Part shown: positions 1 through 64,000 of the stretch, in pieces
Layout: every line of letters starts with the position of its first letter
How positions within the stretch are numbered: the first letter of the stretch is position 1
Origin: Candidatus Pacearchaeota archaeon
GTDB taxonomy: Archaea > Nanobdellota > Nanobdellia > Pacearchaeales > GW2011-AR1
Reading direction: 5' to 3'
NCBI GenBank assembly: GCA_050303855.1
Contig: JBNLCO010000010.1
Span: forward strand, 124,093 to 188,092
DNA: 64,000 nucleotides
Translations under genes and position numbers: made by a program
The notes under the pieces: generated by a model
Seen by the model: the letters and a program-made list of their open reading frames with translations, nothing else
Told to the model about the DNA's origin: nothing
Databases searched by the model: none

Positions 1-1097
1 AGTATTTGTCCTGCAAGAAAGGCTGACTTCTCGCTAAGGTCTTCTGGACCTTCTTCGGAAGGATTGAGAACTTTGATTATGTCAATTAGTTCTAGGATGG
101 GCCCAATTCCATTTCCTATAGGCTCGTTTCCATTTGTCAAAACAACTTTTATGTTTATTTTGAAGTGTTTCCCTAATTTTTCAAAATCTTTCTTAAGCTT
201 TAGTGCTTCAATTTTTCCAACTTTTGCGGTTTTACCGTAAGGGATATCAATTAGAATGTGTTTGCTTCCTGCAGCAATTTTCTTGGACATTATTGAAGCT
301 AATAACTGTGATCTTGGATCAACTTTTAGCATCTTTTCTACTTTAAGGATTTTAGAATCAGCGGGCACAAGGCCTAAAGAACCTCCCCAAATAAGGAATG
401 CTCCCGTCTTCTTTATTATGCTCTTGAGTTCTTTTAGATTAAACTCTACTTTTGCAATCGCCTCTATCACATCTGCAGTTCCAGCCGCACTTGTAATTGC
501 CTTTGAAGAAGATTTAGGAAATATCAGTCCTGATGCGGCACAAATTGCAACTACGATAGGAGTTGTTCTGTTTCCAGGAATTCCCCCAATACAATGCTTA
601 TCTACAACTATCCCTCTACTGAATTTCAAAATGTTTCCAAATTTTAGGAAAGAATTTATTGTGCTCACTGTTTCTTTAAAATTCATTTTATTTTGGTATA
701 TTGCAGAAATGAACAGAGCTATTTCTGGTTCAGAAAGAGAATTATCTACTACGTCTTTTACAATTTCATCTATTTCTTGGGGAGTCAATCTTTTTCCATT
801 TAGTTTTTTTCTTATGTAGCTTAAACTCATAGGAGATTTAGCAAGGTTAACATCTATTTTTTGTCCATCTCTTAAACCCAAATGATTTGTTATTTCTGTA
901 GATATTCCAAGCTCACCTTTTTTTACTAACTTATTTACAATATCAACAATAGTAGAAAACTCCCCATCTTTTTTTGATAGAGGGGTTATTGAAATTCTAT
1001 CGCCTTCATGAACTCCAATTTCTGAAGAAGTATCCCTATGAAGCATAGCAACAGGCAATCCGGCAGACCAATCTAGAATTTTTACTTTTAATTCCAT
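1..1097 (-). CDS. deoA: AMP phosphorylase / archaeal thymidine-phosphorylase-family enzyme; the C-terminal part runs off the window
   Basis: Not in the ORF track because it is open at the window edge. Manual minus-strand translation from the ATG at 1097-1095 gives MELKVKILDWSAGLPVAMLHRDTSSEIGVHEGDRISI...DKHCIGGIPGNRTTPIVVAICAASG...SKAITSAAGTADVIE. These are glycosyl-transferase-family-3 / AMP-phosphorylase-type motifs. The + strand ORF 256-819 is its antisense shadow. Confidence 0.75.
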   Translation of the reverse strand, partial: MELKVKILDWSAGLPVAMLHRDTSSEIGVHEGDRISITPLSKKDGEFSTIVDIVNKLVKKGELGISTEITNHLGLRDGQKIDVNLAKSPMSLSYIRKKLNGKRLTPQEIDEIVKDVVDNSLSEPEIALFISAIYQNKMNFKETVSTINSFLKFGNILKFSRGIVVDKHCIGGIPGNRTTPIVVAICAASGLIFPKSSSKAITSAAGTADVIEAIAKVEFNLKELKSIIKKTGAFLIWGGSLGLVPADSKILKVEKMLKVDPRSQLLASIMSKKIAAGSKHILIDIPYGKTAKVGKIEALKLKKDFEKLGKHFKINIKVVLTNGNEPIGNGIGPILELIDIIKVLNPSEEGPEDLSEKSAFLAGQI

Positions 1098-1100
1098 TGT

Positions 1101-2135
1101 TTATCTTGGGCTTTCTATAAATGCCCCTGGAACTTTTTTATCTCTATAAATTTCAAGAACTATAAGCAAGTAAGCTAGTATTAACGGCCCCAAAATAATT
1201 CCCATTATTCCGAATAAGAATAATCCTCCAATCATACCTATAAGTATAACAGAAGAATTCATTTGAGTTCTTCTTGATACAAACACTGGTTTTATGAAGT
1301 TCTCTATGATTGAAGATATCACCCCAAATATTGCAACACCAAATGCACCAAAGGTATTTCCACCTATGAGAAGATATATTGTAACGGGGATCCAAATAAT
1401 GGTCGTACCAATTATAGGGAATATACCTGCAAGAGCTGCAAGGGCGGTAAGCAATAACGCGTTAGGAACTTTAAACAAGTAGAAACCAATACCTGCAACA
1501 ATACCCTGCACAATACCAATAATTATTTGTCCGTATAAAACAGAAAGTGTTATGTCTTTAGAAGATTTGAATAATTTCTTTTCTACTTCTTTAGAGAAAG
1601 GTATCAAACTTTGTATATAGGCTATCATTTCTTTTTTGTCCCTTAAAACAAAATAGAAAGTGAAGAAGGTTACCAATAATTGTAAAAATAATGTTGGGAA
1701 ATTTAAAATCAAGTTAGAAAGAGAATTTGTCATAGAATTTGTTGTTCTTGTTACAAAGGTTCTTATGGCAGATCCAATTTCATTTGAGAATGCTTCAGAT
1801 TGGAATAGCGAAGGGAAAATCTTTTGGAAAGGTGTAACAAAATCAATTTGTTGTGAAGCTAAGTAGAATTTTATTGACTGCTGAATCATTATTGGAGCAA
1901 GGTACCAAATAGGCAAGACTATCAAAACCAATAAAATCAAACAAACAATCGTAGCAGAAATATCCTTAGAACGTAACATTTTGTAGAGCCATTGATATAT
2001 TGGCATAAAAATAAAGGCCAATAATATACCTATGATAATTGCCATTAGTATCGGTTTTAGAAGTAGAAAAGATAAAACTATCAAAACTGCTAGAATAATT
2101 GTTGTGGAAATCTTTTTGAAATAATCGTCAACCAT
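1101..2135 (-). CDS. AI-2E family transporter (PerM/UPF0118-like permease)
   Basis: 344 aa polytopic membrane protein. The C-terminal region (GIFPIIGTTIIWIPVTIYLL...ENFIKPVFVSRRTQMNSSVILIGMIGG) is typical of the AI-2E/UPF0118 family. Its stop lies 3 nt upstream of the deoA start, so the two are probably co-transcribed. Confidence 0.8.
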   Translation of the reverse strand: MVDDYFKKISTTIILAVLIVLSFLLLKPILMAIIIGILLAFIFMPIYQWLYKMLRSKDISATIVCLILLVLIVLPIWYLAPIMIQQSIKFYLASQQIDFVTPFQKIFPSLFQSEAFSNEIGSAIRTFVTRTTNSMTNSLSNLILNFPTLFLQLLVTFFTFYFVLRDKKEMIAYIQSLIPFSKEVEKKLFKSSKDITLSVLYGQIIIGIVQGIVAGIGFYLFKVPNALLLTALAALAGIFPIIGTTIIWIPVTIYLLIGGNTFGAFGVAIFGVISSIIENFIKPVFVSRRTQMNSSVILIGMIGGLFLFGIMGIILGPLILAYLLIVLEIYRDKKVPGAFIESPR

Positions 2136-2212
2136 TTTTTTAACCTCTTTTAACGTTAATGGGAAGAAGATTGTATATTTAAAGTTTGTCCATATAAGAA
2201 TGGTTAAAAAAA

Positions 2213-2220
2213 TTTATAAA
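2213..2220 (+). promoter_or_regulatory. TATA-box-like element (TTTATAAA) about 26 nt upstream of the ATG at 2242
   Basis: An A/T-rich box at the spacing expected for an archaeal TBP/TFB promoter driving a leaderless mRNA. The same geometry recurs at many operon-leading genes in this window. Confidence 0.5.
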
Positions 2221-2241
2221 GACAGTTGATAGAATCTATTT

Positions 2242-2949
2242 ATGAATTTCATAAAAAAAGTTGCTGATAAGCATTTTGATGAGTCTGTTCATTTGCAGTT
2301 TCAAAAATTCTCTAAAGGAGAGTTCAGAAATAGGGCTATAATTGAAGCTAAAAATTCTAAAGGAAAATATACAATCAAAACTTCTGCGGAATTCTCCAAT
2401 GAACTCGTTAGAGATGTTGCTGAAAAACTTGGAAGTAATAAATCAAAAATTACAGGAGCGATTGTTTCTACCTCTGATCTAAAGGGAGAGTTAGAATTTA
2501 AAGAAGTTAAGCAATTTCAAGGCGTTAAAAGATATTTGATTGATAGTGAAATGTCGGGCGAGGAGATTATCAAGTTATTGGATAAATTCCCAAAGAATTT
2601 CTTTGCACTTTCTTTCAAATTGGAAGATGGAACTGAACTTAAGATAAAACCCAAAGCTCCTAAATCAGGAAAACCGGGGAAGGGAGAGGAAGCTCCTAAA
2701 GCAGATTTCTGTGTTTTGAAAACCACAGATAAAGATTTAGCAGAAGGATTTATCTTTGAGCAACCAATGTTTAAGACTGCAAAGATTAATCATACTTTCT
2801 TTATTGATAAAATAGAGATACCAGAAGATTTGAAGAGTTCTAAAGATTTTGCAATGATAAGGGAAATGTCAAAAAGAATTGGGAGAATTATAAGAAATGC
2901 TGAAATTGATGATAAAAAGCTTGAGGAAGAATTGAGCTTTGAGGCTTAA
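2242..2949 (+). CDS. hypothetical protein (235 aa), no family recognised
   Basis: Clean ORF with its own TATA-like box. Lys/Glu-rich soluble protein with a central KPKAPKSGKPGKGEEAPK linker. Confidence 0.6.
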   Translation: MNFIKKVADKHFDESVHLQFQKFSKGEFRNRAIIEAKNSKGKYTIKTSAEFSNELVRDVAEKLGSNKSKITGAIVSTSDLKGELEFKEVKQFQGVKRYLIDSEMSGEEIIKLLDKFPKNFFALSFKLEDGTELKIKPKAPKSGKPGKGEEAPKADFCVLKTTDKDLAEGFIFEQPMFKTAKINHTFFIDKIEIPEDLKSSKDFAMIREMSKRIGRIIRNAEIDDKKLEEELSFEA

Positions 2950-3069
2950 ATGAGGATTAGGCCTTTATTTGCATGGTATGATTTTTGGGTTGGATTATTT
3001 TGGGATAAAAACAAGAAAATACTCTATTTCTTTCCTATTCCCATGTTTGGACTAAAGTTCGTGTTCTGA
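2950..3069 (+). CDS. 39-aa micro-ORF (MRIRPLFAWYDFWVGLFWDKNKKILYFFPIPMFGLKFVF), putative small hydrophobic protein
   Basis: Below the ORF-track length cutoff. Its ATG directly follows the TAA of the upstream gene (TAA|ATG). It is aromatic-rich with a WYDFWVG..FWDK..K.LYFFP pattern. Confidence 0.35.
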   Translation: MRIRPLFAWYDFWVGLFWDKNKKILYFFPIPMFGLKFVF

Positions 3070-3171
3070 TCTATGGGATCTACCCACACAAGGTTTATAA
3101 ACCGAAATTTTCTATGATTTATATTCCAGGGTAGGACAAAATGAGATCCGCATCATTGACAATTATAGAAA

Positions 3172-4128
3172 ATGCCAACAAGAAAATCACCAAGAAAAGG
3201 AAGCTTGCAATTTTGGCCTCGAAAGAGGATCAACAAATTTTTGCCTAGAGTTAACTGGAGTGCTATTAATTCTGATAAGAAATTGAAGGGATTTGTTGGA
3301 TATAAGGCAGGGATGGTTTCTGTTGAAGTTAAGGATTTAACTGCCAATTCAATGACTAAAGATAAGAAGATAATTATTCCGGCTACAGTTATTGAATGTC
3401 CTAAGATGAAAATCTTTTCGGTTAGATTCTACAAAAATGGGGTCGTTAAGAAGGATGTTTTAGCTGAACAATTCGACAAGGAACTTAAGAAAAAGGTTAA
3501 GGTTCCAAAAGAGAATAAATTGAAGCTTGATTCTGTAAAAAGTGAGAATTATGATGATGTTTCTGTTATTGCTTATACTGTTGTTAAGAAAACAGGATTG
3601 AAGAAGAAACCAGATATGGCTGAAATTGGTATTTCAGGTTCAAGTGTTGATGAGAAATTAAGTTTTGTTAAAGAGAATTTGAATAAAGAGTTGAGTGTTA
3701 CGGATTTATTCGCTTCAGGAGATTTAGTTGACTTTAGAGGTTTAACTAAAGGTAAAGGTCTTGTTGGTCCTGTAAAGAGATTTGGAATTACATTAAAAGC
3801 TCATAAGTCGGAGAAAGGTGTTAGAAGACCAGGTAATGTTGGTCCGTGGCATCCTGCAAGAGTTACTTTTAGAATCCCTATGGCAGGTCAATTAGGGAAG
3901 TTTACAAGAGTACATTATAATCAAAAAGTTATTGTAACTGGAAATGATGAAGAAGTTAAGAAATCTTTGAAAGCGATAAAGAACTATGGAAATGTTAACA
4001 TGGATTATGTTATTGTTTCTGGTTCAGTTCAAGGTCCAGCAAAGAGACAAGTGTTTATTACTGCTCCTTTGAGAAAAAGTAAAATGTCTGCAAAGAAGAA
4101 TTATGAATTCGGGAGAATATTGAGATAA
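3172..4128 (+). CDS. rpl3: 50S ribosomal protein uL3
   Basis: N-terminus MPTRKSPRKGSLQFWPRKR and the ...GKGLVGPVKRFG...GPWHPARV motifs; first gene of the S10-like cluster. Confidence 0.95.
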   Translation: MPTRKSPRKGSLQFWPRKRINKFLPRVNWSAINSDKKLKGFVGYKAGMVSVEVKDLTANSMTKDKKIIIPATVIECPKMKIFSVRFYKNGVVKKDVLAEQFDKELKKKVKVPKENKLKLDSVKSENYDDVSVIAYTVVKKTGLKKKPDMAEIGISGSSVDEKLSFVKENLNKELSVTDLFASGDLVDFRGLTKGKGLVGPVKRFGITLKAHKSEKGVRRPGNVGPWHPARVTFRIPMAGQLGKFTRVHYNQKVIVTGNDEEVKKSLKAIKNYGNVNMDYVIVSGSVQGPAKRQVFITAPLRKSKMSAKKNYEFGRILR

Positions 4129-4129
4129 A

Positions 4130-4375
4130 ATGGATATTGGAGAATCAATGGCGAAGAGAAAAATGATTGAAGAATTTAAGAAGTTAGAAATTGTAGCAGA
4201 AGCATTTTCTGAGGTTAAGGGGAATGTTGCTAAAGACAAAGATCTTGGGATGAGGATTGATGAAACAACAGAATTTCATTATAATATTAAAACAAATTAT
4301 GAAGAAGCAAAGGGAAAATTCGTTGGAGAAGATGGAATGCAATATGCTTTTGAAATAAGGAGATATAACGATTAA
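4130..4375 (+). CDS. ORFan A (81 aa) inserted between uL3 and uL4; acidic, no family recognised
   Basis: TAA-A-ATG junctions on both sides, identical to genuine r-protein junctions. By my count 18 D/E versus 14 K/R, so it is not r-protein-like. Confidence 0.6.
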   Translation: MDIGESMAKRKMIEEFKKLEIVAEAFSEVKGNVAKDKDLGMRIDETTEFHYNIKTNYEEAKGKFVGEDGMQYAFEIRRYND

Positions 4376-4376
4376 A

Positions 4377-5216
4377 ATGAAAACTAAAACATACGATTTA
4401 ACAGGGAAAGAAAAAGCAGAAATTGCATTACCCAAAGAATTTAGTTCTAAGGTAAGAGAAGATATTGTTTCTAAAGTTCTTGAAGCTGCAAAGAAACATC
4501 AACCTTACTCTCCAAGTCCTGTTGCAGGAAAACAACATTCTGCCAAAGGAAAGATTGTACATAGAAGACATGTTTGGAGAAGTGGTTATGGTAGAGGAGC
4601 ATCAAGAGTACCAAGAAAAATATTCTCACAGAAAGGTTCAAGATTTAATTGGGAAGCTGCAGAAGTTCCATTCGCAAGAGGCGGTATGAGAGCTCACCCT
4701 CCAAAGATAGAACACTTCTTAAAAGAACTTAAGATCAATAAGAAAGAATTAAAGATTGCTTTTGTATCTGCATTGAGTGCAACAGCTTCTGAAAAATATG
4801 TTGTTGATAAATATGCTACAGTAAATAAATTGAATAAAAAAGTGCCATTCATCTTAACTCTTGGAAATACTGAAAACTTGAAAGTTAAAGATTTACTTAA
4901 TGGTTTGAAAGGTATGCTTGGAGAAGAACTTTACAATATTGCAATAAAGAAAAAATCAATTAGGGCTGGAAAAGGAACAATGAGAGGTAGAAAATACAAA
5001 TCAAATGCAGGTATGCTTTTAGTTGTTGGAAAAGATGAAATTGGAAAAGTAAAAACTAAAATGTTTGAAGTTGTTTCGGCTGGAGAACTTGGAGTTACAG
5101 ATCTTGCCCGAGGAGGATTAGGAAGATTAACTGTTTATACTGAAAATTCTGTTAAAGAATTAGAAAATAAGTTTAATGGTAAAACTGAAAAGAAAGTGGA
5201 GGAAAAGAAAAAATGA
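4377..5216 (+). CDS. rpl4: 50S ribosomal protein uL4
   Basis: Contains ...HQPYSPSPVAGKQHSAKGKIVHRRHVWRSGYGRGASRVPRK...; position in the operon. Confidence 0.95.
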   Translation: MKTKTYDLTGKEKAEIALPKEFSSKVREDIVSKVLEAAKKHQPYSPSPVAGKQHSAKGKIVHRRHVWRSGYGRGASRVPRKIFSQKGSRFNWEAAEVPFARGGMRAHPPKIEHFLKELKINKKELKIAFVSALSATASEKYVVDKYATVNKLNKKVPFILTLGNTENLKVKDLLNGLKGMLGEELYNIAIKKKSIRAGKGTMRGRKYKSNAGMLLVVGKDEIGKVKTKMFEVVSAGELGVTDLARGGLGRLTVYTENSVKELENKFNGKTEKKVEEKKK

Positions 5217-5545
5217 ATAGTGTAGAAATTAAAGTTGTTGAAAATTGGGAAAAACCTGAAGTTTTCAGGACTTTAAAAGAAAAAGATTTGATAAGTGATA
5301 AAGAAGTTGTATTTGAATCCTTCAAGTTGAGAGGAGAAGGAACTTCTTTAATTCATACGCTCCAGAGAGTCAAGCCAGGAATTGTGAAGGTTAAAAAATA
5401 TTATTTTGAATCAGGTAAATTGAGCAGTAACGCAGGAGTGGATTATTGGACCAATTCACTGGATATAGGATATAATCCAGAAGCAAAATCAGATCAAATA
5501 CTTTATGATGCAGAAGATAAATTCCTAAGAGAGGCAGGATTATGA
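5213..5545 (+). CDS. ORFan B (110 aa) inserted between uL4 and uL23; no family recognised
   Basis: ATGA start/stop overlaps at both ends (5213-5216 and 5542-5545). GGAGG lies 10 nt upstream of its ATG (5198-5202). Confidence 0.6.
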   Translation: MNSVEIKVVENWEKPEVFRTLKEKDLISDKEVVFESFKLRGEGTSLIHTLQRVKPGIVKVKKYYFESGKLSSNAGVDYWTNSLDIGYNPEAKSDQILYDAEDKFLREAGL

Positions 5546-5778
5546 GACCAATAGCAACTGAAAAAGCAGTAATGAAAATTGAAGCAGAGAATGTAATGAC
5601 CTTTGAATTTGATAAAAGAATGAATAAAGAGGACATTAAGAAAGAAATTGAAGAGCTTTTAGATGTTAAAGTTGATTCGGTTAAAACGCAAATAAGAAAG
5701 AACAAGAAAATTGTTTACGCTAAATTAAATAAGAAGAACCTTGCAATTGATCTTGCAACTAAATTAGGAATGATGTAA
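5542..5778 (+). CDS. rpl23: 50S ribosomal protein uL23
   Basis: 78 aa, MRPIATEKAVMKIEAENVMTFEFDKRMNK...; operon position. Confidence 0.9.
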   Translation: MRPIATEKAVMKIEAENVMTFEFDKRMNKEDIKKEIEELLDVKVDSVKTQIRKNKKIVYAKLNKKNLAIDLATKLGMM

Positions 5779-5779
5779 A

Positions 5780-6478
5780 ATGGGAAAGAGAATAATACAA
5801 CAGGCACGGGGAAAGGGAAGTTCAACTTATAGAGTTAAGAGAAAAGCTTTCAGTCACAAAATCCAATATCCAAGAGGATTAACTGGAGAAGGAAGAATTG
5901 TAAAGTTATTCTTAACTGGTGGACATAGTGCTCCGCTTGCAAAGATAAACTGGTCTGGAGAGAGTTTTTATGTTCCTGCATTCAAAGGAATGGTTCAAGG
6001 AGAGAAGATTAATTTTGATTCAAAAGAAATTGTTAAAGGAAGTATCCTTGAGTTAGGAGATATTCCACTTAAGACAAAGATATTTTGCATTGAATCGAGA
6101 CCTGGAGATGGTGGAAAGTTCATAAAGACTGCAGGAAGTTCTGCAGAAGTTGTTAGAAGGGTCGGCAAAAATGTTCATGTATTAATGCCGTCGAAAAAAG
6201 AAAAACCTTTTAACCCGAAATGTCGGGCTATTATTGGTGAAGCTGCTGGTCATGGTAGAACAGACAAACCAATAATGAAAGCTGGAAAGCAACATCATAT
6301 TAAGAAAGCAAAAAGTAAATTATGGCCAAGAACAGGTGCATTGAAAGTTAATGCTATCGATCATCCTTTCGGTTCAGGTAGAGGAAAGAACCCTAAGAGC
6401 AAGATTGCAAAGAGAAATTCAGCTCCTGGTCAAAAGGTTGGTTTATTGAGACCAAGAAGGACAGGTAAGAGAAAGTAA
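5780..6478 (+). CDS. rpl2: 50S ribosomal protein uL2
   Basis: Contains MGKRIIQQARGKGSSTYR...AIDHPFGSGRGKN... Confidence 0.95.
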   Translation: MGKRIIQQARGKGSSTYRVKRKAFSHKIQYPRGLTGEGRIVKLFLTGGHSAPLAKINWSGESFYVPAFKGMVQGEKINFDSKEIVKGSILELGDIPLKTKIFCIESRPGDGGKFIKTAGSSAEVVRRVGKNVHVLMPSKKEKPFNPKCRAIIGEAAGHGRTDKPIMKAGKQHHIKKAKSKLWPRTGALKVNAIDHPFGSGRGKNPKSKIAKRNSAPGQKVGLLRPRRTGKRK

Positions 6479-6479
6479 A

Positions 6480-6848
6480 ATGGAAATGAAATTACAAACA
6501 ACTGGAATAAAGTATGAAAATCTAGTTGGAAAAGGATTAGAACTTTTTTGTGAAAGTGCGGTCAATAAAGATGAAAATGTTGTGGGAAGGTATCTTCCTG
6601 GAATTGAGGGACAAGAGATAACCTATTTAGGAAATTTAGGACATAGATTCGGAGAAAGAGATTTATTTGGATTTGAAGAAGACAATAAATTGACTGTCCT
6701 TGTTGGAAACATAAAAGACATTACTGGAAACAGGGCAACGTTAAGCACCTTTGTTCAAAGCATTTCCCCAAATTTTTACGGAACTGAAAATTTGAGTGAT
6801 GAGATTTTAAAACAATGCAAAGAGATTTTGTCAGGAGTAAAAGAATAA
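6480..6848 (+). CDS. ORFan C (122 aa) inserted between uL2 and uS19; no family recognised
   Basis: TAA-A-ATG junctions on both sides. Gly/Glu-rich, not basic. Confidence 0.6.
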   Translation: MEMKLQTTGIKYENLVGKGLELFCESAVNKDENVVGRYLPGIEGQEITYLGNLGHRFGERDLFGFEEDNKLTVLVGNIKDITGNRATLSTFVQSISPNFYGTENLSDEILKQCKEILSGVKE

Positions 6849-6849
6849 A

Positions 6850-7254
6850 ATGGTAGATATAGGATCACAAAAGAAACAATTCAAGTATCGAGGCAAAGAT
6901 ATTGAAGAGTTGAAGGCTTTAGATACTCGAGAGGTTGCAAAATACCTTGATTCGAGAGCTAGAAGAACTGTACTTAGAAACTTCCAAGAAATTGAGGATT
7001 TCCTTCAGAGAGCTAAGAGAAAACAATCAAAGAATAAGAAGATTAAAACTCATAAGAGAAAATTGATAGTTGTTCCTCAAATGGTTGGAATGCAAATCCA
7101 AGTACATAACGGAAGAATGTTTATTCCAATTGAGGTTGTCCCGGAGATGATCGGACATTATTTGGGAGAATTTTCATTAACAAGGGCAAAAGCTTCACAT
7201 AGTAAATCAGGAGTTGGTGCTACTAAGGGTAGTAGAGCCAAATCCAAGAAGTAA
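6850..7254 (+). CDS. rps19: 30S ribosomal protein uS19
   Basis: Contains ...IVVPQMVGMQIQVHNGRMFIPIEVVPEMIGHYLGEFSLTR... Confidence 0.95.
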   Translation: MVDIGSQKKQFKYRGKDIEELKALDTREVAKYLDSRARRTVLRNFQEIEDFLQRAKRKQSKNKKIKTHKRKLIVVPQMVGMQIQVHNGRMFIPIEVVPEMIGHYLGEFSLTRAKASHSKSGVGATKGSRAKSKK

Positions 7255-7259
7255 GTAAA

Positions 7260-7871
7260 ATGACAGAAAAACAATACGCTCCAAGTGCTAAAGAAAAGAA
7301 GATGTCTACAAAGAAAGTAGAATCCCCAGTAGCAGAAGCTCCTAAAAAGGTTGAAGCTAAAGAAAATAAAACTGAAGAGAAAAAAGTTGAAGAAAAGAAA
7401 ACAGAAGTAAAGCAACCTGTTAAAGTTACAAAAGTTAAGAAAGATCTTGCTGTAGTTAATGCAAACAATTCAAAAGTTTCATTAAAATATGCAATAAGCA
7501 TTTGTAAATTCATTAAAGGCAAAAGAATTGGCGATGCGATAAGAGATTTAGAAGCAGTTGTTGTTAAGAAAAAGGCAGTTCCAATGACTGGAGAGTATGC
7601 GCATAAGAAAAGTGTAAAGAAATATGCATCAGGTGCTGGAAAATACCCTGTTAATGCTGCAAAGGCTTTCCTTGTGTTGGTTAAAAGCCTTTTAGGAAAT
7701 GCTAATGCAAATGACATAAATGAACCTGTAATCACTGAATGTATTGCAAACAAAGCCCCCAAACCAATGGGAAGATTTGGAAGATGGGAAAGAAAAAGAT
7801 GCCACATCAAATTGGTTGCAAGAGAAATTAAAGTTAAAGAGAATAAAGCTAAGACAGAGGAAAAGAAATAA
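7260..7871 (+). CDS. rpl22: 50S ribosomal protein uL22 with an N-terminal Lys/Glu-rich extension of about 60 aa
   Basis: The core ...VSLKYAISICKFIKGKRIGDAIRDLEAVV... is preceded by MTEKQYAPSAKEKKMSTKKVESPVAEAPKKVEAKENKTEEKKVEEKKTEVKQ. Confidence 0.9.
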   Translation: MTEKQYAPSAKEKKMSTKKVESPVAEAPKKVEAKENKTEEKKVEEKKTEVKQPVKVTKVKKDLAVVNANNSKVSLKYAISICKFIKGKRIGDAIRDLEAVVVKKKAVPMTGEYAHKKSVKKYASGAGKYPVNAAKAFLVLVKSLLGNANANDINEPVITECIANKAPKPMGRFGRWERKRCHIKLVAREIKVKENKAKTEEKK

Positions 7872-7872
7872 A

Positions 7873-8565
7873 ATGGAAGAAAAACAAACTGTAAAATTCA
7901 AGAAGGAAGACTTTGCTATAAAGGAAATCATAAGAAAGACAATTGGAAAGGGAAAGATGAGCAGAGTTAGAATTGAATATACTCCGGTTGGAGAAAAAGT
8001 AATAATCTCCACAGATAAACCAGGTTTGGTTATTGGAAGGGGTGGAGAGAGTTTGAACGAATTAAGTGATATGCTTAGAAAGAATTTCAAATTCCAAAAT
8101 TTACATATTGAAATTGAAGAAATAAAAGAACCTGAATTTGACTCTCAAACTATTGCAGATGAGATTGCTTTAGGTTTAGAGAGAGCTGGACCATTAAAGT
8201 TCAAGGTTATTGCTTACAGAACACTTGAGAAAGTGATGAAAGCGGGAGCATTAGGTTGTGAAATAAGATTAAGCGGAAAACTTCCAAGTTCAAGAGCTAA
8301 GACATGGAGATTCGCTCAAGGATATTTAAAGAAAACAGGAGACTCTGCAAAGGTTGTAAGTCGTGCTCAAGCAAGAGCTGAGACTAAGCCGGGAACTGTG
8401 GGAGTTAAGGTTAGTATATTATCACCGCATGCAATATTGAAAGATAGAATAAAGATCAACGAAGATTTGATAAACCAGTTGAAAGAAAACGCTGAAAAAT
8501 TAAATGAAGTTCCAGAGAAGAAAACTAAGAAAAAAGCTAAGACTGCTAAGGAGAGTAAAAAATGA
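7873..8565 (+). CDS. rps3: 30S ribosomal protein uS3
   Basis: The track ORF starts at 7744, inside uL22. The in-frame ATG at 7873 (TAA-A-ATG junction) gives MEEKQTVKFKKEDFAIKEIIRK... with the KH-domain motif LVIGRGGESL. Confidence 0.9.
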   Translation: MEEKQTVKFKKEDFAIKEIIRKTIGKGKMSRVRIEYTPVGEKVIISTDKPGLVIGRGGESLNELSDMLRKNFKFQNLHIEIEEIKEPEFDSQTIADEIALGLERAGPLKFKVIAYRTLEKVMKAGALGCEIRLSGKLPSSRAKTWRFAQGYLKKTGDSAKVVSRAQARAETKPGTVGVKVSILSPHAILKDRIKINEDLINQLKENAEKLNEVPEKKTKKKAKTAKESKK

Positions 8566-8756
8566 AACACTCAGAAGTAAAGAAATTAAGTAAGACAGAC
8601 AGAGATAAGAAATTAAAAGAACTAAAGTTGGAATTAGTTAAAGAAAACGTATCAAAGCAAGGCGGAAATAAATCTGCTAAAATAAGAAAAATAATCGCAA
8701 GAATACACACACTCAACAACATGGAAAATAAACCCAAGGAGTTGAATAACAAATAA
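8562..8756 (+). CDS. rpl29: 50S ribosomal protein uL29
   Basis: 64 aa, MKHSEVKKLSKTDRDKKLKELKLELVK...; ATGA overlap with uS3. Confidence 0.9.
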   Translation: MKHSEVKKLSKTDRDKKLKELKLELVKENVSKQGGNKSAKIRKIIARIHTLNNMENKPKELNNK

Positions 8757-8760
8757 AACA

Positions 8761-9060
8761 ATGGAAATAGATCCAAAAACAGGATTGCCAGTTCAGGCAA
8801 TGGAGTGGGAAGACCTTGCAAAGGGTTCCCAAAAAATACGGGTAACGACCGATAAAAAAAGATACGGAAAGATCGTTACTCTAGTGAGTGGTTTCGACAA
8901 AGGAATCGACATAAAGAAAACCGCAAAGGCATTGAAGAATGAACTTGCGTGTGGCGGGACCTTTAAGGACGATGCAGTTGAACTGCAAGGAGACCACACA
9001 AAGAAAGTAAAGCAAGTCCTTGTAAAAATGGGATTTGACGAAAGCTCCATAGAAGACTGA
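8761..9060 (+). CDS. translation initiation factor SUI1 (aSUI1/eIF1 family)
   Basis: 99 aa, ...IRVTTDKKRYGKIVTLVSGFD...LKNELACGGTFKDDAVELQGDH... is the typical SUI1 core. Confidence 0.9.
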   Translation: MEIDPKTGLPVQAMEWEDLAKGSQKIRVTTDKKRYGKIVTLVSGFDKGIDIKKTAKALKNELACGGTFKDDAVELQGDHTKKVKQVLVKMGFDESSIED

Positions 9061-9078
9061 AGAGGTGAAAAATAAAAA

Positions 9079-9423
9079 ATGGAAAGTAAGAAAATGAAAA
9101 AAACAGAAGTAAAAGAATCAAAAATAGTTGGAACTGAAAAGAGTATAAACCCAAGAGGAAAGATCTTCGAGGGAGTTGTAACAGCAAAGTTCCACAAGAG
9201 AATAACAATCGAATTCGAAAGAATGGTTTATATTAGAAAGTATGAAAGATATGCAAAGTCGAAGACAAAAATCCATGCAAGACTCCCAGTTTCAATGGAA
9301 AACGAAGTTAATGTTGGAGATTTGATAAGAGTTCAAGAGTGTAGACCTTTAAGTAAGATAATCCATTTCATCGTGGTTAAGAAATTAAAAGATGCTTCAG
9401 AAATTTTAGGAGGAAAGAAATAA
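9079..9423 (+). CDS. rps17: 30S ribosomal protein uS17
   Basis: Contains ...RGKIFEGVVTAKFHKRITIEFERMVYIRKYERYAKSKTKIHA...VGDLIRVQECRPLSK... Confidence 0.92.
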   Translation: MESKKMKKTEVKESKIVGTEKSINPRGKIFEGVVTAKFHKRITIEFERMVYIRKYERYAKSKTKIHARLPVSMENEVNVGDLIRVQECRPLSKIIHFIVVKKLKDASEILGGKK

Positions 9424-9424
9424 G

Positions 9425-9826
9425 ATGAAAGCAATAAGTTCAAGAGCTACAGAAGGATTGAATTTGGGGGCAATAATGGTTGCTGCAGACAATAGTGGGG
9501 CTAAAGTTGTAAAATTAGTTTCGGTTAAGAAAGCTAAAGCTAAGAAGGGAAAACAAGTTGCTGGAAAGATTGCTGACTGGGTTAAAGTATCCGTAAGAAA
9601 AGGTGTTCCAGATATGAAAGGAAAAGTGTTTGATGCAGTAATAGTTAGACAGAAAAAACCATGGAGAAGGAATACGGGGGAGAGAGTTGCATTTGAAGAT
9701 AACGCTGTTGCAATCTTGAAAGACGATAAAGGTAATCCGAAAGGAACTCAAATTAAAGGACCAATTGCAAGGGAGGTTCAGGAGCGATGGCAATCTGTTG
9801 CTAAAATAGCTCAAACTGTTTATTAA
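9425..9826 (+). CDS. rpl14: 50S ribosomal protein uL14
   Basis: Contains ...MVAADNSGAKVVKLVSV...DAVIVRQKKPWRR... Confidence 0.95.
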   Translation: MKAISSRATEGLNLGAIMVAADNSGAKVVKLVSVKKAKAKKGKQVAGKIADWVKVSVRKGVPDMKGKVFDAVIVRQKKPWRRNTGERVAFEDNAVAILKDDKGNPKGTQIKGPIAREVQERWQSVAKIAQTVY

Positions 9827-9827
9827 A

Positions 9828-10325
9828 ATGAAGAACAAATTTTCAACAAAATGGAAGGCAAGTAAGAGACCTTCAAAGCAGAGAAAGTATTTAGCAAATG
9901 CTCCTTTACATATAAAGGCAAAACTAGTTAGCGTAAATCTTGCAAAACCTCTTAGAAAGACTTCAGAAAAGAGAAATGTTCCAGTAAGAAAGGATGACAA
10001 GGTAAAGATTATGAGAGGTAAATTCAAAGGGAAAGAAGGAAAGGTTTTGAGTGTAAGTACAAAATATTCAAAAGTAATTGTCGAAGGAATAACAATCAAG
10101 AAAATGGATGGTTCACAAGCAAATGTTCCATTAAAACCTTCAAACTTACAGATAATTGAGATGACAGATAGAAAACAAAAAGCAGTTTCTGAGAAGAAGA
10201 CTGAAGTAAAAAAAAGAGTCTCTGAAACAAAGTCTCAGGACTCATCCGCTGTAGCGACGTCGAACGAAACACCTAAAAAGGAAGTTAAAGAAGTAAAAGA
10301 TAAAGGTAAGGAGAATAAAAAATGA
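9828..10325 (+). CDS. rpl24: 50S ribosomal protein uL24 with a C-terminal K/E/S-rich tail
   Basis: KOW motif VRKDDKVKIMRGKFKGKEGKVLSV. The tail is ...EKKTEVKKRVSETKSQDSSAVATSNETPKKEVKEVKDKGKENKK. Confidence 0.92.
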   Translation: MKNKFSTKWKASKRPSKQRKYLANAPLHIKAKLVSVNLAKPLRKTSEKRNVPVRKDDKVKIMRGKFKGKEGKVLSVSTKYSKVIVEGITIKKMDGSQANVPLKPSNLQIIEMTDRKQKAVSEKKTEVKKRVSETKSQDSSAVATSNETPKKEVKEVKDKGKENKK

Positions 10326-10972
10326 AACATCTAAAGAGAGAAGTAGTACCAAAGAGTTGGCCAGTTCCAAGGAAAGGAACAACTTTTGTAGTTAGATCTA
10401 ACTCAAATCCTGAAAAGGGTGTTCCAATGTTGATATTCCTTAGAGATATGGTAAAGGTTTCTCAAAATAGAAAAGAAGTGAAGAGAGCTTTAGTTAACAA
10501 GAATATTCTAATTAATGGAAAATACGTTTCAGATGAGAAAAACGCAGTTGTATTACTTGATGTTGTTACAATTGTTCCATCAAAGAAATATTTCGTTCTT
10601 GATTTAACAGAAAACGGAAAGTTCGTTGCTAGAGAAATATCTGAGAAAGAGTCAATGAATAAAGTTTCAAAGATTACCGGAAAGAAATCTCTAAGAGGGA
10701 AGAAAACTCAAATTAATTTGATAGACGGAAGAAATTTCATCTCAAATGTAAAATGTGTAGTAGGAGATTCTGTTTTGATTGATTTCAAAGGAAATAAAAT
10801 TGAGAAATGTGTTCCATTGAAAGATAAAGCGAAAGTAATTATTTTTGCAGGAAAACACGCAGGAATGAAAGGAGAAATAGAAAAGATTGACGAGGAAAGA
10901 AAGATGGCTTCAGTGTCTTCAAATGGAGAAAAAATAAATGTTCTTGTTGAACAACTAATGGTAACAGAATAA
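10322..10972 (+). CDS. rps4e: 30S ribosomal protein eS4
   Basis: MKHLKREVVPKSWPVPRKGTTFVVRS...; an archaeal/eukaryotic-specific r-protein. Confidence 0.93.
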   Translation: MKHLKREVVPKSWPVPRKGTTFVVRSNSNPEKGVPMLIFLRDMVKVSQNRKEVKRALVNKNILINGKYVSDEKNAVVLLDVVTIVPSKKYFVLDLTENGKFVAREISEKESMNKVSKITGKKSLRGKKTQINLIDGRNFISNVKCVVGDSVLIDFKGNKIEKCVPLKDKAKVIIFAGKHAGMKGEIEKIDEERKMASVSSNGEKINVLVEQLMVTE

Positions 10973-10973
10973 A

Positions 10974-11492
10974 ATGGCAGAAGAAAAAACTGAAAAAGTA
11001 AACCCTATGAATGAGGTTAAAATTGAAAAGGTAGTTTTAAGCATAGGTGGGACTGGAGATTATTTGGATAGAGGTTACAGATTGTTGAAATATCTTACAG
11101 GAAAGAATCCTATGAAGACAAAGGCTCAGAAAAGAATTCCAGCATGGGGGGTTAGACCTGGTTTGGAAGTTGGAGCAACAGTAACATTAAGGAAAGATGC
11201 TATTGATTTTTTGAAGAGAATGTTGGTTACAATAGATAATAACTTGAAAAAGAAGCAAGTAAGTGAAAATAGTCTTTCATTTGGAATAAAAGAGTATATT
11301 GAAATACCTGATGTAGAATATCAAAGGGATATCGGTATAATGGGGTTCGATGTAACAATAACATTTAAGAGATCAGGAAGAAGAGTTAAATTAAGAAAGA
11401 TAAAATCTGGAAAAGTTGGAAAAAAACAGATTATAAAGAAGGAAGAAATAGTAAAATATATGGAGGATAATTTCGGAACGGAATTTATATAA
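10974..11492 (+). CDS. rpl5: 50S ribosomal protein uL5
   Basis: Contains ...NPMNEVKIEKVVLSIGGTG...FGIKEYIEIPDVEYQRDIGIMGFDVTI... Confidence 0.93.
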   Translation: MAEEKTEKVNPMNEVKIEKVVLSIGGTGDYLDRGYRLLKYLTGKNPMKTKAQKRIPAWGVRPGLEVGATVTLRKDAIDFLKRMLVTIDNNLKKKQVSENSLSFGIKEYIEIPDVEYQRDIGIMGFDVTITFKRSGRRVKLRKIKSGKVGKKQIIKKEEIVKYMEDNFGTEFI

Positions 11493-11493
11493 A

Positions 11494-11760
11494 ATGGCAA
11501 ATAAAATAACTTTAAAGAATAGGGAGAAATTGAGGGAAGAGCTTGAGAAGTTAGTTGTACAAGTTGATGAGATAAACGACTTCATGGGGCAGTTACCTCA
11601 TAACAATCATGGGCAGGCAACTAGGAGCTTAAACCCTAAGAAAGGTGAATATTTAAGTCACTTTGATGGAAATAGCGAAGGCATAGTTGGAAAATATCGT
11701 TCAAAAAATGGAGAGGTTTATACTATTAGCGTATCAAAAGAATACGGAGGTGGAAAATAA
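11494..11760 (+). CDS. ORFan D (88 aa) inserted between uL5 and uS14; no family recognised
   Basis: TAA-A-ATG junctions on both sides. N-terminal helical K/E segment, then PHNNHGQ and a C-terminal EYGGGK. Confidence 0.6.
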   Translation: MANKITLKNREKLREELEKLVVQVDEINDFMGQLPHNNHGQATRSLNPKKGEYLSHFDGNSEGIVGKYRSKNGEVYTISVSKEYGGGK

Positions 11761-11761
11761 A

Positions 11762-11992
11762 ATGACAGCAAGCAATTACGAAAAGATGTTGAAGCAATTA
11801 AGAAGCAAACCTGCAAAGATGCAGAGATACTTGAAGCACAATAAGCCAAAAACTAGAACTACTGGTAAGGCTTTGAGAAGATGTGAACAGACGGGACAAT
11901 TCGGAGGACACATAAAAATGTACGGATTGAACTTATGTAGACAGGCATTCAGAGAAATAGCGGAGGAATTAGGATTTAAGAAATACTCTTAA
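11762..11992 (+). CDS. rps14: 30S ribosomal protein uS14, a variant lacking two of the four zinc-ribbon cysteines
   Basis: The track ORF starts at 11687, inside ORFan D. The ATG at 11762 gives MTASNYEKMLKQLRSKPAK...RRCEQTGQFGGHIKMYGLNLCRQAFREIAEELGFKKYS. Confidence 0.88.
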   Translation: MTASNYEKMLKQLRSKPAKMQRYLKHNKPKTRTTGKALRRCEQTGQFGGHIKMYGLNLCRQAFREIAEELGFKKYS

Positions 11993-12006
11993 ATTGCAAA
12001 AGTAAA

Positions 12007-12387
12007 ATGAGTCACGATGTTGTAGCAGATGGATTGAATATGTTGAGAAATGCAGCTGTAGCTGGAAAAGAAACCGTGAAGATAAATAGAATCTCAAATG
12101 TTTTGATAGAAGTTCTTAAAATAATGAAGCAAGATGGAGCAATAAAGAAATATAAAATAGATTCTGAAGATAAATCTCTTACAGTTACAATAGACAAATT
12201 AGATGAATGTAAGGCAATAAAACCAAGATTCACTTGTGATGTTTCGCAAATAGAGAACTATAGAAGAAGATATCTTCCAGCAAGAGATGTTGGAACAATG
12301 ATACTTTCTACAAACAAAGGGTTAATGACTCACAAAGAGGCAACAGAAGAAAATATTGGAGGATGCCTAATTGCATATTTCTATTAA
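12007..12387 (+). CDS. rps8: 30S ribosomal protein uS8
   Basis: MSHDVVADGLNMLRNAAVAGKETV...GGCLIAYFY. Confidence 0.93.
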   Translation: MSHDVVADGLNMLRNAAVAGKETVKINRISNVLIEVLKIMKQDGAIKKYKIDSEDKSLTVTIDKLDECKAIKPRFTCDVSQIENYRRRYLPARDVGTMILSTNKGLMTHKEATEENIGGCLIAYFY

Positions 12388-12388
12388 A

Positions 12389-12931
12389 ATGAAAAAACCT
12401 TTATCAAAAATAATTGAAATTCCTGAAGGAGTGGAAGTTGCTCTAGATGGAAGAGATGTTAAGGTAAAAGGCCCAGAAGGAGAGATAACTAAAGATTTTG
12501 ATTTTGGGACTTTAGATATTGTTATCAAAGATGGAAAGATAGAATTAAGCCATAAAAGTGCAACAAAGACTGAAAAGAGAACAATGAATACTTTTGCAGC
12601 GCATATACTAAACATGATTAAAGGTGTTCAAGAGAAATTCGAATATACGCTTAAGGTTGCTTCAAGCCACTTCCCTATGACTGTGAAGGTAGAAGGAAAC
12701 ATTGCAACAATAAAGAATTATTACGGAGAAAAAACTGATAGAAAAACAAAAATTCCGAAAGGAGTTGAGGTAGAAGTTAACAAAGATTCAATTGTTGTTA
12801 AGTCTGTTGATAAAGAACTTGCAGGTCAGGCTGCAGCAAATTTCGAGAACGCTACAAAAGTTAGAAATAGGGATAGAAGAATTTTCCAAGATGGAATTTA
12901 CATAACTAAAAAACACGATAAAGCTATTTAA
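12389..12931 (+). CDS. rpl6: 50S ribosomal protein uL6
   Basis: The track start at 12371 is a TTG inside uS8. The ATG at 12389 (TAA-A-ATG) gives MKKPLSKIIEIPEGVEVALDGRDVKVKGPEGE... Confidence 0.92.
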   Translation: MKKPLSKIIEIPEGVEVALDGRDVKVKGPEGEITKDFDFGTLDIVIKDGKIELSHKSATKTEKRTMNTFAAHILNMIKGVQEKFEYTLKVASSHFPMTVKVEGNIATIKNYYGEKTDRKTKIPKGVEVEVNKDSIVVKSVDKELAGQAAANFENATKVRNRDRRIFQDGIYITKKHDKAI

Positions 12932-12936
12932 TTAAA

Positions 12937-13341
12937 ATGACCGAAAAGAAAAAACCAAATTTCAAGAGAAAGGACTCACACAAGTATTCTAAGCTTGGAA
13001 AGTCAAGAAAGAATAAACAGAAGTGGAAGAAACCTACTGGAAGAGATAACAAAATGCGTGAGAAGAAGAAGGGTCATCCAGCGGTTGTTTCAATAGGGTA
13101 TAAGACAAACACTTCAATAAGAGGAAAAGTGGAAGAAAAGAAACCAGTTTATGTTTACAACATCAAGGATTTGGAAAATGTAAACACAAATGAAATTGTA
13201 ATTGTTGGAAATGTTGGGATGAAGAAGAAAGTAGAAATTACAAAGGTTGCAAAAGAAAAGAAAATCAAAATAAAAAACATTAATGAGAAAAAATTAATGA
13301 AGAAAGTTAAGAAAAAAACAACTAAGGAGAGTAAAAAATGA
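12937..13341 (+). CDS. rpl32e: 50S ribosomal protein eL32
   Basis: Contains ...KQKWKKPTGRDNKMREKKKGHPAVVSIGYK... Confidence 0.9.
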   Translation: MTEKKKPNFKRKDSHKYSKLGKSRKNKQKWKKPTGRDNKMREKKKGHPAVVSIGYKTNTSIRGKVEEKKPVYVYNIKDLENVNTNEIVIVGNVGMKKKVEITKVAKEKKIKIKNINEKKLMKKVKKKTTKESKK

Positions 13342-13805
13342 ATTTGAGATCAAAGAAGGAGCTAGCTGCAAGAACATTCAAGGTTGGTAAAGAAAGAATT
13401 ACTTTCATTAAAGAAAGATTGGATGAAGTAAAAGAAGCTATAACTAAACAAGATATGATTGGTTTGGAGAAAGACGGAGCAATAAAGGTAAAGGAAGTAA
13501 GTGGGAGAAAGAAGGTACATACTGTAAGAAATAGAAGCCCAGGGAACGTAAGAAAGAAGGTTAACACTAGAAAAAGGGACTATGTTATCATGACTAGAAA
13601 GCTTAGACAACACGTTAGACACCTTAAATCCAATGGAGAATTAAGCCCTGAAGAAGTTAAAGAAATAAGAAAAAGAATAAGAAACAAAGGATTTAAGAGT
13701 AAAGCACATATGAAAGAACAGATAGCAACAAAGAATTATTCCTCTGTTCAAGTATCAGGAAAATCAAAAAATAAAAAAACTAAATCAAGTAAAAAGAAAA
13801 AATGA
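13338..13805 (+). CDS. rpl19e: 50S ribosomal protein eL19
   Basis: MNLRSKKELAARTFKVGKERITF...; ATGA overlaps at both ends. Confidence 0.92.
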   Translation: MNLRSKKELAARTFKVGKERITFIKERLDEVKEAITKQDMIGLEKDGAIKVKEVSGRKKVHTVRNRSPGNVRKKVNTRKRDYVIMTRKLRQHVRHLKSNGELSPEEVKEIRKRIRNKGFKSKAHMKEQIATKNYSSVQVSGKSKNKKTKSSKKKK

Positions 13806-14290
13806 AAGTACAAAAACGAAGAAGAAGAGAAAATAAGACAGACTATCTTAAGAGAATGAAGCTTCTTAAGAGCGCAAAGCCAAGAGTAGTATTCAGAAAA
13901 ACAAACAAATATGTTATTGCGCAATATGTTGTTAGTGATGAAGCTAAAGATAAAGTTGTATTTGGAGTAAGTTCAAAAGATTTGTTAAAGAAAGGTTGGG
14001 ATGAAAATGCTAAAGGATCTTTGAAGTCAATACCTGCAACATATTTAACAGGGTATTATGCTGGTAAAAAAATCTTGAAAGAAGGGCTTGAAACTCCAAT
14101 AGTGGATTTAGGTATGATAAAAACTTTACATAAAACAAAGGTTTTTGCTTTTATCAAAGGTTTAATTGATTCTGGAGTAGAAATTGGATCAAAAGAAGAA
14201 GCATTCCCTGAAGAAGAAAGAATAAATGGAGAAAGTTTAAAGAACAAGGTAGACATTCAAAAAATTAAATCAAGTTTAGATAAAGAATAA
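13802..14290 (+). CDS. rpl18: 50S ribosomal protein uL18
   Basis: MKVQKRRRRENKTDYLKRMKLLKSAKPRVVFRKTNKYVIAQYV... Confidence 0.92.
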   Translation: MKVQKRRRRENKTDYLKRMKLLKSAKPRVVFRKTNKYVIAQYVVSDEAKDKVVFGVSSKDLLKKGWDENAKGSLKSIPATYLTGYYAGKKILKEGLETPIVDLGMIKTLHKTKVFAFIKGLIDSGVEIGSKEEAFPEEERINGESLKNKVDIQKIKSSLDKE

Positions 14291-14291
14291 A

Positions 14292-15158
14292 ATGACCGAA
14301 AAAGAACTTAATAAAAAAACTGCAGAAGCATACAAAGATAATTTGAATACTGACGCGGAAGAAGCTACAGAGAAAATGATAAAGGATGAAGAAAATGATG
14401 AATATGCAGAAGTTCCTGAAGAAGTTTTAGATGAGAAAGAACTTAAGGAATTAAAAGAGATGGAAAAGGACACTAAGAAGCCTGGAAGGGACAGAAGAGA
14501 TAGCGCTCCTGCAGAAGCATGGTCTCCTATTACAAAGTTAGGGGTTGCTGTAAAAGAAGGAACAATCAAAGATATTGATGAAATTATTGAGAAAAAAATG
14601 AAGATCCTTGAACCAGAAATAGTTGATAAATTAATACCTGTTGAATCAGATTTAATTTCTATAGGGCAATCTAAAGGTAAGTTTGGTGGTGGAAAAAGGA
14701 GAGCATGGAGACAGACTCAAAGAAAAAAGAAGGAAGGAAATGTTGCTACATTCTCAGCTATGGCCGTTATTGGCGATGGTAATGGTCATGTGGGTATTGG
14801 AACAGGAAAGTCTACAGAGACTCTTCCAGCAAGAGATAAAGCTACAAGAAAAGCTAAAATTAATGTAATAAAAATTATTAGGGGGGATGGAAGTTTCGAT
14901 TCTGTTGGAGGAGGAAATACAAGTATTCCATTCAAAGTTTCAGGTCAAGCAGGAAGTGTAAGAATTACTTTAATGCCTGCTGCTCCAGGTACAGGTCTTG
15001 TTGCAGGGGATGAAATGAAGAAGATACTTAGAATTGCAGGAATAAAAGATATATACTCAAAAACAGAAGGAAAATTGTCTACAAAGTTTAACCTTGCAAA
15101 AGCAACAATAGATGCACTTAAGAAAACAAATCCTTTGTATAAGAGGGCAAAACAATAA
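14292..15158 (+). CDS. rps5: 30S ribosomal protein uS5 with an acidic N-terminal extension of about 75 aa
   Basis: Core ...AWSPITKLGVAVKEGTI...FSAMAVIGDGNGHVGIGTGKS..., preceded by MTEKELNKKTAEAYKDNLNTDAEEATEKMIKDEENDEYAEVPEEVLDEKELKELKEMEKD. Confidence 0.92.
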   Translation: MTEKELNKKTAEAYKDNLNTDAEEATEKMIKDEENDEYAEVPEEVLDEKELKELKEMEKDTKKPGRDRRDSAPAEAWSPITKLGVAVKEGTIKDIDEIIEKKMKILEPEIVDKLIPVESDLISIGQSKGKFGGGKRRAWRQTQRKKKEGNVATFSAMAVIGDGNGHVGIGTGKSTETLPARDKATRKAKINVIKIIRGDGSFDSVGGGNTSIPFKVSGQAGSVRITLMPAAPGTGLVAGDEMKKILRIAGIKDIYSKTEGKLSTKFNLAKATIDALKKTNPLYKRAKQ

Positions 15159-15159
15159 A

Positions 15160-15522
15160 ATGAAAATCGCAGTAATAAGGATAAAAGGAATGGTTGGACT
15201 AAAAACAGACATAGCTGAGACTTTGGATAGATTAAGATTGAGAAGAAAATATGCGTGTGTGGTTATAGAAGATACACCAGAGAATTTAGGAATGATAAAG
15301 AAGGTTGGAGACTTTGTTGCACATGGCCCTATTGATGAAAAAACCTACAAAGAATTAGTTGATAAGAGAGGAAAGAAAGATTCTGAAGGCAAACTTAAAC
15401 CATTCTTTAGATTGCACCCTGCTAGAGGCGGAATGGAAACTAAAAAACACTTTGGAGTGGGTAAAGGAGTTTTAGGAAATAATAAAGATAAAATAAATGA
15501 ATTAATAGGGAGGATGTTGTGA
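15160..15522 (+). CDS. rpl30: 50S ribosomal protein uL30
   Basis: The track ORF starts at 15112, inside uS5. The ATG at 15160 (TAA-A-ATG) gives MKIAVIRIKGMVGLKTDIAETLDRLRLRRKYACVVI... Confidence 0.9.
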   Translation: MKIAVIRIKGMVGLKTDIAETLDRLRLRRKYACVVIEDTPENLGMIKKVGDFVAHGPIDEKTYKELVDKRGKKDSEGKLKPFFRLHPARGGMETKKHFGVGKGVLGNNKDKINELIGRML

Positions 15523-15523
15523 A

Positions 15524-15742
15524 GTGTCCGAGTACTATAAGGGCAAAAAAATTAATGGCGAGCTTATTTGCGGAGTGAGTGATCAGGGAAACTACAATCC
15601 TATAATTACAACCGTTTCAAAGTCAGAGGACGAGAATTTAAGGAATACTTATGTTCTCAAAGAAGACATCCTTGAGTTTGTCAAGGCCGATCCGCTAACA
15701 GACAAACAAGCTAGAAATTACATAAACAAATCAAAAAGATAA
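15524..15742 (+). CDS. ORFan E (72 aa, GTG start) inserted between uL30 and uL15; no family recognised
   Basis: TGA-A-GTG junction upstream and TAA-A-ATG downstream. Sequence MSEYYKGKKINGELICGVSDQGNYNPIITTVSK... Confidence 0.5.
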   Translation: MSEYYKGKKINGELICGVSDQGNYNPIITTVSKSEDENLRNTYVLKEDILEFVKADPLTDKQARNYINKSKR

Positions 15743-15743
15743 A

Positions 15744-16235
15744 ATGGCGCAAAGAACACATAAAAGAAAAAAATCAACAAGATACCATGGAAGGAATATG
15801 GGTACTTCTAGCAATGGTTCTAGAAAAACACATAGAAGTTCAGGTAATAAAGGTGGAACGGGATTATCTGGTACTGGAAAGAGAGCAGACCATAAGAAAA
15901 CATTGATAAACAAATTATACGGAAATAATTACTTTGGGAAACAAGGAATTACCTCTAAGAAGACTCAGAGAGATAAGAGATTAAGAATAACTCTTTCTCA
16001 AATAATGAATAACCTTGAAAGCTATGGAAAAAAGACTGCAAAAGGTTGGGAAATTGATTTAAGCAAGTACAAAATACTTGGTAAAATTGAAGTTAAGGAA
16101 AAATTAATAATAAAGGCTCTTGAAGCATCAAAAGGAGCAATTGAATCGGTTAAGAAATCTGGTGGAGAGATAGTTTTGCCTGTTCCTAAAAAGAAGGTTG
16201 AAGTCAAAAGTTCCGACGATGGCAAAGAAGAATAG
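15744..16235 (+). CDS. rpl15: 50S ribosomal protein uL15
   Basis: MAQRTHKRKKSTRYHGRNMGTSSNGSRKTHRSSGNKGGTGLSGTGKRADHKK... Confidence 0.92.
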   Translation: MAQRTHKRKKSTRYHGRNMGTSSNGSRKTHRSSGNKGGTGLSGTGKRADHKKTLINKLYGNNYFGKQGITSKKTQRDKRLRITLSQIMNNLESYGKKTAKGWEIDLSKYKILGKIEVKEKLIIKALEASKGAIESVKKSGGEIVLPVPKKKVEVKSSDDGKEE

Positions 16236-16244
16236 TTTTAAAAA
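16236..16244 (+). promoter_or_regulatory. TATA-like box (TTTTAAAAA) about 27 nt upstream of the secY ATG
   Basis: It lies in the only sizeable spacer (31 nt) at the end of the r-protein string. The geometry matches the other leaderless promoters in the window. Confidence 0.5.
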
Positions 16245-16266
16245 CACTCTTTCTTAATTCTATACT

Positions 16267-17661
16267 ATGGCAAATCTTACGAAGATATTCTCTTTAATTC
16301 CTGAAGTTAGGAATCCAGATGAAAAGAAGCTAGCTTTTAATGTGAAGCTTAAGTGGACACTTGTTGTATTGATAGGATTTTTTATTTTAGCAAACATACC
16401 TTTGTTTGGTTTGACGAATAATGCTTTGGAGAGATTCCAATATTTAGCTATAATTTTAGGGACAGATTTTGGTTCAATAATTTCTTTAGGTATTGGTCCG
16501 ATCGTTATGGCTTCGATTATATTGCAGTTGTTAACGGGAGCGGGTATTTTAAACATAAATACAAACACTGCAGAAGGAAAGAAGTTTTTCCAAGGAGTTC
16601 AGAAATTAATGGTGTTCTTCTTTATATTATTTGAAGCCACAGTTTATGTATTAATGAAAGGTCTTGAAGCTGCCCCTGGACTTGCAGGAATAGTTATCTT
16701 CCAACTTATAATTGGAGGTATTGCGATTTACTATATGAATGAACTTTGTGAAAAATGGGGATTCGGTTCGGGAGTTAGTTTGTTCATTGCAGCGGGAGTA
16801 TCTTGGAATCTATTTACTGGTGCATTCCAGTTCATAAATCAGCAAGGTAGAAACTGTCTTGCAGATTTCTCGGGAACTGCATGTTCAGGAAAGATTTTCG
16901 TATTAATACAATCAATTGTGAATAAGTACCCTGTTGAATTTATGTCCGCACTTGGGGCTATTGTAGCAACGGTTGCTATATTTTTGTTGGTAGTTTGGGC
17001 CCAATCGCTTAAGGTAGAAATTCCTTTGAGTTTTGGAAGAATTAGAGGATATGGTGTAAAGTGGCCTTTGAGTTTCTTCTACGCTTCAGTTATCCCTGTT
17101 ATTTTAACTGCTGCTTTAGTTGCAAACATACAACTATTTGGAGGGCTTTTGGAGAATTGGAGAGGTCATGCAACATTCCTAGGTCATTTCGTAAATGGTC
17201 AGGCAGTGTCCGGTTTAGGGTTCTGGCTTGGGCATACGAATTTGCTTGAATTGGCAATAAGAGGAGGATTCTTACCTAGGTTCTTAGTCCAAGGATTGAC
17301 GCACATAATATTCTATACTGGACTTGCAATGTTGTTCTCGATATTTTGGGTTAAAAGTTCTGGAATGGACTCAAAAGCTCAAGCTCAAAAGATATCTTCA
17401 TCAGGATTACAAGTTGCAGGTTTCAGACAAGATAACAGAGTTTTGGAAAGCATATTAGATAGATATATAATGCCTTTAACAGTTATGGGAGGAGCGGCAA
17501 TAGGATTGCTAGCTGCTTTAACAGACTTGTTAGGTGCTATGGTTTCAGGAACAGCGATACTTTTGGTTATCATGATAATGTTCCAATTCTATCAGAGTAT
17601 TGCACAACAACACATGACAGATATGAATCCTGCTATGAGGAAGTTTATGGGAAATGCATAA
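16267..17661 (+). CDS. secY: preprotein translocase subunit SecY
   Basis: 464 aa, 10-TM-like profile, ...LGIGPIVMASIILQLL...; canonical position after uL15. Confidence 0.95.
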   Translation: MANLTKIFSLIPEVRNPDEKKLAFNVKLKWTLVVLIGFFILANIPLFGLTNNALERFQYLAIILGTDFGSIISLGIGPIVMASIILQLLTGAGILNINTNTAEGKKFFQGVQKLMVFFFILFEATVYVLMKGLEAAPGLAGIVIFQLIIGGIAIYYMNELCEKWGFGSGVSLFIAAGVSWNLFTGAFQFINQQGRNCLADFSGTACSGKIFVLIQSIVNKYPVEFMSALGAIVATVAIFLLVVWAQSLKVEIPLSFGRIRGYGVKWPLSFFYASVIPVILTAALVANIQLFGGLLENWRGHATFLGHFVNGQAVSGLGFWLGHTNLLELAIRGGFLPRFLVQGLTHIIFYTGLAMLFSIFWVKSSGMDSKAQAQKISSSGLQVAGFRQDNRVLESILDRYIMPLTVMGGAAIGLLAALTDLLGAMVSGTAILLVIMIMFQFYQSIAQQHMTDMNPAMRKFMGNA

Positions 17662-17662
17662 G

Positions 17663-18376
17663 ATGACAGAAGAAGAAAATACAAAAAAAGAGGAAGTGGA
17701 CGATACTGTTTCTGAAGAAGTTTTGAAGGTTGAAGAGAAAACTCCCGAGGAAGATAAAAAAACTGAAGAAGTTAAAGAGGAAATTGTTCAAGAGAAAAAA
17801 ACTGATCCAAGGAATTCAAGCAACCTTATGAAAGATAAGAATGCTAAAGAAGGAAGTTTTACACCATTAGTTTTGATTATGATTGCTTCACTAGTTATTG
17901 CATTTTATTGGGATAAAATATCATTCATAAAAGAAGCGATACACTTTATTTTTAATCCAACCGCTGGAGCATTATTGGATTGGAATTTAAACATTGGTAT
18001 GTTGATTATAGTTTTTATTATTTCTATTATTACAACACTAGTTCAGAAATATGCAACGGACCAAGATAAGTTGAAAGAATTGAAGAAAGAGCAGAAAGAA
18101 ATACAAAAGCAGATGAAAGAGTTCAAGAATCATCCTGAGAAAATCATGGAGTTGCAGAAAAAACAATTTGCAATGATGCCAAAGCAGATGAAGTTGTCTA
18201 TGAGAGGTATTGCTTATACAGGTATACCGTTTATATTGTTCTTTAGATGGTTTAATGATTATTTCTTAGCTGCAGGAAATCCAAAATTCATTCTTGGATT
18301 GAGTTGGTTCTGGTTCTATTTGATATTTGCAATGGTATTCAGTTCTATCCTTAGGAAGAAAATGGATGTTGTTTAG
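17663..18376 (+). CDS. DUF106 / EMC3-TMCO1-like archaeal YidC/Oxa1-type insertase homolog with an acidic N-terminal extension
   Basis: The ATG at 17663 (TAA-G-ATG) is preferred over the track start at 17654. A TM segment is followed by a coiled-coil hairpin (QDKLKELKKEQKEIQKQMKEFKNHPEKIMELQKKQFAMMPKQMK) and then more TM segments. This gene neighbours secY in many archaea. Confidence 0.75.
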   Translation: MTEEENTKKEEVDDTVSEEVLKVEEKTPEEDKKTEEVKEEIVQEKKTDPRNSSNLMKDKNAKEGSFTPLVLIMIASLVIAFYWDKISFIKEAIHFIFNPTAGALLDWNLNIGMLIIVFIISIITTLVQKYATDQDKLKELKKEQKEIQKQMKEFKNHPEKIMELQKKQFAMMPKQMKLSMRGIAYTGIPFILFFRWFNDYFLAAGNPKFILGLSWFWFYLIFAMVFSSILRKKMDVV

Positions 18377-18389
18377 ACCATTCAAAACC

Positions 18390-18398
18390 CTTAAAAAT
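18390..18398 (+). promoter_or_regulatory. TATA-like box (CTTAAAAAT) about 25 nt upstream of the ATG at 18419
   Basis: Spacing and composition as at the other operon-leading genes. Confidence 0.45.
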
Positions 18399-18418
18399 GC
18401 TTTTTATCTGGATTATTC

Positions 18419-18820
18419 ATGGCTAAAAGTGAGAAATCAGAACAAGAACTTATGATGAAGTTTAGTATGTTTGAACAGCAAATAAGACTAATTCAAGATC
18501 AACTTCAGGCAGTTGAACAGAAAATACTAGAATTGAAAGATATAGAATTAGGCCTTGAAGAATTAATCGGTAAAGCGAACTCAGAAATCTATGCTCCAGT
18601 TGGAAGCGGAATATATGTTAAAGCAAAATTGGAATCAGAAGAGTTATTAGTTAATGTTGGAGGGAGAAACCTTATTTCAAAAGATATTCCTGAAACAAGA
18701 AAGATTTTACAAGAACAAATAAAGAAATTAGAGGGAATAAGAGGGGACTTGAATAAAGAAATGGATAAAATCAATGACGAAGTAACTAAGGTTTTTATGG
18801 AACACAAAGAAAATAACTAA
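18419..18820 (+). CDS. pfdA: prefoldin alpha subunit
   Basis: 133 aa. Two coiled-coil arms flank the beta-hairpin region ...IYAPVGSGIYVKAKLESEELLVNVGGRNLISKD... Confidence 0.8.
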   Translation: MAKSEKSEQELMMKFSMFEQQIRLIQDQLQAVEQKILELKDIELGLEELIGKANSEIYAPVGSGIYVKAKLESEELLVNVGGRNLISKDIPETRKILQEQIKKLEGIRGDLNKEMDKINDEVTKVFMEHKENN

Positions 18821-18823
18821 TAA

Positions 18824-19642
18824 TTATTTCATCATTTTTCTTATGAAAGTATTGTAGGACATAAAACCCTCTTCAGTTATTATTCCAGAAATGTATTTTT
18901 TATCGATAAATTCAAATGCGGGATTTTTTATTTTTATTTTTCTTGGAGCGTTATCCCAAATTTCATTTAATTTTCTTTGTTCAATAGGCACAGGGCTTTT
19001 TGTGAATTTCCAAGAGTCTGCAACTATGTAAAAAGGTATTTTTTCGTCCTTGGCGATTCTGGCTACAAGTTCCGAACCCACTTTATTGATAACTCCATTT
19101 TTTGTCAGGGCATCGGCTCCAAGAAAGACAATTGAGACTTTTTTTGTTCCTTGTTCCTTCCCAAGTGCAATTCCAATAGCAGAATCTACAAACATAGTAA
19201 CTTTTATTCCTGCTTTACGAAGTTCTTTTGAAGTTTTTCTTCCTTGGAATAGAGGTCGAGTCTCAGTGTTATACACTTCAAACTTTTTTCCCTTATTATG
19301 AGAATATTTTAGAGCATTAGAAACATTTGTAGAATGGCAATGTGTGAATATTACTGAATTTGGTTTTATTATTTTATGAACGTAAGAATTTATTTTATCT
19401 TGAGCGGAATCAAAATGGTATAGAATTGTCTCTTTTGGAATTCCCAATTCGGCCATTTCCAACACATTTTCCATCATTGGCTCGGTAGGTCTAGATTTAA
19501 GGAGGGCTTTCTTTGATTTCTTTGAAGGAACTAAGAAATAAGCTTTTATTGCTGCTTTAGCAACATTACGCGCCCCTTGTATTTTTACGGATTTTATATC
19601 CCTTACAACTTTATCAAACTTCTTTTGTTTTGAAAACATCAT
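18824..19642 (-). CDS. eIF-2B alpha/beta/delta-family protein (candidate ribose-1,5-bisphosphate isomerase / aIF-2B-II-like)
   Basis: 272 aa, ...IQGARNVAKAAIKAY...VIFTHCHSTNV...VFLGADALTKNGVINKVGSELVA... is the typical IF-2B fold family. GAGGTG lies just upstream of the ATG. Confidence 0.65.
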   Translation of the reverse strand: MMFSKQKKFDKVVRDIKSVKIQGARNVAKAAIKAYFLVPSKKSKKALLKSRPTEPMMENVLEMAELGIPKETILYHFDSAQDKINSYVHKIIKPNSVIFTHCHSTNVSNALKYSHNKGKKFEVYNTETRPLFQGRKTSKELRKAGIKVTMFVDSAIGIALGKEQGTKKVSIVFLGADALTKNGVINKVGSELVARIAKDEKIPFYIVADSWKFTKSPVPIEQRKLNEIWDNAPRKIKIKNPAFEFIDKKYISGIITEEGFMSYNTFIRKMMK

Positions 19643-19723
19643 ACACCTCTTTGAGTCTTAAGAAAGATGAATATAAAAATTGTTCGTAAGAATATTATTT
19701 CTAATGTGTCCAACCTAAGAACA

Positions 19724-19733
19724 TTTAAAAATA
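19724..19733 (+). promoter_or_regulatory. TATA-like box (TTTAAAAATA) about 25 nt upstream of the ATG at 19753
   Basis: Same geometry as the other promoters in the window. Confidence 0.5.
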
Positions 19734-19752
19734 TCTTTTATTATTTTTAGTT

Positions 19753-20619
19753 ATGCTTGAAAGAATAATAAGCCCAAAAACAGGTGAGAAATATCCGTGG
19801 AGAATGTTCTTTGTAGGAATAATTTACGCTTCTCTTTCACTATTGCTTGTTCATTGGTTGTTTGGAGATGACCCTAGTCTGTCTGGAGCATCAGGGATGA
19901 TGGTTGTTCTATTTTGCATAATGTTTACATTACCTTATATGTATTTTATAATACGTAGAGAGGAAAGAGAAGACGAAGGCGTAGAGGGTTTCTTTGGTGT
20001 TTGGAAAGTTCATAAAGACGCAATTTATTCCCTTATGTGGTTGTTCTTTGGTTTTATAGTTGCTTTTGCTTTCTGGAATATGATCTTGCAAGACCCAAAT
20101 CTTCTAAATTTCCAAGTTCAAACTTACTGTCAAATAAATGATCCTGCAAATGTTTCAAGATGTGTCTCTGACTATTCATTTGAAAGTATTGGGCAGTCTC
20201 TTGGAACTGGTGCTGCAACAAAGGAATTAAGATTGTTGGCAATTATCGAAAATAATGTATATGTTATGATCTTTACTTTAATATTTTCATTGTTGTTTGG
20301 TGCTGGAGCAATATTTATTTTGGTATGGAATGCTAGCGTTATATCCGCAGCAATAGGTATTTTCTCCAGATATAATCTGAAAGATCTTCCATTGGGCATT
20401 GCAAGATATATGATCCATGGATTCCCTGAAATCGCAGCTTACTTCATAACGGCTCTTGCAGGAGGAATGTTTGGAGTAGGAATTTTAAGGCATGGCTTCA
20501 AGGATAAAAGAACACTTAGAGTAATTGAGAATTCTATAATACTTCTGTTTATTGCAATAATTGTAATTATTCTTGCAGGGATTATTGAGGTTTATATAAC
20601 TCCTCTTCTGTTTGGGTAG
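19753..20619 (+). CDS. SpoIIM-like (DUF95) integral membrane protein
   Basis: 288 aa, ...IIENNVYVMIFTLIFSLLFGAGAIFILVWNASVI...IHGFPEIAAYFITALAGG... is the pattern of the stage-II-sporulation-protein-M family. Confidence 0.65.
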   Translation: MLERIISPKTGEKYPWRMFFVGIIYASLSLLLVHWLFGDDPSLSGASGMMVVLFCIMFTLPYMYFIIRREEREDEGVEGFFGVWKVHKDAIYSLMWLFFGFIVAFAFWNMILQDPNLLNFQVQTYCQINDPANVSRCVSDYSFESIGQSLGTGAATKELRLLAIIENNVYVMIFTLIFSLLFGAGAIFILVWNASVISAAIGIFSRYNLKDLPLGIARYMIHGFPEIAAYFITALAGGMFGVGILRHGFKDKRTLRVIENSIILLFIAIIVIILAGIIEVYITPLLFG

Positions 20620-20620
20620 A

Positions 20621-20630
20621 TTTAAAAAAA
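20621..20630 (+). promoter_or_regulatory. TATA-like box (TTTAAAAAAA) about 25 nt upstream of the ATG at 20650
   Basis: Same geometry as the other promoters in the window. Confidence 0.5.
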
Positions 20631-20649
20631 CCCAAATCAATAGAAAAGT

Positions 20650-21636
20650 ATGGAACCCTTAATTGCAATAACAATTTTTGCGAGTTTTTTTTGCTCATTT
20701 TTGATAACACCCCTTTGGATAAGGAAAGCCAAGTCTTTAGGGTTAACAGGTAAAGATATTCACAAGAAAAAATCTGAAGAGGTAGCAGAAGGGGGAGGAG
20801 TAGGTATCTTGTTTGGATTTACAATAGGCGTTTTACTTTATGTTGCAATAAATACGTTCTACTTTAACAATACTACCAAACTTACAGAAATATTTGCTTT
20901 ACTTTGTGTTATATTCATAGGGTCAATTGTAGGAATAGTTGATGATTTGACTGGATGGAAAAAGGGGTTGAGTAGGAAGATAAGAATTGCGATAGTTGTA
21001 TTTGCTGCAATTCCTTTAATGGTTATAAACGCGGGGGAATCTTCTATACTTGGAATAAATCTGGGCATATTCTTCCCATTGATAGTTATACCTCTTGGGA
21101 TTGTTGGGGCGACAACAGTTTACAACACTCTAGCTGGATACAATGGTCTTGAAACTTCGCAAGGTATGCTTTTACTTGGAGCTTTGGCTTATATTACATA
21201 CATTACGGGAAACCCTTGGTTAAGTGTTGTTGCATTGTGTATGGTTGCTGCTCTTCTTGCATTCTACTTTTTCAATATGAATCCTGCTAAAATCTTCCCA
21301 GGAGATATTACAACATACTCAATTGGGGCTCTATTTGGGGGGATTGCTATAATTGGAAATGTAGAAAAAATAGCTTTGTTCTTTTTCATACCCTATATAT
21401 TTGAGATCATATTAAAGATCAGAGGTAAATTGGAAAAGGAGAGTTTTGGTAAATTAAACCAAGATGGAGAAAGTCTTGATTTGAGGTATAATAAGATATA
21501 TGGTCTTGAACATCTTGCTATAAAAATATTAAAGAAAGTCAAGAAATCTGGAAAAGCATACGAAAACGAAGTGGTCTGGTTGATAAATGGTTTCCAATTA
21601 TTAATAATTATTCTTGGACTTTTGATATTCTTTTAA
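20650..21636 (+). CDS. polyprenyl/dolichyl-phosphate HexNAc-1-phosphate transferase (MraY/WecA/AglH superfamily, Pfam Glycos_transf_4)
   Basis: 328 aa polytopic protein with ...GSIVGIVDDLTGW...TVYNTLAGYNGLETSQG...NPAKIFPGDITTYSIGA... Confidence 0.8.
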   Translation: MEPLIAITIFASFFCSFLITPLWIRKAKSLGLTGKDIHKKKSEEVAEGGGVGILFGFTIGVLLYVAINTFYFNNTTKLTEIFALLCVIFIGSIVGIVDDLTGWKKGLSRKIRIAIVVFAAIPLMVINAGESSILGINLGIFFPLIVIPLGIVGATTVYNTLAGYNGLETSQGMLLLGALAYITYITGNPWLSVVALCMVAALLAFYFFNMNPAKIFPGDITTYSIGALFGGIAIIGNVEKIALFFFIPYIFEIILKIRGKLEKESFGKLNQDGESLDLRYNKIYGLEHLAIKILKKVKKSGKAYENEVVWLINGFQLLIIILGLLIFF

Positions 21637-21645
21637 TAAAAAAGG

Positions 21646-21653
21646 TTTTAAAT
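21646..21653 (+). promoter_or_regulatory. TATA-like box (TTTTAAAT) about 24 nt upstream of the aglB ATG
   Basis: Same geometry as the other promoters in the window. Confidence 0.45.
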
Positions 21654-21673
21654 GATCATTATTTATCAAGAAG

Positions 21674-24415
21674 ATGAGTGATAAAGAATTTTCCCTAAAT
21701 GTTAAGGAAATTAAGAGTAGTTACAAAAAATCTAAGCATTTCTTTATGGACAAAAGAGTACAATTAATCCTTACTGCAGTTATTTTTCTTATTATACTAA
21801 TATCTGCTTCTGTAATAAGAACCTCCAATTTGGACAATCTTAAAGACATGACTACCGGAAACTATTCTGCAGCAGATCCAGATGCTCTTTATTTCCTAAG
21901 GCTGTCCCACGTTGTTCTTGACCAAGGAAATTTAAATGGTGTTGATGCTTTAAGGGCTCCAGGTTTAAACATACCTTATCTTAAGGAGATTGCCCCTTAC
22001 ACAATTGTTGGAATTTACAAAATAGCTAGTGTGTTTAGCCAGGGGGCAGATCTTAACTTCATTGCGGTAATTTCGCCAGTAATATTCTTCATTTTGGGAC
22101 TAATTGTCTTTTTCTTTCTCTGTTATTATTTAACAAAATCAAAACTTGTTGCTTTACTTTCTTCCGCATTTTTAGCATTTTCACCTGCATATTTGTTTAG
22201 AACTATGTCTGGAGTTTTAGATCACGATTCTATAGGTATGTTGGGAATATTTGCGACACTACTCGTTTTTGCTGTAGGCTCTAAGAGATATAATAAATCA
22301 AAAAATAAAACTTTGTTGTGGGGAGGAATTTTGGGCCTATCAACAGCATTCGCATTGGGAGCATGGGCAGGAGGGGTTACATTCTTGTTTATGATTATAC
22401 CTCTTGCAATAATTGTTAATTACTTGTTTAACCTTGAAGGGAAAAAGGAGGAAAAAGAGAAACTAATTTTATTCAATATAACTTGGCTTGTTTCATATGT
22501 AATCTTCACTAGAATCATTGGATTTGCTATGTCTGATATACTTAATCGGTTGACAAATCCTTCAAGTATGTTGGTATTACTCGTCTTAGGTTTTATCGTG
22601 GTGGATTATCTTGTTGAAAGAAACATGAAGAAGTTGAAAATGATTAAAGAAGAAAATAGGGTTGCTTATTCTATTGTTGCAGCAATAATTTTGGGAATCT
22701 TATTATTGACTTTGACGGGAAACAATTTCTTCTCTATGGTCTCTCAAATATATTATAAAATCTTGAATCCTTTCGGTTACGGAGGAAGATTAGGTTCCAC
22801 CGTTTCAGAAAATGCCCAACCGTATCTAACCTCTTGGATAAGCCAAATAGGAAAGGGTCTGTTCGCTTTATTCTTTGCAGGAATGGTTCTTATGGGGTTT
22901 GATTTTTCTAAGAAGATCGGCTCTAAAAAACACCGTATTTATTTTGTTGCGTTTTGGATAATCCTTATATCAGGGATATTATTTAGTAGAATCTCTCAAG
23001 GCCATATACTAAACGGAGAAAATTTCATAAGTCAAATATTTTACATTGGAGGATTTTTATTATTCCTTATTTATTTCGTAAGACTATATTTCAAAAACAG
23101 ATTTGAGATAGACAAAGACATGATCTTGGTTTTCTCTTGGATGTTATTCATGTTAGTTCTTAGTAGGGCTGCTGCAAGAACAATATTTGTTGCAACACCC
23201 TTTGCATGTTTCGCTGCAAGCTATTTGCTTGTTGGGTTGGGAAAGAGATTGAGAAAACCTAGAGAAGATACGATGAAAATGATTCTTTGGTTAATTTTCA
23301 TAATAGGAGTTATACTTGCATTCGTTTCTTTATTTGGAAACCCTTTAACTCAGTCTCCAGGTACGTATCAAATACTTAAGAATCAGGCGTCAGGCATCGG
23401 TCAAGCAGCAAATTATCAATGGCAATACGCAATGGAGTGGGCAAGAGATAATACTGGAGAAGGAGATATTTTTGTACACTGGTGGGATTATGGGTATCTC
23501 GTCCAAACCCTAGCAAATAGAAAGACCGTTAGTGATGGAGGTCATGCTGCAGGAGATTCAGGAGACCATAATGTAGGGAGATACATCTTAACAACCCCTA
23601 ACCCTATTACTGCCTTGAGCTATATGAAGACTTGGAATGTTTCCTATTTGATAATTGATCCAACAGATCTTGGAAAATATGGAGCATATTCAAAGATTGG
23701 AAGTGATAAGGATTATGATAGATACTCAGCTCCATTTGCTTTAGCAAAAGAAGATAGTCAAACTGTTGAAACTTCTTCAGGAAACAAATTTGTTTACCAA
23801 GGAAGTAGTTTTGTTGACGGAGATATCAGCTATCAAGATATATTCATCCCTGGACCAAGCTTTACAGAATCAGGACAAGCAACTGCGAACGCATACATTA
23901 TAGGATTACTTTTAGAAACCTCCGATGTGTCGGAAGGAAGAACCGAGATAAAACAACCCCAAGCAGTATTCTACTATAAAGATAAACAATATCAAATTCC
24001 CATAAGATATGTGTATTATCAAGGAAGGATTATGGATTTCCAATCAGGTATAGAATCAACATTCGTTTTGATTCCTAAAGTAAATGAAGACTCTTTAGGG
24101 TCAATAGGCATTGATTATACAGGGGCAGGAATGTATTTATCAGAAAAAGTCTCCGATAGTCTATTTGCAAACCTTTATTTGATGGATGATCCATTCAATA
24201 AATACCCTACAATCACTCTTGCAAATTCTGAAGATGATTACGTTGTTAATGCTTTGAAACAACAGGGTGCAGAGGTTGGGGACTTTGTATATTATGGTGG
24301 TTTCAGAGGTCCTTTAAAAATTTGGAAAGTAGAATACCCTCAAGGAACTGAAACACATGATGAATTCTTGCAGTTGACTTCTAATTGGGAAGGAGAATTA
24401 GATAAATTATTTTGA
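21674..24415 (+). CDS. aglB: archaeal oligosaccharyltransferase AglB (STT3 family)
   Basis: 913 aa with a multi-TM N-terminal half and the catalytic WWDYGY motif (...IFVHWWDYGYLVQ...). Confidence 0.92.
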   Translation: MSDKEFSLNVKEIKSSYKKSKHFFMDKRVQLILTAVIFLIILISASVIRTSNLDNLKDMTTGNYSAADPDALYFLRLSHVVLDQGNLNGVDALRAPGLNIPYLKEIAPYTIVGIYKIASVFSQGADLNFIAVISPVIFFILGLIVFFFLCYYLTKSKLVALLSSAFLAFSPAYLFRTMSGVLDHDSIGMLGIFATLLVFAVGSKRYNKSKNKTLLWGGILGLSTAFALGAWAGGVTFLFMIIPLAIIVNYLFNLEGKKEEKEKLILFNITWLVSYVIFTRIIGFAMSDILNRLTNPSSMLVLLVLGFIVVDYLVERNMKKLKMIKEENRVAYSIVAAIILGILLLTLTGNNFFSMVSQIYYKILNPFGYGGRLGSTVSENAQPYLTSWISQIGKGLFALFFAGMVLMGFDFSKKIGSKKHRIYFVAFWIILISGILFSRISQGHILNGENFISQIFYIGGFLLFLIYFVRLYFKNRFEIDKDMILVFSWMLFMLVLSRAAARTIFVATPFACFAASYLLVGLGKRLRKPREDTMKMILWLIFIIGVILAFVSLFGNPLTQSPGTYQILKNQASGIGQAANYQWQYAMEWARDNTGEGDIFVHWWDYGYLVQTLANRKTVSDGGHAAGDSGDHNVGRYILTTPNPITALSYMKTWNVSYLIIDPTDLGKYGAYSKIGSDKDYDRYSAPFALAKEDSQTVETSSGNKFVYQGSSFVDGDISYQDIFIPGPSFTESGQATANAYIIGLLLETSDVSEGRTEIKQPQAVFYYKDKQYQIPIRYVYYQGRIMDFQSGIESTFVLIPKVNEDSLGSIGIDYTGAGMYLSEKVSDSLFANLYLMDDPFNKYPTITLANSEDDYVVNALKQQGAEVGDFVYYGGFRGPLKIWKVEYPQGTETHDEFLQLTSNWEGELDKLF

Positions 24416-24420
24416 GAACA

Positions 24421-25221
24421 ATGGATGGCAAAATTAAGAATAGCTTGAAAGAGAACTATGTCAAAAGAATAGCTAATAGAGTGATGAACACGCTTTATAT
24501 CTACCCTTTCTTCAAACTAAAGGGTCCTTTGAAAGGCCATACGGCAAAAATAATTAATTTGCATTACATAGAGAGGGCTCCAGAAACTCAAGTTGCGGAA
24601 ATAATTGAGAGTAAAGTAAACCTCGGAGACAAGGTAATTGATGTGGGAACACATTTTGGATACTATACCTTACTCATGGCAAAGAAGGTTGGATCGGAAG
24701 GAAAAGTCATATGTTTTGAGCCTTCTAAAGAGACAAGAAATATTCTTAGGAACAATATTAAGAAAAATAAATACCAAGATAGAACAATAATTGAGAGCAA
24801 AGGCGTTTCCAATGAAAGAAAAACTCTCCCATTTAGCGTTAGGAAATTTAGTCCAATGAATACTTTTACGATTGAGGAATATGGAAATGTCAAAAAAATT
24901 GAATGTATTGATTTAGACACTTATTGTAAAGAGAAGGATATTACCCCTTCTTTCCTAAAGATTGATGTAGAGGGTGTGGAAAAAGAAGTTATTGAAGGTA
25001 TGAAGAAGCTAATAAGAATAAGTAAACCAAAGGTTCTCCTTGAAGCTTCAAAAGAAACAGAAGGTATGGAAGAAATATTTGATATGTTTATTAAAAATGG
25101 ATACAAAGTTTACACTTGGAGAACAAGGGTTGATGAGGACTCTTGGAAAGATCTGGTTGAAATAAAAAGGCCAGGAGAAGTGATTACAAAACACATCTAC
25201 TTCGAGTATCCTCTTTTCTAG
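24421..25221 (+). CDS. FkbM-family SAM-dependent methyltransferase
   Basis: The track start at 24412 is a TTG overlapping the aglB stop; the ATG at 24421 is preferred. Motifs: ...VIDVGTHFGYYTLLMA...KVICFEPS...LKIDVEGVEKEVIEGM... Confidence 0.8.
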   Translation: MDGKIKNSLKENYVKRIANRVMNTLYIYPFFKLKGPLKGHTAKIINLHYIERAPETQVAEIIESKVNLGDKVIDVGTHFGYYTLLMAKKVGSEGKVICFEPSKETRNILRNNIKKNKYQDRTIIESKGVSNERKTLPFSVRKFSPMNTFTIEEYGNVKKIECIDLDTYCKEKDITPSFLKIDVEGVEKEVIEGMKKLIRISKPKVLLEASKETEGMEEIFDMFIKNGYKVYTWRTRVDEDSWKDLVEIKRPGEVITKHIYFEYPLF

Positions 25222-26324
25222 TTTATCGCTTTAGAATATATTTCTCTTAGAATTTCATTTCTTTTTTCTATGGAAAATTTCTCTTTTGATTCTTTTATAG
25301 CATTCTTAGACATTTTATTAAGTAGTTTTTTATTCTTTATTAGCAATGAAGTTTTCTCAACAAGATTACTTATGAACGTTTCATCCATTTCAGCATACCC
25401 TTTCCAATTTTTAGGAAGATCTATTAGAAAACCTGTTTTCCCTTCAGAAACCAATTCTGATTTTGCAAAACTATTTGTTGTTATTACAGGTAATCCGTAC
25501 GCCAATGCTTCTGGAACTGCAAAACCATAAGAATCTCCAAACCCGGGGTAAAAGAATATATCTGAAGAAGGATAAATTTCTTTGAATAACTTCTCTTGAG
25601 GAATAAGGTCCATTATTTTTATCTGTTTGTTTTTAGAATACTTATCTTTAAACTCCTTTGGAATCGGACAGAGAAATATAAATTCAACATTCTTATGATT
25701 TTTTGATAAACGATCAAAGACCTCCAAAGTTTGACGGCCCCCTTTTGCATCAAACCACCTTGCAACGAATAAAACTCTTGTTTTTTTGTGAGGTATTTTC
25801 TTAAAATTAACGGGAGGTGTTGCGAAAGGCACAATAGCCATTTTGTCTAAGATCTTTCTATTTCTATGGAATGCTTTTTCAAAAGTTTTTTTGCAATCTT
25901 CTGACCAAACCAATATTTTCTTACAATATTTACTCTCTAGCCTATTTCTTATTATTGCTTTTCCTAAGCCCTTTGTGGCAGTATTTCTACCTGCAGAAGC
26001 TAATTGATCATAAACTTCAGTATCTACCACCCATGGTTTCCTATTTAAGCTTAAACAGTGAGCACAATGAATTAGATCAAAATTTCTTGAGGTAGTAAAG
26101 GTTAAGTTAGGCAAGTGGATCAGCCTCAATAATTTCCTTATTCTATTTTTGAAAACCCTCATAGATTCGAATTTCCTTCCAGATCCAATAATTTCCATTT
26201 TCTTTGAATTCTTTTTGTAGTTAACATAACTAATATTTTTTGGAGGAAAATCAAGAATGTTTTTGTAGTATGAACTATCTGGAAATTTCCATGGATATTG
26301 CAGATGAACCTTGATTTCTTTCAT
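25218..26324 (-). CDS. GT-B fold glycosyltransferase (CAZy GT4-like)
   Basis: 368 aa, ...GFGDSYGFAVPEALAYGLPVITTNSFAKSELVSEGKTGFLI... (E-x7-E type motif). Confidence 0.8.
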   Translation of the reverse strand: MKEIKVHLQYPWKFPDSSYYKNILDFPPKNISYVNYKKNSKKMEIIGSGRKFESMRVFKNRIRKLLRLIHLPNLTFTTSRNFDLIHCAHCLSLNRKPWVVDTEVYDQLASAGRNTATKGLGKAIIRNRLESKYCKKILVWSEDCKKTFEKAFHRNRKILDKMAIVPFATPPVNFKKIPHKKTRVLFVARWFDAKGGRQTLEVFDRLSKNHKNVEFIFLCPIPKEFKDKYSKNKQIKIMDLIPQEKLFKEIYPSSDIFFYPGFGDSYGFAVPEALAYGLPVITTNSFAKSELVSEGKTGFLIDLPKNWKGYAEMDETFISNLVEKTSLLIKNKKLLNKMSKNAIKESKEKFSIEKRNEILREIYSKAIN

Positions 26325-26347
26325 ATATATTTTGCATACCAGAAGAG

Positions 26348-26362
26348 TTTATAAAATTATAA
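26348..26362. promoter_or_regulatory. single near-palindromic TATA element (TTTATAAAATTATAA) shared by divergent genes
   Basis: It is centred in the 52-nt spacer 26325-26376, about 28 nt from the minus-strand ATG (26324) and about 25 nt from the plus-strand ATG (26377). Confidence 0.45.
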
Positions 26363-26376
26363 CCTTGATAATAAGT

Positions 26377-27570
26377 ATGGTTAAGGAAGTGGACGCGGTT
26401 TACGTTGTTGCATCCAAATTGGGAAGTATTGGAATGGGTTCTGCAGCATATAGTGCTATAAAAGGTATTGATAAATCAAAAGACATATCTTATAGAATTT
26501 TCTGTAGAGGATATAATTCTAAAGTTAAAATAAATAAAAAAAATCTTATTTCTTATGGATATTTAGAATATCTTTCTTACCCTTTTCGTTTTTTGGAGAA
26601 AAAACTTAAGATAAAGATTGATTCATTCAAATGGGTAAACTATCTTTTTGGCAAAAGAATTTATAAAAATCTGCCAAAGTGTAAGATCTACCATACTTGG
26701 ATGGGGATATCTCCAGAAGCGATAAAAAAGGCAAAAAAGAACGGAGCAATATTGATTCTAGAAGCGGCAAATTCCCACCCCCTAAATTTCTTAAATCTTA
26801 TTAATGAAGAATACAAAACTTTTGATTGCGATAAATTCATTTTAGAAACTGAAAAATTTAAGAAAGATGTGGAATACATAAAATCATTTGACTATATTTC
26901 TTGCCCGTCTGATTTCGTTTATAATTCTTTTTTGGAAGAAGGCTTTGCAAAAGAAAAACTAATAAAGATTAACTATGGGGTTGATGTGGACAAATTTTCT
27001 CCTTCTAGAAGAAAGAAAGATAAGAAATTTCGGGTGTTATTTGTGGGATCAATACAAATGAGAAAAGGAATTCCTTATTTACTAAAAGCGTGGGAAGAAT
27101 TGAATTTAAAAGATTCTGAACTAGTTGTTGTAGGAAGTGTTTATCCTGAAGCTGTTCAAATTATTAAGAAATATTTAAAAAACCCTTCAATAAAATTCTG
27201 CGGTTTTAACCCTGATTTGAGGGAATACTATTCAAATGCGGATGTTTTTGTATTTCCTTCTATTGAAGAGGGTTCTGCTTTAGTTAATTATGAGGCTATG
27301 GCTTCAGGTTTACCATTAATCACAACATTTAATTCAGGAAGTGTTGCAAGAGACGGAAAGGAGGGATTTATTATACCTATAAGAAATACAGAGAAGTTAA
27401 AAGAAAAAATAAAATTTATGCATGACAACCCTAAAAAACGTATTCAAATGGGCAAAAATGCTAGAAAAAGAATCGAAGAATTTACTTGGGACATATACGG
27501 AAAGAAGTTATCAAATCTTTATCGAGATCTCCTGAAGAAATCAAAATATACTTCTCTTACAATTATTTAA
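26377..27570 (+). CDS. GT-B fold glycosyltransferase (CAZy GT4-like)
   Basis: The track start at 26311 is a TTG overlapping the divergent gene. The ATG at 26377 gives MVKEVDAVYVVASKLGSIGMG...; ...PSIEEGSALVNYEAMASGLPLITT... Confidence 0.8.
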   Translation: MVKEVDAVYVVASKLGSIGMGSAAYSAIKGIDKSKDISYRIFCRGYNSKVKINKKNLISYGYLEYLSYPFRFLEKKLKIKIDSFKWVNYLFGKRIYKNLPKCKIYHTWMGISPEAIKKAKKNGAILILEAANSHPLNFLNLINEEYKTFDCDKFILETEKFKKDVEYIKSFDYISCPSDFVYNSFLEEGFAKEKLIKINYGVDVDKFSPSRRKKDKKFRVLFVGSIQMRKGIPYLLKAWEELNLKDSELVVVGSVYPEAVQIIKKYLKNPSIKFCGFNPDLREYYSNADVFVFPSIEEGSALVNYEAMASGLPLITTFNSGSVARDGKEGFIIPIRNTEKLKEKIKFMHDNPKKRIQMGKNARKRIEEFTWDIYGKKLSNLYRDLLKKSKYTSLTII

Positions 27571-27589
27571 GAATAATAATGTTTATTAA

Positions 27590-28612
27590 ATGTCATTTTT
27601 TGAGGTTCTTATGGATTTAACAAATGAATATTTGAATAAAAAAGTATTGATTACAGGCGGTGGCGGCTTTATTGGAAGCAACCTTGCAATAAAATTAGTA
27701 GAATTAGGCGCAGAAGTTTCGGTAATGGATTCGAAATTAAAGCCTTATGGGTTTAATTTGTTTAATCTTGATCCAGTGTTGGATAAAATAAATATAGATT
27801 ATTCGGATATAAGGGATAGAAATGCTGTTGAAAGGAATATTGCTGGACAAGATATAATCTTTAATTTGGCTGCACAGGTAGGTGAAAAAGTAGGAGAGGA
27901 AAATCCTTTTTTAGACTGGGACATAAATGTTAGAGGGCACATGGAAGTATTAAATGCATGCAAAAACAAAAATAAAGAAGCAAGAATAATATTTCCAGGT
28001 TCAAGGTTACAATATGGTAAGACAAATGGGGCAGAGATAATTTCTGAAAGCCACCCCATGAACCCCTTAACTAATTATGCCAGAAACAAAGTCGTGGGGG
28101 AAGAAATGTACCAAAAACTTAACAAAGAGGGTTTAGAAACGGTAACATTTAGAATTGCTAATCCTTTCGGTCCTCGTGCATCAATTAATAATCCTGGTTA
28201 TTGTATTGTCAATTGGTTTATTGGTAGGGCCTTGGATGGAAAAGATTTACCCATTTATGGAGAAGGGTCTCAGGCAAGAGATTATATTTTTATAGAAGAT
28301 TTAACAGATGCTATGGCAATCGCAGGAGTCCATAAAAATTCTCCAGGAAACACTTACAATTTAGGGTCAGGCCAGAAGACTTTATTCAAAGATATGGCTG
28401 AGAAAATAGTTGCACTTTCAGAAAATAATTATTCAAAAATAAATTTTGTTGAATGGCCAAAAGATGCAAAAGAAAGAGAGACTGGAAATTTTGTCGCAGA
28501 TATCTCAAAGATAGAAAGAGAATTGGGTTGGAAGCCTAAGTATAGTTTAGAAGAGGGTCTGAAAAGAACAATTGAATTTTATAGAGAAAATAAGAACAAT
28601 TATATTGGATAA
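27590..28612 (+). CDS. NAD-dependent nucleotide-sugar epimerase/dehydratase (extended SDR)
   Basis: Contains VLITGGGGFIGSNL...; a YxxxK region. The start could instead be the Met at 27611. Confidence 0.8.
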   Translation: MSFFEVLMDLTNEYLNKKVLITGGGGFIGSNLAIKLVELGAEVSVMDSKLKPYGFNLFNLDPVLDKINIDYSDIRDRNAVERNIAGQDIIFNLAAQVGEKVGEENPFLDWDINVRGHMEVLNACKNKNKEARIIFPGSRLQYGKTNGAEIISESHPMNPLTNYARNKVVGEEMYQKLNKEGLETVTFRIANPFGPRASINNPGYCIVNWFIGRALDGKDLPIYGEGSQARDYIFIEDLTDAMAIAGVHKNSPGNTYNLGSGQKTLFKDMAEKIVALSENNYSKINFVEWPKDAKERETGNFVADISKIERELGWKPKYSLEEGLKRTIEFYRENKNNYIG

Positions 28613-28694
28613 AATCACGAGAATATTTATAAAATAGAAAAAAATTCTAGATGAATGAGGAATAATTTTATTACATTTTGTAGGAGGTTATTGG

Positions 28695-29279
28695 ATGGAA
28701 GATCAAGAAAGTAAAGTTTATTTTTCGATTGGGGAGAGTATAAATGCAAAAAAATCTTTTTATAGTCGCCCAAAAGATCTTGTTGATATTTCAAACAAAA
28801 TTTATGAGTCTTTAAATAAAGGTCAAAAAATACTTGTTTTTGGGAATGGAGGTAGTGCGGCAGATGCACAACACATTGCAGGAGAGTTAGTTGGAAGGTT
28901 TAAGAAAGAACGTAAAGCTTTAGCAGCAATGGCTTTAACCACAGATACATCCGTAATAACATCATTATCTAATGATTATGATTATTCAAAGGTATTCGAG
29001 AGGCAAATTGAAGCATTTGCTAGGGAAGGAGATATTTTATGGGGAATTTCAACCTCAGGAAACTCGGAAAACGTTATTAAAGGTCTTGAAAAAGGAAGAG
29101 AAATAGGCACTTATAATTTTTCTATGACTGGTAAAGATGGAGGCATAGTAAAGAAATTAAGTGATTTTAATATAAATATTGATTCTAAAAACACTCCAAG
29201 AATTCAGGAAGCACATCAATTGGCGTACCATATTATTTGCGAATTGGTTGAAGATAAAATATATCATAATAATCTTTAA
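28695..29279 (+). CDS. gmhA: SIS-domain sedoheptulose-7-phosphate isomerase (GmhA-like)
   Basis: 194 aa, ...LVFGNGGSAADAQHIAGELVGRF...LTTDTSVITSLSNDYDYSKVFERQIEA...GDILWGISTSGNSENV...; GGAGGT lies 8 nt upstream of the ATG. Confidence 0.85.
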   Translation: MEDQESKVYFSIGESINAKKSFYSRPKDLVDISNKIYESLNKGQKILVFGNGGSAADAQHIAGELVGRFKKERKALAAMALTTDTSVITSLSNDYDYSKVFERQIEAFAREGDILWGISTSGNSENVIKGLEKGREIGTYNFSMTGKDGGIVKKLSDFNINIDSKNTPRIQEAHQLAYHIICELVEDKIYHNNL

Positions 29280-29305
29280 AAAGAAAAACAAAGTTTTAGG
29301 AAGGT

Positions 29306-30286
29306 ATGGTAAGAAATCTTATAACAGGCACTACAGGGATGGTGGGTTCTCATTTGGCAGAATTTCTTTTGGACAAAGGGGAAGAAGTTTATGGAACACG
29401 TCGTTGGCGAAGTAGGATGGATAATTGTAGAGGATTTGAGGACAAAATAAATTGGGTGAATATGGAATTAATTGACGCCCATTCTGTTAGAAATGCTATT
29501 GAAAGTGTAAGACCTGATGTGATCTATCATCTTGCTGCACAAAGCTATGTTGTTGATTCAAAAGATGAGCCTGTAGCCACAATGGAAATTAACGCCCATG
29601 GAACTGCTCATATTCTTGAAACCGTGAAGGAAATGAAGAAAAGAGATGGGTACAACCCTGTTATTCATGTTTGTAGTAGTAGTGAAGTTTATGGGCAGGT
29701 GAATCCGGACGAAGTTCCAATAAAAGAAACAAACCAATATCGACCGGCCTCTCCTTATGCGATAGGAAAGCTAGGAGCAGATATGCTTGCTAGGTGGTAT
29801 TTTGAAGAATATGATCTGAAGACGATACGTACAAGAATGTTTACTCATACAGGGCCAAGAAGAGGGGATGTTTTTGTAGTTTCAGCTTTTGCCAAACAAA
29901 TTGCAAAAATTGAGAAAGGATTACAAAAACCAAAATTAAAAGTAGGTAATCTAGAATCTGTTAGGACTTTTGCAGATGTTAGAGATACTGTGCATGCATA
30001 CTATCTCTTAACTAAGCATTGTAAGCCTGGAGAAGTCTATAACATAGGAGGAAATAGAACAATGAAGATTGGAGAGATGTTGGATATCCTTTTAAGCTAC
30101 TCTCCAATGAAAGATAAAATAGAAGTTGAAGTGGATCCGAATCTTCTAAGAAAAACTGATGTAACATATCAAATACCCGACACATCTAAGTTCAAAAAAG
30201 AAACCGGATGGGATAGCCCAATTCCTCTTGAGAAGACTTTAGAAGACACCCTAGACTATTGGAGAGGGGAATTTAAGAATGAGTAA
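29306..30286 (+). CDS. GDP-sugar 4,6-dehydratase family enzyme (Gmd/Rmd/DmhA-like)
   Basis: Contains ITGTTGMVGSHLAEFLL...CSSSEVYG...PASPYAIGKLGAD...FTHTGPRRGDVFVVSAFAKQI (compare the Gmd motif NHESPRRG..FVTRKI). Confidence 0.75.
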   Translation: MVRNLITGTTGMVGSHLAEFLLDKGEEVYGTRRWRSRMDNCRGFEDKINWVNMELIDAHSVRNAIESVRPDVIYHLAAQSYVVDSKDEPVATMEINAHGTAHILETVKEMKKRDGYNPVIHVCSSSEVYGQVNPDEVPIKETNQYRPASPYAIGKLGADMLARWYFEEYDLKTIRTRMFTHTGPRRGDVFVVSAFAKQIAKIEKGLQKPKLKVGNLESVRTFADVRDTVHAYYLLTKHCKPGEVYNIGGNRTMKIGEMLDILLSYSPMKDKIEVEVDPNLLRKTDVTYQIPDTSKFKKETGWDSPIPLEKTLEDTLDYWRGEFKNE

Positions 30287-31349
30287 AGAAGTAAAAGTAA
30301 AATTAAATCATTTTTCTGGGGAATATGAAAATGATGAAGAGTATTATGAGAAATATTGGTCAATTAAAGTTTTGTTAGATAATTTTAATGTAAAAATTGT
30401 AGATAATGTGAAAGAGGCGGATGTTATATTTGAACAGTGTACAAGAGGAAGTAATTATAATTTTTTAAATGAAAAGAATAAAAAAATAGTGCTCTTTTCT
30501 TCAGAAGATCTATATAAAAAAAGAGATATTTTTAATTTAATAGAATCCTTTCTTTATAAGGTAGGATTGGGGGATAAAAAGTGGAAAATTATAGATAAAC
30601 TAGATAGTATTATTCCTTCAAGTATCTCAAGCATTCCATTGAAATATTTTCTACCAAAACATTTGAAGTTTGTGAGAAAAATTTCAGAAGGAAAAATAAA
30701 AAATGCATACGCAATTGTTCAAAATGATATAAAAGGGGAAAACATCTTGATAATTCCCTGTTTCTTGCATGTTTTTTATTATAATTTGAAAGATTTCACA
30801 AAAAAGAAAAAACAGGAATCAAGTAAAAGGAAGAAATTTTGTGCGTTTATTGTATCTAGCAATTCCTCTAGGGAAAGGGTTAAATTTTTTAAGAAATTGT
30901 CCAAATACAAGAAAATTGATTCTTATGGAAGGGTCATGAATAATATGGGAGATAGTATTTTTAATGGCCACTGGAGTGGAACCCACCCGGAGATATATAA
31001 AGACTATAAATTCGTGATTTGTTTTGAGAATAGTTTTACAAAAGAGTATATTTGTGAGAAATTGCCTAGGACTATGCTTTCTGGAGCAATACCTATATTC
31101 AGAGGTGCTCCAAACATTGGAGAATATTTCAATAAAAAATCTTTCATTAATTATGATAATTATGGAAGTTATGAAAATATGATAAAGAAAATTATTGAGT
31201 TGGATAGTGATGATAAAAGATATGAATCATTCCTAAGAGAACCTTGGTTCAAAGATAACAAGATTCCAAAGATATTTAGAGATAAAGAGAAAGAATTAAT
31301 TCAATTTTATACCAAGATTTTTGGACCTCCAAAGAGAAAATTAAAATGA
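30279..31349 (+). CDS. GT10-like (alpha-1,3-fucosyltransferase family) glycosyltransferase
   Basis: Contains ...KKFCAFIVSSNSSRERVKFFKKLSKYKKIDSYGRVMNN...YKDYKFVICFENSFTKEYICEKLPRTMLSGAIPIF...; this matches the GT10 YKF.L.FENS....Y.TEK motif. Confidence 0.7.
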   Translation: MSKEVKVKLNHFSGEYENDEEYYEKYWSIKVLLDNFNVKIVDNVKEADVIFEQCTRGSNYNFLNEKNKKIVLFSSEDLYKKRDIFNLIESFLYKVGLGDKKWKIIDKLDSIIPSSISSIPLKYFLPKHLKFVRKISEGKIKNAYAIVQNDIKGENILIIPCFLHVFYYNLKDFTKKKKQESSKRKKFCAFIVSSNSSRERVKFFKKLSKYKKIDSYGRVMNNMGDSIFNGHWSGTHPEIYKDYKFVICFENSFTKEYICEKLPRTMLSGAIPIFRGAPNIGEYFNKKSFINYDNYGSYENMIKKIIELDSDDKRYESFLREPWFKDNKIPKIFRDKEKELIQFYTKIFGPPKRKLK

Positions 31350-32002
31350 ACAATATTTTTTATGGAATACTTTCTGTAGGGTTTGACATCGATCAAACAA
31401 TGTACGCAAAAAATAGTGAAATAGACTTAATTATTCAAGATGAAATTGCGAGGAAGATTCTTGAAATAAAACCTTCTTTCAATAATCTTGAATCAGCAAA
31501 AGAATTTTCTGAAAGAAGATATTCTGAATTAGGGAGCCGAACAAGTGTGTTAGAAGAGGTTGGCTATAAAAATGCTCAAGAAATCTTGTACGGATGCATT
31601 TCAAGTGATAAAACAATAAACCCTCTCCAGAAAGACGAAAGGCTTCAGGAAATGATTTCAAGATTGGGACATAAATATGATCTTTTTTTAATAACTAATA
31701 ATTCGGAGGATATTGCGACTAAAAAATTAGATCGATTAGGTGTTGACAAGTCTTTATTTAACCTAAAATTTTATGGAGACACATTACCTGGAATAAAAAA
31801 ATCTGATGGTTCTTTGTTCAAATATTTCCTAAGTAGGTCCAAACATTCCCCTGAAAACCACATATATGTCGGAGATAGCCTTAATGCAGACATAATCCCT
31901 TCTAAAAAGCTAGGTTTCAAAACAATTTGTGTAGGAAATCACTTTCTTGAAGCGAATTATTCTGTTAAAGAAATTTATGATATAGAAAATCTTCTTCTAT
32001 AA
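31346..32002 (+). CDS. HAD-superfamily hydrolase/phosphatase
   Basis: N-terminal nucleophile motif GFDIDQT and C-terminal ...YVGDSLNADI... Confidence 0.7.
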   Translation: MNNIFYGILSVGFDIDQTMYAKNSEIDLIIQDEIARKILEIKPSFNNLESAKEFSERRYSELGSRTSVLEEVGYKNAQEILYGCISSDKTINPLQKDERLQEMISRLGHKYDLFLITNNSEDIATKKLDRLGVDKSLFNLKFYGDTLPGIKKSDGSLFKYFLSRSKHSPENHIYVGDSLNADIIPSKKLGFKTICVGNHFLEANYSVKEIYDIENLLL

Positions 32003-32033
32003 GGCAATTTAGGGTAACCTAGGACATAAATTC

Positions 32034-32041
32034 TTTTAAAG
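32034..32041 (+). promoter_or_regulatory. TATA-like box (TTTTAAAG) about 25 nt upstream of the ATG at 32062
   Basis: Same geometry as the other promoters in the window. Confidence 0.4.
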
Positions 32042-32061
32042 GAATCACCCATCAAATATTA

Positions 32062-33849
32062 ATGAAGTTAGCAGATTATGTTATTGATTATTTTGGAGAT
32101 AAGGGAGTGAAGGATATATTTGAGGTCTATGGTGCTGCGAATGGTGATTTGATTGATGCTTTTACGAGAACAGATAAAACAAGATATGTTGCTATAATGC
32201 ACGAACAAGCTGCAGGGTTTGCTACAGAATGTTATTCTAAGATCAGCGGTAAGCCAGGTGTTGCGATAGCCACAAGTGGCCCTGGAGGCCAGAATTTTGT
32301 GACTCCAATTGCAAATTGTTATTATGATTCTGTTCCGGCAATTTTTATAACAGGTCAGGTAAACTCCAGATTTTTAAGGCCTGATGAAAGTATAAGACAG
32401 AGAGGATTCCAAGAAACCCCTATTGCAGAAATTGTTGCTCCCATAACAAAATATTCTAAAATGATTACAGACCCAAGCACAATAAAACATGAACTTGAAA
32501 AAGCATGGTATATTTCCCAAGAAGGAAGACCAGGCCCAATTCTTCTTGATCTTCCGATAGATATTCAAAAAGCGGAAGTAGATCCGTCAAAACTATTTGG
32601 GTTTAATTCAGAAACTTATAAAACCAATTTTAATATGGAACAGGTTAATAACCAGATAGACCACTATCTTGAAGACTTGTCCCGTGCTGAAAGACCAGTT
32701 ATTCTTGTTGGAGGAGGAGTAAGACCTTCAGGAGGAATAGAAAAACTTCTGAGTTTGGGAGAGAAATTAAAAATTCCGATGTTCCCCACATGGAATTCAT
32801 TAGATATTGTTACTTCTGATTACAATTACTATGGAGGAAGGGTTGGAACTTATGGCGGAAAAGGAAGAAACTTTGGTTTGCAGAACTCCGATTTAGTTTT
32901 GGCTTTGGGAAGCAGAATTTCTGGAAGACTTTATGGAAGCCAGACAAAGGCTTTCTTAAGAGATGCAAAGAAATATGTAGTAGATATTGATAAAGCTAAC
33001 TTACAACAAATATTCCAAGAAGTTCCCTTTGACGAGAACATTTTTTGTGACGCGAAAACTTTTATAGAAAGTTTAGATAAAAAGTTGGAAGGTGTTCCTA
33101 AGAAAGATTTCTCTTCATGGACAAGTAAAGTTATGGGTTGGAGAAACAAGTATGACCCTGTAAAGAAAGAATTTTTTGAGGCTAATGAGAATGCAAACCC
33201 CTATGCTTTTTTTAGAACACTTTCTCAAGAAATGAAATCTGGAGATATCCTTGTGGGAGACTGTGGGGGAAATATTGTTGTTGCTAGTCACGCTTTTGAA
33301 ACAAAGAAAGGGCAAAGATTCATTACAAATAATGGAAACTCCCCTATGGGATTTTCATTTTCAGGAGCCATGGGGGCCTACCTTGCTGCAAATGAAGGCC
33401 AAAATGTAGTTTGCACGATTGGAGATGGAGGTTTCAATATGAATATCCAAGAACTACAAACTTTAAAGAATTATGATCTAAATTTCAAGACATTCATAAT
33501 TAACAATGGAATTTATGGTATCACTAAAGCATTCCAAGAAAAGAAGTTTGAGGGTAGGGCTGAAGCATGTGGTCCAAAAGGCTATGTTCCTCCTAATTTT
33601 ATGGCCATATGTGATGCTTACGGAATTAAAACCGAATCTATAAAAGGAAATGATATTGATAGCATGAGAGAGAAAATTGGAGATGTTTTGAATTCAAAAG
33701 GTCCTGTTGTGTGTGATGTAAGTTGTCCAGACTGGCATACTTACGAACCAACAGTTTTTGGATCAGTCCCAATCGAAGAAATGCACCCTCAGTTGCCTGA
33801 AGAAGAATTCAGAGAAAATATGATTATAAAACCTTGGAAAAAGAAATAA
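32062..33849 (+). CDS. thiamine-diphosphate-dependent enzyme, acetolactate-synthase-large-subunit-like (YerE-like candidate)
   Basis: 595 aa, ...HEQAAGFATECYSKISGKPGVAIATSGPGGQNFVTPIANCYYDSVPAIFITGQV...IGDGGFNMNIQELQTL... (ThDP-binding GDG..N motif). Confidence 0.8.
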   Translation: MKLADYVIDYFGDKGVKDIFEVYGAANGDLIDAFTRTDKTRYVAIMHEQAAGFATECYSKISGKPGVAIATSGPGGQNFVTPIANCYYDSVPAIFITGQVNSRFLRPDESIRQRGFQETPIAEIVAPITKYSKMITDPSTIKHELEKAWYISQEGRPGPILLDLPIDIQKAEVDPSKLFGFNSETYKTNFNMEQVNNQIDHYLEDLSRAERPVILVGGGVRPSGGIEKLLSLGEKLKIPMFPTWNSLDIVTSDYNYYGGRVGTYGGKGRNFGLQNSDLVLALGSRISGRLYGSQTKAFLRDAKKYVVDIDKANLQQIFQEVPFDENIFCDAKTFIESLDKKLEGVPKKDFSSWTSKVMGWRNKYDPVKKEFFEANENANPYAFFRTLSQEMKSGDILVGDCGGNIVVASHAFETKKGQRFITNNGNSPMGFSFSGAMGAYLAANEGQNVVCTIGDGGFNMNIQELQTLKNYDLNFKTFIINNGIYGITKAFQEKKFEGRAEACGPKGYVPPNFMAICDAYGIKTESIKGNDIDSMREKIGDVLNSKGPVVCDVSCPDWHTYEPTVFGSVPIEEMHPQLPEEEFRENMIIKPWKKK

Positions 33850-34416
33850 TTAAATTAATATTTTCTCTAATTCGTTTATAAATTTCTTTGAACCTTTACG
33901 AACTATTTTTTTATCTAAATAATTTTCTTCGGTATTGAGAACTAAATAGGAAACAAAATCAACCCCTGGATATTTGAAGTCAAGGTCTATATCTTCCCAG
34001 TACTTTGCTGTTTTATCCCAAACAGATACGTCTGAAGGATCTGAGATAAGTCCATCTGAAGGGGGCCTAGATTTCATTCTTTTCTTTGCTTCAGCCTCAG
34101 AACAAACACATTCTACAACAATTACATTCTTTCCTGCACCCGAAGCTACACCATAAATCTGTTGTCTTCTAAAGGTATGTCTATTTACGCTATCGATTAT
34201 TACCCCTTTCCCTTTGGTTAAATAATCCATTGCAGTCCGATCAATAAGCCTTAAAGTTTCTTCTTGTTTCTTTGGCATTTTTTTTAGTCCTAAATTACGT
34301 CTTACTTCGTTTTGAGAAATATATTCATAATTTTGGAGGCCTTTAGCCAATTTAGCAGAAGCACTAGTTTTACCTGTACCGGGGAAACCAGTCATCAAAA
34401 TGAGGTAATTTTCCAT
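33850..34416 (-). CDS. P-loop kinase-like ATP-binding protein (AAA_33-like)
   Basis: The internal ATG at 34416 (MENYLILMTGFPGTGKTSAS...) is preferred because it avoids overlap with the upstream SDR gene and places the Walker A motif at the N-terminus. Confidence 0.65.
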   Translation of the reverse strand: MENYLILMTGFPGTGKTSASAKLAKGLQNYEYISQNEVRRNLGLKKMPKKQEETLRLIDRTAMDYLTKGKGVIIDSVNRHTFRRQQIYGVASGAGKNVIVVECVCSEAEAKKRMKSRPPSDGLISDPSDVSVWDKTAKYWEDIDLDFKYPGVDFVSYLVLNTEENYLDKKIVRKGSKKFINELEKILI

Positions 34417-34438
34417 ATAACCCCAATTTTTATTTAAT

Positions 34439-35128
34439 TTAAATAGATTTATGTCTTTGTTTAGAATGTTTTCTTCCATCTAAAATGAGTTCAGATTTTT
34501 TTTCTTTGTATGCAGCAAATATTTCTTCTGAAACATATTTTGGATCCATGGAGTTTTCTCTACCAGGTCGAGTTCTTATTCTAGTTGGATAAACTCCCAT
34601 CACATGTATTCCGTTTTCAATTGCTTCCAAATTTAAGCTATCTGTGAAACCCTTAAGCCCGTATTTGCATGCTGAAGCCACGCTACGAAACTTTTTGCTT
34701 TCAAGGCCCATTATTGAGTTAATATTTATGATTGTTCCAGAGTTCTTCTTTAAAAAAAGAGGATAAATTTCCTTAGATAATTTTATTGGAGCATATAGAT
34801 TTGTTTCGAGTAATTCGTCTACTGTTTCTCTGGATATTTTATCTAAGGGTAAACCAGGACAAAAAACCCCTGCATTATTTACTAAAATTGACAAGTCTTT
34901 TTTCTCTGCAATGTTTGCCAAGTCCTTAATAGTCTTCTCGGATCTTAAATCTCCATAAACCACTTCCACCTTTGACCCGTATTTTAGTATTTCTCTCTGA
35001 GAATCATTTAAGCTAGTTTTATCCCTTCCATGGATTATTAAATTGTAACCTTCTCTTGCAAAAGTTAAAGCTAATTCCTTTCCAAGACCTTTGCTAGAAC
35101 CAGTTATCAGAACAGATTCTTTTTTCAT
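34439..35128 (-). CDS. short-chain dehydrogenase/reductase (classical SDR)
   Basis: Contains VLITGSSKGLGKELAL...NNAG... Confidence 0.8.
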   Translation of the reverse strand: MKKESVLITGSSKGLGKELALTFAREGYNLIIHGRDKTSLNDSQREILKYGSKVEVVYGDLRSEKTIKDLANIAEKKDLSILVNNAGVFCPGLPLDKISRETVDELLETNLYAPIKLSKEIYPLFLKKNSGTIININSIMGLESKKFRSVASACKYGLKGFTDSLNLEAIENGIHVMGVYPTRIRTRPGRENSMDPKYVSEEIFAAYKEKKSELILDGRKHSKQRHKSI

Positions 35129-35132
35129 TTTT

Positions 35133-36044
35133 TTAATTCGAAGAATTTTTTGAATACCAATCCAAAGTTTTTACAATACCTTCTTCAAGCGGGACTTTTT
35201 GAGACCACCCAATTTCATTTGCTTTGGTACAATCTAAGGATAGATTCATCTTAATCGTAGGTTTTGTTGTATCATGCTCAATTTTCAAATTCTTTCCGGA
35301 GGCATTAATGATCTTCTTTGTTAAGTCATTAACTGGTACTTGCTCTCCAGATCCAACATTATAAACCCCATCAAGTTCTTTTTCAAGAGCAATTTCCACA
35401 AAATCTACAAAATCAGAAACATACAAGAAATCTCTTTTTTCTTTTCCATCTCCCCAAATTACAATGCTTTCTCCGTCTGGAGTATTAGTAACTTCATTAA
35501 TTTTTGCTGCAAAAACATGAGAAGTAGCCAAATCAAAATTATCGTTAGGTCCGTAAATATTGGAGTGTCTCATCACAGTATGTTTTGTTCTTCCCAATCC
35601 AGAATAAAAATTGCACATATTTTCAAGATAAATCTTTGTACCTCCTCCACCTGAATATTTTACATTTGGAGAAGTGGGATCTGTTTCCTTATGGGGTTTA
35701 TCGCTTGAAGGGTAAACATTTGTACAGCTTGGAAATATAAACTGTTTAACATTATTTTCAAAAGCACTTCTTAACAAAAGAGAATTCATTACTGCATTAT
35801 CGGTTACATGAATATAAGGCCTCTCTATTATATCTTTAACCCCTGTACTCGTAGCAGCCATTTGAATTATAACGTCTTGACCTTTTACTACCCTTTCAAC
35901 GTCTTCTTTTCTAGTTAAATCGGCATATACATCTGATTTATTTCTAAATCCAACTCCTGTAACATCATATTTATCTTTTAGTCTTTCATATATGTTACTT
36001 CCTAAGAATCCTGTTGCTCCAGTTATTAACACTTTCTTTTTCAT
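35133..36044 (-). CDS. NAD-dependent nucleotide-sugar epimerase/reductase (extended SDR)
   Basis: Contains KVLITGATGFLGSNIYERL... Confidence 0.78.
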   Translation of the reverse strand: MKKKVLITGATGFLGSNIYERLKDKYDVTGVGFRNKSDVYADLTRKEDVERVVKGQDVIIQMAATSTGVKDIIERPYIHVTDNAVMNSLLLRSAFENNVKQFIFPSCTNVYPSSDKPHKETDPTSPNVKYSGGGGTKIYLENMCNFYSGLGRTKHTVMRHSNIYGPNDNFDLATSHVFAAKINEVTNTPDGESIVIWGDGKEKRDFLYVSDFVDFVEIALEKELDGVYNVGSGEQVPVNDLTKKIINASGKNLKIEHDTTKPTIKMNLSLDCTKANEIGWSQKVPLEEGIVKTLDWYSKNSSN

Positions 36045-36081
36045 TATATATCTTCCTTTACTTTTTACTTTTTATATTTTA

Positions 36082-37062
36082 TCATTCAAAGATATTATAT
36101 CTTTTATTTACAATATCTTTATTTTCTTTATACCAATCCATTGTTCTCCGAACTCCCTCTTCTAGAGATACTTTTGGATTCCATCCAAGAGACTTTGCTC
36201 TTGATACATCCATTAACCTTATTTTATCTCCTCTTGGCATAGAAGGATCCCATTTTATGGAGGGTTTTCCTTCAATGTTATTTACAATTATATTTGCTAA
36301 TTCTTTTATGCTCTTTCTTTCCCCTGATCCAAGATTTAAAGGGTAGTCTGGGCCTGGAGCCTTTTCTAAAGCCACAAGCATTCCTTCAGCAACATCCTCT
36401 GAATAAATGAAATCTCTTATTGGACTTCCATCTCCTCCTACTTTAAGGGGATTTTCTCCATCAACAGCCCTTTTTATCAATGAAGGTATTACCATTGCGT
36501 TATTCACATCAAAGTTATCAAAAGGCCCGTAGACATTTGCAGGTCTTACTATTGCTGTTTTATCCCACCCATGTTGAATTTTATATGCCCTTGCTTGTAA
36601 TTCACCAGATCTCTTTGCATAACCCCCAAACAAATCATTCTCGGAAGGAAGCGTTTTGAAAACGTCATCCTCTCTCAAAATTTCGGCAGGTTGATAAACA
36701 CCTATTGTGCTTGTAAACAAGAATCTTTCTGTCCCCTCTTTTCTAGCAGCTTCCATCAAATTTGTATTAAATTGGAGAACAGGAACAAGAAAATTAGCTG
36801 GTTTTTCCAAGGTCATTTTTGGAGAACCTTTTATTCCAAGAAGATTAAAAACATAATCCTGTCCTTCGCAAGCAATTTCACAGTTGTGATAATTGGTTAG
36901 ATCAAGTTTCAAATATTCTGAATTGGGATTTGCCCTTGAAGGATCATCCATTGAAACAACTCTTACATTTGCACCTTCCTCAAGAAGTCTATTTACTAGA
37001 GGCTTTCCAATAAGTCCGGTTCCCCCTGCGACAAGAACGTTTTTTCCCTCATAAAAACCCAT
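36082..37062 (-). CDS. NAD-dependent nucleotide-sugar epimerase/dehydratase (extended SDR)
   Basis: Contains NVLVAGGTGLIGKPLVNRLL...GGYAKRSGE...; first gene of the minus-strand sub-operon 37062 to 33850. Confidence 0.78.
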   Translation of the reverse strand: MGFYEGKNVLVAGGTGLIGKPLVNRLLEEGANVRVVSMDDPSRANPNSEYLKLDLTNYHNCEIACEGQDYVFNLLGIKGSPKMTLEKPANFLVPVLQFNTNLMEAARKEGTERFLFTSTIGVYQPAEILREDDVFKTLPSENDLFGGYAKRSGELQARAYKIQHGWDKTAIVRPANVYGPFDNFDVNNAMVIPSLIKRAVDGENPLKVGGDGSPIRDFIYSEDVAEGMLVALEKAPGPDYPLNLGSGERKSIKELANIIVNNIEGKPSIKWDPSMPRGDKIRLMDVSRAKSLGWNPKVSLEEGVRRTMDWYKENKDIVNKRYNIFE

Positions 37063-37083
37063 AAAGAGATGTATTTCCTTTTC

Positions 37084-37090
37084 TTTTTAA
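37084..37090 (-). promoter_or_regulatory. TATA-like box (TTAAAAA on the minus strand) about 25 nt upstream of the ATG at 37062
   Basis: Divergent partner of the plus-strand box at 37144-37152. Confidence 0.4.
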
Positions 37091-37143
37091 GGATTTGTTT
37101 TATTGATAGTATATTTACAAAACATACAGAAAAGAACAATTAA

Positions 37144-37152
37144 TTTTATAAA
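37144..37152 (+). promoter_or_regulatory. TATA-like box (TTTTATAAA) about 26 nt upstream of the ATG at 37174
   Basis: Same geometry as the other promoters in the window. Confidence 0.5.
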
Positions 37153-37173
37153 CAATTATAGCCCAGGTTCAGG

Positions 37174-38304
37174 ATGGGAATTTCTTTTGGAGATTTGAGA
37201 GTCAGTAAGGAGTCTAGAAAACATCTTGAAGACTGTCTCAATAATAATATGATTTCTGGAGGAGATAAAGTGAAAATCTTGGAGGATTCTTGGGGAAAAC
37301 TTTTTGGATATAAATATAATGTTGCTATGGGTTCTGGAACAGATGCAGATATGGCTGCTGCAATGACTCTTTATGATACAGTGGAAGCCAAACCAGGTGA
37401 TGAGGTTATCGTTCCTGCTCTTGCATTTGCAGCCGTAGGGAATAGTGTAAGAGCTGCAGGTTTTACACCTAAATTTGTTGACATAGAAAGAGAAACATTA
37501 AACATCAACCCTGATTTGATTGAAGAAAAAATAACTCCAAAAACAAAGGCCATAATGGCAGTCCATACAATGGGAAAACCAAATGAGATGGACAAAATAA
37601 CTCAAATTGCAAACAAGTATAACCTAAGGGTTTTAGAAGATTGTTGTGAATCTCATGGGGGAGAATATAAGGGGAAGTTTTTAGGTAGCTTTGGGGATGC
37701 ATCTGCATTTAGTTTTTATGTTGCACACATTGTTTCTTGTGGTGATGGAGGCATGCTTTCAACAAACTCTGAAGAGATAAGCGATTTAGCCGATTCAGTA
37801 AAACACCACGGAAGAAAACCTAGAACAATTTATTTTGATCATCCAAGATTTGGTATGAATTTTAGGATGAATGCCTTGACAGCTTCCATAGGCATCCCCG
37901 AAATACAAAATTTTTGGAAGATTTTTGATAAAAGAAAAGGCAATTTGAATTATTTACTGGATTCAACAAAAGACCTTCAGGATTTTGCTTATTTTGTTAA
38001 GGAGGAACCTCATGAGGTTGTCTCTCCTCACGCTTTTAGTATAACTCTTAAAAATCCGGATCACGATTTCAAAGGATTGTATGCATTCTTAGAAAAAAAT
38101 GATATAGAATGTAAAAGAAACTTCGGGAGTATGCCAACACAGCATAAAGCTTTTGAATATCTTGGATACAAGAAAGGTGAATTTCCTGAAGCAGAGTATG
38201 TTGGAGATAATGGGTTGCATTTTGGAATCCATCAATTCTTAGAAAAGAGTGATTTAGATTATGCTTCAGAAAAAATCCACGAATATTTTAAAAAATTTAA
38301 ATAA
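37174..38304 (+). CDS. DegT/DnrJ/EryC1-family PLP/PMP enzyme with His in place of the Schiff-base Lys (ColD-like sugar 3-dehydratase candidate)
   Basis: 376 aa. The motif region is ...DASAFSFYVAHIVSCGDGGM... In aminotransferases of this family the aligned position (SF...K....GEGG) is Lys; here it is His185 (codon CAC at 37726-37728). Confidence 0.7.
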   Translation: MGISFGDLRVSKESRKHLEDCLNNNMISGGDKVKILEDSWGKLFGYKYNVAMGSGTDADMAAAMTLYDTVEAKPGDEVIVPALAFAAVGNSVRAAGFTPKFVDIERETLNINPDLIEEKITPKTKAIMAVHTMGKPNEMDKITQIANKYNLRVLEDCCESHGGEYKGKFLGSFGDASAFSFYVAHIVSCGDGGMLSTNSEEISDLADSVKHHGRKPRTIYFDHPRFGMNFRMNALTASIGIPEIQNFWKIFDKRKGNLNYLLDSTKDLQDFAYFVKEEPHEVVSPHAFSITLKNPDHDFKGLYAFLEKNDIECKRNFGSMPTQHKAFEYLGYKKGEFPEAEYVGDNGLHFGIHQFLEKSDLDYASEKIHEYFKKFK

Positions 38305-38310
38305 AAAAAT

Positions 38311-39168
38311 TTATTTTTTAGAATCTAAAGATTGAATATAGTTCTTTATTTCATTCAAATTGTCTTCGGATATTTTGTAGAAAAGGTTTTCTTCGGGAAA
38401 ACTTCCAGATCTTATTTCGTTTACATAACTAGACAAACCTTTCTTCATTTCACTTCCAACATCTGAGAATTGTTTTACAAACTTAGCTTTTATTCCGCCT
38501 AAACCAACCACATCGTTAACTATTGCCAAGATACCGTCTACGTTTTTTCCAGCCCCGATTCCGTAAACAGGAATGTTCAAAGATTTTGCGATATATCCTG
38601 CAGGTTCATTTGGAACAGCTTCCAAAAGTATTGCGCAAGCTCCCGCGTCCTGTAATGCTTTTGAATCATTATAGAGGGTTTTGAATCCGTCTAAACTTTT
38701 TGATTGTACAACCCCCATTAGATCTGTTGATTGGGGTGTATATCCTATATGCCCTATTGTCGCTATCCCAGCATCTTTCAAGGCCTTTACTCTTTGAGTT
38801 ACTCTTTCTCCCCCTTCAAGCTTAACTGCATCAACACCTGCTTCTTTCATAAATCTTAATGCATTGAAAGTTGCATTTTCATTAGAAATTTGGTAAGAAC
38901 CTAAAGGCATATCCCCCACAATAAAAGTATTTGGAGCTCCTCTACGGACTGCTTTTGTTAACATGATCATCTCATCCATTGTTACTGGAATAGTATTTTC
39001 ATAACCTAGAAGATTATTTCCTGCAGAATCTCCAACAAGGATCATATCCACTCCAGACTCTTCAGCTATTCTTGCTGTTTGAAAATCATAAGAAGTTATC
39101 CATGTGACTTTTTCCCCTTTTTTTTTCATCTTTACAAGATCTCCGAGGGTTTTTCTCTTTCCTTCCAT
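38311..39168 (-). CDS. panB: 3-methyl-2-oxobutanoate hydroxymethyltransferase (PanB family)
   Basis: Contains ...KVTWITSYDFQTARIAEESGVDMILVGDSAGNNLLGYENTIPVTMDEMIMLTKAVRRGAPNTFIVGDMPLGSYQ... Confidence 0.8.
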   Translation of the reverse strand: MEGKRKTLGDLVKMKKKGEKVTWITSYDFQTARIAEESGVDMILVGDSAGNNLLGYENTIPVTMDEMIMLTKAVRRGAPNTFIVGDMPLGSYQISNENATFNALRFMKEAGVDAVKLEGGERVTQRVKALKDAGIATIGHIGYTPQSTDLMGVVQSKSLDGFKTLYNDSKALQDAGACAILLEAVPNEPAGYIAKSLNIPVYGIGAGKNVDGILAIVNDVVGLGGIKAKFVKQFSDVGSEMKKGLSSYVNEIRSGSFPEENLFYKISEDNLNEIKNYIQSLDSKK

Positions 39169-39394
39169 ATTCTTTGGTACAGGCTATTCTTTTTAAAATT
39201 AATTATATCCTAAAATACACTAAATAAAGGATGCTTTGATAAATTCAATTGTTTAACTAAGTTTTAGATTAAATTTATAACAATCCTTTTGGAAAAAATG
39301 TCTTTTACCCTATAAATATTTATAAACAATTTTCTTATTATTGGAAAATGAGGTTTATCATCTTTTTGAATAAAGTATTGATTGCAGGCAAAAG

Positions 39395-41440
39395 ATGAAA
39401 GCATTGATACTTGCAGGAGGATTTGGTACCCGACTTCAAGGGGTTGTTAAAGATGTTCCAAAACCAATGGCCTCTATTGCGGGAAAACCTTTTTTGGAGC
39501 ATCAGATACGTTATTTGAAAAGACAAGGAATTAACGAATTTATCTTGGGAGTTCATTATAAATCAGATGTCATAAAATCTTATTTTGGCAACGGTATGAG
39601 GCAAGATGTAAGCATAACTTATTCTGAAGAGGATTCTCCTCTTGGAACAGGGGGAGCAATAAAACTCGCGCAGAAATTCATTGACGGGCCATTTTTAGTT
39701 TTGAATGGGGACTCGTATACTGATTTGGATCTGGGCAAATTTATGAGATTCCATGAAAAAAATAATTCTGTTGCAAGCATGGTCTTGCAAAAAATGGAAA
39801 AGGATAATTCCCACTATGGAAATGTTGAATTAGAAGGGGATACAATAAAGAGATATTCCGAAAAAAAATCAGTTGGCAAAGGACTGTCCAATTCAGGAAT
39901 CTATTTATTTGATCAAGAGATATTTGACTACATTCCTGGATCTAAAAAGATTTCTTTGGAAGAAAGAGTGTTTCCTGAACTGGTAAAGAAGGGTGCTATT
40001 TCTGGATTTGTCAACAAAGGTTATTTTGTCGATATCGGAAGACCCGAGACCTATCTTCAATTTAAAAAAGATTTTATTGAGAAATTGCAATCTTCAAAAG
40101 ACATTATTTTAAGAGATGCTATAAAAAAGATGTATGAAAATGGTTCAGACATATTGTTTATGGTTAATGAAGAGAAAGAATTTCAAGGTTTGCTAACAGA
40201 TGGAATTATTAAAAGATACCTAATAAGAGGGGGAGAATTTGAAGCAGGAGTTGATGAAGCCATGATAGAAAAACCAGAAAGGATTGCTACAATAAAAGAC
40301 AGTGAGGATAAAATAAGAGGTTTCTTAAAAGAAGGGGTCAAGAATCTTCCAATACTGGACGAACAAGGAAAAATATACGATATTCGATTTAGAACCGAAG
40401 AGGTAAAAGGAGAAGAATATCCAACCATTAGAGGTAAAACTCCTTTGAGAATAAGTTTTGCAGGAGGCGGTACAGATATGCCCTATTTTTTTGAGAAATA
40501 CGGAGGGGCTGTAATAAGCACAACTATTGATAAGTATTGCAACATTACTGCAAAAAAAAGAGGGGATTCCAAAATCGTAATTAATTCGGATATTTTAGAG
40601 GAGGAAGTGATTTTGGATGCCGGGAATTTAAAATATGATAGAAGTAAATTTGATCTAGTAAAATCAGTATATAATCTTGTAAACCCGGGGTGTGGTGTTG
40701 ATCTCCATTTGAATAATGACGTACCTCCAGGAAGAGGTCTTGGTTCATCTGCATCATTTGCAGTTCTTTTAACTAAAATTTTGGGCAAGCTAAAAGGGAG
40801 TAATTTGAGTGATGAGGAAGTTGCAGAATTTGCTTATAGAGCAGAAGTTGAAGAATTGGGAATAAGAGGAGGCAAGCAAGATCAATACGCTGCAGTATTT
40901 GGAGGATTTAATTGGATGGAATTTGAAAATGGAAATAGAAAAATAATGACATCCCTTAGAATAAAAGAAGATACTTTGAATGAATTGAAAGATCATTTAA
41001 CTTTATGCTACACTGGCAAAGAACATGAATCAATCCATCAACAGAAGTTATTGGAAGACAAATTTAAAAAAGAGAACCAGAGTGCAATTGAAAGGCTAAA
41101 AAGAATGAAACTTAATGCACGAGAAATAAAGAATTATCTTCTATCTCCGACCCCCGATTTTCAAAGGATAGGCGAGATAACCCATAAAATCTGGACAGAT
41201 AAAAAGAAGACTTCTTCGAAAGTAACCAGCAAAGTTATTGAAAACCTTTATGAAGTGGGAATGACTAATGGATCATATGGAGGTAAGCTTTTAGGTTCTG
41301 GTGGGGGAGGCTACTTGTTATTTTTCCATCCTCCAGAAAAAAGGAACAAATTAGAGAGAGGATTATCTCAGGAAGGTGGAGAAATCATGAACTTCAATTT
41401 TACTGAAGATGGTGCCAAGATATGGGTTCCGAACAAATAA
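39395..41440 (+). CDS. tri-domain fusion: sugar-1-phosphate nucleotidyltransferase (HddC/ManC-like) + CBS pair + GHMP sugar kinase (HddA-like)
   Basis: N-terminus MKALILAGGFGTRLQ...KPM. The middle has a CBS-like segment (...LLTDGIIKRYL...NLPILDEQGKIYDIRF). The C-terminal half has RGKTPLRISFAGGGTDMPYFFEKYGGAVISTTIDKY...PPGRGLGSSASFAV (GHMP motif). Confidence 0.8.
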   Translation: MKALILAGGFGTRLQGVVKDVPKPMASIAGKPFLEHQIRYLKRQGINEFILGVHYKSDVIKSYFGNGMRQDVSITYSEEDSPLGTGGAIKLAQKFIDGPFLVLNGDSYTDLDLGKFMRFHEKNNSVASMVLQKMEKDNSHYGNVELEGDTIKRYSEKKSVGKGLSNSGIYLFDQEIFDYIPGSKKISLEERVFPELVKKGAISGFVNKGYFVDIGRPETYLQFKKDFIEKLQSSKDIILRDAIKKMYENGSDILFMVNEEKEFQGLLTDGIIKRYLIRGGEFEAGVDEAMIEKPERIATIKDSEDKIRGFLKEGVKNLPILDEQGKIYDIRFRTEEVKGEEYPTIRGKTPLRISFAGGGTDMPYFFEKYGGAVISTTIDKYCNITAKKRGDSKIVINSDILEEEVILDAGNLKYDRSKFDLVKSVYNLVNPGCGVDLHLNNDVPPGRGLGSSASFAVLLTKILGKLKGSNLSDEEVAEFAYRAEVEELGIRGGKQDQYAAVFGGFNWMEFENGNRKIMTSLRIKEDTLNELKDHLTLCYTGKEHESIHQQKLLEDKFKKENQSAIERLKRMKLNAREIKNYLLSPTPDFQRIGEITHKIWTDKKKTSSKVTSKVIENLYEVGMTNGSYGGKLLGSGGGGYLLFFHPPEKRNKLERGLSQEGGEIMNFNFTEDGAKIWVPNK

Positions 41441-41441
41441 A

Positions 41442-42314
41442 ATGAATAATAATAAATCCAAGAAATTTGATTTGAATACTCCTGTTTTATTTTTAGTATT
41501 TAATCGATTAAATTCTACAAAAAAAGTTTTTGAAGAAATTAAGAAAGCTAAGCCAAAAAAAATATTCATAGCTGCAGATGGGCCTCGGAATCAAGAAGAA
41601 AAATCTAAGACAGATTCTGTTAGAGAATATATTATAAAAAACATTAAATGGAAATGTCAGGTCAAAACTCTTTTTCGGGAAAAAAACCTTGGTTGCAAAT
41701 ATGCAGTATCTTCCGCGATTGATTGGTTCTTCAAAAATGTTGAAAGAGGGATTATATTAGAGGATGATTGTTTGCCTAACCAAAGTTTCTTTAGATTTTG
41801 TCAAGAAATGCTTGAAAAATACAGGGATAACGAGAAAATAATGCATGTTTCAGGGACCAATATTGAAGAAGTCTCAAAAATTCCAGAGAGTTATTTCCTC
41901 TCAAGATGCACCAACGTTTGGGGATGGGCTACATGGAGAAGAGCTTGGAAAGATTATGATGTTGAAATGAGAAAATGGCCAATTTGGAAAATAAAAATTC
42001 TTGGTCTGATGAAAAATTATGGACTATTTAACAAAATAAAATCTTGGAGGTTGTATGAATTAACTTATAGAAATAAGATAAATACGTGGGACTACCAATG
42101 GGATTTCTTATGTAGAATAAAAAAAGGACTAAGCATTGTTCCAAAGGTTAATTTGATAACCAATCTCGGTTTTATTGAAGGAACCCATACAGTCAATTAT
42201 CAAAAAAATGAAAAAACATTAAAGAGGAGAGAGCTAAAATTCCCTTTAGAATCCAGAAAAATCAATATTTTGGAAGAATATCAGAAGAAATATTTTAGAT
42301 TCTTTGGGAAATAA
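41442..42314 (+). CDS. GT-A-fold nucleotide-diphospho-sugar transferase-like protein
   Basis: The ATG at 41442 (TAA-A-ATG junction) is preferred over the track start at 41409. Contains ...TPVLFLVFNRLNSTKKVFEEI...IILEDDCLP... (DxD-like). Confidence 0.55.
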   Translation: MNNNKSKKFDLNTPVLFLVFNRLNSTKKVFEEIKKAKPKKIFIAADGPRNQEEKSKTDSVREYIIKNIKWKCQVKTLFREKNLGCKYAVSSAIDWFFKNVERGIILEDDCLPNQSFFRFCQEMLEKYRDNEKIMHVSGTNIEEVSKIPESYFLSRCTNVWGWATWRRAWKDYDVEMRKWPIWKIKILGLMKNYGLFNKIKSWRLYELTYRNKINTWDYQWDFLCRIKKGLSIVPKVNLITNLGFIEGTHTVNYQKNEKTLKRRELKFPLESRKINILEEYQKKYFRFFGK

Positions 42315-42351
42315 GGAATATTTTTAAAAAGTGTATGGAATTGGTTAATCA

Positions 42352-43005
42352 ATGGTCGAAAAGCTTAGGGGAGATTATTCACTCCATACTTTCAAAAAAG
42401 AAATTTTTAGAAGAGTTCCAAGAAATTCTAAGGTTTTGGAAGTTGGATGTAATTTTGGTCTTTTAGGAAAAGCCCTTAAAGATAAAAAAGAATGTACTGT
42501 TTACGGTATAGAGATTTATGAGCCTGCTCTGAAGAAGGCTAAAGAGAATCTTGATTTAGCAAAGAAAGTAGATTTGGAAGATTATTCTTTACCATTTAAG
42601 GAGAAATTTGATGTAATAATCTTTGAAGATGTTCTCGAGCATATACGATACCCAGAAGTTACACTTAAATTATATAGGGATATGCTTACCCCAAAAGGAA
42701 AAATCATCATATCTCTTCCAAATGTTGCAAACATAAAAATTAGATTTAAACTTTTATTTGGAAAATGGGACTATGAAGATGAAGGGATACTAGACAAAAG
42801 TCATTTTAAATTTTATACAAGAAAAACTTCTCTTCTTCTCCTAAGAAATGCAGGCTACTCTGCAAAAATAGTAGACTTTACTCCAGGTTTTAGTTTTATA
42901 TTTTTTAGGTTTTACCCCTTATTAAAGAGAATAAGGAAGGTTCTATGTTCAATAAACCCAAAATTATTTTCACAACAGTTTATCCTAGAAGGAAAATTAA
43001 GATGA
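42352..43005 (+). CDS. class I SAM-dependent methyltransferase
   Basis: Contains ...KVLEVGCNFGLLGKAL...IIFEDVLEHI... Confidence 0.8.
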   Translation: MVEKLRGDYSLHTFKKEIFRRVPRNSKVLEVGCNFGLLGKALKDKKECTVYGIEIYEPALKKAKENLDLAKKVDLEDYSLPFKEKFDVIIFEDVLEHIRYPEVTLKLYRDMLTPKGKIIISLPNVANIKIRFKLLFGKWDYEDEGILDKSHFKFYTRKTSLLLLRNAGYSAKIVDFTPGFSFIFFRFYPLLKRIRKVLCSINPKLFSQQFILEGKLR

Positions 43006-43886
43006 AATCCAAACCATTTGTAAATATTGTATTGCTAAATTTAAACAATTATTTGGATACAGTAGAATGTTTGGATTCGATTAAAAATATAGAATATAAG
43101 AAATGGGGCATAACGCTTTTAGATAATGGATCTACAGACAATTCTTTTGATAAGTTGAAGAAGAAATATGGAAAGAACAAGAAAATAAAATTCATGTCAA
43201 ACAAAACAAACTTAGGATTTGCTAAAGCAAACAATCAGGCTATGAAAAAGGACCTATTTGACTCTGATTATTTTCTTTTGTTAAATAATGATACAATTGT
43301 TAAGAGAGATTTTTTAACAAAACTTGTTCATGAAGAAAAAGATCTAATTTCTCCTTTAATTTACAACTACTATTCTAAGAAAGAATTGAGTAGAAACGAT
43401 TTTCCAGGAAAATTCAATCTTTTTATTGGAGGGGGGAGAGCAATCAACCCTGTGAGAGATAAAACAACCAAGGTAGATTATGCTTCAGGGTGTTGTTGGT
43501 TAATAAAGAAGTCATTATTCAAAGAAACAAACGGGTTTAACGAGGAATATTTTGCATATAATGAGGAAGTTGAGTGGGCGTATAGGTTGAGAAAATCAGG
43601 CTATCAATTTTACTTGTCCGGCCATTCAAAGATCTGGCACAAAGGGGCAAAAACCTCTTCTAAAATATCAGGTTTCAAAATGAAATTTATGAACCGAAAT
43701 ATAATCTGGTTTGAAAAAAAATATGCCGGATGGAAATATCCTATTTTCCTAATATATTTATTTTTATATAGGGTTCCAAAGAACATTATTAAGATTATCG
43801 TCTCGAGGAAAGAAGTTGTTAAAAACATAAAGAGTTTTTTTTCAGGTCTTGGAGAAGGTTTATTTTCAAAAGAGGTAAATCAATAA
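43002..43886 (+). CDS. GT2-family glycosyltransferase
   Basis: The ATG at 43002 (ATGA overlap) gives MKSKPFVNIVLLNLNNYLDTVECLDSI...LLDNGSTDNS...LLLNNDTIV... Confidence 0.8.
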   Translation: MKSKPFVNIVLLNLNNYLDTVECLDSIKNIEYKKWGITLLDNGSTDNSFDKLKKKYGKNKKIKFMSNKTNLGFAKANNQAMKKDLFDSDYFLLLNNDTIVKRDFLTKLVHEEKDLISPLIYNYYSKKELSRNDFPGKFNLFIGGGRAINPVRDKTTKVDYASGCCWLIKKSLFKETNGFNEEYFAYNEEVEWAYRLRKSGYQFYLSGHSKIWHKGAKTSSKISGFKMKFMNRNIIWFEKKYAGWKYPIFLIYLFLYRVPKNIIKIIVSRKEVVKNIKSFFSGLGEGLFSKEVNQ

Positions 43887-43910
43887 AAACCCTTTTTTAC
43901 TGAAGAAAGT

Positions 43911-45716
43911 ATGTGTGGAATAAACGGATTTAATTTTTTAGACAAAAAAACTCTAAGATCTATGAATGGGTCTCTGAGTCATAGGGGCCCTGACGGATCA
44001 GGAGAATTCTTTGATACAAGGGGCAAAGTTTCACTCGGGCATCTAAGACTTTCTATTATTGACTTATCTAAAAAAGGATCTCAGCCAATGACTTATACCC
44101 ACAAAGGGAAGAAGGTAGTTATTGTATTTAATGGGGAAATCTATAATTTTATGGAAATAAAAGAAGATCTCTTGAAAAAAGGACATAGGTTTAAATCAAA
44201 TTCGGATACGGAGATTATAACTGCAAGTTATTTGGAATGGGGAAAGGAATGTGTAAAGAAGTTCAACGGTATGTGGGCTTTTTGTATCTATGATCCTCAA
44301 AAAGAAATCTTGTTCTTATCCAGAGACCGAATTGGAAAAAAGCCAATTTACTATTACTTTGATAAGAAGAAATTTATTTTTTCATCAGAAATAAAGGGTA
44401 TATTGGAACATAAAGTAAAGAAAAAAATAAATCCAGAGTCATTGGATCTTTATTTCTCTCTAGGATTCATCCCTGCTCCTTATTCAATTTATGAGAATAT
44501 ATTTAAGCTAGAGCAAAGACAATCAGTGATATTTGATTTGAACAAGAAAAAACTTACAAAAGAATATTATTATCACTGGCCCGAATATTCACCAAAGAGA
44601 AATAAAGATAAGAATATCGAAGAAATAAAGAATCTTCTGAGGGACTCGGTTAAGAGGAGAATGATTTCTGATGTCCCTTTAGGCGCTTTCCTTTCTGGAG
44701 GTCTCGATAGCTCGACAATAGTTAACTTTGCAAAGAAACTAAACCCAAACATAAATACTTATTCAATTGGATTTGAAGGCAAATATGATGAAACCCAAAA
44801 CATAAACCAAATAGTTAAAAAATTCAAGACAAAACACCACCATAAATATTATCACGAATCTGATTTCAAAAAAGGTTTAAAGAAAATATTTTATTACTAT
44901 GATGAGCCTTTTTCGGATCCTTCCATGTTTCCAACTATATTTCTTTCAAGGTTTGCTCGTCAAAAAATCACAGTATCTCTTAGCGGAGATGGAGGGGATG
45001 AAATTTTTGGAGGTTATCCAAGGTACAAAAAAGCAAAACAACTTGAGAAATTAATGAAAATCCCAAGATTTTTAAGAAAAATTGTTTTACATCTCCCCCT
45101 GCCTTATTCTCTCAAAGAAGGAATCAAATTAAGTTTGAATAAAAAGGATTTGTTCTATTCTGAAGCAAGAAGTGATTTCTATAAACCATTCGTTACTAAG
45201 AATCTGCTTCAAGAAAAATTAGCATCGTGTCTTAAAAGAACAAAAGGCAACCTTGTAGAGGCAGTTAGGCTGATGGACATTGAATTTTATACTCTTCCGG
45301 ATAATTTCTTAACTAAGGTAGACCGAGCTTCTATGGCCAATGGATTAGAGATTAGATGTCCTTTTTTAGATTACAAAATTATAGAATACTCTATGAAAAT
45401 TCCAACAAAATATAGGGTTTCATTATTTAGAGATAAAATTCTTTTTAAGAAAATTATAAAGAATTTCTTGCCCAAAAAGATTATCTCACAAAAAAAGAAA
45501 GGATTTACTCCTCCAATAAATGATTGGATTTCTCGAAAAGAGTACGGAGATACACTCAACAAAATCATATCTGAATTGGAAAAAAATAAGGTGTTGTCTG
45601 GAGATTGGATCAATTTTTATAAAAAAAGGATACTGGATAGAAACTCTCTTGTTGAAAATAACTATAAAATAAGACTTTATTTGTTCTATGAATGGTATAA
45701 ACTTTGGATTAAATAG
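43911..45716 (+). CDS. asnB: asparagine synthase (glutamine-hydrolysing) family amidotransferase
   Basis: N-terminal nucleophile MCGI..., ...GHLRLSIIDLS...; PP-loop ...FLSGGLDSS... Confidence 0.85.
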   Translation: MCGINGFNFLDKKTLRSMNGSLSHRGPDGSGEFFDTRGKVSLGHLRLSIIDLSKKGSQPMTYTHKGKKVVIVFNGEIYNFMEIKEDLLKKGHRFKSNSDTEIITASYLEWGKECVKKFNGMWAFCIYDPQKEILFLSRDRIGKKPIYYYFDKKKFIFSSEIKGILEHKVKKKINPESLDLYFSLGFIPAPYSIYENIFKLEQRQSVIFDLNKKKLTKEYYYHWPEYSPKRNKDKNIEEIKNLLRDSVKRRMISDVPLGAFLSGGLDSSTIVNFAKKLNPNINTYSIGFEGKYDETQNINQIVKKFKTKHHHKYYHESDFKKGLKKIFYYYDEPFSDPSMFPTIFLSRFARQKITVSLSGDGGDEIFGGYPRYKKAKQLEKLMKIPRFLRKIVLHLPLPYSLKEGIKLSLNKKDLFYSEARSDFYKPFVTKNLLQEKLASCLKRTKGNLVEAVRLMDIEFYTLPDNFLTKVDRASMANGLEIRCPFLDYKIIEYSMKIPTKYRVSLFRDKILFKKIIKNFLPKKIISQKKKGFTPPINDWISRKEYGDTLNKIISELEKNKVLSGDWINFYKKRILDRNSLVENNYKIRLYLFYEWYKLWIK

Positions 45717-46821
45717 TTTCAAATATTTTTATAAACCTTTTAGAGAATTTTTTTAATTCAAATTCCTTTATGAATTTTTTTCTTCCCGTAAGACCCATTT
45801 TTTTCCTTTTGTTGAAATTCTTTAACTTTAAAACAGCCTCCGCTATTTCTTCGGGTTTATTTTCCTTTAGAACGAATCCTGTTTTTTCATCATCAATTAT
45901 TGAGGGTATGGTTGCTATTCCATTTGCAACAACAGGGATCCCAAACATCATCCCTTCAATTATAACCCTTCCAAAAGTCTCCAAGGGATATTCTGTTGGA
46001 AATATTATAATATCAGACTTACTTAGGACCATGTTTTTTTCCTCTCCTGATTTTTTTCCTAGGTAAGAGATGTTCTCTTGTAGATTGTGTGATGTGGCAA
46101 AATTCTTGAATAAATTGAATTCGTTTTTTCCAGGAAAAGCGCCAACAAAAGCACAATTAAATTTTAATCCAGATTTTTTTAATAAAACACAAGATTGAAG
46201 TAGTTTCATCCATCCTTTGGAGATATCCATATTTGATAAAAAAAGAAGGTCAAGTTTTCGTTTTGAACTTTTTTTGTTTATAAGTTTACTTAGTTCTTTT
46301 TCGGATACCACGTTCTCAATTGCGTTAGGAAGTAAAATTATGTTCTCTCTAGATATTGAACCGTGTAGATCTTTGATAAGTTCTTCTCCTAACAGAATGA
46401 TTTTTTGGTTTTTAATCATCTTTGATAATTTTCGCTTAAACGATTTTTTTCCCCAATCGTTATCAAGAATCCTACTCCTTAGATGAAAAATAATCTTTCC
46501 CGCATAATTCTTCTTTATTTGTTTCCAGAATAAATAATCTCTCTTGAAACCCCAGGAAGAAGTTGCAGGGACAAAATATATTACGTCTGGGTTAAATTTC
46601 TTTAAAGTCTTTTTAATCATAGATCTTACCTTAAAAAAACCCCTTATTTTTTCGATATTGAATTTTCCTATATCAGATATTTTTTTAGAATAGTTTAGAC
46701 GAATGTTTTCTACATCAAATTTTCTAGAATCATTTAATATCTTAAGGCACATCTCGCTAGAAAGTGCACTCCCGTAATTAGGGGGAGGTAACGGACTTAT
46801 GAACAAGATTCTCTTTTTCAT
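45709..46821 (-). CDS. GT-B fold glycosyltransferase (GT4/GT1-like)
   Basis: Contains ...FPTEYPLETFGRVIIEGMMFGIPVVANGIATIPSIIDDEKTGFVL... Confidence 0.75.
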   Translation of the reverse strand: MKKRILFISPLPPPNYGSALSSEMCLKILNDSRKFDVENIRLNYSKKISDIGKFNIEKIRGFFKVRSMIKKTLKKFNPDVIYFVPATSSWGFKRDYLFWKQIKKNYAGKIIFHLRSRILDNDWGKKSFKRKLSKMIKNQKIILLGEELIKDLHGSISRENIILLPNAIENVVSEKELSKLINKKSSKRKLDLLFLSNMDISKGWMKLLQSCVLLKKSGLKFNCAFVGAFPGKNEFNLFKNFATSHNLQENISYLGKKSGEEKNMVLSKSDIIIFPTEYPLETFGRVIIEGMMFGIPVVANGIATIPSIIDDEKTGFVLKENKPEEIAEAVLKLKNFNKRKKMGLTGRKKFIKEFELKKFSKRFIKIFETI

Positions 46822-47549
46822 TTTATCAAGGTTGTGTGTTTAAGGAGGTATTTATTTGCCATAAAACTTCGTTTCACTTTTTTCCAAGTATGTCTGAAAT
46901 CGGTTATTAACCTATAGAACCATTCCAAACCAATAGATTGGAAAAACGTTGGAGATTGTTTTTTGTTCCCTTTTGCATAATCAAAGAATGCACCGACATT
47001 AAAGAAAAAAGACACATTTACTTTTTCTGATAAATCGTTAGATAAAATTTCCTGTTTGGGGTTTCCAATTGCAATCCAAACATAATCTGTCTTTATTTTT
47101 TTTATCTTTTTTACTAATTCACTGTCATCAAATTTCTCTTTTTTTAGTTGAGGAAGCCCGTAGTAAAAACAACTTGTTTTTTTTAATAAAGGGTATTTTT
47201 CAACAATGTTTTCTATATCTTCTTCTGAAAAATTTCCAATAAATAAATGTCTTTTTCCTTTTAGAATAGCCTCATTTTTCATAAAAGAATCTGAGAAATC
47301 AGGACCCTTCAATCTTTTTACGGGTTTTAGAAATTTGAAGGATAATATAATGGAGAGGATAAAACCATCAACAAAGTTATAATTTTTGTCTTTTAATATA
47401 TGTTCTCTAAAAATTTTGTGATTTCTGAACAAATATACAGTGTGAGAATTTACAAAATTAAAAATAGAATTTTTTGGGAATTCATTCTGAGAGATTCTTT
47501 CAAATAAACCATTAATTGACGTTTCTGTTAAACCTAATGATTCTTTCAT
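46818..47549 (-). CDS. WecB/TagA/CpsF-family (GT26) glycosyltransferase
   Basis: Contains ...IAIGNPKQEIL...VGAFFDYAKGNKKQSPTFFQSIGLEWFYRLITDFRHTWKK... Confidence 0.8.
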   Translation of the reverse strand: MKESLGLTETSINGLFERISQNEFPKNSIFNFVNSHTVYLFRNHKIFREHILKDKNYNFVDGFILSIILSFKFLKPVKRLKGPDFSDSFMKNEAILKGKRHLFIGNFSEEDIENIVEKYPLLKKTSCFYYGLPQLKKEKFDDSELVKKIKKIKTDYVWIAIGNPKQEILSNDLSEKVNVSFFFNVGAFFDYAKGNKKQSPTFFQSIGLEWFYRLITDFRHTWKKVKRSFMANKYLLKHTTLIK

Positions 47550-47585
47550 GTAAATTTAAGAAATAAGCCCATTAAAAGGGTTTTG

Positions 47586-48980
47586 CTACCCTCTATTTCT
47601 TCTCCGAGAATAAATTATACCCACAAAATAAATTAGTCTGCTTGCTATCGTAGCGAAACAAGCTCCAAGTACTGCTTGAAACATTCCAGGGGGACCAAAG
47701 AAGCCATGATTTAAACCATAAGTTATTCCGAAATAGTTAAACCCAATATTAAAAATTGTACTTACGATTAGAAGCTTTGCAATTACACTTGTTTTCTTTT
47801 GTGAAATCATATAGTTATCGTATATTCCTGAAATCGGAAGTAAGAAAATTATAGCCGCTAGAAGTTTTAGGATAGGAACGGCTGTCAGATATTCTGAACC
47901 ATAAGCAATTTTAACAACATAATAAGCGATAAAATAAGTTATTATTGCAGATAAAAATGCGATTAGGAAAGTTATATTTCTAGATTTCTTAAATAATCTT
48001 TCTAGAGATCTACCTTCAAGTTTAGCAAATAAAGGGAATAGTGCTGCAGCAGTAAAACCGATTATTGCTGTGGCAGAACCCACCAAACTAAATGCTGCCC
48101 CATAATATGCTATAAATTCTTCTGAAACAAAATGTCCAAGCATAAGAGTATCAATATATCCAAAAAACACTCCCGAAAGGGCTGTGACCGTTAAAGGGAG
48201 AAGGAATTTCTTTACTTCTTTTACTTCTTGTTTATCTAATTTTCCAGCTTTCCCTTTTACGAAAGAGACTTTCTTCCTTGCCATGAGGGCAAATATGAAG
48301 AGACTAATTGCATAACAAATCGTTAAAGAAAGTAAAACAAGTGCTACAACGGTTCCATTTGATAAACTTGTCTTTAGCAAGAACAAAATAGTCAAAGGAA
48401 CAATTGTCAATCTTAGGGTCTGAAATATTATTTCCTTTACAAGAGGCATCTTGAAATTATTTGTTGCTTTAAAAGACTGCTCAAAGAAATTTAGGAATCC
48501 TACAATTGGTATATAAAGGCCTCCTACCAGCAAAGCATAGAATATTGGTTTGTTATAATATCCATTTGCAACAAAATAAGCACTTGCTAGGAGAACTAAG
48601 GAGCACACTGTGGTTAAAACAAATTTCCATCTTAATAAGGTTCTGAAATATTTTTTAGCTTTTTCTAGATCTTTTCTTCCAAGAACTTTAGAAATAAACG
48701 TGACAACGCCTGTTGATATCCCAAAATCAGAAAATGCAGAAAACAAAACAATTGTGGATAGTGCAAGTGAATAAAGGCCCATTCTCTCTGGCATAAGTAG
48801 TCTTGCAACGATTATTGTGAAAAAAAGTGATCCAAACTTAATTGTCAAATTTTCTGCTAATTGGTAACTAGAATTCTTTATAGCTTGTCCAGTGTTTCCT
48901 GAAAAATCTCTCTTCTTAAAACGCCTGAAAACATTTCTCGCATCTCCTTCTTCCTTTTCTAAAAAATCATCCATGAACAA
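47586..48980 (-). CDS. MOP-superfamily oligosaccharide flippase (Wzx-like polysaccharide biosynthesis protein)
   Basis: 464 aa with a 12-14-TM-like profile; position at the head of the minus-strand GT sub-operon. Confidence 0.7.
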   Translation of the reverse strand: MFMDDFLEKEEGDARNVFRRFKKRDFSGNTGQAIKNSSYQLAENLTIKFGSLFFTIIVARLLMPERMGLYSLALSTIVLFSAFSDFGISTGVVTFISKVLGRKDLEKAKKYFRTLLRWKFVLTTVCSLVLLASAYFVANGYYNKPIFYALLVGGLYIPIVGFLNFFEQSFKATNNFKMPLVKEIIFQTLRLTIVPLTILFLLKTSLSNGTVVALVLLSLTICYAISLFIFALMARKKVSFVKGKAGKLDKQEVKEVKKFLLPLTVTALSGVFFGYIDTLMLGHFVSEEFIAYYGAAFSLVGSATAIIGFTAAALFPLFAKLEGRSLERLFKKSRNITFLIAFLSAIITYFIAYYVVKIAYGSEYLTAVPILKLLAAIIFLLPISGIYDNYMISQKKTSVIAKLLIVSTIFNIGFNYFGITYGLNHGFFGPPGMFQAVLGACFATIASRLIYFVGIIYSRRRNRG

Positions 48981-49024
48981 CGAAGGAGGATTTTATTTTT
49001 ATATATATTGGATTTAAAGAAATC

Positions 49025-50542
49025 TTAATCTTTATGAATCTTTTTTATTATCTCGCCAAATGCAGGTCTTGTAATGAAAACCCCTACAGAAATACCAATT
49101 ATTGTTGTTATTGCGAACCCTTTTAATAAACCTGCTCCAGCCCACATTAGAGGAAGTAGTGAAACCAATGCGGTGAAATAAGCTCCCATAATTATTGCAA
49201 ATGCCCTTTTCAACCTTTGCTTGAGGCTCATAACCGTCTTGTTTCTAGATTCGTCAAGCAAAACAATTTGATCATCAAATCCTGTACCAATTGTAGCCAG
49301 TATTCCCGCAATTCCCGCTAAATCTATGTTCCAATCTATTAAAGAAGCTATCCCTAAAATAATTATAATTTCTGAAAAACTAACCACAACTAGAGCTATT
49401 GAAGACTTAAAATCACGGTATCTAATGAACACCACAATTGATGCTGCTATAAGTGCGGCTATTCCAGCAAGCATGATGAATTTTATGAAATTATTTCCAA
49501 GGGTGGGAGATATTGTATCAAGCTTTACAATTTCTAATTGGTAAGGCAAGCTACCTGTTATTAAAACTGTTTTAAGTCTATTCATTTCTGCCTGAGCGTT
49601 GTCGTATGCTTCTTCGATAGTTGCCCCTGATTCTGAACCCGAAATAGAAATTCTTGTTTCTAATTGGCCTTTAAGTCCTGTACTAATTTGTAAGCTACTT
49701 ACAAGAGAATCATCAACATAAAGGTCAAGTGATTCTTCCAAATAAGTTGGATTGGAATCATTTGATGAAAGATTAGACGTTACTTTTGCGAATTTCTTTG
49801 CTGCTTCTGGGCTTAGAGTTATTCCGAATTGGAAACTACAAACTGGATCGTTGGTAGGGCAGGACACATAAGACTCTTGGGCATTGTTACTTACGGAAGC
49901 TATATCTTTATCCCCTCCAATAAATACAATTTCATCCCCGATTTTGGCTTCAAATTTACCTTGATTTTCGATTAGATCTTTCAAGTCTTTAGGGGTAGAT
50001 CCTGCAATCTCTATTAACATGAAATAATTCCCATCCAAATCTCTTACTGGGCTTACCTTAACATCGGATAAACCATATACGTTTAATCTGTTTGTTGTAA
50101 TTGAAACCAAATCGCTTATTTCTTCTGAATTTAATTCTTGCCCTTTAGCTTTGATTAACGCTCTTGCCCCTCCTGATAAATCCAACCCAGTTTTTATAGA
50201 AGTTTTGGGTATTTGGGCAACGGTTATTTCAGGGGCTGAACTAGAATAATAAATTATCTCTGAACCCTTTGTTTGAAAAACCATTTTTGTGTTTCCATTC
50301 AAGAATTTCCCTTGCAAATAATTTGAGAAATCTGAAAGGTTTTCTATTTTTACATTGTCAATAGAAGTTATTATTTGTCCTTGCCGGAATCCTTGGTCAA
50401 AAGCGGTAGAATTGGCTTCTACGCTAGTAACCAAAACTCCTTTTTGTAAAATGGTAAAACCATTTGATGAAACGAAAATAGACAATAAGGAGATCAAAAT
50501 TAGGATTAACCAGATCCAAGTCTTAATTCCAAGTTTCTTCAT
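49025..50542 (-). CDS. secD: protein-export membrane protein SecD
   Basis: 505 aa. N-terminal TM segment, large periplasmic-type domain, C-terminal 5-TM block (...GIAGILATIGTGFDDQIVLLDE...). Confidence 0.8.
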   Translation of the reverse strand: MKKLGIKTWIWLILILISLLSIFVSSNGFTILQKGVLVTSVEANSTAFDQGFRQGQIITSIDNVKIENLSDFSNYLQGKFLNGNTKMVFQTKGSEIIYYSSSAPEITVAQIPKTSIKTGLDLSGGARALIKAKGQELNSEEISDLVSITTNRLNVYGLSDVKVSPVRDLDGNYFMLIEIAGSTPKDLKDLIENQGKFEAKIGDEIVFIGGDKDIASVSNNAQESYVSCPTNDPVCSFQFGITLSPEAAKKFAKVTSNLSSNDSNPTYLEESLDLYVDDSLVSSLQISTGLKGQLETRISISGSESGATIEEAYDNAQAEMNRLKTVLITGSLPYQLEIVKLDTISPTLGNNFIKFIMLAGIAALIAASIVVFIRYRDFKSSIALVVVSFSEIIIILGIASLIDWNIDLAGIAGILATIGTGFDDQIVLLDESRNKTVMSLKQRLKRAFAIIMGAYFTALVSLLPLMWAGAGLLKGFAITTIIGISVGVFITRPAFGEIIKKIHKD

Positions 50543-51432
50543 CTTGAACCTCCGTGTTTTTTATGGAAGTACCACTTAAGTATTGAAACATTGGTGATCC
50601 AAGTGTTTATCATATCAAAGAATAATCCTATTACAAGGATTGTGAAAATTTGAGTTAAAATTTCTGAGAAAGATGAGGCAACAAACAGAGCTATTGCCAT
50701 AGCAAAAAATGAAGTTAAAGTCATAGTCATACCGGTCTTAAAAGCCCCAGATATTCTTTCGTTTAGAGAGCCTTCGTGACGTTTCAATACTCTGTTTGTA
50801 AGAAGGATATCCGTATCCACAGAATAACCAATAAGCATAAGCAAAGCAATTATTCCTGCGCTAGACATCTTTATTCCAAAGAGATTTATTGCAACAAGGG
50901 TTAACAGGATATCTGCAAAAGCAGAAATTATAACTGCTCCTGAAGGAATTAGATCTTTGAAAATTATGAAAACAACTATTGCCATAAATAAGAATGCTAC
51001 AAGAACTGCAATTATCAATTGCTTATAGAAACTTTCACCAAAAGAAGATCCTGTTGAAATTATGTCTGAATTCTCTCCAGATATTAATTCGTAACCCAAG
51101 AATGTCTCTAATTCGGCTTTAGCTGTGTCAACATCTGAAGTAGTTTCTATTGTGAGGGCTATTTGCTCTTGAGTTAGAAGATCAGAGATTTCTCTTACTG
51201 CGAGATTATCCAATTTTGGTTCTAGAGCTAAGGTTAATTCGGAAGCGGATATTTTATCATAAACAGTTATTGAAGTTCCCCCTGTAAGGGAGATATCTTT
51301 CTCAAAGAATGCTCCGTGGTTTGAATTATAAACTCCAAGATAAACTAGTGAAAATAGGATTAAAACTGCAGGGATAATTAGCAAATATTTGTAAGATTTA
51401 TCATGCCAGTGTTTTTTTGTTGATTCTTCCAT
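50539..51432 (-). CDS. secF: protein-export membrane protein SecF
   Basis: 297 aa, ...LLMLIGYSVDTDILLTNRVLK...; 4-nt overlap with secD. Confidence 0.8.
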   Translation of the reverse strand: MEESTKKHWHDKSYKYLLIIPAVLILFSLVYLGVYNSNHGAFFEKDISLTGGTSITVYDKISASELTLALEPKLDNLAVREISDLLTQEQIALTIETTSDVDTAKAELETFLGYELISGENSDIISTGSSFGESFYKQLIIAVLVAFLFMAIVVFIIFKDLIPSGAVIISAFADILLTLVAINLFGIKMSSAGIIALLMLIGYSVDTDILLTNRVLKRHEGSLNERISGAFKTGMTMTLTSFFAMAIALFVASSFSEILTQIFTILVIGLFFDMINTWITNVSILKWYFHKKHGGSR

Positions 51433-51443
51433 TTGAAATTCTA

Positions 51444-51531
51444 TGCGCGGACCGGGGATCGAACCCGGATCAACTGGTCTCTTCAGACAACCTGTGGAAG
51501 CCAGTTATTCTAACCATTAAACTATCCACGC
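51444..51531 (-). tRNA. tRNA-Gly(UCC) with a 16-nt intron at the canonical 37/38 position
   Basis: Manual fold. Acceptor GCGTGGA/TCCGCGC plus discriminator A73; D arm GTTT-AATGGTTA-GAAT; anticodon stem ACTGG/CCAGT; loop CTTCCA|intron CAGGTTGTCTGAAGAG|A; T arm CCGGG-TTCGATC-CCCGG. No encoded CCA. Confidence 0.85.
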
Positions 51532-51891
51532 CTATTTATCTATATTGTGGGTGTGTTTTAAAGGTTTTTGCTTTTCCCAATGTAATTTTCTATGGCAGTT
51601 GGCACAAAGCACTTTGCATTTTTTAATCTCATGAAGTATCCTCTTAATTGAATATCCTTCGGAAACCATCTTGGCAACTTCCATTTCTTTATCATCCCTT
51701 TGGTGATGAAAATCTATTGTGGCGGGATGGTTTTCTTTGCAAATTGTGCAACCCAAACTATCCTTATAGTTGCGAAACCAGGATTTTATTTCTTTTTTCC
51801 TTCTTGCCACGTGCTTTATCTCTGATTCCTTATTTTTGCTGTACCAATTTTTCCGATACTCCAATCTTTTTTTACGGTCTTTGAAGGGCAT
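51532..51891 (-). CDS. HNH endonuclease-domain protein (119 aa)
   Basis: Contains ...GCTICKENHPATIDFHHQRDD...VLCANCHRKLH... (Cys-box plus HNH signature). Its stop codon directly abuts the tRNA-Gly 5' end. Confidence 0.7.
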   Translation of the reverse strand: MPFKDRKKRLEYRKNWYSKNKESEIKHVARRKKEIKSWFRNYKDSLGCTICKENHPATIDFHHQRDDKEMEVAKMVSEGYSIKRILHEIKKCKVLCANCHRKLHWEKQKPLKHTHNIDK

Positions 51892-51944
51892 ATAAATTTC
51901 AGGATTTAAACCATTATAAAAGGTTGTAACCTCTTAAGAATAAA

Positions 51945-52020
51945 ACGCCCGAGACAGGATTTGAACCTGCGACCTATTCCTTAGGAGGGAATCGCTCTAA
52001 TCCAGGCTGAGCTACCCGGG
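51945..52020 (-). tRNA. tRNA-Arg(CCU)
   Basis: Manual fold: GCCCGGG-TA-GCTC-AGCCTGGATTA-GAGC-G-ATTCC-CTCCTAA-GGAAT-AGGTC-GCAGG-TTCAAAT-CCTGT-CTCGGGC-G. Confidence 0.88.
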
Positions 52021-52104
52021 CAATTGTTCTCAGAACAAGAAAAGGAGATTTAAATGTTATGCAAGGAACTAAATCTTTAATAATAAGGCTTTAGATGCGA
52101 AATA

Positions 52105-52920
52105 ATGGTTACAAAGAACATCATATCTGACTATGAAATTGAAAAAGGTAGGAAAGTTCTTGAAAACCACCTTGTTTACCCTTTAACAAAAGAAGGAGCA
52201 TTTGAATCAGGATTGTGGTGCATAAGCAGTCAGGCAACACCTTGGGAAATGGCCTCCAACATAATCTATAAACTTAGGGAAAATTCTTATCCAGGAGACC
52301 CTCATGCAAAAAAGAAGATTTCTCGGATGGAAACTCTTAAGGATGTAGGAGAAGTTAACAAGTCTGCTAAAGAAGCGGGATGGAGGTTTGCAAAGGGAAA
52401 TAGATTCAACGATTTTATTAATTATTTCTCAAAAGAGGAAATATCTTCAAAGGACTGGCACTATGAAGTTAGAGATGCCAATAATGAATATAGAAAACAA
52501 ATTGTGAAGGATGTTGGGTGGCTAGGCTTGAAGACTTTCTCATTTTGGAACATCTGTTTGGGAGGAAAAGATTTTCTTGCATTAGATGTATGGATTCTAA
52601 AAGATCTTAAGAAATTAGGTTTAGATATAAAAGAGGAATATGTTGTAGCTCAGAGTAGGAATGTGGGAAAACAAAAAGTAAGGAAGACCCCTAGGGAAAA
52701 AGAATATTGTAAGGTAGAAAACGAAGCAAGAGAATTATTTTCTAAAGATAAAAGATTCCTACAAGAAGATGGAAAGGTCGACCTTGCTTTAGTAGATAGT
52801 GTTTTATGGTGGAGAGGTGCAAACAGAGGTACTTTGTATCAGCAGTCTCTTTTTGAAGAAGAAGTACTTTTAGAAATGCCTTATCAAAATATGCGGAGAA
52901 CAGGATTCGAACCTGCGTAG
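52105..52920 (+). CDS. HhH-GPD-superfamily DNA glycosylase candidate (Ogg2-type 8-oxoguanine glycosylase/AP-lyase-like)
   Basis: The pattern parallels archaeal Ogg as I recall it: ...GLWCISSQATPWE..., ...VGWLGLKTFSFWNICLGGKDFLALDVWILKDL... (HhH with Lys, then Asp), ...LALVDSVLWW... The last 29 nt overlap tRNA-Leu on the opposite strand. Confidence 0.45.
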   Translation: MVTKNIISDYEIEKGRKVLENHLVYPLTKEGAFESGLWCISSQATPWEMASNIIYKLRENSYPGDPHAKKKISRMETLKDVGEVNKSAKEAGWRFAKGNRFNDFINYFSKEEISSKDWHYEVRDANNEYRKQIVKDVGWLGLKTFSFWNICLGGKDFLALDVWILKDLKKLGLDIKEEYVVAQSRNVGKQKVRKTPREKEYCKVENEARELFSKDKRFLQEDGKVDLALVDSVLWWRGANRGTLYQQSLFEEEVLLEMPYQNMRRTGFEPA

Positions 52921-52975
52921 GCACTAAGCCATAAGAGCCTTAATCTTACCCATTTGACCACTCTGGCATCTCCGC
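52892..52975 (-). tRNA. type-II tRNA-Leu with an apparent anticodon AAG
   Basis: Manual fold: GCGGAGA-TG-CCA-GAGTGGTCAAA-TGG-G-TAAGA-TTAAGGC-TCTTA-(variable arm TGGCTTAGTGCCTAC)-GCAGG-TTCGAAT-CCTGT-TCTCCGC-A73. Confidence 0.75.
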
Positions 52976-53044
52976 ATAAGCACAGAAAAACAAACTTCAG
53001 ACCCTATAAAAAAGTTTGGAATGTGGTCTGTAAAGACATAAATG

Positions 53045-53053
53045 TTTTTAAAA
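53045..53053 (+). promoter_or_regulatory. TATA-like box (TTTTTAAAA) about 26 nt upstream of the ATG at 53075
   Basis: The track ATG at 53042 sits just upstream of and abutting this box, so the downstream Met is the more likely start. Confidence 0.4.
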
Positions 53054-53074
53054 TTGGGAGGGTTTGATAAAACC

Positions 53075-53230
53075 ATGACAGATGAATTAGTTCTTAAAAT
53101 GGCGGTTATTGCAGGTGCGTCAAACGCTCTTAAGTTAAAAGAGAAGAATCCTAGTTGGAATGATGATAAAATATTCCAGAAGATCAACGATCAAATTCTT
53201 GAGATTTTAAGCAAACTCGATAGAGAATAA
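53075..53230 (+). CDS. small hypothetical protein (51 aa from the ATG at 53075)
   Basis: MTDELVLKMAVIAGASNALKLKEKNPSWNDDKIFQKINDQILEILSKLDRE; helical and short. No family recognised. Confidence 0.4.
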   Translation: MTDELVLKMAVIAGASNALKLKEKNPSWNDDKIFQKINDQILEILSKLDRE

Positions 53231-53263
53231 AAAGGTTTAAATAGCCCTTATTTCTTGAAAAAT

Positions 53264-53379
53264 TAAGACGGCCATAGTAGCGATGGTTCCACCTGGTCTC
53301 TTTCCGAACCCAGAAGTTAAGCATCCTACGTTGTTACCGGTACTGTCCTGCAAGATGGGAAAGTAACAAGCTGTCCTAC
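53264..53379 (+). rRNA. rrf: 5S rRNA (ends approximate to within about 4 nt)
   Basis: GACGGCCATAGTAGCGATGGTTCCACCTGGTCTCTTTCCGAACCCAGAAGTTAAGCATCC...GGGAAAGTAACAAGCTGTCC. It has the conserved CCGAAC..GAAGTTAAGC loop region, and the terminal helix GACGGC/GCTGTC pairs. Confidence 0.88.
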
Positions 53380-54119
53380 TTTTTTTTATAGAATTTATTT
53401 AATATTTGAACATATTCTTTATTTATTCCTTCTAACCTAAAAATGACTACTTTCTTGAACCCAGATTTTTTTACAAAGTTCAGATCTTTTTCTAAATTCT
53501 CTGGAGAGAGGATTGGTTCGTTTCCAAGAATCCCTATCGCAATTGTCCCGAGAGATATAGAATGGTTCTCTTTATTTCTCAGCCCCATTAAATTAGATTT
53601 AACCCTTTTATTAAAAGCTCTTGGAAACATACTTGAATACCACATTATGCTCCGCTCATAATTGAGATTATAATTTAACCCAATTAACTTCATAAATTTT
53701 GAAACAAATGCGAAGGGATATTCTGCGGTAGTTACTCTTTCCTTGTTGTTCTTCAAGAATTCTAGGATAAGCTTTTTGTTTTTCTTAAAGTGAAAAATAT
53801 TTCTAAAGTACATCTTCCATTTATTTCTTAGAGGCAGCTCCAGATCAATAAGAAGATGATTTTTTATGGAATTTAATTCATGGAATAATTCCTTAAGATC
53901 TTCTGTGTTGGAAAATGGAGAAATCCAATAAGAATTTTTTACAATAGGCCAATATGCTACTTCAAGATCTTTTTTGTAAGACTTAGCTATCTTTTCGTAT
54001 TTTTGGAATTCATTAATTGATTTAGAAGCAATAAATATTTTTGTTGGATATTTTATTAATTTTAGTTTAGAAAGATTTTCTTCATTTGGAAATTCTTCAT
54101 AAAATTCTATCTCCATCAA
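53376..54119 (-). CDS. hypothetical protein (247 aa), no family recognised
   Basis: Clean ORF, MMEIEFYEEFPNEENLSKLKLIKYPTKIFIASKS... Its stop codon overlaps the 5S 3' end on the opposite strand. Confidence 0.55.
   Translation of the reverse strand: MMEIEFYEEFPNEENLSKLKLIKYPTKIFIASKSINEFQKYEKIAKSYKKDLEVAYWPIVKNSYWISPFSNTEDLKELFHELNSIKNHLLIDLELPLRNKWKMYFRNIFHFKKNKKLILEFLKNNKERVTTAEYPFAFVSKFMKLIGLNYNLNYERSIMWYSSMFPRAFNKRVKSNLMGLRNKENHSISLGTIAIGILGNEPILSPENLEKDLNFVKKSGFKKVVIFRLEGINKEYVQILNKFYKKK
53380..53387 (+). terminator. oligo-T tract (T8) immediately after the 5S rRNA
   Basis: Archaeal RNAP terminates on T-runs, and the tract follows the 5S 3' helix directly. Confidence 0.6.
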
Positions 54120-54146
54120 TTAATATAAATAAAGAAGCTCTTAAAA

Positions 54147-54347
54147 TTAACTCTTCTTGAACTTAGAAATAATTTCAATTGTATCTGTTTGACCTAAGAA
54201 GATTGATCTGCAACACATTCTTTCAAGACCTAATTCATCTAGAACTTTTTTTGGGTTCTCACTATTTTCTTGTGTTCTCTTTTTGAACTCTTCCCACAAG
54301 TGACCAAGAGGCTTTCCACAACTCATACATCTTACTGGAACTATCAT
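54147..54347 (-). CDS. rpoN: DNA-directed RNA polymerase subunit N (Rpo10)
   Basis: MIVPVRCMSCGKPLGHLWEEF...LGLERMCCRSIFLGQTD... Confidence 0.92.
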   Translation of the reverse strand: MIVPVRCMSCGKPLGHLWEEFKKRTQENSENPKKVLDELGLERMCCRSIFLGQTDTIEIISKFKKS

Positions 54348-54465
54348 GATATTAAAGACAATTGGCTATTTTTAAAGCTTTTGATGTAAGAAATATTCTG
54401 ATTTATACAAATCTTTAAAAAGAAATTTTCTCTAAGAATTTGATTAATCAAAAAAAGGTGTGCTA

Positions 54466-54663
54466 ATGTCAAAAAAGTGTATTTATTGTAAATCTGAGAT
54501 ACCTGATGAATCCGTAATAGATTTCTGCAATAGGTGTGGAGTTAGTGTCTGGGGAGAAAAGATGTTTGAAGCGATAGTTAAGAATATGGAAGATGCGAGA
54601 GATAACGACGATCTCTGCAGAACAAATATGAACCCGGATCAGATTGGAGAAACTCCAAGATAA
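54466..54663 (+). CDS. small zinc-ribbon protein (65 aa from the ATG at 54466)
   Basis: MSKKCIYCKSEIPDESVIDFCNRCGVSVWGEKMFE... has a CxxC...CxxC pattern. GGTG lies upstream of the ATG. Confidence 0.55.
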   Translation: MSKKCIYCKSEIPDESVIDFCNRCGVSVWGEKMFEAIVKNMEDARDNDDLCRTNMNPDQIGETPR

Positions 54664-54676
54664 AACAAAAGGATAG

Positions 54677-54686
54677 TTTTTTAAAG
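54677..54686 (+). promoter_or_regulatory. TATA-like box (TTTTTTAAAG) about 26 nt upstream of the eL21 ATG
   Basis: Same geometry as the other promoters in the window. Confidence 0.5.
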
Positions 54687-54706
54687 AGAATATTTCTGGA
54701 TATTTT

Positions 54707-54961
54707 ATGGCAAACAAGAAACCAATAAGGACAAGAGGAAAAATAAGCCTTAGTAGATACTTTAGAAGATATAATGATGGAGATAGAGTATCTATTGTTG
54801 AAGAAAGATCTGTTCCAAAGAATTTTCCTGGGAGATTACAAGGTAGGACAGGGATAGTGGAAGGAAAACAAGGAAGGTCTTATAGGGTGAAATTGAAGGA
54901 TCAGAACAAGGAAAAAGTATATCTTGTGCAATCAGCACATTTAAAAAAAATAAAAAACTAA
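54707..54961 (+). CDS. rpl21e: 50S ribosomal protein eL21
   Basis: MANKKPIRTRGKISLSRYFRRYNDGDRVSIVEERSVPKNFPGRLQGRTGIVEGKQGRSYRV... Confidence 0.9.
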   Translation: MANKKPIRTRGKISLSRYFRRYNDGDRVSIVEERSVPKNFPGRLQGRTGIVEGKQGRSYRVKLKDQNKEKVYLVQSAHLKKIKN

Positions 54962-54968
54962 TTATAAA

Positions 54969-55274
54969 ATGATAAAAAGCTCACAACAACTAAGTACGCC
55001 AGAAGCAATGGAATATGTAGATGGTAAAAGCGAACAAGGTGCAAAAGTACTAGCTTTTGCTAAGAAGTTTGGAGCAATAAACCCAAAGAAAGCTAATGAA
55101 ATGAGAGAGAAACTATTGGAAGTTAACTCTATAAAAATAAATGAGGGGCATATAGCTAAGATAATTGAGTTTATGCCTGAGAATTCTGAAGAAGTGAATA
55201 AGATATTCACTGAATTAAGTTTGGAAGAAGATGAAAAGAATAAAATACTTGACATCGTCAACCAGTTCAAATAA
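54969..55274 (+). CDS. rpoF: DNA-directed RNA polymerase subunit F (Rpo4/Rpb4-like)
   Basis: 101 aa helical protein in the conserved eL21-RpoF-DUF655 position; ...EVNSIKINEGHIAKIIEFMPENSEEVNKIF... Confidence 0.7.
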   Translation: MIKSSQQLSTPEAMEYVDGKSEQGAKVLAFAKKFGAINPKKANEMREKLLEVNSIKINEGHIAKIIEFMPENSEEVNKIFTELSLEEDEKNKILDIVNQFK

Positions 55275-55311
55275 AGGGACCAAAATCTTATATCAAGAGC
55301 GAGGAAATTAA

Positions 55312-55851
55312 ATGGCAAAAGAAGAAAAAGCAATAATTTTAGAATATTTACCTAACGGATATCCCCTATCAAAGAAGATGTTGCCAGTTGCACAGGCAAT
55401 AGGGGAGAATAACTTGACACTTTTAGAGCTTGTTCCAAGAAAAGGCGTTGGCTTAGAACTGGGAGAGGAAGTTTACATTGGAGAAGGTAAAAGAGATAAA
55501 ATATACTATATTTTGGGCAGATTACATAGAGAAAAGCTTACAGAAACTGCTAAGAATCAATTAGAAGAATTTATAAAGGGTGTTGTCAAGAAAAGAGAGA
55601 AGGAATTTGTAGAATTCTTCAATAAGGCAGATGCCATAAACAAAAGAATTCATCAGATTGAACTTCTTCCTGGTATGGGAAAAAAACATATGCAGGAGAT
55701 ATTAAAGCAAAGAAAGGAAAAGGATTTTGAGTCCTTTGACGACATGAAGGCGAGAGTACCTAACCTCCCTGACCCTGAAAAAGCCGTCGAAAAGAGAATT
55801 TTTCAGGAGTTAACGAATTTGGAAAGGTACAACTTGTTTACAGGAAACTAA
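55312..55851 (+). CDS. DUF655-family protein (putative nucleotide-binding, HhH-containing)
   Basis: MAKEEKAIILEYLPNGYP...LLELVPRKGV...IHQIELLPGMGKKHMQEILKQR... Confidence 0.8.
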   Translation: MAKEEKAIILEYLPNGYPLSKKMLPVAQAIGENNLTLLELVPRKGVGLELGEEVYIGEGKRDKIYYILGRLHREKLTETAKNQLEEFIKGVVKKREKEFVEFFNKADAINKRIHQIELLPGMGKKHMQEILKQRKEKDFESFDDMKARVPNLPDPEKAVEKRIFQELTNLERYNLFTGN

Positions 55852-55852
55852 G

Positions 55853-56320
55853 ATGGAAAAACCAATACAACAGAAAGACTCCGAAAGAATAGTAAGAATT
55901 TTATCTAAAGATATAGAAGGAAATACAACAGTTTATTCTGGATTAACTCAAATAAAGGGTGTTTCATGGAGTTTTTCAAATGCAGTTTGTAGAATTCTTG
56001 GAATCGACAAAAAAAAGAAAATTGGATCACTTACTTCTGAAGAAGTGAAAAAAATTGAAGATTTTATAAAAAATCCGCAATTACCTGAATATTTGTTGAA
56101 TAGAAGAAAGGATCTCGAAACAGGAAATGATAAGCATTTGCAAGGAACAGATTTGGAATTAAGAAAAGACTTTGATGTTAAGAGATTAAAACAAATAAGA
56201 AGCTACAGAGGTTTAAGACACACTCTTGGGTTACCTATGAGAGGTCAAAGAACAAAAGCTAATTTCAGAAGAAATAGGAAGAAAGGTTCAGGAATTAAAA
56301 AAAAGAACGTAAAGAAGTAA
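55853..56320 (+). CDS. rps13: 30S ribosomal protein uS13
   Basis: Contains ...IVRILSKDIEGNTTVYSGLTQIKGVSWSFSNAVC...RSYRGLRHTLGLPMRGQRTK... Confidence 0.93.
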   Translation: MEKPIQQKDSERIVRILSKDIEGNTTVYSGLTQIKGVSWSFSNAVCRILGIDKKKKIGSLTSEEVKKIEDFIKNPQLPEYLLNRRKDLETGNDKHLQGTDLELRKDFDVKRLKQIRSYRGLRHTLGLPMRGQRTKANFRRNRKKGSGIKKKNVKK

Positions 56321-56321
56321 A

Positions 56322-56831
56322 ATGAAAAGAAAACATAAGATATATTCGAGACCAAAGAGACCTTTTGATAAGAAAAGGATAGAAGAAGAAGGAAAAATCA
56401 AAGAAGAGTTTGGTTTAAAGAATAAGAGAGAAATCTGGAGAGCAGAAGCAAAAATAAAGGTTATAAGAGAAAGGGCTAAGAAACTTGTTTCAGCAAAAGA
56501 TGAAGAGAAGAAAGCGTTCTTTGATAAATTGAATAAACAAGGTTTCAAAGTAACTTCTATTGCAGAGGTTCTTTCATTAACAAAAGAAGATTATCTTAAT
56601 AGAAGATTGCAAACAATTGTTTTTAAGAAAGAGTTAGCAAAGACTCCAAAAGAAGCAAGACAGTTAATAACTCATAAGAAAGTTATTATTGGGGATAGCA
56701 TAGTTAATATTCCCTCTTATTTGGTTTCTATTGAAGAAGAAGGTAAACTGAAAGTTAAAGAAAAGAAGGTTAAGGCTAAGCCGGTAGAAGCTTCAAAAGA
56801 AGAACCAGAGGAGGAAGATAAATCAGAATAA
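56322..56831 (+). CDS. rps4: 30S ribosomal protein uS4 with an acidic C-terminal tail
   Basis: MKRKHKIYSRPKRPFDKKRIEEE...; S4 domain ...RLQTIVFKKELAKTPKEARQLITHKKVIIG... Confidence 0.93.
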   Translation: MKRKHKIYSRPKRPFDKKRIEEEGKIKEEFGLKNKREIWRAEAKIKVIRERAKKLVSAKDEEKKAFFDKLNKQGFKVTSIAEVLSLTKEDYLNRRLQTIVFKKELAKTPKEARQLITHKKVIIGDSIVNIPSYLVSIEEEGKLKVKEKKVKAKPVEASKEEPEEEDKSE

Positions 56832-56832
56832 A

Positions 56833-57315
56833 ATGGCAAAAGAAATAGAAGAAAAAAAAGAAGAAATTGTTGAAGATAATAAGGAAGAGGCTTCGAAAGA
56901 AGAAGTTAAAGAAAAGACTGAAGTTAAGAAAAAAAAGGAGAAGGAAATAGAAGCTGTTGTTAACATTTATACTTCATTCAATAACACAATAGTTCATGTT
57001 ACAGATATGTCTGGGAGGACTCTTGCAAAAGTTTCTGGAGGAATGGTCACAAAGCATTCTAGACTTAAGGCAAACCCTACAATTGCGATGTTTATAGCTA
57101 AAAGAATTGCAGAAAATATGAAAGAAAAAGGAGTCAAATCTCTTTATATTAAAATAAGAGCTAAGACTGGAAATCCAACTCCGGGTCCTGGAGCTAATGC
57201 TATCGTTAAGAGTCTTACAAAGGAAGGTTTTAGAATATTAAATATCTTAGATGTTACACGTGTTCCAAGAGGAGGTCCAAAGAAGAAAGGTGGAAGACGT
57301 GGTAGAAGGCCGTAG
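56833..57315 (+). CDS. rps11: 30S ribosomal protein uS11 with a K/E-rich N-terminal extension of about 40 aa
   Basis: Core ...VNIYTSFNNTIVHVTDMSGRTLAKVSGG..., preceded by MAKEIEEKKEEIVEDNKEEASKEEVKEKTEVKKKKEKE. Confidence 0.93.
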   Translation: MAKEIEEKKEEIVEDNKEEASKEEVKEKTEVKKKKEKEIEAVVNIYTSFNNTIVHVTDMSGRTLAKVSGGMVTKHSRLKANPTIAMFIAKRIAENMKEKGVKSLYIKIRAKTGNPTPGPGANAIVKSLTKEGFRILNILDVTRVPRGGPKKKGGRRGRRP

Positions 57316-57324
57316 ACCCCTTAA

Positions 57325-57334
57325 ATTTAAAAAA
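57325..57334 (+). promoter_or_regulatory. TATA-like box (ATTTAAAAAA) about 25 nt upstream of the rpoD ATG
   Basis: Same geometry as the other promoters in the window. Confidence 0.45.
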
Positions 57335-57354
57335 CCCCAAAATAACCTAATAAT

Positions 57355-58059
57355 ATGGAAAAAATAAACGAAACAAAGGATAAGCTTGTATTTAAGGCAG
57401 AAGTTGATGAGAGCTTAGCTAACGCCGTTAGAAGGTATGTTCACCAGATACCTGTGGTTGCTGTCGATAGTGTAGAAATCTCAAGAAACGATTCTCCTTT
57501 GTATGATGAAACCGTTGCTCATAGAATTGGATTAATCCCTTTGAAACAAAATAAAAAAGAAGGAACAATGAAATTAAAGGTGAGTAAAGAAGGATTTGCT
57601 TATTCCGGAGAATTTGAAGGAGACATTAGTGTAGTTTATGATGGAATACCAATAACTTTGTTGAATAAAGGACAAGAAATTGATTTAACTGCTACTGCAA
57701 AGACTGGAAAGGGTGCAGACCATTCTAAATTCTCTCCTGGATTATTTTATTACAGAAAAGTGTTAGAGCTATCTATGGAGAAAGATGTTGCAGACAGATT
57801 AAAAAGAATGTATCCAGAAATAGAAATTAAGACAAAAGGTAATAAAGCGGTAGTTATTGATGATCAAGAAAGAGAAGTTTATGATTTTTGTGAGGGAGTT
57901 AGTGAAAAGGAAGGAAAGGAAGTTGAAGTTAAACCAATGAAAGAGTTGGTTGTTACAATTGAATCATTTGGCCAGATCCCTGCTAAAGATATTTTTACTA
58001 AATCATTAGATGTTTTGAAAAAAGATTTAGAAGATTTTGCAAAAAAAATAGCAAAATAA
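57355..58059 (+). CDS. rpoD: DNA-directed RNA polymerase subunit D (Rpo3)
   Basis: Contains ...LANAVRRYVHQIPVVAVDSVEISRNDSPLYDETVAHRIGLIPLK... Confidence 0.9.
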   Translation: MEKINETKDKLVFKAEVDESLANAVRRYVHQIPVVAVDSVEISRNDSPLYDETVAHRIGLIPLKQNKKEGTMKLKVSKEGFAYSGEFEGDISVVYDGIPITLLNKGQEIDLTATAKTGKGADHSKFSPGLFYYRKVLELSMEKDVADRLKRMYPEIEIKTKGNKAVVIDDQEREVYDFCEGVSEKEGKEVEVKPMKELVVTIESFGQIPAKDIFTKSLDVLKKDLEDFAKKIAK

Positions 58060-58064
58060 TTTTT
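58060..58064 (+). terminator. oligo-T tract (T5) directly after the rpoD stop
   Basis: TAA followed by TTTTT; end of the plus-strand cluster. Confidence 0.35.
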
Positions 58065-58223
58065 CTAAAAAATAAAATATAATTTTGGATTTTTGTGACA
58101 AGAAATTTGTCTTTGGAAGTAATAATTTAATGAAATAGGGTATTTCGGGTAGGCTTATTTTTGGAAATTTTGCAAAAAAAATATCCCAAAACCAAATTAA
58201 TGATTCGGGGATATTTTGTGAAT

Positions 58224-58508
58224 TTAATGTAACGAATGATAAAGCTTCTGCGGGGGCAAAAGAATTTTAAAGAAATCACCGGAATTAAGGAAGTATAAAT
58301 AGAATTCAAATGAATCCCCTCCTTTATTTAAATAGAGGACCCAGCAATAATTTTCTTCCCAAATTAGCTTCGCTTTATTTCTTAATTCTCCCCAGCTAGG
58401 ACTAGTTTTTGTAAGCGACCAGTCATTTGTTTGAATTACTCCGAATATCGAATTAGGAGAATTTTCTTTATTGAAAGCTTCTTTTACAATTTCTAAATCA
58501 TTTTTCAT
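58224..58508 (-). CDS. hypothetical protein (94 aa)
   Basis: The ORF follows the upstream lipoprotein gene by 17 nt. No family recognised. The C-terminal third is low-complexity and may be read-through. Confidence 0.4.
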   Translation of the reverse strand: MKNDLEIVKEAFNKENSPNSIFGVIQTNDWSLTKTSPSWGELRNKAKLIWEENYCWVLYLNKGGDSFEFYLYFLNSGDFFKILLPPQKLYHSLH

Positions 58509-58525
58509 ACCATTTTATTTTAAGG

Positions 58526-59092
58526 TTAAGCAAAATAATTAATTGAGATGAAATTAAGAGGGTGGAATTCGCCTTGTTCTTTTTCAGATTTTATTTTCTC
58601 ATGAGACCTCCAAACCTTTCCATCTTGTCCAATCAATATGGCCTTATCGCCAGCGTAAACAATGTACTTGGGTCTTGGATCTACCTGATAAACATAATCC
58701 TCTTCGGCACTGTAATTATCACAGAAATCTTCATAATCTTCTATCTTTAATGACCGCCCGCTCTTAAATATAACTCTAACAGAGAGAGGGTTTTCTTTTA
58801 GGATAGGTTTCAGATCATCATATTTCCAAAATTCTTTGAATGGGACAAAACGAACAACTTTGACTAAAGAATCTTCTCCTTTAATCGAATATCCTTCCGT
58901 GTTTATTAGTTTGGATTCCTTTTTCTTCAGGAATCCTTTTTCTTCAACAAATTTTGCGGCGTCAGTCACAAAATCTTCAAGCGTTGCCTCTTTTGGAGGT
59001 TTTACTATTTTCTCCTGAGTTTTAGGAGATTTTTTATTGCAACCAGAAATAAAAAGTGCAATAATTACTAAAATAACGATACGTGTTTTCAT
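58526..59092 (-). CDS. putative lipoprotein (188 aa)
   Basis: N-terminus MKTRIVILVIIALFISGCNKK has a signal peptide plus a lipobox-like L-F-I-S-G-C. Confidence 0.6.
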   Translation of the reverse strand: MKTRIVILVIIALFISGCNKKSPKTQEKIVKPPKEATLEDFVTDAAKFVEEKGFLKKKESKLINTEGYSIKGEDSLVKVVRFVPFKEFWKYDDLKPILKENPLSVRVIFKSGRSLKIEDYEDFCDNYSAEEDYVYQVDPRPKYIVYAGDKAILIGQDGKVWRSHEKIKSEKEQGEFHPLNFISINYFA

Positions 59093-59118
59093 AATTATAA
59101 ATTTAATTTGGATAATTT

Positions 59119-59460
59119 TTAAAACAAAAGACTAAAATAATTATCAATTTCATTATCAGATACGGCCTCTTCAAAATTCTCTATATTTTTTACAGCAAGT
59201 TTTAATTTATTAAAACAATCTTCTGTAATGATCAAAAAAGGCGATTCTTTATAAGGGACCTTAATAGTGATGATGTAATCTTGATTTCTTAGAAGAGGAA
59301 TAATCTTCTTATAATGCTTATAGAATTCATCGGAATCTGACATGAAACCAAGCGCAATGAGCTCTTGAATTGCTTCTATAGTTAAACGTGTTATCCCGGG
59401 CTCTTTTAAAGTCTTTATAACATCTTTATTGTTCATCTTTTTATCAATTATATTAAACAA
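59119..59460 (-). CDS. hypothetical protein (113 aa), cytoplasmic-looking
   Basis: Clean ORF; no signal peptide; no family recognised. Confidence 0.5.
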   Translation of the reverse strand: MFNIIDKKMNNKDVIKTLKEPGITRLTIEAIQELIALGFMSDSDEFYKHYKKIIPLLRNQDYIITIKVPYKESPFLIITEDCFNKLKLAVKNIENFEEAVSDNEIDNYFSLLF

Positions 59461-59533
59461 AAAGAAAAGGCATAAGCTATTGCTCTTTGCCTTTTCTAAG
59501 TTAGAGATTGGTATAGAAGAAATTAATAGGAGA

Positions 59534-60397
59534 TTAATTTGTATTAGTTTGGGTTGTTGATGGATTGCTTAATACTTCAAACCTTTCTTTAATCATTGTT
59601 ATGGAAAGCTTCTTGTGGGTATTGGAGGCGTATCCCATATTAACAACAACCAAATATTGTCCTGGTTCAAGTTCCAGCCCGATATTTTTGCCTTGTACAA
59701 ACTTTTCAAAACGATTATTGTAACCGTTACCTCTTATCTGAAAAGTTTCAACTTTCAAGACCTTTCCAGTTGAAGCGTCATATATTTTTGCATTAATACA
59801 AGGTATATCTTTTGATAACATTTTAATATAAAATGCAAAGTTTATTTCTTCTCCTTGAACGAATGATCTTTTCTTGCCTTGGAATTCATCTATTTGAGCA
59901 AGACCATCTCTGTTAAAATCAGAATACCAATTGTACATGAAAATATTGCCCAAAGTGGCATAATCCTTTACTCCAAAAGTATTTGAGGGTATGTATGCAA
60001 AGTTTACTAACTCATTTTGAGTATACTCTGGAAGAGTATGGGAGACAGAAACGGGGGTGTGTATAACGTTAAAGTCGCCTGGATCTTCGTTTGCCCAGGT
60101 GTATCCTTCATCAGGGTACACTCTCCTAGTGCCATCAACTTCTAAAACATGAGTATTTGGATAGTTATGCGTTACATTTATGTTTTGGGTGGAAGTATTT
60201 GAAGCGGTAGTAATCTCCATAGTGTATTCCATTTCACCAGATGTTGTAAGAGCCTTTCCCAATACACGGGAAAATTTATTTGCACCATTTTCTACTAAAA
60301 ACTCTCCAGCAATAATTTTCGCCTGAGTTTTAACTGATTGCGCACTTGTACCTAGTACAAGTAGAACCATTACTGAAATAAAAACTAATTTTTTCAT
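59534..60397 (-). CDS. secreted hypothetical protein (287 aa)
   Basis: N-terminal signal peptide MKKLVFISVMVLLVLGTSAQS; Thr/Asn-rich mature protein; no family recognised. Confidence 0.6.
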   Translation of the reverse strand: MKKLVFISVMVLLVLGTSAQSVKTQAKIIAGEFLVENGANKFSRVLGKALTTSGEMEYTMEITTASNTSTQNINVTHNYPNTHVLEVDGTRRVYPDEGYTWANEDPGDFNVIHTPVSVSHTLPEYTQNELVNFAYIPSNTFGVKDYATLGNIFMYNWYSDFNRDGLAQIDEFQGKKRSFVQGEEINFAFYIKMLSKDIPCINAKIYDASTGKVLKVETFQIRGNGYNNRFEKFVQGKNIGLELEPGQYLVVVNMGYASNTHKKLSITMIKERFEVLSNPSTTQTNTN

Positions 60398-60439
60398 CTT
60401 ATTTAATTTTTGTTAATAAATGTTATTTTTAATAAAAAA

Positions 60440-60459
60440 GAAACCTCCAGAGAGGTTTC
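60440..60459 (-). terminator. perfect 8-bp stem / 4-nt loop hairpin followed by T6 on the minus strand (intrinsic-terminator-like)
   Basis: The minus strand reads GAAACCTC-TCTG-GAGGTTTC-TTTTTTATT, starting 19 nt after the stop of the 60479-61207 gene. Confidence 0.6.
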
Positions 60460-60478
60460 ATAAAAATTGCTTAAGAAA

Positions 60479-61207
60479 TTATTCTTTCTTAACAAAAATT
60501 CGAGAATAATTATTTATTCCAAGAAGCAATTGGTTTGAACAAATATAAACCAAATTTGTGACTATTTGACATCTAAAAGCCCCGTTTATGGAATTAGAGG
60601 GGTGCATTAAACTGATCTTATGATCTCCGTTTCCTTGTGTGGGCACCCCATATTCATCAATATCTCCATAATAACGCCACTTAGCTGAATAATCCTCAGA
60701 CCAAATAGATCTTTCTGTAAGATCGAATAACCCTTCCTTAGTTAATTCTAATCCCGGAAGATCAATTTTAAGAGGAATTTTTAATTTTCCAAAAGAATCA
60801 ATCTCTCCAAGAGATTTTTTGAATGATTTGAACTGGTTGATCAAATGGGTTGCATCTCCCTTATTTATACTCACTCCGTTAAGATAAATCCCTGCTTCAA
60901 CCAAGTGTTTTCCAAAGAATATTTTTTGGTTATTGTAACATTGATATGTTGTCAAAGGATTGTTTTTCAGACCTTCAGTATTTACCCACATATCATAAAG
61001 AACAATGAACTTTGGGTTAGCACGAATAATATCTACTTTTCCGGTTGAATAAACAATATCTTTTGTCATTAATTCGAAAACTTCTTTTCTAAGAAAAGAT
61101 CTTCCGAACCTGAGAACTTCTTTGAATATTTCAACATCTGAAAGCATTTCTCCATTCACTTTTAAACTTAATTCATGGAAAGGGTTTGATCTTAAAATAT
61201 TTTCCAT
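60479..61207 (-). CDS. hypothetical protein (242 aa)
   Basis: Clean ORF; no signal peptide; no family recognised. Confidence 0.55.
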   Translation of the reverse strand: MENILRSNPFHELSLKVNGEMLSDVEIFKEVLRFGRSFLRKEVFELMTKDIVYSTGKVDIIRANPKFIVLYDMWVNTEGLKNNPLTTYQCYNNQKIFFGKHLVEAGIYLNGVSINKGDATHLINQFKSFKKSLGEIDSFGKLKIPLKIDLPGLELTKEGLFDLTERSIWSEDYSAKWRYYGDIDEYGVPTQGNGDHKISLMHPSNSINGAFRCQIVTNLVYICSNQLLLGINNYSRIFVKKE

Positions 61208-61230
61208 AATTGTTGTTTTACATTATACAT

Positions 61231-61350
61231 TATTTTTTCTTCTTGTTGAAACCTTTCTTCCTATTATATTCCAACCTTCTTTTTATCTTCTCTGGATTTA
61301 CCTCAGAAGAATCAATAAAATCTTCTTGCAAAAATAGATTGTTTTTCATA
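61231..61350 (-). CDS. possible 39-aa basic micro-ORF (MKNNLFLQEDFIDSSEVNPEKIKRRLEYNRKKGFNKKKK)
   Basis: Found by manual reading of the 163-nt gap between two minus-strand genes. It is below the track cutoff and has no other support. Confidence 0.2.
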
Positions 61351-61370
61351 AGAACTAATTTAAATTATAA

Positions 61371-62561
61371 CTACTCTTTAATCCCTGTTATCCGGATTTT
61401 ACGGAGGTGTAGATATTCATTCTTTTCTTTTAGGAATTTATCATATTTTGCCACCACTCCTATCTTTATTATCCCTTCACTTTGATTAATTGACTTATTA
61501 AATTTTGTTAGATAATCTAAAGGGTCTTCCCAATTAAAGTCAGGGATTGGAGAAGAATAAATATCAAAAAGAAGGAAAATGTTTCCAAGACTATCTTGTC
61601 CAAATATTTCCAAATGACCTCCCTTTTTATTCCCCGCATCAAAAGATAGTTTTGTAATTGCATAACCTGACTCTGAGAACAAATCATCAAACCAAATAGT
61701 GTCCTTACACCCATATAATTTAAAGGGCCCTTCAATTTTGGAAGTCTCTTTTGGGATAAAGGTTGTATCTCCAGGGGCGAAAACAAATACAGAATCATAA
61801 ATCACAAGAGTATCTTTACTTGAAATGAAAACGCTGTCTATGCTATACACTGTGTCTTTCTGGTAAATGTAAATATACTCTATATTATAAATTGTATCAA
61901 GTTCAAAAGTAAAAATTGAATCTATACTAAAAACCGTATCTTTTTTATAGATAATAACAGAATCTATACTAAAAATAGTGTCAAAGAAATTATTTACAAC
62001 AAATACTGTATCTAACTTCGATATTATAAGTGTGTCCACATTGGAAATTATTTCTCTTATAGTATCATAAAAGAAATAAATTTTTGTCTGAACAATTGTG
62101 TCTTTTTCCACAATCCAATTAATTTTTCCACAAACTGTATCTTGAAGCAATAAAACATCTTCTTCATAAAACAAATAAATGTGGCACAAATCATTAAGGG
62201 CAACTGCCTCAAAATGAAAGTCGGGTTTTGTAACTTGGCTTGAATCGCCTTTTGGACCTTGAGGACCCCTATCTCCATTACAAGTAGTGTCTCTATATAT
62301 GAACCTGTCAACACCTTCATTATAGGTGGCATCTTCATCAAGGTTTTGATAAAGTGTTCTCACCCGGCACAATTCATCTATCTTTTTTGATTCAGAAAGA
62401 ATTGGGGGCCACTCTGGAGATCCGATATAGATTGTATCCACCCTGCCTTCTGGAGAGTTTATAGTTACATCAATAGAAACATTTGTTTCTTCCAAATAAT
62501 CTTCACAAGAGATAATTGTAAAGATTGTAATCACTATTACTAAATAGATTAAATTTCTCAT
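61371..62561 (-). CDS. putative surface lipoprotein (396 aa) with a short collagen-like tract and more than 10 degenerate D-T-[IVL]-[FYV] beta-repeat units
   Basis: N-terminus MRNLIYLVIVITIFTIISCEDYLEETN (lipobox Cys followed by acidic residues). GDRGPQGPKGDS at aa 96-107. Repeats such as KDTVFSIDS / FDTIFSIDS / KDTVYSIDS between aa 140 and 270. Confidence 0.65.
   Translation of the reverse strand: MRNLIYLVIVITIFTIISCEDYLEETNVSIDVTINSPEGRVDTIYIGSPEWPPILSESKKIDELCRVRTLYQNLDEDATYNEGVDRFIYRDTTCNGDRGPQGPKGDSSQVTKPDFHFEAVALNDLCHIYLFYEEDVLLLQDTVCGKINWIVEKDTIVQTKIYFFYDTIREIISNVDTLIISKLDTVFVVNNFFDTIFSIDSVIIYKKDTVFSIDSIFTFELDTIYNIEYIYIYQKDTVYSIDSVFISSKDTLVIYDSVFVFAPGDTTFIPKETSKIEGPFKLYGCKDTIWFDDLFSESGYAITKLSFDAGNKKGGHLEIFGQDSLGNIFLLFDIYSSPIPDFNWEDPLDYLTKFNKSINQSEGIIKIGVVAKYDKFLKEKNEYLHLRKIRITGIKE
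61752..62144 (-). repeat. degenerate intragenic tandem repeats (10-15 codon period) inside the 396-aa lipoprotein gene
   Basis: At the DNA level, for example GAATCTATACTAAAAACCGTATC and GAATCTATACTAAAAATAGTGTC lie about 45 nt apart on the + strand (61915-62000). At the protein level the motif x-D-T-[IVL]-[FYV]-S-I-D-S recurs. Confidence 0.6.
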
Positions 62562-62588
62562 AAATTTAAAGATTTAAAGGGTTATTAG

Positions 62589-63479
62589 TTAAAATTTTAT
62601 TTTTAAGCCTGCACCATATTGAGAGGTTTCTAATTCAAAAGAATTCAACAATTTGTATTGGTTTTTTATTTCTCTGAATTTTCTTCCAAATATTCCATCC
62701 AAAAGAATTATGCCGCCTGCTGTTATTAAAACTGGCTTAAAGGGGTTCATCGTTTCCTTATAGGATTCAATTTTAGTCGAAACTTCAACACCATCCAAGT
62801 TTAAGTTAATGTCTTGGTTCGTTCTTTTAATTCTATCAGGTAGAAAAAACCCTCCAATAATTAAACCTGATCCAAGAGCGGTTTCGTAGTTTAGAAAATC
62901 ATTAAATTTCCATTTCAAAGTTTCTTCAAGAGACAAGAGGGATTTTTTTGAGAGTAAATTACAAGGATATTCAAAATAATGGTACATTGAATCAATATCT
63001 CCTTTATAGTCTAAAAGAATTAATGTATCTTTTCTAGAATATTCTTCAATAACAATATACGAATCTTTTGGGCATTCTTTTTTATCAGTTTTTCCCAATT
63101 CAATAGAAGGTTCACTGTTATTACTCTCATTTCTGGAGGAATCAATCGTCACACCTTTATTTGCAGAAAAGGTTGAATTCTTCTTATGCGATCCAACCTT
63201 GGATCTGGAAGGTTTTCTATTAGTTTGTCCTTTAATTTTAGGACATGTGCAGCAACAAGTGTCTACTTTTTCTTCTAGTTTCCTTAATTTATCTGAAAGG
63301 ATAATCATTTCATCAGTTAAAGTATTCAAATTTAATTTATTTCTGAGTACTTCACTTTCGAGTGGAGATATACTTCCATTGGAGGAGCTTTTATCTTTCC
63401 AAAAAGTTCCGTACGCTACAAAACAAAGTATCGCAAAAAGCAATACAGTGTTTATGTGAGAATTTTTGATTGTTTTCAT
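62589..63479 (-). CDS. membrane-anchored hypothetical protein (296 aa) ending in ...GAGLKIKF
   Basis: N-terminal TM/signal anchor (INTVLLFAILCFVAYGTF), a coiled-coil segment, a Cys cluster DTCCCTCPK, a basic Ser-rich linker, and a C-terminal domain ending in Phe. Confidence 0.6.
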   Translation of the reverse strand: MKTIKNSHINTVLLFAILCFVAYGTFWKDKSSSNGSISPLESEVLRNKLNLNTLTDEMIILSDKLRKLEEKVDTCCCTCPKIKGQTNRKPSRSKVGSHKKNSTFSANKGVTIDSSRNESNNSEPSIELGKTDKKECPKDSYIVIEEYSRKDTLILLDYKGDIDSMYHYFEYPCNLLSKKSLLSLEETLKWKFNDFLNYETALGSGLIIGGFFLPDRIKRTNQDINLNLDGVEVSTKIESYKETMNPFKPVLITAGGIILLDGIFGRKFREIKNQYKLLNSFELETSQYGAGLKIKF

Positions 63480-63824
63480 TTTTAAAATTTTAAAGTTTTA
63501 AACTATTTTCAGATTATTTCTTGAACAAGAGGACAAATTAATATAACCTGATATTAAATTTTGGTTATTATTTTTCTTTGAATCCTTTCTTGAGAGATTT
63601 TCGATTCTAAATAAAATGATCTTTTTTCTCATTTTTCTACTATTTTTTGAGGATTGTTTTTTAAATAAACTAAAATATTATCAAACTCATGGAAGGCTCA
63701 ATACCGATATCTGGATCATCTGGAAAGTTATCTCCATAGTTATAATAGATGTCGTATTGATCCTCCTCAAAAAAATATTTTAAATTCATAATTTTATCTC
63801 CTATTTTTAATTATATCTTTTAAA

Positions 63825-64000
63825 ATTAAATTCTCTCGGCTCTTATGAACATGTCTCGGTAGGCATGTTTTTGGTTTCTAAATAGATTCCTCCAAGAACT
63901 TCTTCTCAAGATTATCTTTGCCAAAGTTTTAGACACGGCTATTGGATTCCAAAGCAAAGGAATCTCGGGAGATCTATAAATCTCTGTTTGAATTATTTTA
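63825..64000 (-). CDS. 3' end of an ORF entering from beyond the window (...IYRSPEIPLLWNPIAVSKTLAKIILRRSSWRNLFRNQKHAYRDMFIRAERI*)
   Basis: Manual minus-strand translation. It is open to the window edge with a stop at 63827-63825. No family recognised. Confidence 0.3.

What the first reader, a model, noticed from the sequence alone, without database searches (positions are those of the whole stretch)
4130..4375. ORFan A: an acidic 81-aa protein translationally coupled between uL3 and uL4
TAA-A-ATG junctions sit at both ends (4126-4132 and 4373-4379). The sequence is MDIGESMAKRKMIEEFKKLEIVAEAFSEVKGNVAKDKDLGMRIDETTEFHYNIKTNYEEAKGKFVGEDGMQYAFEIRRYND. It looks like an N-terminal helix followed by beta-like segments. 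The net charge is negative, unlike its two very basic neighbours.
Basis: seen in the sequence. Interest (0 to 1): 0.55.

Follow-up and report, generated by a model that had tools for sequence, protein, structure and literature searches.

The report
Orphan gene cassette between uL3 and uL4
A real but completely unique 81-codon gene sits seamlessly between two ribosomal protein genes of a tiny DPANN archaeon, and it is one example of a so far apparently undescribed habit of this lineage: its most conserved operon is peppered with fast-changing, slot-hopping orphan mini-genes.

Summary
Window 4130..4375 (+) is an 81-codon ATG ORF, joined to uL3 and uL4 by TAA-A-ATG on both sides. It is acidic (pI 5.1). 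Its codon usage matches that of true genes, and only 1 of 20,000 shuffles stays open.

It has no homolog anywhere: not in 5.8 billion clusters, an exhaustive HMMER scan of 1.84 billion representatives, Pfam, NCBIfam, PHROGs, PADLOC, PDB, viral collections or relatives' DNA.

It is not an isolated oddity. The window carries four more such ORFs. In about 100 related Woesearchaeota/Pacearchaeota loci, 147 of 794 junctions between ribosomal protein genes hold a gap-filling ORF, with a median of about 100 aa. Most of these are orphans too.

The uL3|uL4 slot alone holds 17 unrelated families, and it is empty (ATGA or TAAAATG) in other relatives. Two genomes with identical uL3 and 96-98% identical flanking DNA differ at seven slots. 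The inserts begin exactly after the start codon.

Some families occur in different slots. Their dN/dS is 0.4-1.3, against 0-0.2 for their neighbours. One family gives a confident model of a small beta-barrel.

Best reading: a translationally coupled accessory cassette with rapid turnover, kept open because it relays ribosomes and a Shine-Dalgarno-like motif to uL4. The protein's own function is unknown.

The parts
4130..4375 (+). ORFan A coding sequence (81 aa plus stop), the cassette itself
   Evidence: ORF list. Codon score 0.357 against a true-gene mean of 0.362, and 1 of 20,000 shuffles stays open. Only self-hits in protein searches.
4126..4132 (+). Upstream junction TAAAATG: uL3 stop, one base, ORFan A start
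   Evidence: Sequence. The same junction type recurs through the operon. In L023 and L014 the same TAAAATG joins uL3 directly to uL4.
4373..4379 (+). Downstream junction TAAAATG: ORFan A stop, one base, uL4 start
   Evidence: Sequence.
4112..4115 (+). Shine-Dalgarno-like GGAG in the last codons of uL3, with 14 bases between it and the ORFan A ATG
   Evidence: Read from the sequence. Function is inferred.
4359..4362 (+). Shine-Dalgarno-like GGAG (in AAGGAGA) inside the last codons of ORFan A, at the same distance from the uL4 ATG. The cassette therefore carries the initiation context of uL4.
   Evidence: Read from the sequence. Function is inferred.
3172..4128 (+). uL3 gene, upstream cistron
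   Evidence: Pfam PF00297, 3.6e-56.
4377..5216 (+). uL4 gene, downstream cistron
   Evidence: Pfam PF00573, 5.5e-17.
5213..5545 (+). Sister cassette B (110 aa) between uL4 and uL23, with ATGA overlaps at both ends
   Evidence: It has a homolog in the same slot of L006, L086 and L144, 40% aa identity, dN/dS 0.85.
6480..6848 (+). Sister cassette C (122 aa) between uL2 and uS19, with TAAAATG at both ends
   Evidence: No homolog in any locus.
11494..11760 (+). Sister cassette D (88 aa) between uL5 and uS14, with TAAAATG at both ends
   Evidence: Homologous to an ORF in a different slot (uS17|uL14) of L030: 33% identity over 85 aa, E 1.4e-11.
15524..15742 (+). Sister cassette E (72 aa, GTG start) between uL30 and uL15
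   Evidence: It has the weakest coding score, 0.03. No homolog.

Best explanation
ORFan A is a real protein-coding accessory cassette lodged at the uL3|uL4 cistron junction of the ribosomal-protein superoperon of a DPANN (Woesearchaeota/Pacearchaeota-type) archaeon. It belongs to a clade-wide pool of very diverse, mostly orphan small ORFs that are gained, lost, replaced and moved between the start-codon junctions of this operon.

Proposed mechanism (inferred). Ribosomes that terminate at the uL3 TAA reinitiate one base downstream, translate the 81 codons, terminate at the cassette's TAA, and reinitiate on uL4. The last codons of the cassette supply the Shine-Dalgarno-like GGAG for uL4 at the same spacing that the uL3 tail supplies for the cassette. 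The cassette is therefore made in roughly the same amounts as uL3 and uL4.

Once it is in place, any nonsense mutation, frameshift or imprecise deletion would uncouple uL4 and the roughly 20 essential cistrons behind it. The open frame and the junctions are thus held by selection, while the amino-acid sequence is only weakly constrained and turns over fast.

Whether the 81-aa acidic protein (a weakly predicted N-terminal helix plus four strands) has a cellular function is not established. I consider a dispensable, lineage-specific role more likely than a core ribosomal one.

What is shown: it is coding, its junctions are seamless, it has no homologs, the slot is variable, turnover is fast, families hop between slots, and constraint is relaxed in sister cassettes. 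What is inferred: reinitiation, retention through coupling, dispensability, and the insertion mechanism (microhomology at the start codon, or exchange by recombination through the conserved flanks).
For: **The ORF is coding.** The frame is open in 1 of 20,000 shuffles and the codon score equals that of true genes.

**The junctions are seamless.** They match the rest of the operon, with GGAG motifs at matching distance.

**It has no homolog.** The searches were 5.8 billion clusters, 1.84 billion representatives scanned exhaustively, Pfam and NCBIfam, PHROGs and PADLOC, IMG/VR and phages, PDB, relatives' DNA in all frames, and hhalign against the other cassettes, with probability at most 1.4%.

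**The empty site exists in relatives.** uL3 and uL4 are joined by ATGA or TAAAATG in L007, L023, L009, L018 and others.

**The phenomenon is clade-wide.** 147 of 794 junctions are filled. The uL3|uL4 slot is filled in 25 of 74 loci by 17 unrelated families. No unexplained inserts were seen in non-DPANN archaea.

**Turnover is fast.** L005 and L007 have 100% identical uL3 and 96-98% identical flanking DNA, yet differ at seven slots. The inserts start right after the ATG(A) and end with a new ATG(A).

**Families hop between slots.** There are 12 cross-slot homologous pairs, including window cassette D.

**Constraint is relaxed.** Cassette dN/dS is 0.36-1.29, against 0-0.2 for neighbouring ribosomal proteins in the same genome pairs with unsaturated dS.

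**Coupling has experimental precedent.** Strict termination-reinitiation coupling at such junctions was shown experimentally in an archaeon (Huber et al. 2019, PMC6728339).

**Nothing non-coding explains the region.** There are no repeats, no Rfam family and no significant RNA structure.
Against: - There are no expression, proteomic or ribosome-profiling data, so reinitiation and retention by coupling are inferred from sequence only.
- ORFan A has no homolog, so its own constraint (dN/dS) cannot be measured. The class-level values rest on few pairs, several with saturated dS.
- ORFan A has the most gene-like codon score of the five window cassettes.
- One sister family gives a confident model of a small beta-barrel (pLDDT 85.9). 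This argues that at least some cassettes are selected as proteins, not as mere spacers.
- No mobility machinery or recombination site was found, so how cassettes arise and move is unknown.
- All the data are metagenome assemblies, and only about 20 kb per relative was examined. Restriction of the cassettes to this operon is therefore not proven.
Confidence: 0.55

Rival explanations
1. ORFan A is a lineage-specific ribosome-associated factor. One candidate role is an acidic dedicated chaperone or assembly factor for the very basic uL3 or uL4, made in matched amounts through coupling. This would be analogous in logic to the eukaryotic dedicated chaperones Rrb1 (uL3) and Acl4 (uL4), named from my own knowledge.
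Confidence: 0.12
2. ORFan A is a translated spacer with no protein function. It would be a remnant of inserted or duplicated DNA whose only selected properties are an open frame, correct junctions and the Shine-Dalgarno-like motif for uL4.
For: It is a total orphan. Several sister cassettes have dN/dS near 1. The AlphaFold confidence is low. The frame and junctions are strictly preserved across the class. A 19-codon mini-ORF is copied between junctions in L005 and L007. By my own reading its start resembles the uL24 start, which would suggest that junction-spanning duplications occur.
Against: The codon and positional composition equal those of true genes, with G at codon position 1 at 42%. 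That is not expected of a sequence drifting under stop-avoidance alone, unless it is very young. The class has a narrow size range (interquartile range 84-109 aa). One family gives a confident fold. Several pairs have dN/dS of 0.36-0.6. No source sequence was found in the window or in relatives.
Confidence: 0.2
3. ORFan A is a conflict-related small protein, such as an anti-toxin, an anti-viral factor or a host-interaction factor. It would use the strongest constitutive operon for expression and evolve fast in an arms race.
For: The class shows extreme diversity, strain-level turnover and high dN/dS. DPANN archaea are generally thought to depend on host cells (my own knowledge).
Against: There are no matches to PADLOC or PHROGs models for any small cassette. 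It has no partner gene. It has no signal peptide or membrane segment: GRAVY is -0.82 and, by my own reading of the sequence, there is no hydrophobic stretch. No viral homologs were found.
Confidence: 0.1
4. This is not a gene: a chance open frame in an intergenic spacer, or an assembly artefact.
For: It is short, has no homolog, and comes from a metagenome-assembled genome.
Against: 1 of 20,000 shuffles is open, and only the annotated frame scores as coding. The ORF fills the gap to the base. An independent assembly from another run (Logan SRR36185838) is identical over the roughly 14 kb that it shares with the window. The same architecture recurs in dozens of independent assemblies.
Confidence: 0.03

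Closest known systems
Translationally coupled cistrons using termination-reinitiation (ATGA / stop-adjacent starts; Huber et al. 2019, PMC6728339)
   Same: It is co-directional, with stop and start one base apart at both ends, and a Shine-Dalgarno-like motif lies inside the upstream coding sequence. This architecture was shown experimentally to give strict coupling in Haloferax volcanii.
   Different: That work describes how neighbouring genes are expressed. It does not describe a class of hypervariable orphan genes that insert at such junctions. Coupling here is inferred, not measured.
Phage 'morons' (extra genes between conserved genes of lambdoid prophages; my own knowledge)
   Same: These are accessory genes of no recognisable family, present or absent between the same two conserved genes in close relatives, and they differ from genome to genome.
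   Different: Morons carry their own promoter and terminator and sit in intergenic DNA of mobile genomes. ORFan A has no room for either (one-base junctions) and sits in the core cellular operon.
Integron gene cassettes
   Same: They are promoterless single ORFs, expressed from an upstream promoter, highly diverse and largely orphan, and gained and lost as units.
   Different: There is no attC-like inverted repeat or structured element at the 3' end. No integrase or attI was seen. Insertion is at many different junctions of an essential operon rather than at one attI site.
Freestanding homing endonuclease genes between conserved genes (for example in T-even phages; my own knowledge)
   Same: Small genes intercalated between conserved genes, with a patchy distribution among close relatives and movement between sites.
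   Different: There is no HNH, GIY-YIG, LAGLIDADG or other nuclease domain in ORFan A or in the small cassettes. Only the separate ORFs of about 200-245 aa in the uL4|uL23 slot are DEDD exonucleases.
Non-ribosomal genes conserved inside archaeal S10-spc clusters (SUI1/aIF1, RNase P component Rpp29)
   Same: Non-ribosomal ORFs embedded and co-expressed in the same operon. SUI1 is present here at 8761..9060.
   Different: Those genes are conserved across archaea and belong to recognisable families. ORFan A is unique to one genome and its slot is hypervariable.

Membership tests
Ribosomal protein (any universal, archaeal or eukaryote-type family) | Sequence match to a known ribosomal-protein family | tested here: not met
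   No Pfam or NCBIfam family matched at E up to 1. No significant PDB sequence match, although that library includes ribosome structures.
Ribosomal protein (any universal, archaeal or eukaryote-type family) | Conservation across the lineage that shares the ribosome | tested here: not met
   Only self-hits. Relatives with 81-88% identical uL3 have other ORFs or none in the slot.
Ribosomal protein (any universal, archaeal or eukaryote-type family) | Physical presence in the ribosome | not testable with these tools
   This needs purified ribosomes, mass spectrometry or cryo-EM.
Termination-reinitiation coupled cistron | Co-directional, with the stop of the upstream gene overlapping or within a few bases of the start | tested here: met
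   TAA-A-ATG at 4126-4132 and 4373-4379.
Termination-reinitiation coupled cistron | Downstream translation depends on upstream translation | not testable with these tools
   This needs reporter fusions with premature stops, as in PMC6728339.
Integron gene cassette | attC recombination site (imperfect inverted repeat) at the 3' end of the cassette | tested here: not met
   No flanking inverted repeat beyond chance-length matches of 10-14 nt. RNA folding of 4100-4400 gives z -1.64. The cassette ends one base before the uL4 ATG.
Integron gene cassette | Adjacent tyrosine-recombinase integrase and attI site | not tested
   No integrase appears among the genes annotated around the operon. The rest of the genome was not searched.
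Phage-type moron | Own promoter and terminator flanking the extra gene | tested here: not met
   One-base junctions on both sides leave no intergenic DNA. By my own reading of the sequence, there is no T-run of 5 or more inside the ORF.
Freestanding homing endonuclease gene | Nuclease domain (HNH, GIY-YIG, LAGLIDADG, PD-(D/E)xK) | tested here: not met
   No Pfam, PHROGs or PADLOC match. The protein has no Cys and only one His (my own count from the sequence).
Toxin-antitoxin or known defence system component | Match to a known toxin, antitoxin or defence family, and a cognate partner gene | tested here: not met
   PADLOC and Pfam gave nothing. Both neighbours are ribosomal protein genes.
Dedicated ribosomal-protein chaperone (Acl4/Rrb1-like logic) | Acidic protein that binds a specific nascent basic ribosomal protein | tested here: inconclusive
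   Acidity is met, pI 5.06. There is no homology to any known chaperone. Binding is not testable here, and co-folding was not available.
Operon-junction orphan cassettes of Woesearchaeota/Pacearchaeota (class defined here) | An ORF of about 50-140 aa that fills the gap between two consecutive ribosomal protein genes, with a start-codon-anchored junction at each end, no known family, and a slot that is empty or differently filled in close relatives | tested here: met

The most novel reading that the evidence does not exclude
The start-codon junctions of the ribosomal-protein superoperon in this DPANN clade may be the insertion sites of a previously unrecognised kind of mobile gene cassette. Such cassettes would be promoterless, would lack any recombinase or repeat, and would be anchored on ATG(A)/TAAAATG microhomology. 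They would be protected from loss by translational coupling to essential genes. Their fast-evolving small proteins, ORFan A among them, would act on the ribosome or its neighbouring proteins. One example would be lineage-specific modulators or protectors in a conflict with hosts, viruses or ribosome-targeting toxins.
Probability: 0.15. Interest if true: 0.85.

Novelty: new variant of a known kind. Interest (0 to 1): 0.62.

Why it matters
The S10-spc ribosomal-protein cluster is the textbook example of frozen gene order. It is used as a phylogenetic marker set precisely because nothing happens in it. Here it is a hot spot. About one junction in five in a DPANN clade carries an orphan mini-gene, and the content differs between genomes whose uL3 proteins are identical.

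If this holds, three things follow:

- **A natural system for gene persistence.** It would show how new genes arise or persist by hitching onto translational coupling, a possible ratchet that preserves open frames independently of protein function.
- **A large hidden pool of proteins.** These small proteins are probably highly expressed in organisms whose biology is mostly unknown.
- **A practical warning.** Synteny-based binning and marker extraction in these lineages may be affected.

For ORFan A itself the immediate value is modest. It is a real gene of unknown function that is probably made in ribosomal-protein amounts.

Tried and rejected
**Homology for ORFan A gave only self-hits or nothing.**
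- Word-indexed search of 5.8 billion clusters.
- Exhaustive phmmer of 1.84 billion representatives.
- Pfam and NCBIfam.
- PHROGs and PADLOC.
- IMG/VR.
- tblastn against phage records.
- PDB sequences. The only hit was an Rhs/YD-repeat protein at E 0.09 for residues 40-79, which is not significant.

**Structure was uninformative.**
- The single-sequence AlphaFold model has pLDDT 53.
- Foldseek against PDB gave nothing below E 0.1 and TM at most 0.42.

**ORFan A is not derived from nearby sequence.**
- blastn and tblastx of its DNA against relatives and against the whole window found nothing. It is therefore not a frame-shifted or duplicated copy of nearby sequence or of the relatives' slot occupants.
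- hhalign against 12 cassette families and all single cassettes gave probabilities of 1.4% or less.
- A by-eye resemblance between the beta-hairpin region of ORFan A and cassette D was not supported (blastp E 0.11; hhalign 0.2%).

**Non-coding explanations were rejected.**
- No Rfam match at E up to 1.
- No significant RNA structure.
- No meaningful flanking direct or inverted repeats.

**Other dead ends.**
- The contig that carries a 295-aa version of the identical uL3 (P0003) could not be fetched. A possible same-species presence/absence test therefore failed.
- The largest cassette family gained only one new member in the 5.8-billion-cluster database.
- Six literature searches found no description of such inserts. 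This is absence of evidence within an incomplete library.

Full report
**1. What is at the coordinates**

Upstream is uL3 (3172..4128, Pfam PF00297, 3.6e-56). Downstream is uL4 (4377..5216, PF00573, 5.5e-17). Both boundaries read TAA-A-ATG (4126-4132 and 4373-4379).

The window has 33% G+C. It carries an archaeal-type S10-spc ribosomal-protein cluster that runs from uL3 to SecY. The names attached to the closest uL3 proteins and loci place the organism among DPANN archaea labelled Woesearchaeota, Pacearchaeota or Nanoarchaeota.

**2. Is it more than chance, and is it coding?**

- Only 1 of 20,000 mononucleotide shuffles of the 243 bases lacks an in-frame stop.
- A codon model trained on 29 other genes of the window scores the annotated frame at 0.357 per codon. 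The mean for 81-codon windows of true genes is 0.362 +/- 0.090, and the other five frames score between -0.03 and -0.96.
- An independent assembly from another sequencing run (Logan SRR36185838, L001) is base-for-base identical over the roughly 14 kb it shares with the window.
- No Rfam family, no significant RNA structure (z -1.64) and no meaningful repeats offer a non-coding explanation.
- The protein is acidic (18 D+E against 14 K+R, pI 5.06), while every ribosomal protein of the cluster has a pI of 8.7-11.

A single-sequence AlphaFold model gives a helix at 3-29 plus four strands, but at pLDDT 53. Its Foldseek matches are not significant.

The TAA-A-ATG junction is the house style of the operon. 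By my own count from the coordinates printed, 16 of 28 junctions have the stop-1 nt-start form and 6 are ATGA overlaps.

The last codons of uL3 and the last codons of ORFan A each contain GGAG, with 14 bases between it and the next ATG (4112-4115 and 4359-4362). The cassette thus reproduces the initiation context that uL3 would otherwise provide for uL4.

**3. It is a complete orphan**

Only the protein itself is found in the following searches:

- 5.8 billion protein clusters;
- an exhaustive HMMER scan of 1.84 billion representatives;
- Pfam, NCBIfam, PHROGs and PADLOC;
- IMG/VR and phage genomes;
- PDB sequences, where the best hit is a non-significant YD-repeat match at E 0.09.

The DNA of 164 related loci, translated in all frames, contains no relative. 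Neither does the rest of the window.

**4. The context changes the picture**

The window has four more unassigned ORFs wedged in the same way:

| Cassette | Coordinates | Slot |
|---|---|---|
| B | 5213..5545 | uL4\|uL23 |
| C | 6480..6848 | uL2\|uS19 |
| D | 11494..11760 | uL5\|uS14 |
| E | 15524..15742 | uL30\|uL15 |

I fetched loci around uL3 homologs from species-representative genomes, from metagenomes and by exact protein look-up. I mapped the ribosomal protein genes on them with tblastn.

In archaea outside this clade (uL3 identity below 50%), the gaps almost all fall where a canonical gene is expected. I take these to be genes that my queries missed: uL29, uL23, uL22 and the RNase P protein.

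Within the clade (uL3 identity 50-88%, 101 loci, some duplicated between collections), the numbers are:

- 147 of 794 canonical junctions hold a gap-filling ORF of at least 40 aa.
- 34 of 49 loci with five or more junctions have at least one.
- The uL3|uL4 slot is filled in 25 of 74 loci.

In the first set of 89 inserts:

- Length is tight (median 101 aa, interquartile range 84-109).
- pI is spread evenly over acidic, neutral and basic.
- Junction distances are overwhelmingly -4 or +1 at both ends.
- Apart from four DEDD exonucleases of about 200-245 aa in the uL4|uL23 slot, one HAD hydrolase and one missed uL22, none matches Pfam, PHROGs or PADLOC.

The inserts are extraordinarily diverse. 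The 145 cassettes fall into 88 sequence clusters, 63 of them singletons. A profile of the largest family finds only one further member among 5.8 billion clusters.

**5. The uL3|uL4 slot specifically**

Many relatives join uL3 to uL4 by an ATGA overlap (L007, L009, L018 and others) or by the very TAAAATG seen here (L023, L014). By my own comparison with that empty site, the window differs by one added unit of ORF plus TAAA (247 nt).

Where the slot is filled, it holds 17 mutually unrelated families. The nearest relatives of the window (L002, L006 and L086, with 87-88% uL3 identity) carry an 'MRYEIDE...' family that is also found in L004. L003, L005 and L087 carry three other unrelated ORFs, and L007 and L023 carry none. 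ORFan A shows no similarity to any of them.

**6. Turnover and mobility**

L005 and L007 come from different assemblies. An L005-like arrangement is seen again in L150. L005 and L007 have 100% identical uL3, 97% mean ribosomal-protein identity and 96-98% identical flanking DNA.

Despite this, they differ at seven junctions. There are five presence/absence differences and two slots with different ORFs. At each presence/absence site, the insert starts immediately after the ATG(A) of the empty site and ends with a new ...ATG(A). This leaves a direct repeat of 4-9 nt that contains the start codon.

Families are not tied to slots. Twelve homologous pairs sit at different junctions. Two examples:

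- Two paralogs in one operon: L030 eS4|uL5 and uL2|uS19, 42% identity, E 8e-20.
- Window cassette D (uL5|uS14) and an ORF at uS17|uL14 of L030, E 1.4e-11.

A 19-codon mini-ORF is present at two or three junctions in L005 and L007 at about 90-97% nucleotide identity.

In the roughly 20 kb sampled per genome, no cassette homolog lies outside the operon. In the window, the uS13-uS4-uS11-RpoD cluster has no inserts.

**7. Constraint**

For ten homologous cassette pairs, dN/dS is 0.11-1.29, and eight of the ten lie at 0.36 or above. In the eight genome pairs whose flanking dS could be estimated without saturation, flanking ribosomal proteins give 0-0.2 apart from uL4 in the L005/L007 pair (0.33). 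Cassette amino-acid identity is 24-40% where neighbours are 82-97% identical.

Several of the dS values are saturated and the numbers are small. The safe statement is that cassettes change several times faster than their neighbours while their frames and junctions stay intact.

**8. Interpretation**

I conclude that ORFan A is a genuine coding cassette of a clade-specific, hypervariable pool that populates the cistron junctions of the ribosomal superoperon.

The most likely way it works is as follows. It is translated by termination-reinitiation after uL3, and it hands ribosomes, together with a GGAG motif, on to uL4. Strict coupling at such junctions has been demonstrated in Haloferax volcanii (Huber et al. 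2019, PMC6728339).

Because uL4 and the cistrons behind it depend on that relay, mutations that close the frame or damage the junction would be strongly selected against. The amino-acid sequence, by contrast, is weakly constrained. This fits the intact frames, the high substitution rates and the orphan status. Removal would require a precise deletion between the short start-codon repeats, which is what the empty sites look like.

How cassettes originate is unknown. Two routes are consistent with the data but not shown: exchange between strains by recombination through the conserved flanks, and ectopic events between the near-identical junctions.

The protein's own role is undetermined. The gene-like composition of ORFan A and the folded sister family keep a real function on the table. 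Candidates include a ribosome-associated role or a chaperone-like role for its basic neighbours. The slot-level variability argues that any such function is dispensable and lineage-specific.

**9. Comparison with known systems and novelty**

- **Coupled cistrons.** The expression logic is the same (membership feature met by sequence, function untested).
- **Integron cassettes and phage morons.** The evolutionary behaviour resembles both, but the defining features tested here are not met. There is no attC-like element and no room for a promoter or terminator.
- **Freestanding homing endonuclease genes.** The patchy distribution is similar, but there is no nuclease domain.
- **Ribosomal proteins.** It is not a member of any known family.

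Six searches of the available literature found no description of such inserts in DPANN ribosomal operons. The one paper that compares ribosomal protein clusters and mentions DPANN does not report them. The library is incomplete, so prior description cannot be excluded.

I rate the single ORF as an orphan gene of unknown function. I rate the class as a new variant of the 'accessory cassette between conserved genes' theme, unusual for its location, its seamless coupling and its lack of any mobility signature.

**10. Caveats**

- All sequences are metagenome assemblies.
- Gene starts in the survey were set by a heuristic. Some apparent overlaps of -17 to -29 nt are probably start-codon misassignments.
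- Some loci are duplicated between collections.
- dN/dS rests on few, partly saturated pairs.
- Nothing about expression, coupling or function has been measured.

Noticed in passing
window 5213..5545, 6480..6848, 11494..11760, 15524..15742 (+): There are four further unassigned, gap-filling ORFs (110, 122, 88 and 72 aa) between uL4|uL23, uL2|uS19, uL5|uS14 and uL30|uL15. B has a homolog in the same slot of L006, L086 and L144. D has a homolog in a different slot of L030. C and E are orphans, and E has a weak coding score (0.03).
   Followed up: partly
L005 12129-12188 and 16431-16490; L007 11941-12000, 16072-16131 and 18769-18828: A 19-codon basic mini-ORF (MKANQRFSSIRNKPRRYFR), bounded by ATGA at both ends, is repeated at two or three different junctions of the same operon at about 90-97% nucleotide identity. 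By my own reading, its first codons resemble the uL24 start, which would suggest junction-spanning duplications.
   Followed up: partly
L013 3200-3856, L015 11951-12571, L017 4702-5295, L019 11788-12525; also ORFs of about 199-219 aa in the same slot of L094, L095, L109, L115, L118, L122, L130 and L153: A DEDD-type 3'-5' exonuclease (Pfam RNase_T / Rv2179c-like, down to 1e-12) of about 200-245 aa is inserted between uL4 and uL23 in a subclade. It is a recognisable enzyme sitting in the same kind of slot.
   Followed up: partly
L001 712..1029 and L005 1114..1434: An unassigned ORF of 105-106 aa lies between the P0 (uL10) and P1 stalk protein genes. The two copies share a C-terminal motif (QTLQNK..EGGN; blastp E 6e-4), so the other ribosomal operon also carries an extra cistron.
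   Followed up: no
window 9060..9079, compared with the SUI1|uS17 gaps in L033-L085: In this clade SUI1 is followed almost directly by uS17 (an 18-nt gap in the window). Other archaea have an ORF of about 90 aa there, presumably the RNase P protein Rpp29. That gene is absent from this position here.
   Followed up: no
[not shown]
   Followed up: partly
L018 (JAHYJW010000002.1): This contig is deposited as 'Patescibacteria group bacterium', yet it carries an archaeal-type uL3-to-uL6 cluster with 63% uL3 identity to the window. The bin is probably mislabelled or contaminated.
   Followed up: no
window 2242..2949 (+): A 235-aa ORF lies immediately upstream of uL3 and has no Pfam match. An ORF of the same length sits at the same place in L005 and a 222-aa ORF in L003, so it looks like a conserved clade-specific gene of unknown function.
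   Followed up: no
window 53264..53379 (+); 51444..51531, 51946..52021 and 52892..52975 (-): A 5S rRNA gene and three tRNA genes are present. No 16S or 23S gene is in the window.
   Followed up: no

What the first reader, a model, noticed from the sequence alone, without database searches (positions are those of the whole stretch)
5213..5545. ORFan B: a 110-aa ORF locked to uL4 and uL23 by ATGA overlaps at both ends
Its start overlaps the uL4 stop (ATGA at 5213-5216), with GGAGG 10 nt upstream at 5198-5202. Its own stop overlaps the uL23 start (ATGA at 5542-5545). With this double overlap, removing the ORF would require rebuilding both neighbouring junctions. That is strong circumstantial evidence that it is a fixed, expressed part of the operon. 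No family was recognised.
Basis: seen in the sequence. Interest (0 to 1): 0.55.

Follow-up and report, generated by a model that had tools for sequence, protein, structure and literature searches.

The report
Stowaway gene inside a ribosomal-protein operon
The 110-codon ORF between the ribosomal-protein genes uL4 and uL23 is a real but dispensable, fast-evolving gene of a previously undescribed small-protein family that has so far been found only between ribosomal-protein genes of Pacearchaeota-like (DPANN) archaea, at several different gene junctions.

Summary
ORF 5213-5545 overlaps the uL4 stop and the uL23 start by ATGA, with GGAGG 10 nt upstream, and matches no Pfam or NCBIfam family.

It is not a fixed part of the operon. 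In 40 of 78 related loci, uL4 abuts uL23 through the same ATGA overlap. Only the nearest lineage has a homologue at this site, at about 31-40% identity against 83% for the flanking genes.

It is not junk either. It belongs to a new family of about 12 proteins of 87-111 aa, and the AlphaFold2 model is confident (pLDDT 79.5) with no fold match. Every member whose neighbours could be identified lies between ribosomal-protein genes, at four junctions: uL3|uL4, uL4|uL23, uL22|uS3 and uS5|uL30. One more lies in a tandem array flanked by identical 55-nt fusions of the uL23 5' end and the uL4 3' end. The gene tree disagrees with junction position.

The family evolves 5-20 times faster than its flanks (omega 0.5-1.0 versus 0.05-0.08), yet the frame stays open and each 3' end encodes the Shine-Dalgarno site (SD) for the downstream gene.

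Across the 80 related loci plus the window, about 170 such inserts occur, and 152 of 166 are filled end to end by one coupled ORF. Best reading: a translationally coupled accessory "passenger" cassette. Its function is unknown.

The parts
4377..5216 (+). uL4 gene. Its lysine-rich C-terminal tail (..GKTEKKVEEKKK) carries the SD for ORFan B.
   Evidence: Pfam Ribosomal_L4 5.5e-17. The clade consensus C-terminus is ..YTEKAIKELGEKLK*. The window tail is longer and differs from this consensus.
5198..5202 (+). GGAGG Shine-Dalgarno site for ORFan B, inside the uL4 coding sequence, 10 nt before the ATG
   Evidence: Sequence read. All family members have a G-rich block 7-12 nt upstream of the start.
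5213..5216 (+). ATGA overlap: ORFan B start codon / uL4 stop codon
5213..5545 (+). ORFan B: 110 aa, pI 5.5, member of a new small-protein family. Conserved N-terminal motif KV(I/V)ENWK..E.VF..L..D.I..EVVFE.F, a beta-meander, and a C-terminal helix (E/L)Y(N/D)..(D/N)KFL.EAGL*.
   Evidence: Homologues. AF2 model pLDDT 79.5, pTM 0.73. No Pfam, NCBIfam, PADLOC, PHROGs or PDB match. GC, GC3 and CAI are like the neighbours, and there is no run of 5 or more T.
5529..5534 (+). GAGAGG Shine-Dalgarno site for uL23, encoded by the R-E-A codons of the conserved C-terminus of ORFan B, 7 nt before the uL23 ATG
   Evidence: Every family member has the same arrangement (GAGG, GGAG or AGGG 7-10 nt before the downstream ATG), whichever gene follows.
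5542..5545 (+). ATGA overlap: uL23 start codon / ORFan B stop codon
5542..5778 (+). uL23 gene. Its translation is predicted to depend on termination of ORFan B.
   Evidence: Pfam Ribosomal_L23 5.5e-13. Strict coupling at ATGA overlaps was shown experimentally in an archaeon (PMC6728339).
4130..4375 (+). ORFan A (81 aa, uL3|uL4): same class of coupled junction insert, not related to B by sequence
6480..6848 (+). ORFan C (122 aa, uL2|uS19): same class of insert
11494..11760 (+). ORFan D (88 aa, uL5|uS14): same class of insert
15524..15742 (+). ORFan E (72 aa, GTG start, uL30|uL15): same class of insert

Best explanation
ORFan B is a genuine, translated, accessory gene. It is one member of a previously undescribed, fast-evolving family of roughly 100-110-aa acidic soluble proteins. 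This family exists as 'passenger cassettes' wedged precisely into gene junctions of the ribosomal-protein supercluster of Pacearchaeota/Woesearchaeota-type DPANN archaea.

How it works (shown or inferred):
(1) Shown in sequence: the cassette has no visible signals of its own. Its SD lies in the tail of uL4 and its start overlaps the uL4 stop. Its last codons encode the SD for uL23 and its stop overlaps the uL23 start.
(2) Inferred from published experiments on ATGA pairs: ribosomes terminating uL4 reinitiate on ORFan B, and ribosomes terminating ORFan B reinitiate on uL23. The passenger therefore gets ribosomal-protein-level expression. Any premature stop or frameshift in it would be polar on uL23 and the genes beyond. 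This keeps the frame open and the two ends conserved while the middle evolves almost freely.
(3) Shown: the family is patchy. It sits at four or more different junctions, and its gene tree disagrees with junction position and with genome relatedness.
(4) Inferred: cassettes are gained, lost, replaced and moved between junctions by recombination through the short, similar junction sequences (SD + ATGA + AAA, plus the ends of flanking genes). The tandem array flanked by identical uL23-5'/uL4-3' fusion repeats supports this.
(5) The biochemical role of the protein is not known. The predicted compact beta-sheet-plus-helix fold and the conserved core argue that the protein is folded and used. Its acidity, patchiness and rate argue for a non-ribosomal accessory role, possibly conflict-related.
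For: Anatomy.

Homologues: P0002, P0003, P0004, P0005, P0007 and P0008, plus P0009-P0013 (alignments).

Genomic contexts:
- uL4|uL23: window and L002/L090/L091.
- uS5|uL30: L086, L087.
- uL22|uS3: L088, L092.
- uL3|uL4: L037, L044, L093-L095.
- Array with 100% identical 55-nt repeats made of the uL23 start fused to the uL4 end: L082-L085.

No family member was found outside such a context, although the protein searches were blind to context.

Gene tree: the window gene groups with the uS5|uL30 members (bootstrap 100). The L002 gene groups with the uL22|uS3 member (bootstrap 78).

Evolutionary rates: in close strains, flanks have dS 0.2-0.3 and omega 0.05-0.08, while the insert has dS 0.18-0.38 and omega 0.5-1.0, with the ORF intact in all four. 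Window versus L002: flank dN about 0.1, ORFan B dN 0.66-0.88. Pooled pN/pS is 0.54 for the N-terminus, 0.92 for the middle and 0.73 for the C-terminus.

Fold: AF2 pLDDT 79.5.

Clade-wide pattern: about 170 inserts in the related loci. 152 of 166 are filled by one coupled ORF with spacing of -4 or +1 nt, and 102 of 117 sequence clusters are singletons.

Coupling at ATGA overlaps is strict in 13 of 14 tested pairs, including archaeal ones (PMC6728339).
Against: There are no expression, proteomic or ribosome-profiling data. Omega near 1 in close strains is also what a functionless translated spacer would show. The family is small (about 12 sequences) and several contexts come from contigs of 0.5-3 kb. 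The L082-85 array is not physically linked to intact uL4 and uL23 genes. Ancient paralogues at several junctions followed by differential loss could mimic mobility. No recombinase, attC-like site or clear target-site duplication was found at ORFan B itself. The second AF2 model, for the uL3|uL4 subfamily, was uninformative (pLDDT 40). Membership of L044 rests on a weak HMM match (E about 0.01-0.06).
Confidence: 0.6

Rival explanations
1. Functionless translated connector. The ORF is kept open only because uL23 must be reached by termination-reinitiation. The polypeptide has no role and is degraded. The conserved ends are nucleic-acid signals (initiation region, SD, ATGA), not protein features.
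For: Omega is 0.5-1.0 in close strains with intact frames. The middle third has pN/pS of 0.92. The conserved C-terminus coincides with the downstream SD and ATGA in every member. In relatives, short mini-ORFs with no plausible protein function do the same coupling job. 40 of 78 genomes do without any insert here.
Against: Homology is still detectable between genomes whose ribosomal proteins are only 45-75% identical, which needs a long-term omega well below 1. The N-terminal motif (W12, N11, F18, L21, D25, V33) is conserved at amino-acid level despite synonymous differences. AF2 gives a confident compact fold from only 6 sequences. A 15-20-codon mini-ORF would do the coupling job more cheaply than 110 codons.
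Confidence: 0.2
2. Lineage-specific ribosomal protein or ribosome-biogenesis factor, co-expressed with uL4 and uL23 because it works on the ribosome. This would repeat history: unknown ORFs in archaeal ribosomal-protein operons later proved to be eS4, eL32, eL19, SUI1 or RNase P subunits (my own knowledge, not checked here).
For: The family is found only inside ribosomal-protein operons. Tight coupling implies near-stoichiometric synthesis with ribosomal proteins.
Against: The protein is acidic (pI 5.5, against about 10 for all ribosomal proteins of the window). It is absent from most relatives, including 40 of 78 with a tight uL4|uL23 junction. Its position varies. Its rate is 5-20 times that of ribosomal proteins. 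There is no Pfam or NCBIfam ribosomal hit and no fold match to any solved ribosomal component.
Confidence: 0.1
3. Hypervariable conflict protein (immunity, anti-defence or effector-type) that uses the ribosomal operon as a high-expression platform and is under diversifying selection. This is a functional refinement of the best explanation.
For: High omega concentrated between conserved core blocks. The protein is small, acidic and soluble. Cassette content at junctions is extremely diverse, with 102 singleton clusters among 162 inserts. Replacement occurs between close genomes: at three of the four junctions occupied in both genomes, the window and L002 inserts show no detectable similarity.
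Against: There is no hit in PADLOC, PHROGs, the viral structure library, phage or plasmid records, or viral contigs. No partner gene is evident. Positive selection was not formally tested.
Confidence: 0.08
4. Chance ORF or annotation/assembly artefact, for example a frameshifted extension of uL4 or uL23.
For: No database family; only itself was found by the word-index search.
Against: An independent assembly gives the identical protein. Homologues show the same double coupling. The chance of a 110-codon open frame is about 3e-5. The three genes are in three frames. No uL4 or uL23 of any relative carries a homologous extension.
Confidence: 0.02

Closest known systems
Integron gene cassettes, including the archaeal integrons reported in DPANN and other archaea (PMC9668308)
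   Same: Both are small, promoterless, same-orientation, mostly ORFan genes. Both are highly variable between close genomes and are expressed from an upstream resident promoter. One related locus shows a tandem array of unrelated ORFs separated by identical short repeats.
   Different: No attC-like imperfect palindrome flanks ORFan B, and no integrase was identified. The platform is the essential ribosomal-protein operon itself, with cassettes interleaved between essential genes. Expression is by stop/start overlap, and the cassette supplies the SD for the next resident gene. The repeats in the array are fusions of resident gene ends (uL23 5' + uL4 3'), not attC.
Phage 'morons' and accessory ORFans inserted between conserved core genes
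   Same: Dispensable extra genes sit between conserved syntenic genes, with a patchy distribution and fast turnover.
   Different: Morons usually carry their own promoter and terminator. Here none is evident and the host is a cellular ribosomal operon. No viral relatives were found.
Translationally coupled ATGA gene pairs (termination-reinitiation; PMC6728339, PMC10666635)
   Same: There is a 4-nt stop/start overlap with an SD inside the upstream gene, at both ends of ORFan B.
   Different: Coupled pairs usually encode subunits of one complex. Here an unrelated, dispensable gene has been interposed between two ribosomal-protein genes that in most relatives are themselves directly coupled by ATGA.
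Extra ORFs of archaeal ribosomal-protein operons that turned out to be eS4, eL32, eL19, SUI1 or RNase P subunits (my own knowledge)
   Same: Unknown small ORFs embedded in the S10/spc-like cluster.
   Different: Those are conserved across archaea, basic, and at fixed positions. ORFan B is none of these.

Membership tests
Universal/archaeal ribosomal proteins | Match to a ribosomal-protein family model | tested here: not met
   No Pfam or NCBIfam hit. No PDB sequence or fold match to a ribosomal component.
Universal/archaeal ribosomal proteins | Conserved presence and fixed position in related genomes | tested here: not met
   40 of 78 relatives have uL4 abutting uL23. The family occurs at four or more different junctions.
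Universal/archaeal ribosomal proteins | Basic, RNA-binding composition and slow evolution | tested here: not met
   pI 5.5 against about 10. dN is 5-20 times that of the flanks.
Universal/archaeal ribosomal proteins | Physical presence in the ribosome | not testable with these tools
   Needs ribosome purification and mass spectrometry, or cryo-EM.
Integron gene cassette | attC recombination site (imperfect inverted repeat) at the 3' end of the cassette | tested here: not met
   The repeat finder on 5100-5700 shows only weak internal inverted repeats and none flanking the ORF. There is no excess RNA or ssDNA-type structure (z = -0.26).
Integron gene cassette | Adjacent IntI tyrosine recombinase with attI and Pc | not tested
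   The window ORFs were not screened systematically for recombinases. None lies within the ribosomal cluster 2242-17661.
Integron gene cassette | Promoterless ORFs in one orientation forming variable arrays | tested here: met
   All 162 inserts are on the operon strand and variable between genomes. A tandem array occurs in L082-85.
Known anti-phage defence / toxin-antitoxin components | Match to a PADLOC model or a TA fold | tested here: not met
Viral or plasmid gene (moron-like import) | Relatives in viral or plasmid sequence collections | tested here: not met
   No match in IMG/VR contigs, BFVD, PHROGs, INPHARED phages or PLSDB plasmids.
DEDD exonuclease that occupies uL4|uL23 in 17 relatives | Profile similarity to that family (degraded remnant hypothesis) | tested here: not met
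   hhalign probability 0.7%.
Structured RNA element / ribosomal-protein leader | Rfam match or unusually stable fold | tested here: not met
   No Rfam match at E <= 1 in 2900-17000. Fold z-score -0.26.

The most novel reading that the evidence does not exclude
The gene junctions of the ribosomal-protein supercluster in Pacearchaeota-type DPANN archaea act as a cassette-capture and shuffling platform. Small promoterless ORFs, the ORFan B family among them, and a dedicated roughly 50-nt element that preserves coupling are inserted at gene starts. The short elements duplicate the first codons of the downstream gene; this signature is weak for the large ORF inserts and absent at ORFan B itself. 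The inserts are expressed purely by termination-reinitiation. They hop between junctions and are held in place by polarity on essential downstream genes. This would be an integron-like system without attC or IntI, living inside the most conserved operon of the cell, and a possible nursery for new proteins.
Probability: 0.4. Interest if true: 0.85.

Novelty: new variant of a known kind. Interest (0 to 1): 0.68.

Why it matters
Ribosomal-protein operons are treated as the most stable, vertically inherited part of prokaryotic genomes, and they are the backbone of phylogenomic marker sets. This work finds that, in one large DPANN clade, these operons are peppered with hypervariable, translationally coupled ORFan genes, one family of which occupies at least four different junctions. 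Three things would follow:
(a) There would be a new mode of accessory-gene carriage, in which the gene is expressed and retained through coupling to essential genes.
(b) It would give a tractable natural system for studying how new small proteins arise, persist and diverge.
(c) Binning and annotation pipelines that assume contiguous ribosomal-protein genes would need caution.
For ORFan B itself, it defines a new protein family with a confidently predicted fold that matches nothing solved.

Tried and rejected
- Word-index homology search: found only the query itself.
- Pfam, NCBIfam, PADLOC, PHROGs and a PDB-sequence profile search: no consistent hit.
- Degraded remnant of the DEDD exonuclease found at the same junction in relatives: rejected by hhalign.
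- RNA element on either strand: no Rfam hit and no excess structure.
- Frameshifted extension of uL4 or uL23: rejected, because an independent assembly is identical, the three genes use three frames, and no relative has a homologous extension.
- Foreign origin judged from composition: GC, GC3 and CAI are indistinguishable from the neighbours.
- Viral or plasmid origin: no matches.
- attC-like or TSD-like repeats at ORFan B: none are convincing. A 14/16 direct repeat links 5440-5455 to the junction at 5537-5552, but it is of marginal significance.
- Start-of-gene duplication for the large inserts: only a weak signal (6.3% versus 1.3%), in contrast to the strong signal for the mini-ORFs.
- AF2 on the uL3|uL4 subfamily alone: pLDDT 40, uninformative.
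- First metagenome scan with the full alignment: failed for lack of a conserved stretch. The repeat with a 3-sequence alignment added only same-species loci.
- Literature searches: found no description of junction inserts in DPANN ribosomal operons.
- P0006 (1745 aa, E = 1.9e-4, a 23-residue repeated stretch): disregarded as a low-complexity match.

Full report
OBSERVATION. The window carries an archaeal-type ribosomal-protein supercluster on the + strand, in AT-rich DNA (33% GC). It runs from uL3 (3172-4128) to uL15 (15744-16235) and SecY (16267-17661). ORF 5213-5545 (110 aa) starts with an ATG that overlaps the TGA of uL4 (4377-5216). It ends with a TGA that overlaps the ATG of uL23 (5542-5778). 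GGAGG lies at 5198-5202, 10 nt before the start. In addition, the last codons of the ORF (GAGAGG, 5529-5534) form the Shine-Dalgarno site (SD) of uL23. An independent assembly encodes the identical protein in the same context, and the three genes are in three different frames, so a frameshift artefact is excluded. Pfam and NCBIfam find nothing. Four further unassigned ORFs sit at other junctions of the same cluster: 4130-4375, 6480-6848, 11494-11760 and 15524-15742.

IS IT FIXED IN THE OPERON? I used uL2 as a probe and fetched 80 loci from Pacearchaeota/Woesearchaeota/Nanoarchaeota MAGs, with 64-83% uL2 identity. I mapped all ribosomal-protein genes on them. At uL4|uL23, 40 of 78 loci have uL4 and uL23 overlapping directly by ATGA, which looks like the ground state. 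Another 14 have a short spacer. Another 17 carry a DEDD 3'-5' exonuclease of about 210 aa (Pfam RNase_T). Only 7 have a small ORF.

IS IT JUNK? No. An exhaustive HMMER scan of 1.8 billion representative proteins found P0002 (109 aa, 40% identity, E = 1e-9), P0003 (a fragment), P0004 and P0005. Profile searches added P0007, the ORF at the same junction of the closest genome L002, and P0008. After HMM iteration on the junction inserts, a second subfamily emerged: P0009-P0013. The alignments show three shared features:
- a conserved N-terminal block, KV(I/V)ENWK..E.VF..L..D.I..EVVFE.F;
- an alternating hydrophobic middle;
- a C-terminal helix, (E/L)Y(N/D)..(D/N)KFL.EAGL.

WHERE DO FAMILY MEMBERS LIVE? 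The protein searches were blind to genomic context. Even so, every member whose neighbours could be identified lies between ribosomal-protein genes, at different junctions:
- uL4|uL23: the window and L002/L090/L091.
- uS5|uL30: L086 and L087.
- uL22|uS3: L088, plus a probably frameshifted copy in L092. The last 37 residues of the L092 copy are 67% identical (78% at DNA level) to ORFan B, in a genome whose uS3 is 81% identical to the window's.
- uL3|uL4: L037, L093, L094, L095 and, weakly, L044.
P0002 (L082-L085, four independent assemblies) lies in a tandem array of at least three unrelated ORFs. The ORFs are separated by 100% identical 55-nt repeats. The first 24 nt of the repeat are the start of uL23 (ATGAAACCGATAGCAACTGAAAAA, MKPIATEK). 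The rest matches the clade's uL4 3' end (AATTAAAGAATTA....IKEL..), and the two are fused at the 'TEKA' codons that both genes share. This is the junction expected from duplication or single-crossover integration of a 'uL4-end/cassette/uL23-start' segment. An NJ tree places the window gene with the array and uS5|uL30 members (bootstrap 100). The gene at the same junction in the closest genome (L002) groups with the uL22|uS3 member (bootstrap 78). Gene tree, junction and genome relatedness therefore disagree. This points to movement or replacement between junctions, although ancient paralogy with differential loss is not excluded.

HOW FAST DOES IT EVOLVE? Between the window and L002, flanking ribosomal proteins have dN of about 0.1, dS of about 1 and omega of about 0.1. 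ORFan B has dN of 0.66-0.88. The cleanest case is four close strains with the uL3|uL4 subfamily. Their flanks are 93-95% identical at DNA level, with dS 0.2-0.3 and omega 0.05-0.08. The insert has a similar dS (0.18-0.38) but dN of 0.10-0.37, giving omega of 0.5-1.0, and the frame is intact in all four. Within the ORFan B subfamily the N-terminus is the most constrained and the middle the least (pooled pN/pS 0.54, 0.92 and 0.73 for N-terminus, middle and C-terminus). In every member, whichever gene follows, the last codons contain GAGG, GGAG or AGGG 7-10 nt before the downstream ATG, and the stop overlaps or abuts that ATG.

THE WIDER PATTERN. In the 80 related loci plus the window, junction inserts of 150-800 bp occur about 170 times. 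Frequencies are 26/73 at uL3|uL4, 21/62 at uL14|uL24, 17/82 at uL23|uL2, 15/79 at uL2|uS19, 13/77 at uL22|uS3 and 13/52 at uS14|uS8. They never occur at uL6|eL32, eL32|eL19 or eL19|uL18. In 152 of 166 cases one same-strand ORF fills at least 90% of the gap, with spacing of -4 or +1 nt to both neighbours. By BLASTP the 162 ORFs fall into 117 clusters, 102 of them singletons, and another family also spans four junctions. The window and L002 both have inserts at uL3|uL4, uL4|uL23, uL2|uS19 and uL5|uS14, but only the uL4|uL23 pair is detectably homologous (z = 9.8 versus at most 1.2).

MECHANISM. Shown: the anatomy of double coupling; the patchy, multi-junction distribution; the fast evolution with preserved frame and ends. 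From established knowledge: ATGA pairs are translated by termination-reinitiation, and coupling was strict in 13 of 14 tested pairs, including nine from an archaeon (PMC6728339). Inferred: ORFan B is translated by ribosomes coming off uL4, and uL23 is translated by ribosomes coming off ORFan B. A nonsense or frameshift mutation in the passenger would therefore starve uL23 and the genes beyond. That explains the intact frames despite near-neutral protein evolution, and it explains why loss requires a precise deletion. Also inferred: gain and movement occur by recombination through the short, similar junction sequences and the ends of flanking genes.

WHAT THE PROTEIN DOES IS UNKNOWN. The folded core and long-term recognisability argue for some use. 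The acidity, dispensability and rate argue against a structural ribosomal role. I put 0.6 on the 'coupled accessory passenger cassette' reading, 0.2 on a functionless connector, 0.1 on a ribosome-associated factor, 0.08 on a conflict-type hypervariable protein, and 0.02 on an artefact.

COMPARISON WITH KNOWN SYSTEMS. The behaviour resembles integron cassettes: promoterless, one orientation, ORFan-rich, variable, sometimes in arrays. Archaeal integrons are known (PMC9668308). However, the defining attC site is absent and no integrase was found. The platform is an essential operon, and expression is by stop/start overlap. It also resembles phage morons, but it has no signals of its own and no viral relatives. 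Literature searches found no description of this phenomenon. I therefore file ORFan B as a new protein family and the arrangement as a new variant of accessory-cassette carriage. I give a 0.4 chance that a dedicated junction-targeting insertion mechanism underlies it.

Noticed in passing
Relatives, e.g. L017:757-808 (uL4|uL23) and L017 uS17|uL14; L018 (three junctions); L080:~150-205; L002:~11850-11910 (uL24|eS4). Not present in the window.: A recurrent element of about 46-57 nt lies between ribosomal-protein genes. It encodes a mini-ORF, M(K/R/T)(A/V)NQRFSFI(R/Q)K..GG(Y/N)F(K/E)*, coupled by ATGA at both ends. It occupies at least 9 different junctions in many genomes, always in forward orientation. 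L017 has identical copies at two junctions. Overall, 88 of 148 short spacers are doubly coupled mini-ORFs. Their first codons copy the start of the downstream gene: an exact run of 4 or more nt after the ATG in 32% against 4.6% of controls (p = 3e-14). This is a signature like a target-site duplication, and the element looks like a junction-specific, MITE-like element that preserves coupling.
   Followed up: partly
L082:476-537 and 861-874; L085:1-50 and 374-433; also L083, L084: A tandem array of at least three unrelated small ORFs (116 aa, the ORFan B homologue P0002, and one of 67+ aa). The ORFs are separated by 100% identical 55-nt repeats that are in-frame fusions of the uL23 5' end (MKPIATEK) and the uL4 3' end (IIKELKKWGGRNE). 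Contigs from four samples break at these repeats.
   Followed up: partly
L006, L020, L021, L028, L031, L036, L040, L042, L044, L047, L050, L055, L060, L066, L072, L073, L076 (uL4|uL23 junction): A conserved DEDD 3'-5' exonuclease of about 200-245 aa (Pfam RNase_T / Rv2179c-like) is inserted between uL4 and uL23 in 17 of 78 related loci, usually with ATGA overlaps. It is unrelated to ORFan B.
   Followed up: partly
window 4130-4375, 6480-6848, 11494-11760, 15524-15742: The four other junction ORFans of the window have no Pfam or NCBIfam family. At the junctions that both genomes have occupied, they show no detectable similarity to the inserts of the closest genome L002 (SW z <= 1.2). This implies replacement, or divergence beyond recognition, within a clade whose ribosomal proteins are about 83% identical.
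   Followed up: partly
All loci, junctions uL6|eL32, eL32|eL19, eL19|uL18 (window 12931-13805): These three junctions never carry an insert (0/43, 0/39, 0/23), whereas neighbouring junctions carry one in 15-35% of genomes. The reason is unknown.
   Followed up: no
window 8539-8566, 10299-10326, 13315-13342: Three different gene junctions (uS3|uL29, uL24|eS4, eL32|eL19) share a nearly identical motif of about 22-28 nt, A(A/C)TAAGGAGAGTAAAAAATGAA: SD + spacer + ATGA, encoded in the lysine-rich C-terminal tails of the upstream genes. Such similarity could provide microhomology for recombination between junctions.
   Followed up: no
window 5440-5455 vs 5537-5552: GGATTATTGGACCAAT inside ORFan B is a 14/16 direct repeat of the ORFan B/uL23 junction GGATTATGAGACCAAT, 97 nt downstream. 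It lies at the point where the ORFan-B-like 37-aa fragment of L092 begins. Its statistical significance is marginal.
   Followed up: partly
L013 (DATKUW010000029.1): This record is titled 'Bacillota bacterium' but carries an archaeal Pacearchaeota-type ribosomal-protein operon, with uL2 70% identical to the window's. The contig is probably mis-binned.
   Followed up: no
L084:470-732: After the first 11 nt of the downstream repeat, this contig diverges into higher-GC sequence unrelated to L082 and L085. It may be a chimeric assembly or a different insertion context.
   Followed up: no

What the first reader, a model, noticed from the sequence alone, without database searches (positions are those of the whole stretch)
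6480..6848. ORFan C: a 122-aa ORF between uL2 and uS19
This is the largest of the inserted ORFs, with TAA-A-ATG junctions at both ends. The sequence is Gly/Glu/Asn-rich (...GRYLPGIEGQEITYLGNLGHRFGERDLFGFEEDNKLTVLVGNIKDITGNRATLSTF...) and suggests a small beta-rich domain. As far as I know, the uL2-uS19 junction is contiguous in Archaea.
Basis: seen in the sequence. Interest (0 to 1): 0.5.

Follow-up and report, generated by a model that had tools for sequence, protein, structure and literature searches.

The report
Orphan gene cassette inside ribosomal-protein operon
A real but orphan 122-residue gene sits seamlessly between ribosomal-protein genes uL2 and uS19 of a tiny DPANN archaeon, and it is one of many unrelated small genes that come, go and change slots inside this normally very conserved operon in its relatives.

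Summary
The ORF is real: 6480-6848 (+), 122 aa, with TAA-A-ATG junctions to uL2 and uS19. It is protein-coding. It has no internal stop (2-13 stops in the other frames), native composition, and codon position 2 is the most conserved. It matches no Pfam, NCBIfam, PADLOC, PHROGs, PDB, phage or plasmid entry.

An exhaustive search of 1.84 billion representatives found one true homolog (41% identity). That homolog lies in the same operon of a related archaeon but in the neighbouring slot, uL23|uL2. The sister genomes lack the gene: one has an unrelated membrane-protein ORF in the slot and another has an empty slot. AlphaFold (two sequences, pLDDT 75) predicts a beta-rich domain plus a C-terminal helix with no significant structural neighbour.

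In 161 related loci, 15% have the uL2|uS19 junction occupied and 57% have at least one of five junctions occupied, by about 80 mostly orphan families. Several families change slots, and one also occurs outside the operon and in an array that looks like a mobile element.

Inserts start with the displaced gene's first codons (ATGGAA: 8/13 families at uL2|uS19 vs 0/61 elsewhere) and carry a Shine-Dalgarno sequence for the displaced gene.

Best reading: a promoter-less accessory gene cassette that does not disturb expression of the downstream genes. It is not a core ribosomal protein. Its biochemical function is unknown.

The parts
5780..6478 (+). uL2 gene. Its 3' end (ACAGGTAAGAGAAAG, 6461-6475) is the conserved pre-start region that precedes uS19 in relatives with an empty junction.
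   Evidence: Pfam Ribosomal_L2_C 2.8e-32. The same ACAGGTAA..TAA-A-ATG context precedes uS19 in L003, L013, L014.
6476..6482 (+). Left junction TAAAATG: uL2 stop, one base, orfC start.
   Evidence: Read directly.
6480..6848 (+). orfC: 122-aa soluble protein, pI 4.85, no TM segment. Predicted beta strands at 19-24, 46-55, 58-67, 70-76, 78-82, 85-88, then a C-terminal helix at 107-117.
   Evidence: Homolog P0005 at E 1.5e-18.
6480..6488 (+). ATGGAAATG: the first three codons are identical to the uS19 start of the empty-site relative L003. ATGGAA is the usual uS19 start in the clade.
   Evidence: ATGGAA in 64/102 empty-site uS19 starts. 8/13 insert families at this slot vs 0/61 at other slots, Fisher p 8.5e-8.
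6833..6837 (+). AGGAG Shine-Dalgarno-like string inside the last codons of orfC (..SGVKE), 12 nt before the uS19 ATG.
   Evidence: SD-like 5-mers occur in the last 21 nt of 56% of inserts vs 11% of internal windows.
6846..6852 (+). Right junction TAAAATG: orfC stop, one base, uS19 start.
   Evidence: Read directly.
6850..7254 (+). uS19 gene, displaced downstream. Its N-terminus is MVDIGSQKKQFKY, compared with MEMQKKQFKY in the empty-site relative L003.
   Evidence: Pfam Ribosomal_S19 1.2e-26.
4130..4375 (+). orfA: 81-aa orphan insert at uL3|uL4, same class.
5213..5545 (+). orfB: 110-aa orphan insert at uL4|uL23, same class. It has a syntenic weak homolog in the sister genome L001.
11494..11760 (+). 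88-aa orphan insert at uL5|uS14, same class.
15524..15742 (+). 72-aa orphan insert at uL30|uL15, same class.

Best explanation
orfC is a genuine protein-coding, promoter-less accessory gene cassette slotted into the uL2|uS19 junction of the S10-type ribosomal-protein operon of a Pacearchaeota/Woesearchaeota-type DPANN archaeon.

How it is expressed (read from the sequence, then inferred): there is no room for its own promoter or terminator, so it must ride on the operon transcript. It starts exactly where uS19 starts in relatives with an empty junction: one base after the uL2 stop, behind the same conserved uL2 3' end, and with the same first codons ATGGAAATG. Its last codons contain an AGGAG 12 nt upstream of a re-created TAA-A-ATG junction that restarts uS19. 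The insertion therefore does not interrupt translation of the downstream ribosomal-protein genes.

How it evolves (shown by comparison): it is one instance of a clade-wide, rapid turnover of unrelated small ORFs at ribosomal-protein gene junctions. Families are gained, lost, replaced and moved between slots. orfC's only homolog sits one slot upstream, at uL23|uL2.

What the protein does (inferred, weakest step): it is a small soluble beta-rich binding-type domain with a C-terminal helix. It is dispensable and fast-evolving. It is most likely an accessory passenger that benefits from ribosomal-protein-level expression, not a constituent of the ribosome.
For: Real gene: no internal stop vs 2-13 stops in the other frames; dN 0.56 / dS 1.07; codon-position identity 0.54/0.68/0.50; native GC and GC3. 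Full-length homolog P0005 (E 1.5e-18, 41% identity) with conserved Gly and hydrophobic positions. AlphaFold pLDDT rises from 39.7 to 74.7 when the homolog is added.

Seamless junctions and a donated SD. Start shared with the displaced gene: (Fisher p 8.5e-8). No promoter, terminator, RNA family or flanking repeat.

Slot change: P0005 lies between uL23 and uL2 in L081, also with TAA-A-ATG on both sides.

Patchy distribution: the tree ((L081,L003),((L084,(L001,WIN)),L004)) has the family only in WIN and L081. Sister L001 has an unrelated 127-aa ORF with hydrophobic stretches in the slot, and L002/L084 have it empty.

Clade-wide pattern: 64/112 loci have at least one of five junctions occupied; 137 ORFs fall into 80 families, 60 of them singletons. 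Only the exonuclease family has a Pfam domain. Other slot-changing families: L131 (5.5e-21) and L156 (6e-44). The L156 family is also found at uS3|uL29, outside the operon, and in an array with Bro-N, MazE-like and Fic genes.
Against: Only two family members exist, so selection, structure and mobility all rest on one pairwise comparison. dS is saturated. Two of the five AlphaFold models are confident and three are not. Both family members lie next to uL2, and both are in the ribosomal operon, which would also fit a uL2- or ribosome-linked role. There is no expression data. No insertion machinery or diagnostic end sequences were found, so 'cassette' describes the behaviour, not a demonstrated mechanism. 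The shared ATGGAA start could reflect selection on the initiation region rather than the insertion event. The locus set is partly redundant, because some metagenome loci duplicate genome loci. It also covers only relatives with at least 64% uL2 identity. The protein's biochemical activity is not identified.
Confidence: 0.6

Rival explanations
1. orfC is a lineage-specific ribosome-associated protein: an extra ribosomal protein, or an assembly factor or chaperone for uL2. It is made in step with ribosomal proteins because it works with them.
Confidence: 0.2
2. orfC is a translated spacer. The inserted DNA is kept as an open frame only so that ribosomes keep translating through to uS19, and the peptide itself has no function.
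For: These inserts show extreme diversity and turnover, and 60/80 families are singletons with no domain. Their 3' ends are shaped by the need to carry an SD for the next gene. dN/dS is relatively high, at about 0.5.
Against: A 122-codon open frame does not arise or persist by chance at a 6% stop frequency. Codon position 2 is the most conserved. 48 residues are identical across a divergence at which dS is saturated, including 6 Gly and 23 hydrophobic positions. AlphaFold finds a consistent fold once the homolog is added. The family survived a change of slot.
Confidence: 0.1
3. orfC is a captured fragment of an Ig-like repeat from a giant surface adhesin, meaning it is homologous to the repeats of P0006/P0007.
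For: phmmer E-values of 5.9e-16 and 9.5e-15 against two giant repeat proteins. There is a 33-residue motif match, G.xDxxGxE..N.L.L..G.IKD..GN..TL, at 42% identity. hhalign gives 69% probability over 38 columns.
Against: The E-values come from 11-13 near-identical repeats each matching weakly; a single repeat scores only 26.9 bits, which is far below significance in a library of 2.4e11 residues. The match covers a quarter of the protein. The repeat unit itself has no Pfam hit. No Ig-like structure appears among the fold-search neighbours.
Confidence: 0.05
4. It is not a gene: a chance ORF in a spacer, or an assembly artefact.
For: No annotation name, no known family, and a singleton cluster at 90% identity.
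Against: See the observation check: the frame statistics, the coding pattern of substitutions, the homolog in an independent assembly (Logan SRR22048058), and exact one-base junctions on both sides.
Confidence: 0.03

Closest known systems
Non-ribosomal genes natively embedded in archaeal ribosomal-protein clusters (aIF1/SUI1, RNase P protein Rpp29, adenylate kinase, SecY)
   Same: They are co-directional, tightly packed, and expressed from the ribosomal superoperon. SUI1 (8761-9060) and SecY (16267-17661) are present in this window.
   Different: From general knowledge, those genes are widely conserved, have fixed positions and have known translation or secretion roles. orfC has two known members, is absent from sister genomes and changes slot.
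Phage 'morons' (extra genes inserted between conserved genes of a syntenic array)
   Same: These are variable, unrelated small ORFs found at gene boundaries of an otherwise conserved, co-transcribed gene array. They differ between close relatives.
   Different: Morons typically bring their own promoter and terminator (general knowledge). orfC has one-base junctions and no such signals. It has no phage or viral homolog by sequence or fold. The host array is a cellular ribosomal operon.
Integron gene cassettes
   Same: These are promoter-less ORFs expressed from an upstream promoter, forming a highly diverse and mostly orphan cargo that changes between relatives.
   Different: There is no attC-like inverted repeat, no spacer in which one could sit, and no integrase nearby. 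The junction is the operon's own TAAAATG stop/start consensus.
Small beta-barrel domains (CooT, Tudor, Sm-like, PRC barrel of RimM, SH3-like bL19)

Membership tests
Known ribosomal protein or translation-factor families (Pfam, NCBIfam) | Significant match to a curated family model | tested here: not met
   The best Pfam hit is DUF7624 at E 0.038, 14.5 bits against a cut-off of 27. NCBIfam gives none. P0005 also gives none.
Known ribosomal protein or translation-factor families (Pfam, NCBIfam) | Conserved presence and position across related genomes | tested here: not met
   Absent from L001, L002/L084, L003 and L004. Present only in WIN and L081, in different slots.
Known ribosomal protein or translation-factor families (Pfam, NCBIfam) | Physical association with ribosomes | not testable with these tools
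   Needs proteomics or cryo-EM of an uncultivated lineage.
Ig-like repeat of giant surface proteins (P0006/P0007 type) | Homology over the whole repeat unit (about 118-126 aa) | tested here: inconclusive
   Only 33-38 residues align. A single repeat scores 26.9 bits. hhalign probability is 69%. The phmmer E-values are inflated by 11-13 repeats.
Small beta-barrel fold class (SH3/Sm/Tudor/PRC) | Significant structural superposition on a member | tested here: inconclusive
Integron gene cassette | attC recombination site at the 3' end of the cassette, and an integrase/attI platform | tested here: not met
   There is one base between the stop and the next start on both sides, and no inverted repeat at the ends.
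Phage moron / prophage gene | Own promoter and terminator; homologs in viral genomes | tested here: not met
   No promoter or terminator excess. No hit in IMG/VR, BFVD, PHROGs or INPHARED.
Anti-phage defence or toxin-antitoxin components (PADLOC) | Match to a defence-system protein model | tested here: not met
   No PADLOC family for orfC. Among 74 insert representatives, only the exonuclease matches.
Diverged duplicate of a neighbouring ribosomal-protein gene | Profile-profile similarity to uS19, uL2, uL23, uL22, uL4 or uL3 | tested here: not met
   hhalign probability is 2% or less for all six. N-terminal similarity to uS19 beyond the first codons is not above background (empirical p 0.1-0.5).

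The most novel reading that the evidence does not exclude
In Pacearchaeota/Woesearchaeota-type DPANN archaea, the stop/start junctions of the ribosomal-protein superoperon act as a dedicated landing platform for promoter-less gene cassettes. An incoming ORF takes over the start and first codons of the displaced ribosomal-protein gene, and it delivers a new Shine-Dalgarno sequence and start for that gene, so operon expression is preserved. Cassettes such as orfC then shuffle between junctions, and to and from mobile elements, through the shared TAAAATG-type junction sequence. This would be a previously undescribed way of acquiring and expressing accessory genes in ultra-small genomes that have few promoters.
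Probability: 0.3. Interest if true: 0.75.

Novelty: new variant of a known kind. Interest (0 to 1): 0.55.

Why it matters
The S10/spc ribosomal-protein array is the most conserved gene order in prokaryotes and is generally treated as closed to insertion. Here, in one DPANN clade, more than half of the loci carry unrelated orphan genes spliced seamlessly between ribosomal-protein genes, and the window itself carries five. These inserts have sequence features that keep downstream translation intact: they reuse the displaced gene's start and donate a Shine-Dalgarno sequence.

If this is a specific process, it would explain how genome-reduced archaea with few promoters acquire and express new genes. 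It would also provide a large set of highly expressed unknown proteins to test for roles in the ribosome, in symbiosis or in virus interactions.

There is a practical consequence too. Phylogenomic and binning pipelines that assume contiguous ribosomal-protein genes, and annotators who read 'inside the ribosomal operon' as 'ribosomal function', would be misled in this clade.

Tried and rejected
1. A superfamily of inserts defined by a shared C-terminal '..L..AG[ILV](W)' tail (seen). Rejected. The tails coincide with in-frame Shine-Dalgarno strings for the next gene (GCAGGAGT, GAGGCAGGA), or with the uL2 start read out of frame. A profile of orfC+P0005 finds no other insert (best E 1.3 among 3120 ORFs).

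2. An acidic chaperone for basic uL2. Weakened. The homolog has pI 8.93, and the inserts as a class are not acidic.

3. A diverged duplicate of uS19 or another neighbour. hhalign probability is 2% or less. The extended N-terminal resemblance to uS19 is not above background.

4. Homology to giant adhesin repeats. The E-values are inflated by repetition and hhalign gives 69%, so this stays inconclusive.

5. Viral, plasmid or defence origin of orfC. No hits in IMG/VR, BFVD, PHROGs, INPHARED, PLSDB or PADLOC.

6. A source or paralog of orfC DNA elsewhere in the window or loci, by blastn and tblastx. None found.

7. RNA elements, promoters, terminators or terminal repeats around the insert. None beyond the junction consensus.

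8. More family members, using a two-sequence profile on the 5.8-billion-protein index and a metagenome pattern scan. None found. An exact-sequence look-up of orfC's own contig also failed.

9. A single-sequence AlphaFold model was unusable (pLDDT 39.7).

10. The afdb50 fold library was not available.

11. Enrichment of Gly and hydrophobic residues among the conserved positions is only a trend (p 0.098).

12. Literature searches found no description of such inserts. The one paper on archaeal ribosomal gene clusters that I wanted to read is not held.

Full report
**Observation**

The window carries an archaeal S10-type ribosomal-protein operon on the + strand. The gene order is uL3 (3172-4128), uL4 (4377-5216), uL23 (5542-5778), uL2 (5780-6478), uS19 (6850-7254), uL22, uS3, uL29, SUI1, uS17, uL14, uL24, eS4, uL5 and onward to SecY.

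Between uL2 and uS19 lies an ATG-to-TAA ORF, 6480-6848, of 122 aa. The heptamer TAAAATG (stop, one base, start) sits at 6476-6482 and again at 6846-6852.

Four more ORFs with no family match sit at other junctions:
- 4130-4375, at uL3|uL4
- 5213-5545, at uL4|uL23
- 11494-11760, at uL5|uS14
- 15524-15742, at uL30|uL15

**Is it a gene?**

The evidence says yes.
- Stop trinucleotides make up 6.15% of the window, so 123 open codons have a chance probability of about 4e-4. The other five frames of the region contain 2-13 stops.
- GC (0.328), GC3 (0.236) and the GC1>GC2>GC3 pattern match the neighbouring genes.
- An exhaustive phmmer search of 1.84 billion cluster representatives found one full-length homolog, P0005 (117 aa, E 1.5e-18). 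It is 41% identical, with 48 invariant positions.
- Against that homolog, dN is 0.56 and dS is 1.07 (saturated). Codon-position identities are 0.54/0.68/0.50, the pattern expected of a protein under purifying selection.
- The flanking ribosomal-protein genes have dN of 0.12-0.27, so orfC evolves 2-5 times faster than they do.

**What family?**

None that is described.
- Pfam, NCBIfam, PADLOC, PHROGs and PDB sequences (searched with both the single sequence and the profile) give nothing significant.
- The phage, plasmid and viral-contig collections give nothing.
- The word-indexed search of 5.8 billion proteins finds only orfC itself and P0005, even with the two-sequence profile.

Two giant repeat proteins (P0006, P0007) reached E of about 1e-15 in phmmer. 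That comes from 11-13 near-identical repeats each matching a 33-residue motif of orfC (residues 58-90). One repeat alone scores 26.9 bits. A profile-profile comparison gives 69% probability over 38 columns. I treat this as an unproven local resemblance.

**Structure**

AlphaFold on the single sequence failed (pLDDT 39.7). With the two-sequence alignment, two of the five models reach pLDDT of about 75 and pTM 0.75. They show six beta strands between residues 19 and 88 and a C-terminal helix at 107-117.

The protein has no TM-like segment and pI 4.85. The homolog's pI is 8.93, so the acidity is not conserved.

**Where is the homolog?**

P0005 is encoded on a 3.3-kb contig (L081) from an independent assembly. 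The order there is uL3, a 90-aa ORF, uL4, uL23, P0005, uL2. So the homolog is in the same operon but one slot upstream (uL23|uL2), again with TAA-A-ATG on both sides.

A neighbour-joining tree of concatenated uL3+uL4+uL23 gives ((L081,L003),((L084,(L001,WIN)),L004)). The family is present only in WIN and L081.
- The window's sister L001 (85% identity) has an unrelated 127-aa ORF with two hydrophobic stretches at uL2|uS19, and another unrelated ORF at uL23|uL2.
- L002/L084 and L003 have uL2|uS19 empty.

The family's distribution is therefore patchy and its position is not fixed.

**The wider pattern**

I anchored on uL2 and collected 80 loci from GTDB species representatives and 80 from metagenomes. 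All are labelled Pacearchaeota, Woesearchaeota or Nanoarchaeota, with 64-83% uL2 identity.

Junctions with a gap of at least 150 bp (one search gives 12/76 at uL2|uS19 for the species-level set alone):

| Junction | Occupied / scored |
|---|---|
| uL3\|uL4 | 41/123 |
| uL4\|uL23 | 42/144 |
| uL23\|uL2 | 27/155 |
| uL2\|uS19 | 23/151 |
| uS19\|uL22 | 7/137 |

- Of 112 loci where all five junctions could be scored, 64 have at least one occupied. The set is partly redundant.
- The 137 insert ORFs fall into 80 families, 60 of them singletons.
- Of 74 family representatives, only one family has a Pfam or PADLOC domain: a DEDDh/RNase T exonuclease of about 200 aa, recurrent at uL4|uL23.

Besides orfC, other families occupy different junctions in different genomes:
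- the L131 family: uL4|uL23 vs uL22|uS3, E 5.5e-21
- the L156 family: uL3|uL4 vs downstream of uL2, E 6e-44
- two or three weaker cases

The L156 family has 20 homologs. Their contexts are:
- uL3|uL4, in three genomes
- uS3|uL29
- a non-operon site beside a Glx-tRNA synthetase gene, in two contigs
- a co-directional array with Bro-N, MazE-like and Fic genes that looks like a mobile element

One locus has a HAD hydrolase at uL23|uL2. The cargo is heterogeneous and is not confined to the operon.

**How the inserts fit into the operon**

Three features point to insertions that leave expression of the downstream genes intact.

1. *Junctions.* They are the operon's normal stop/start style, TAAAATG or an ATGA overlap.

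2. *A donated Shine-Dalgarno sequence.* The last 21 nt of the inserts carry an SD-like 5-mer in 56% of cases, against 11% for internal windows. orfC has AGGAG at 6833-6837, 12 nt before the uS19 ATG. P0005 has GGAGG before uL2. This also explains why many unrelated inserts end in similar peptides such as '..AGL' or '..AGIW'. I first took that for homology and then rejected it.

3. *A shared start.* Inserts begin like the gene they displace. At uL2|uS19, 8 of 13 independent families start ATGGAA, which is the start of uS19 in 64/102 empty sites. None of 61 families at other junctions does (Fisher p 8.5e-8). In L102, L023, L006 and L019, 11-16 nt including the ATG are repeated at the insert start and at the displaced gene's start. 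orfC starts ATGGAAATG, identical to the uS19 start of the empty-site relative L003, and it follows the same conserved uL2 3' end.

The similarity does not extend further. orfC is not a diverged copy of uS19 or of any neighbour (hhalign <= 2%; N-terminal test p 0.1-0.5).

Around orfC there is no Rfam family, no promoter or terminator excess, and no terminal repeat beyond the junction consensus.

**Interpretation**

Shown:
- orfC is a real coding gene of a two-member orphan family.
- It is inserted seamlessly.
- It is absent from sister genomes.
- Its only homolog is in another slot.
- It is one case of a clade-wide turnover of junction inserts.

Inferred:
- It is transcribed from the operon promoter and translated from the initiation region that otherwise serves uS19, while its own 3' end re-initiates uS19.
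- The protein is a dispensable accessory passenger rather than a ribosome constituent. Patchiness, fast evolution, non-conserved charge, and the heterogeneity of what occupies these slots all point that way.

A ribosome- or uL2-linked role remains possible (about 0.2), because both members flank uL2. Given how often each slot is occupied, that adjacency has a chance probability of roughly 0.2, and no structural or sequence evidence supports the role. A 'translated spacer' with no protein function is less likely, given the substitution pattern and the predicted fold.

The biochemical function is unknown. My best guess is a small binding module.

**Novelty**

I found no description of such inserts in the searchable literature, which is not proof that none exists. 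The gene itself is an ordinary DPANN orphan. What is unusual is where it sits and how it behaves: the most conserved gene array in prokaryotes is permissive here, and the inserts share features that preserve operon translation.

I rate it a new variant of a known kind (accessory genes at hotspots, moron-like or cassette-like), with moderate interest. The more novel reading is a dedicated junction-mediated cassette platform, to which I give about 0.3.

Noticed in passing
L005:3762-4415, L019:3965-4585, L020:3607-4260 and 26 further loci (uL4|uL23 junction); also L164:1726-2472: A DEDDh/RNase T-type 3'-5' exonuclease of about 200-245 aa (motifs DIETSG ... HNALED) recurs between uL4 and uL23 in 29 loci of this clade. 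It is the only junction insert with a recognisable domain and a stable position, which makes it a candidate rRNA/tRNA-processing enzyme co-expressed with ribosomal proteins. It is absent from the window, where orfB occupies that slot.
   Followed up: partly
window 4130-4375, 5213-5545, 11494-11760, 15524-15742: Four more orphan ORFs (81, 110, 88 and 72 aa) are inserted at uL3|uL4, uL4|uL23, uL5|uS14 and uL30|uL15, with no Pfam, NCBIfam or PHROGs match. Only orfB has a weak syntenic homolog in the sister genome (L001:4132-4437; 51% identity over the first 36 residues).
   Followed up: partly
window 8761-9060: The SUI1/aIF1 gene inside the operon has a clearly higher GC content than its neighbours (GC 0.427 and GC3 0.42, against about 0.33 and 0.25).
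   Followed up: no
L012 (DATKUW010000029.1): A contig labelled 'Bacillota bacterium' carries an archaeal S10-type operon whose uL2 is 70% identical to the window's. It is probably a mis-binned or mislabelled DPANN contig.
   Followed up: no
L167:1-5485: A member of the L156 insert family (2501-3007) sits in a co-directional array of small ORFs with Bro-N, MazE-like, FG-GAP and Fic domain genes. This looks like a virus or other mobile element of these archaea and hints at where the junction cassettes come from.
   Followed up: no
L166:4363-4821; L163:2382-2699 and 4459-4725: Other cargo in ribosomal slots: a HAD-family hydrolase at uL23|uL2; two consecutive ORFs between uS3 and uL29 (the second, L163:2382-2699, is an orphan); and an orphan between uL24 and eS4. 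Inserts therefore also occur further down the operon and can stack.
   Followed up: no
window 2242-2949; L162:763-1467: A protein of about 235 aa with no Pfam match lies immediately upstream of uL3 in the window. An ORF of the same size and position (234 aa, no Pfam) is present in L162. This may be a conserved unknown gene at the head of the operon. Homology between the two was not checked.
   Followed up: no
L016:1014-1388, L035:2711-3037: Some inserts at uL23|uL2 end 16 nt inside uL2, reading the conserved uL2 start (ATGGGnAAAAGAATAA) out of frame as '..IW.KE*'. This produces a convergent C-terminal peptide in unrelated ORFs.
   Followed up: yes
P0006 (3759 aa), P0007 (2269 aa): Full-sequence phmmer E-values of about 1e-15 to these giant repeat proteins arise from 11-13 copies of a weak motif of about 27 bits. 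This is a caution that repeat proteins inflate significance in the exhaustive search.
   Followed up: yes
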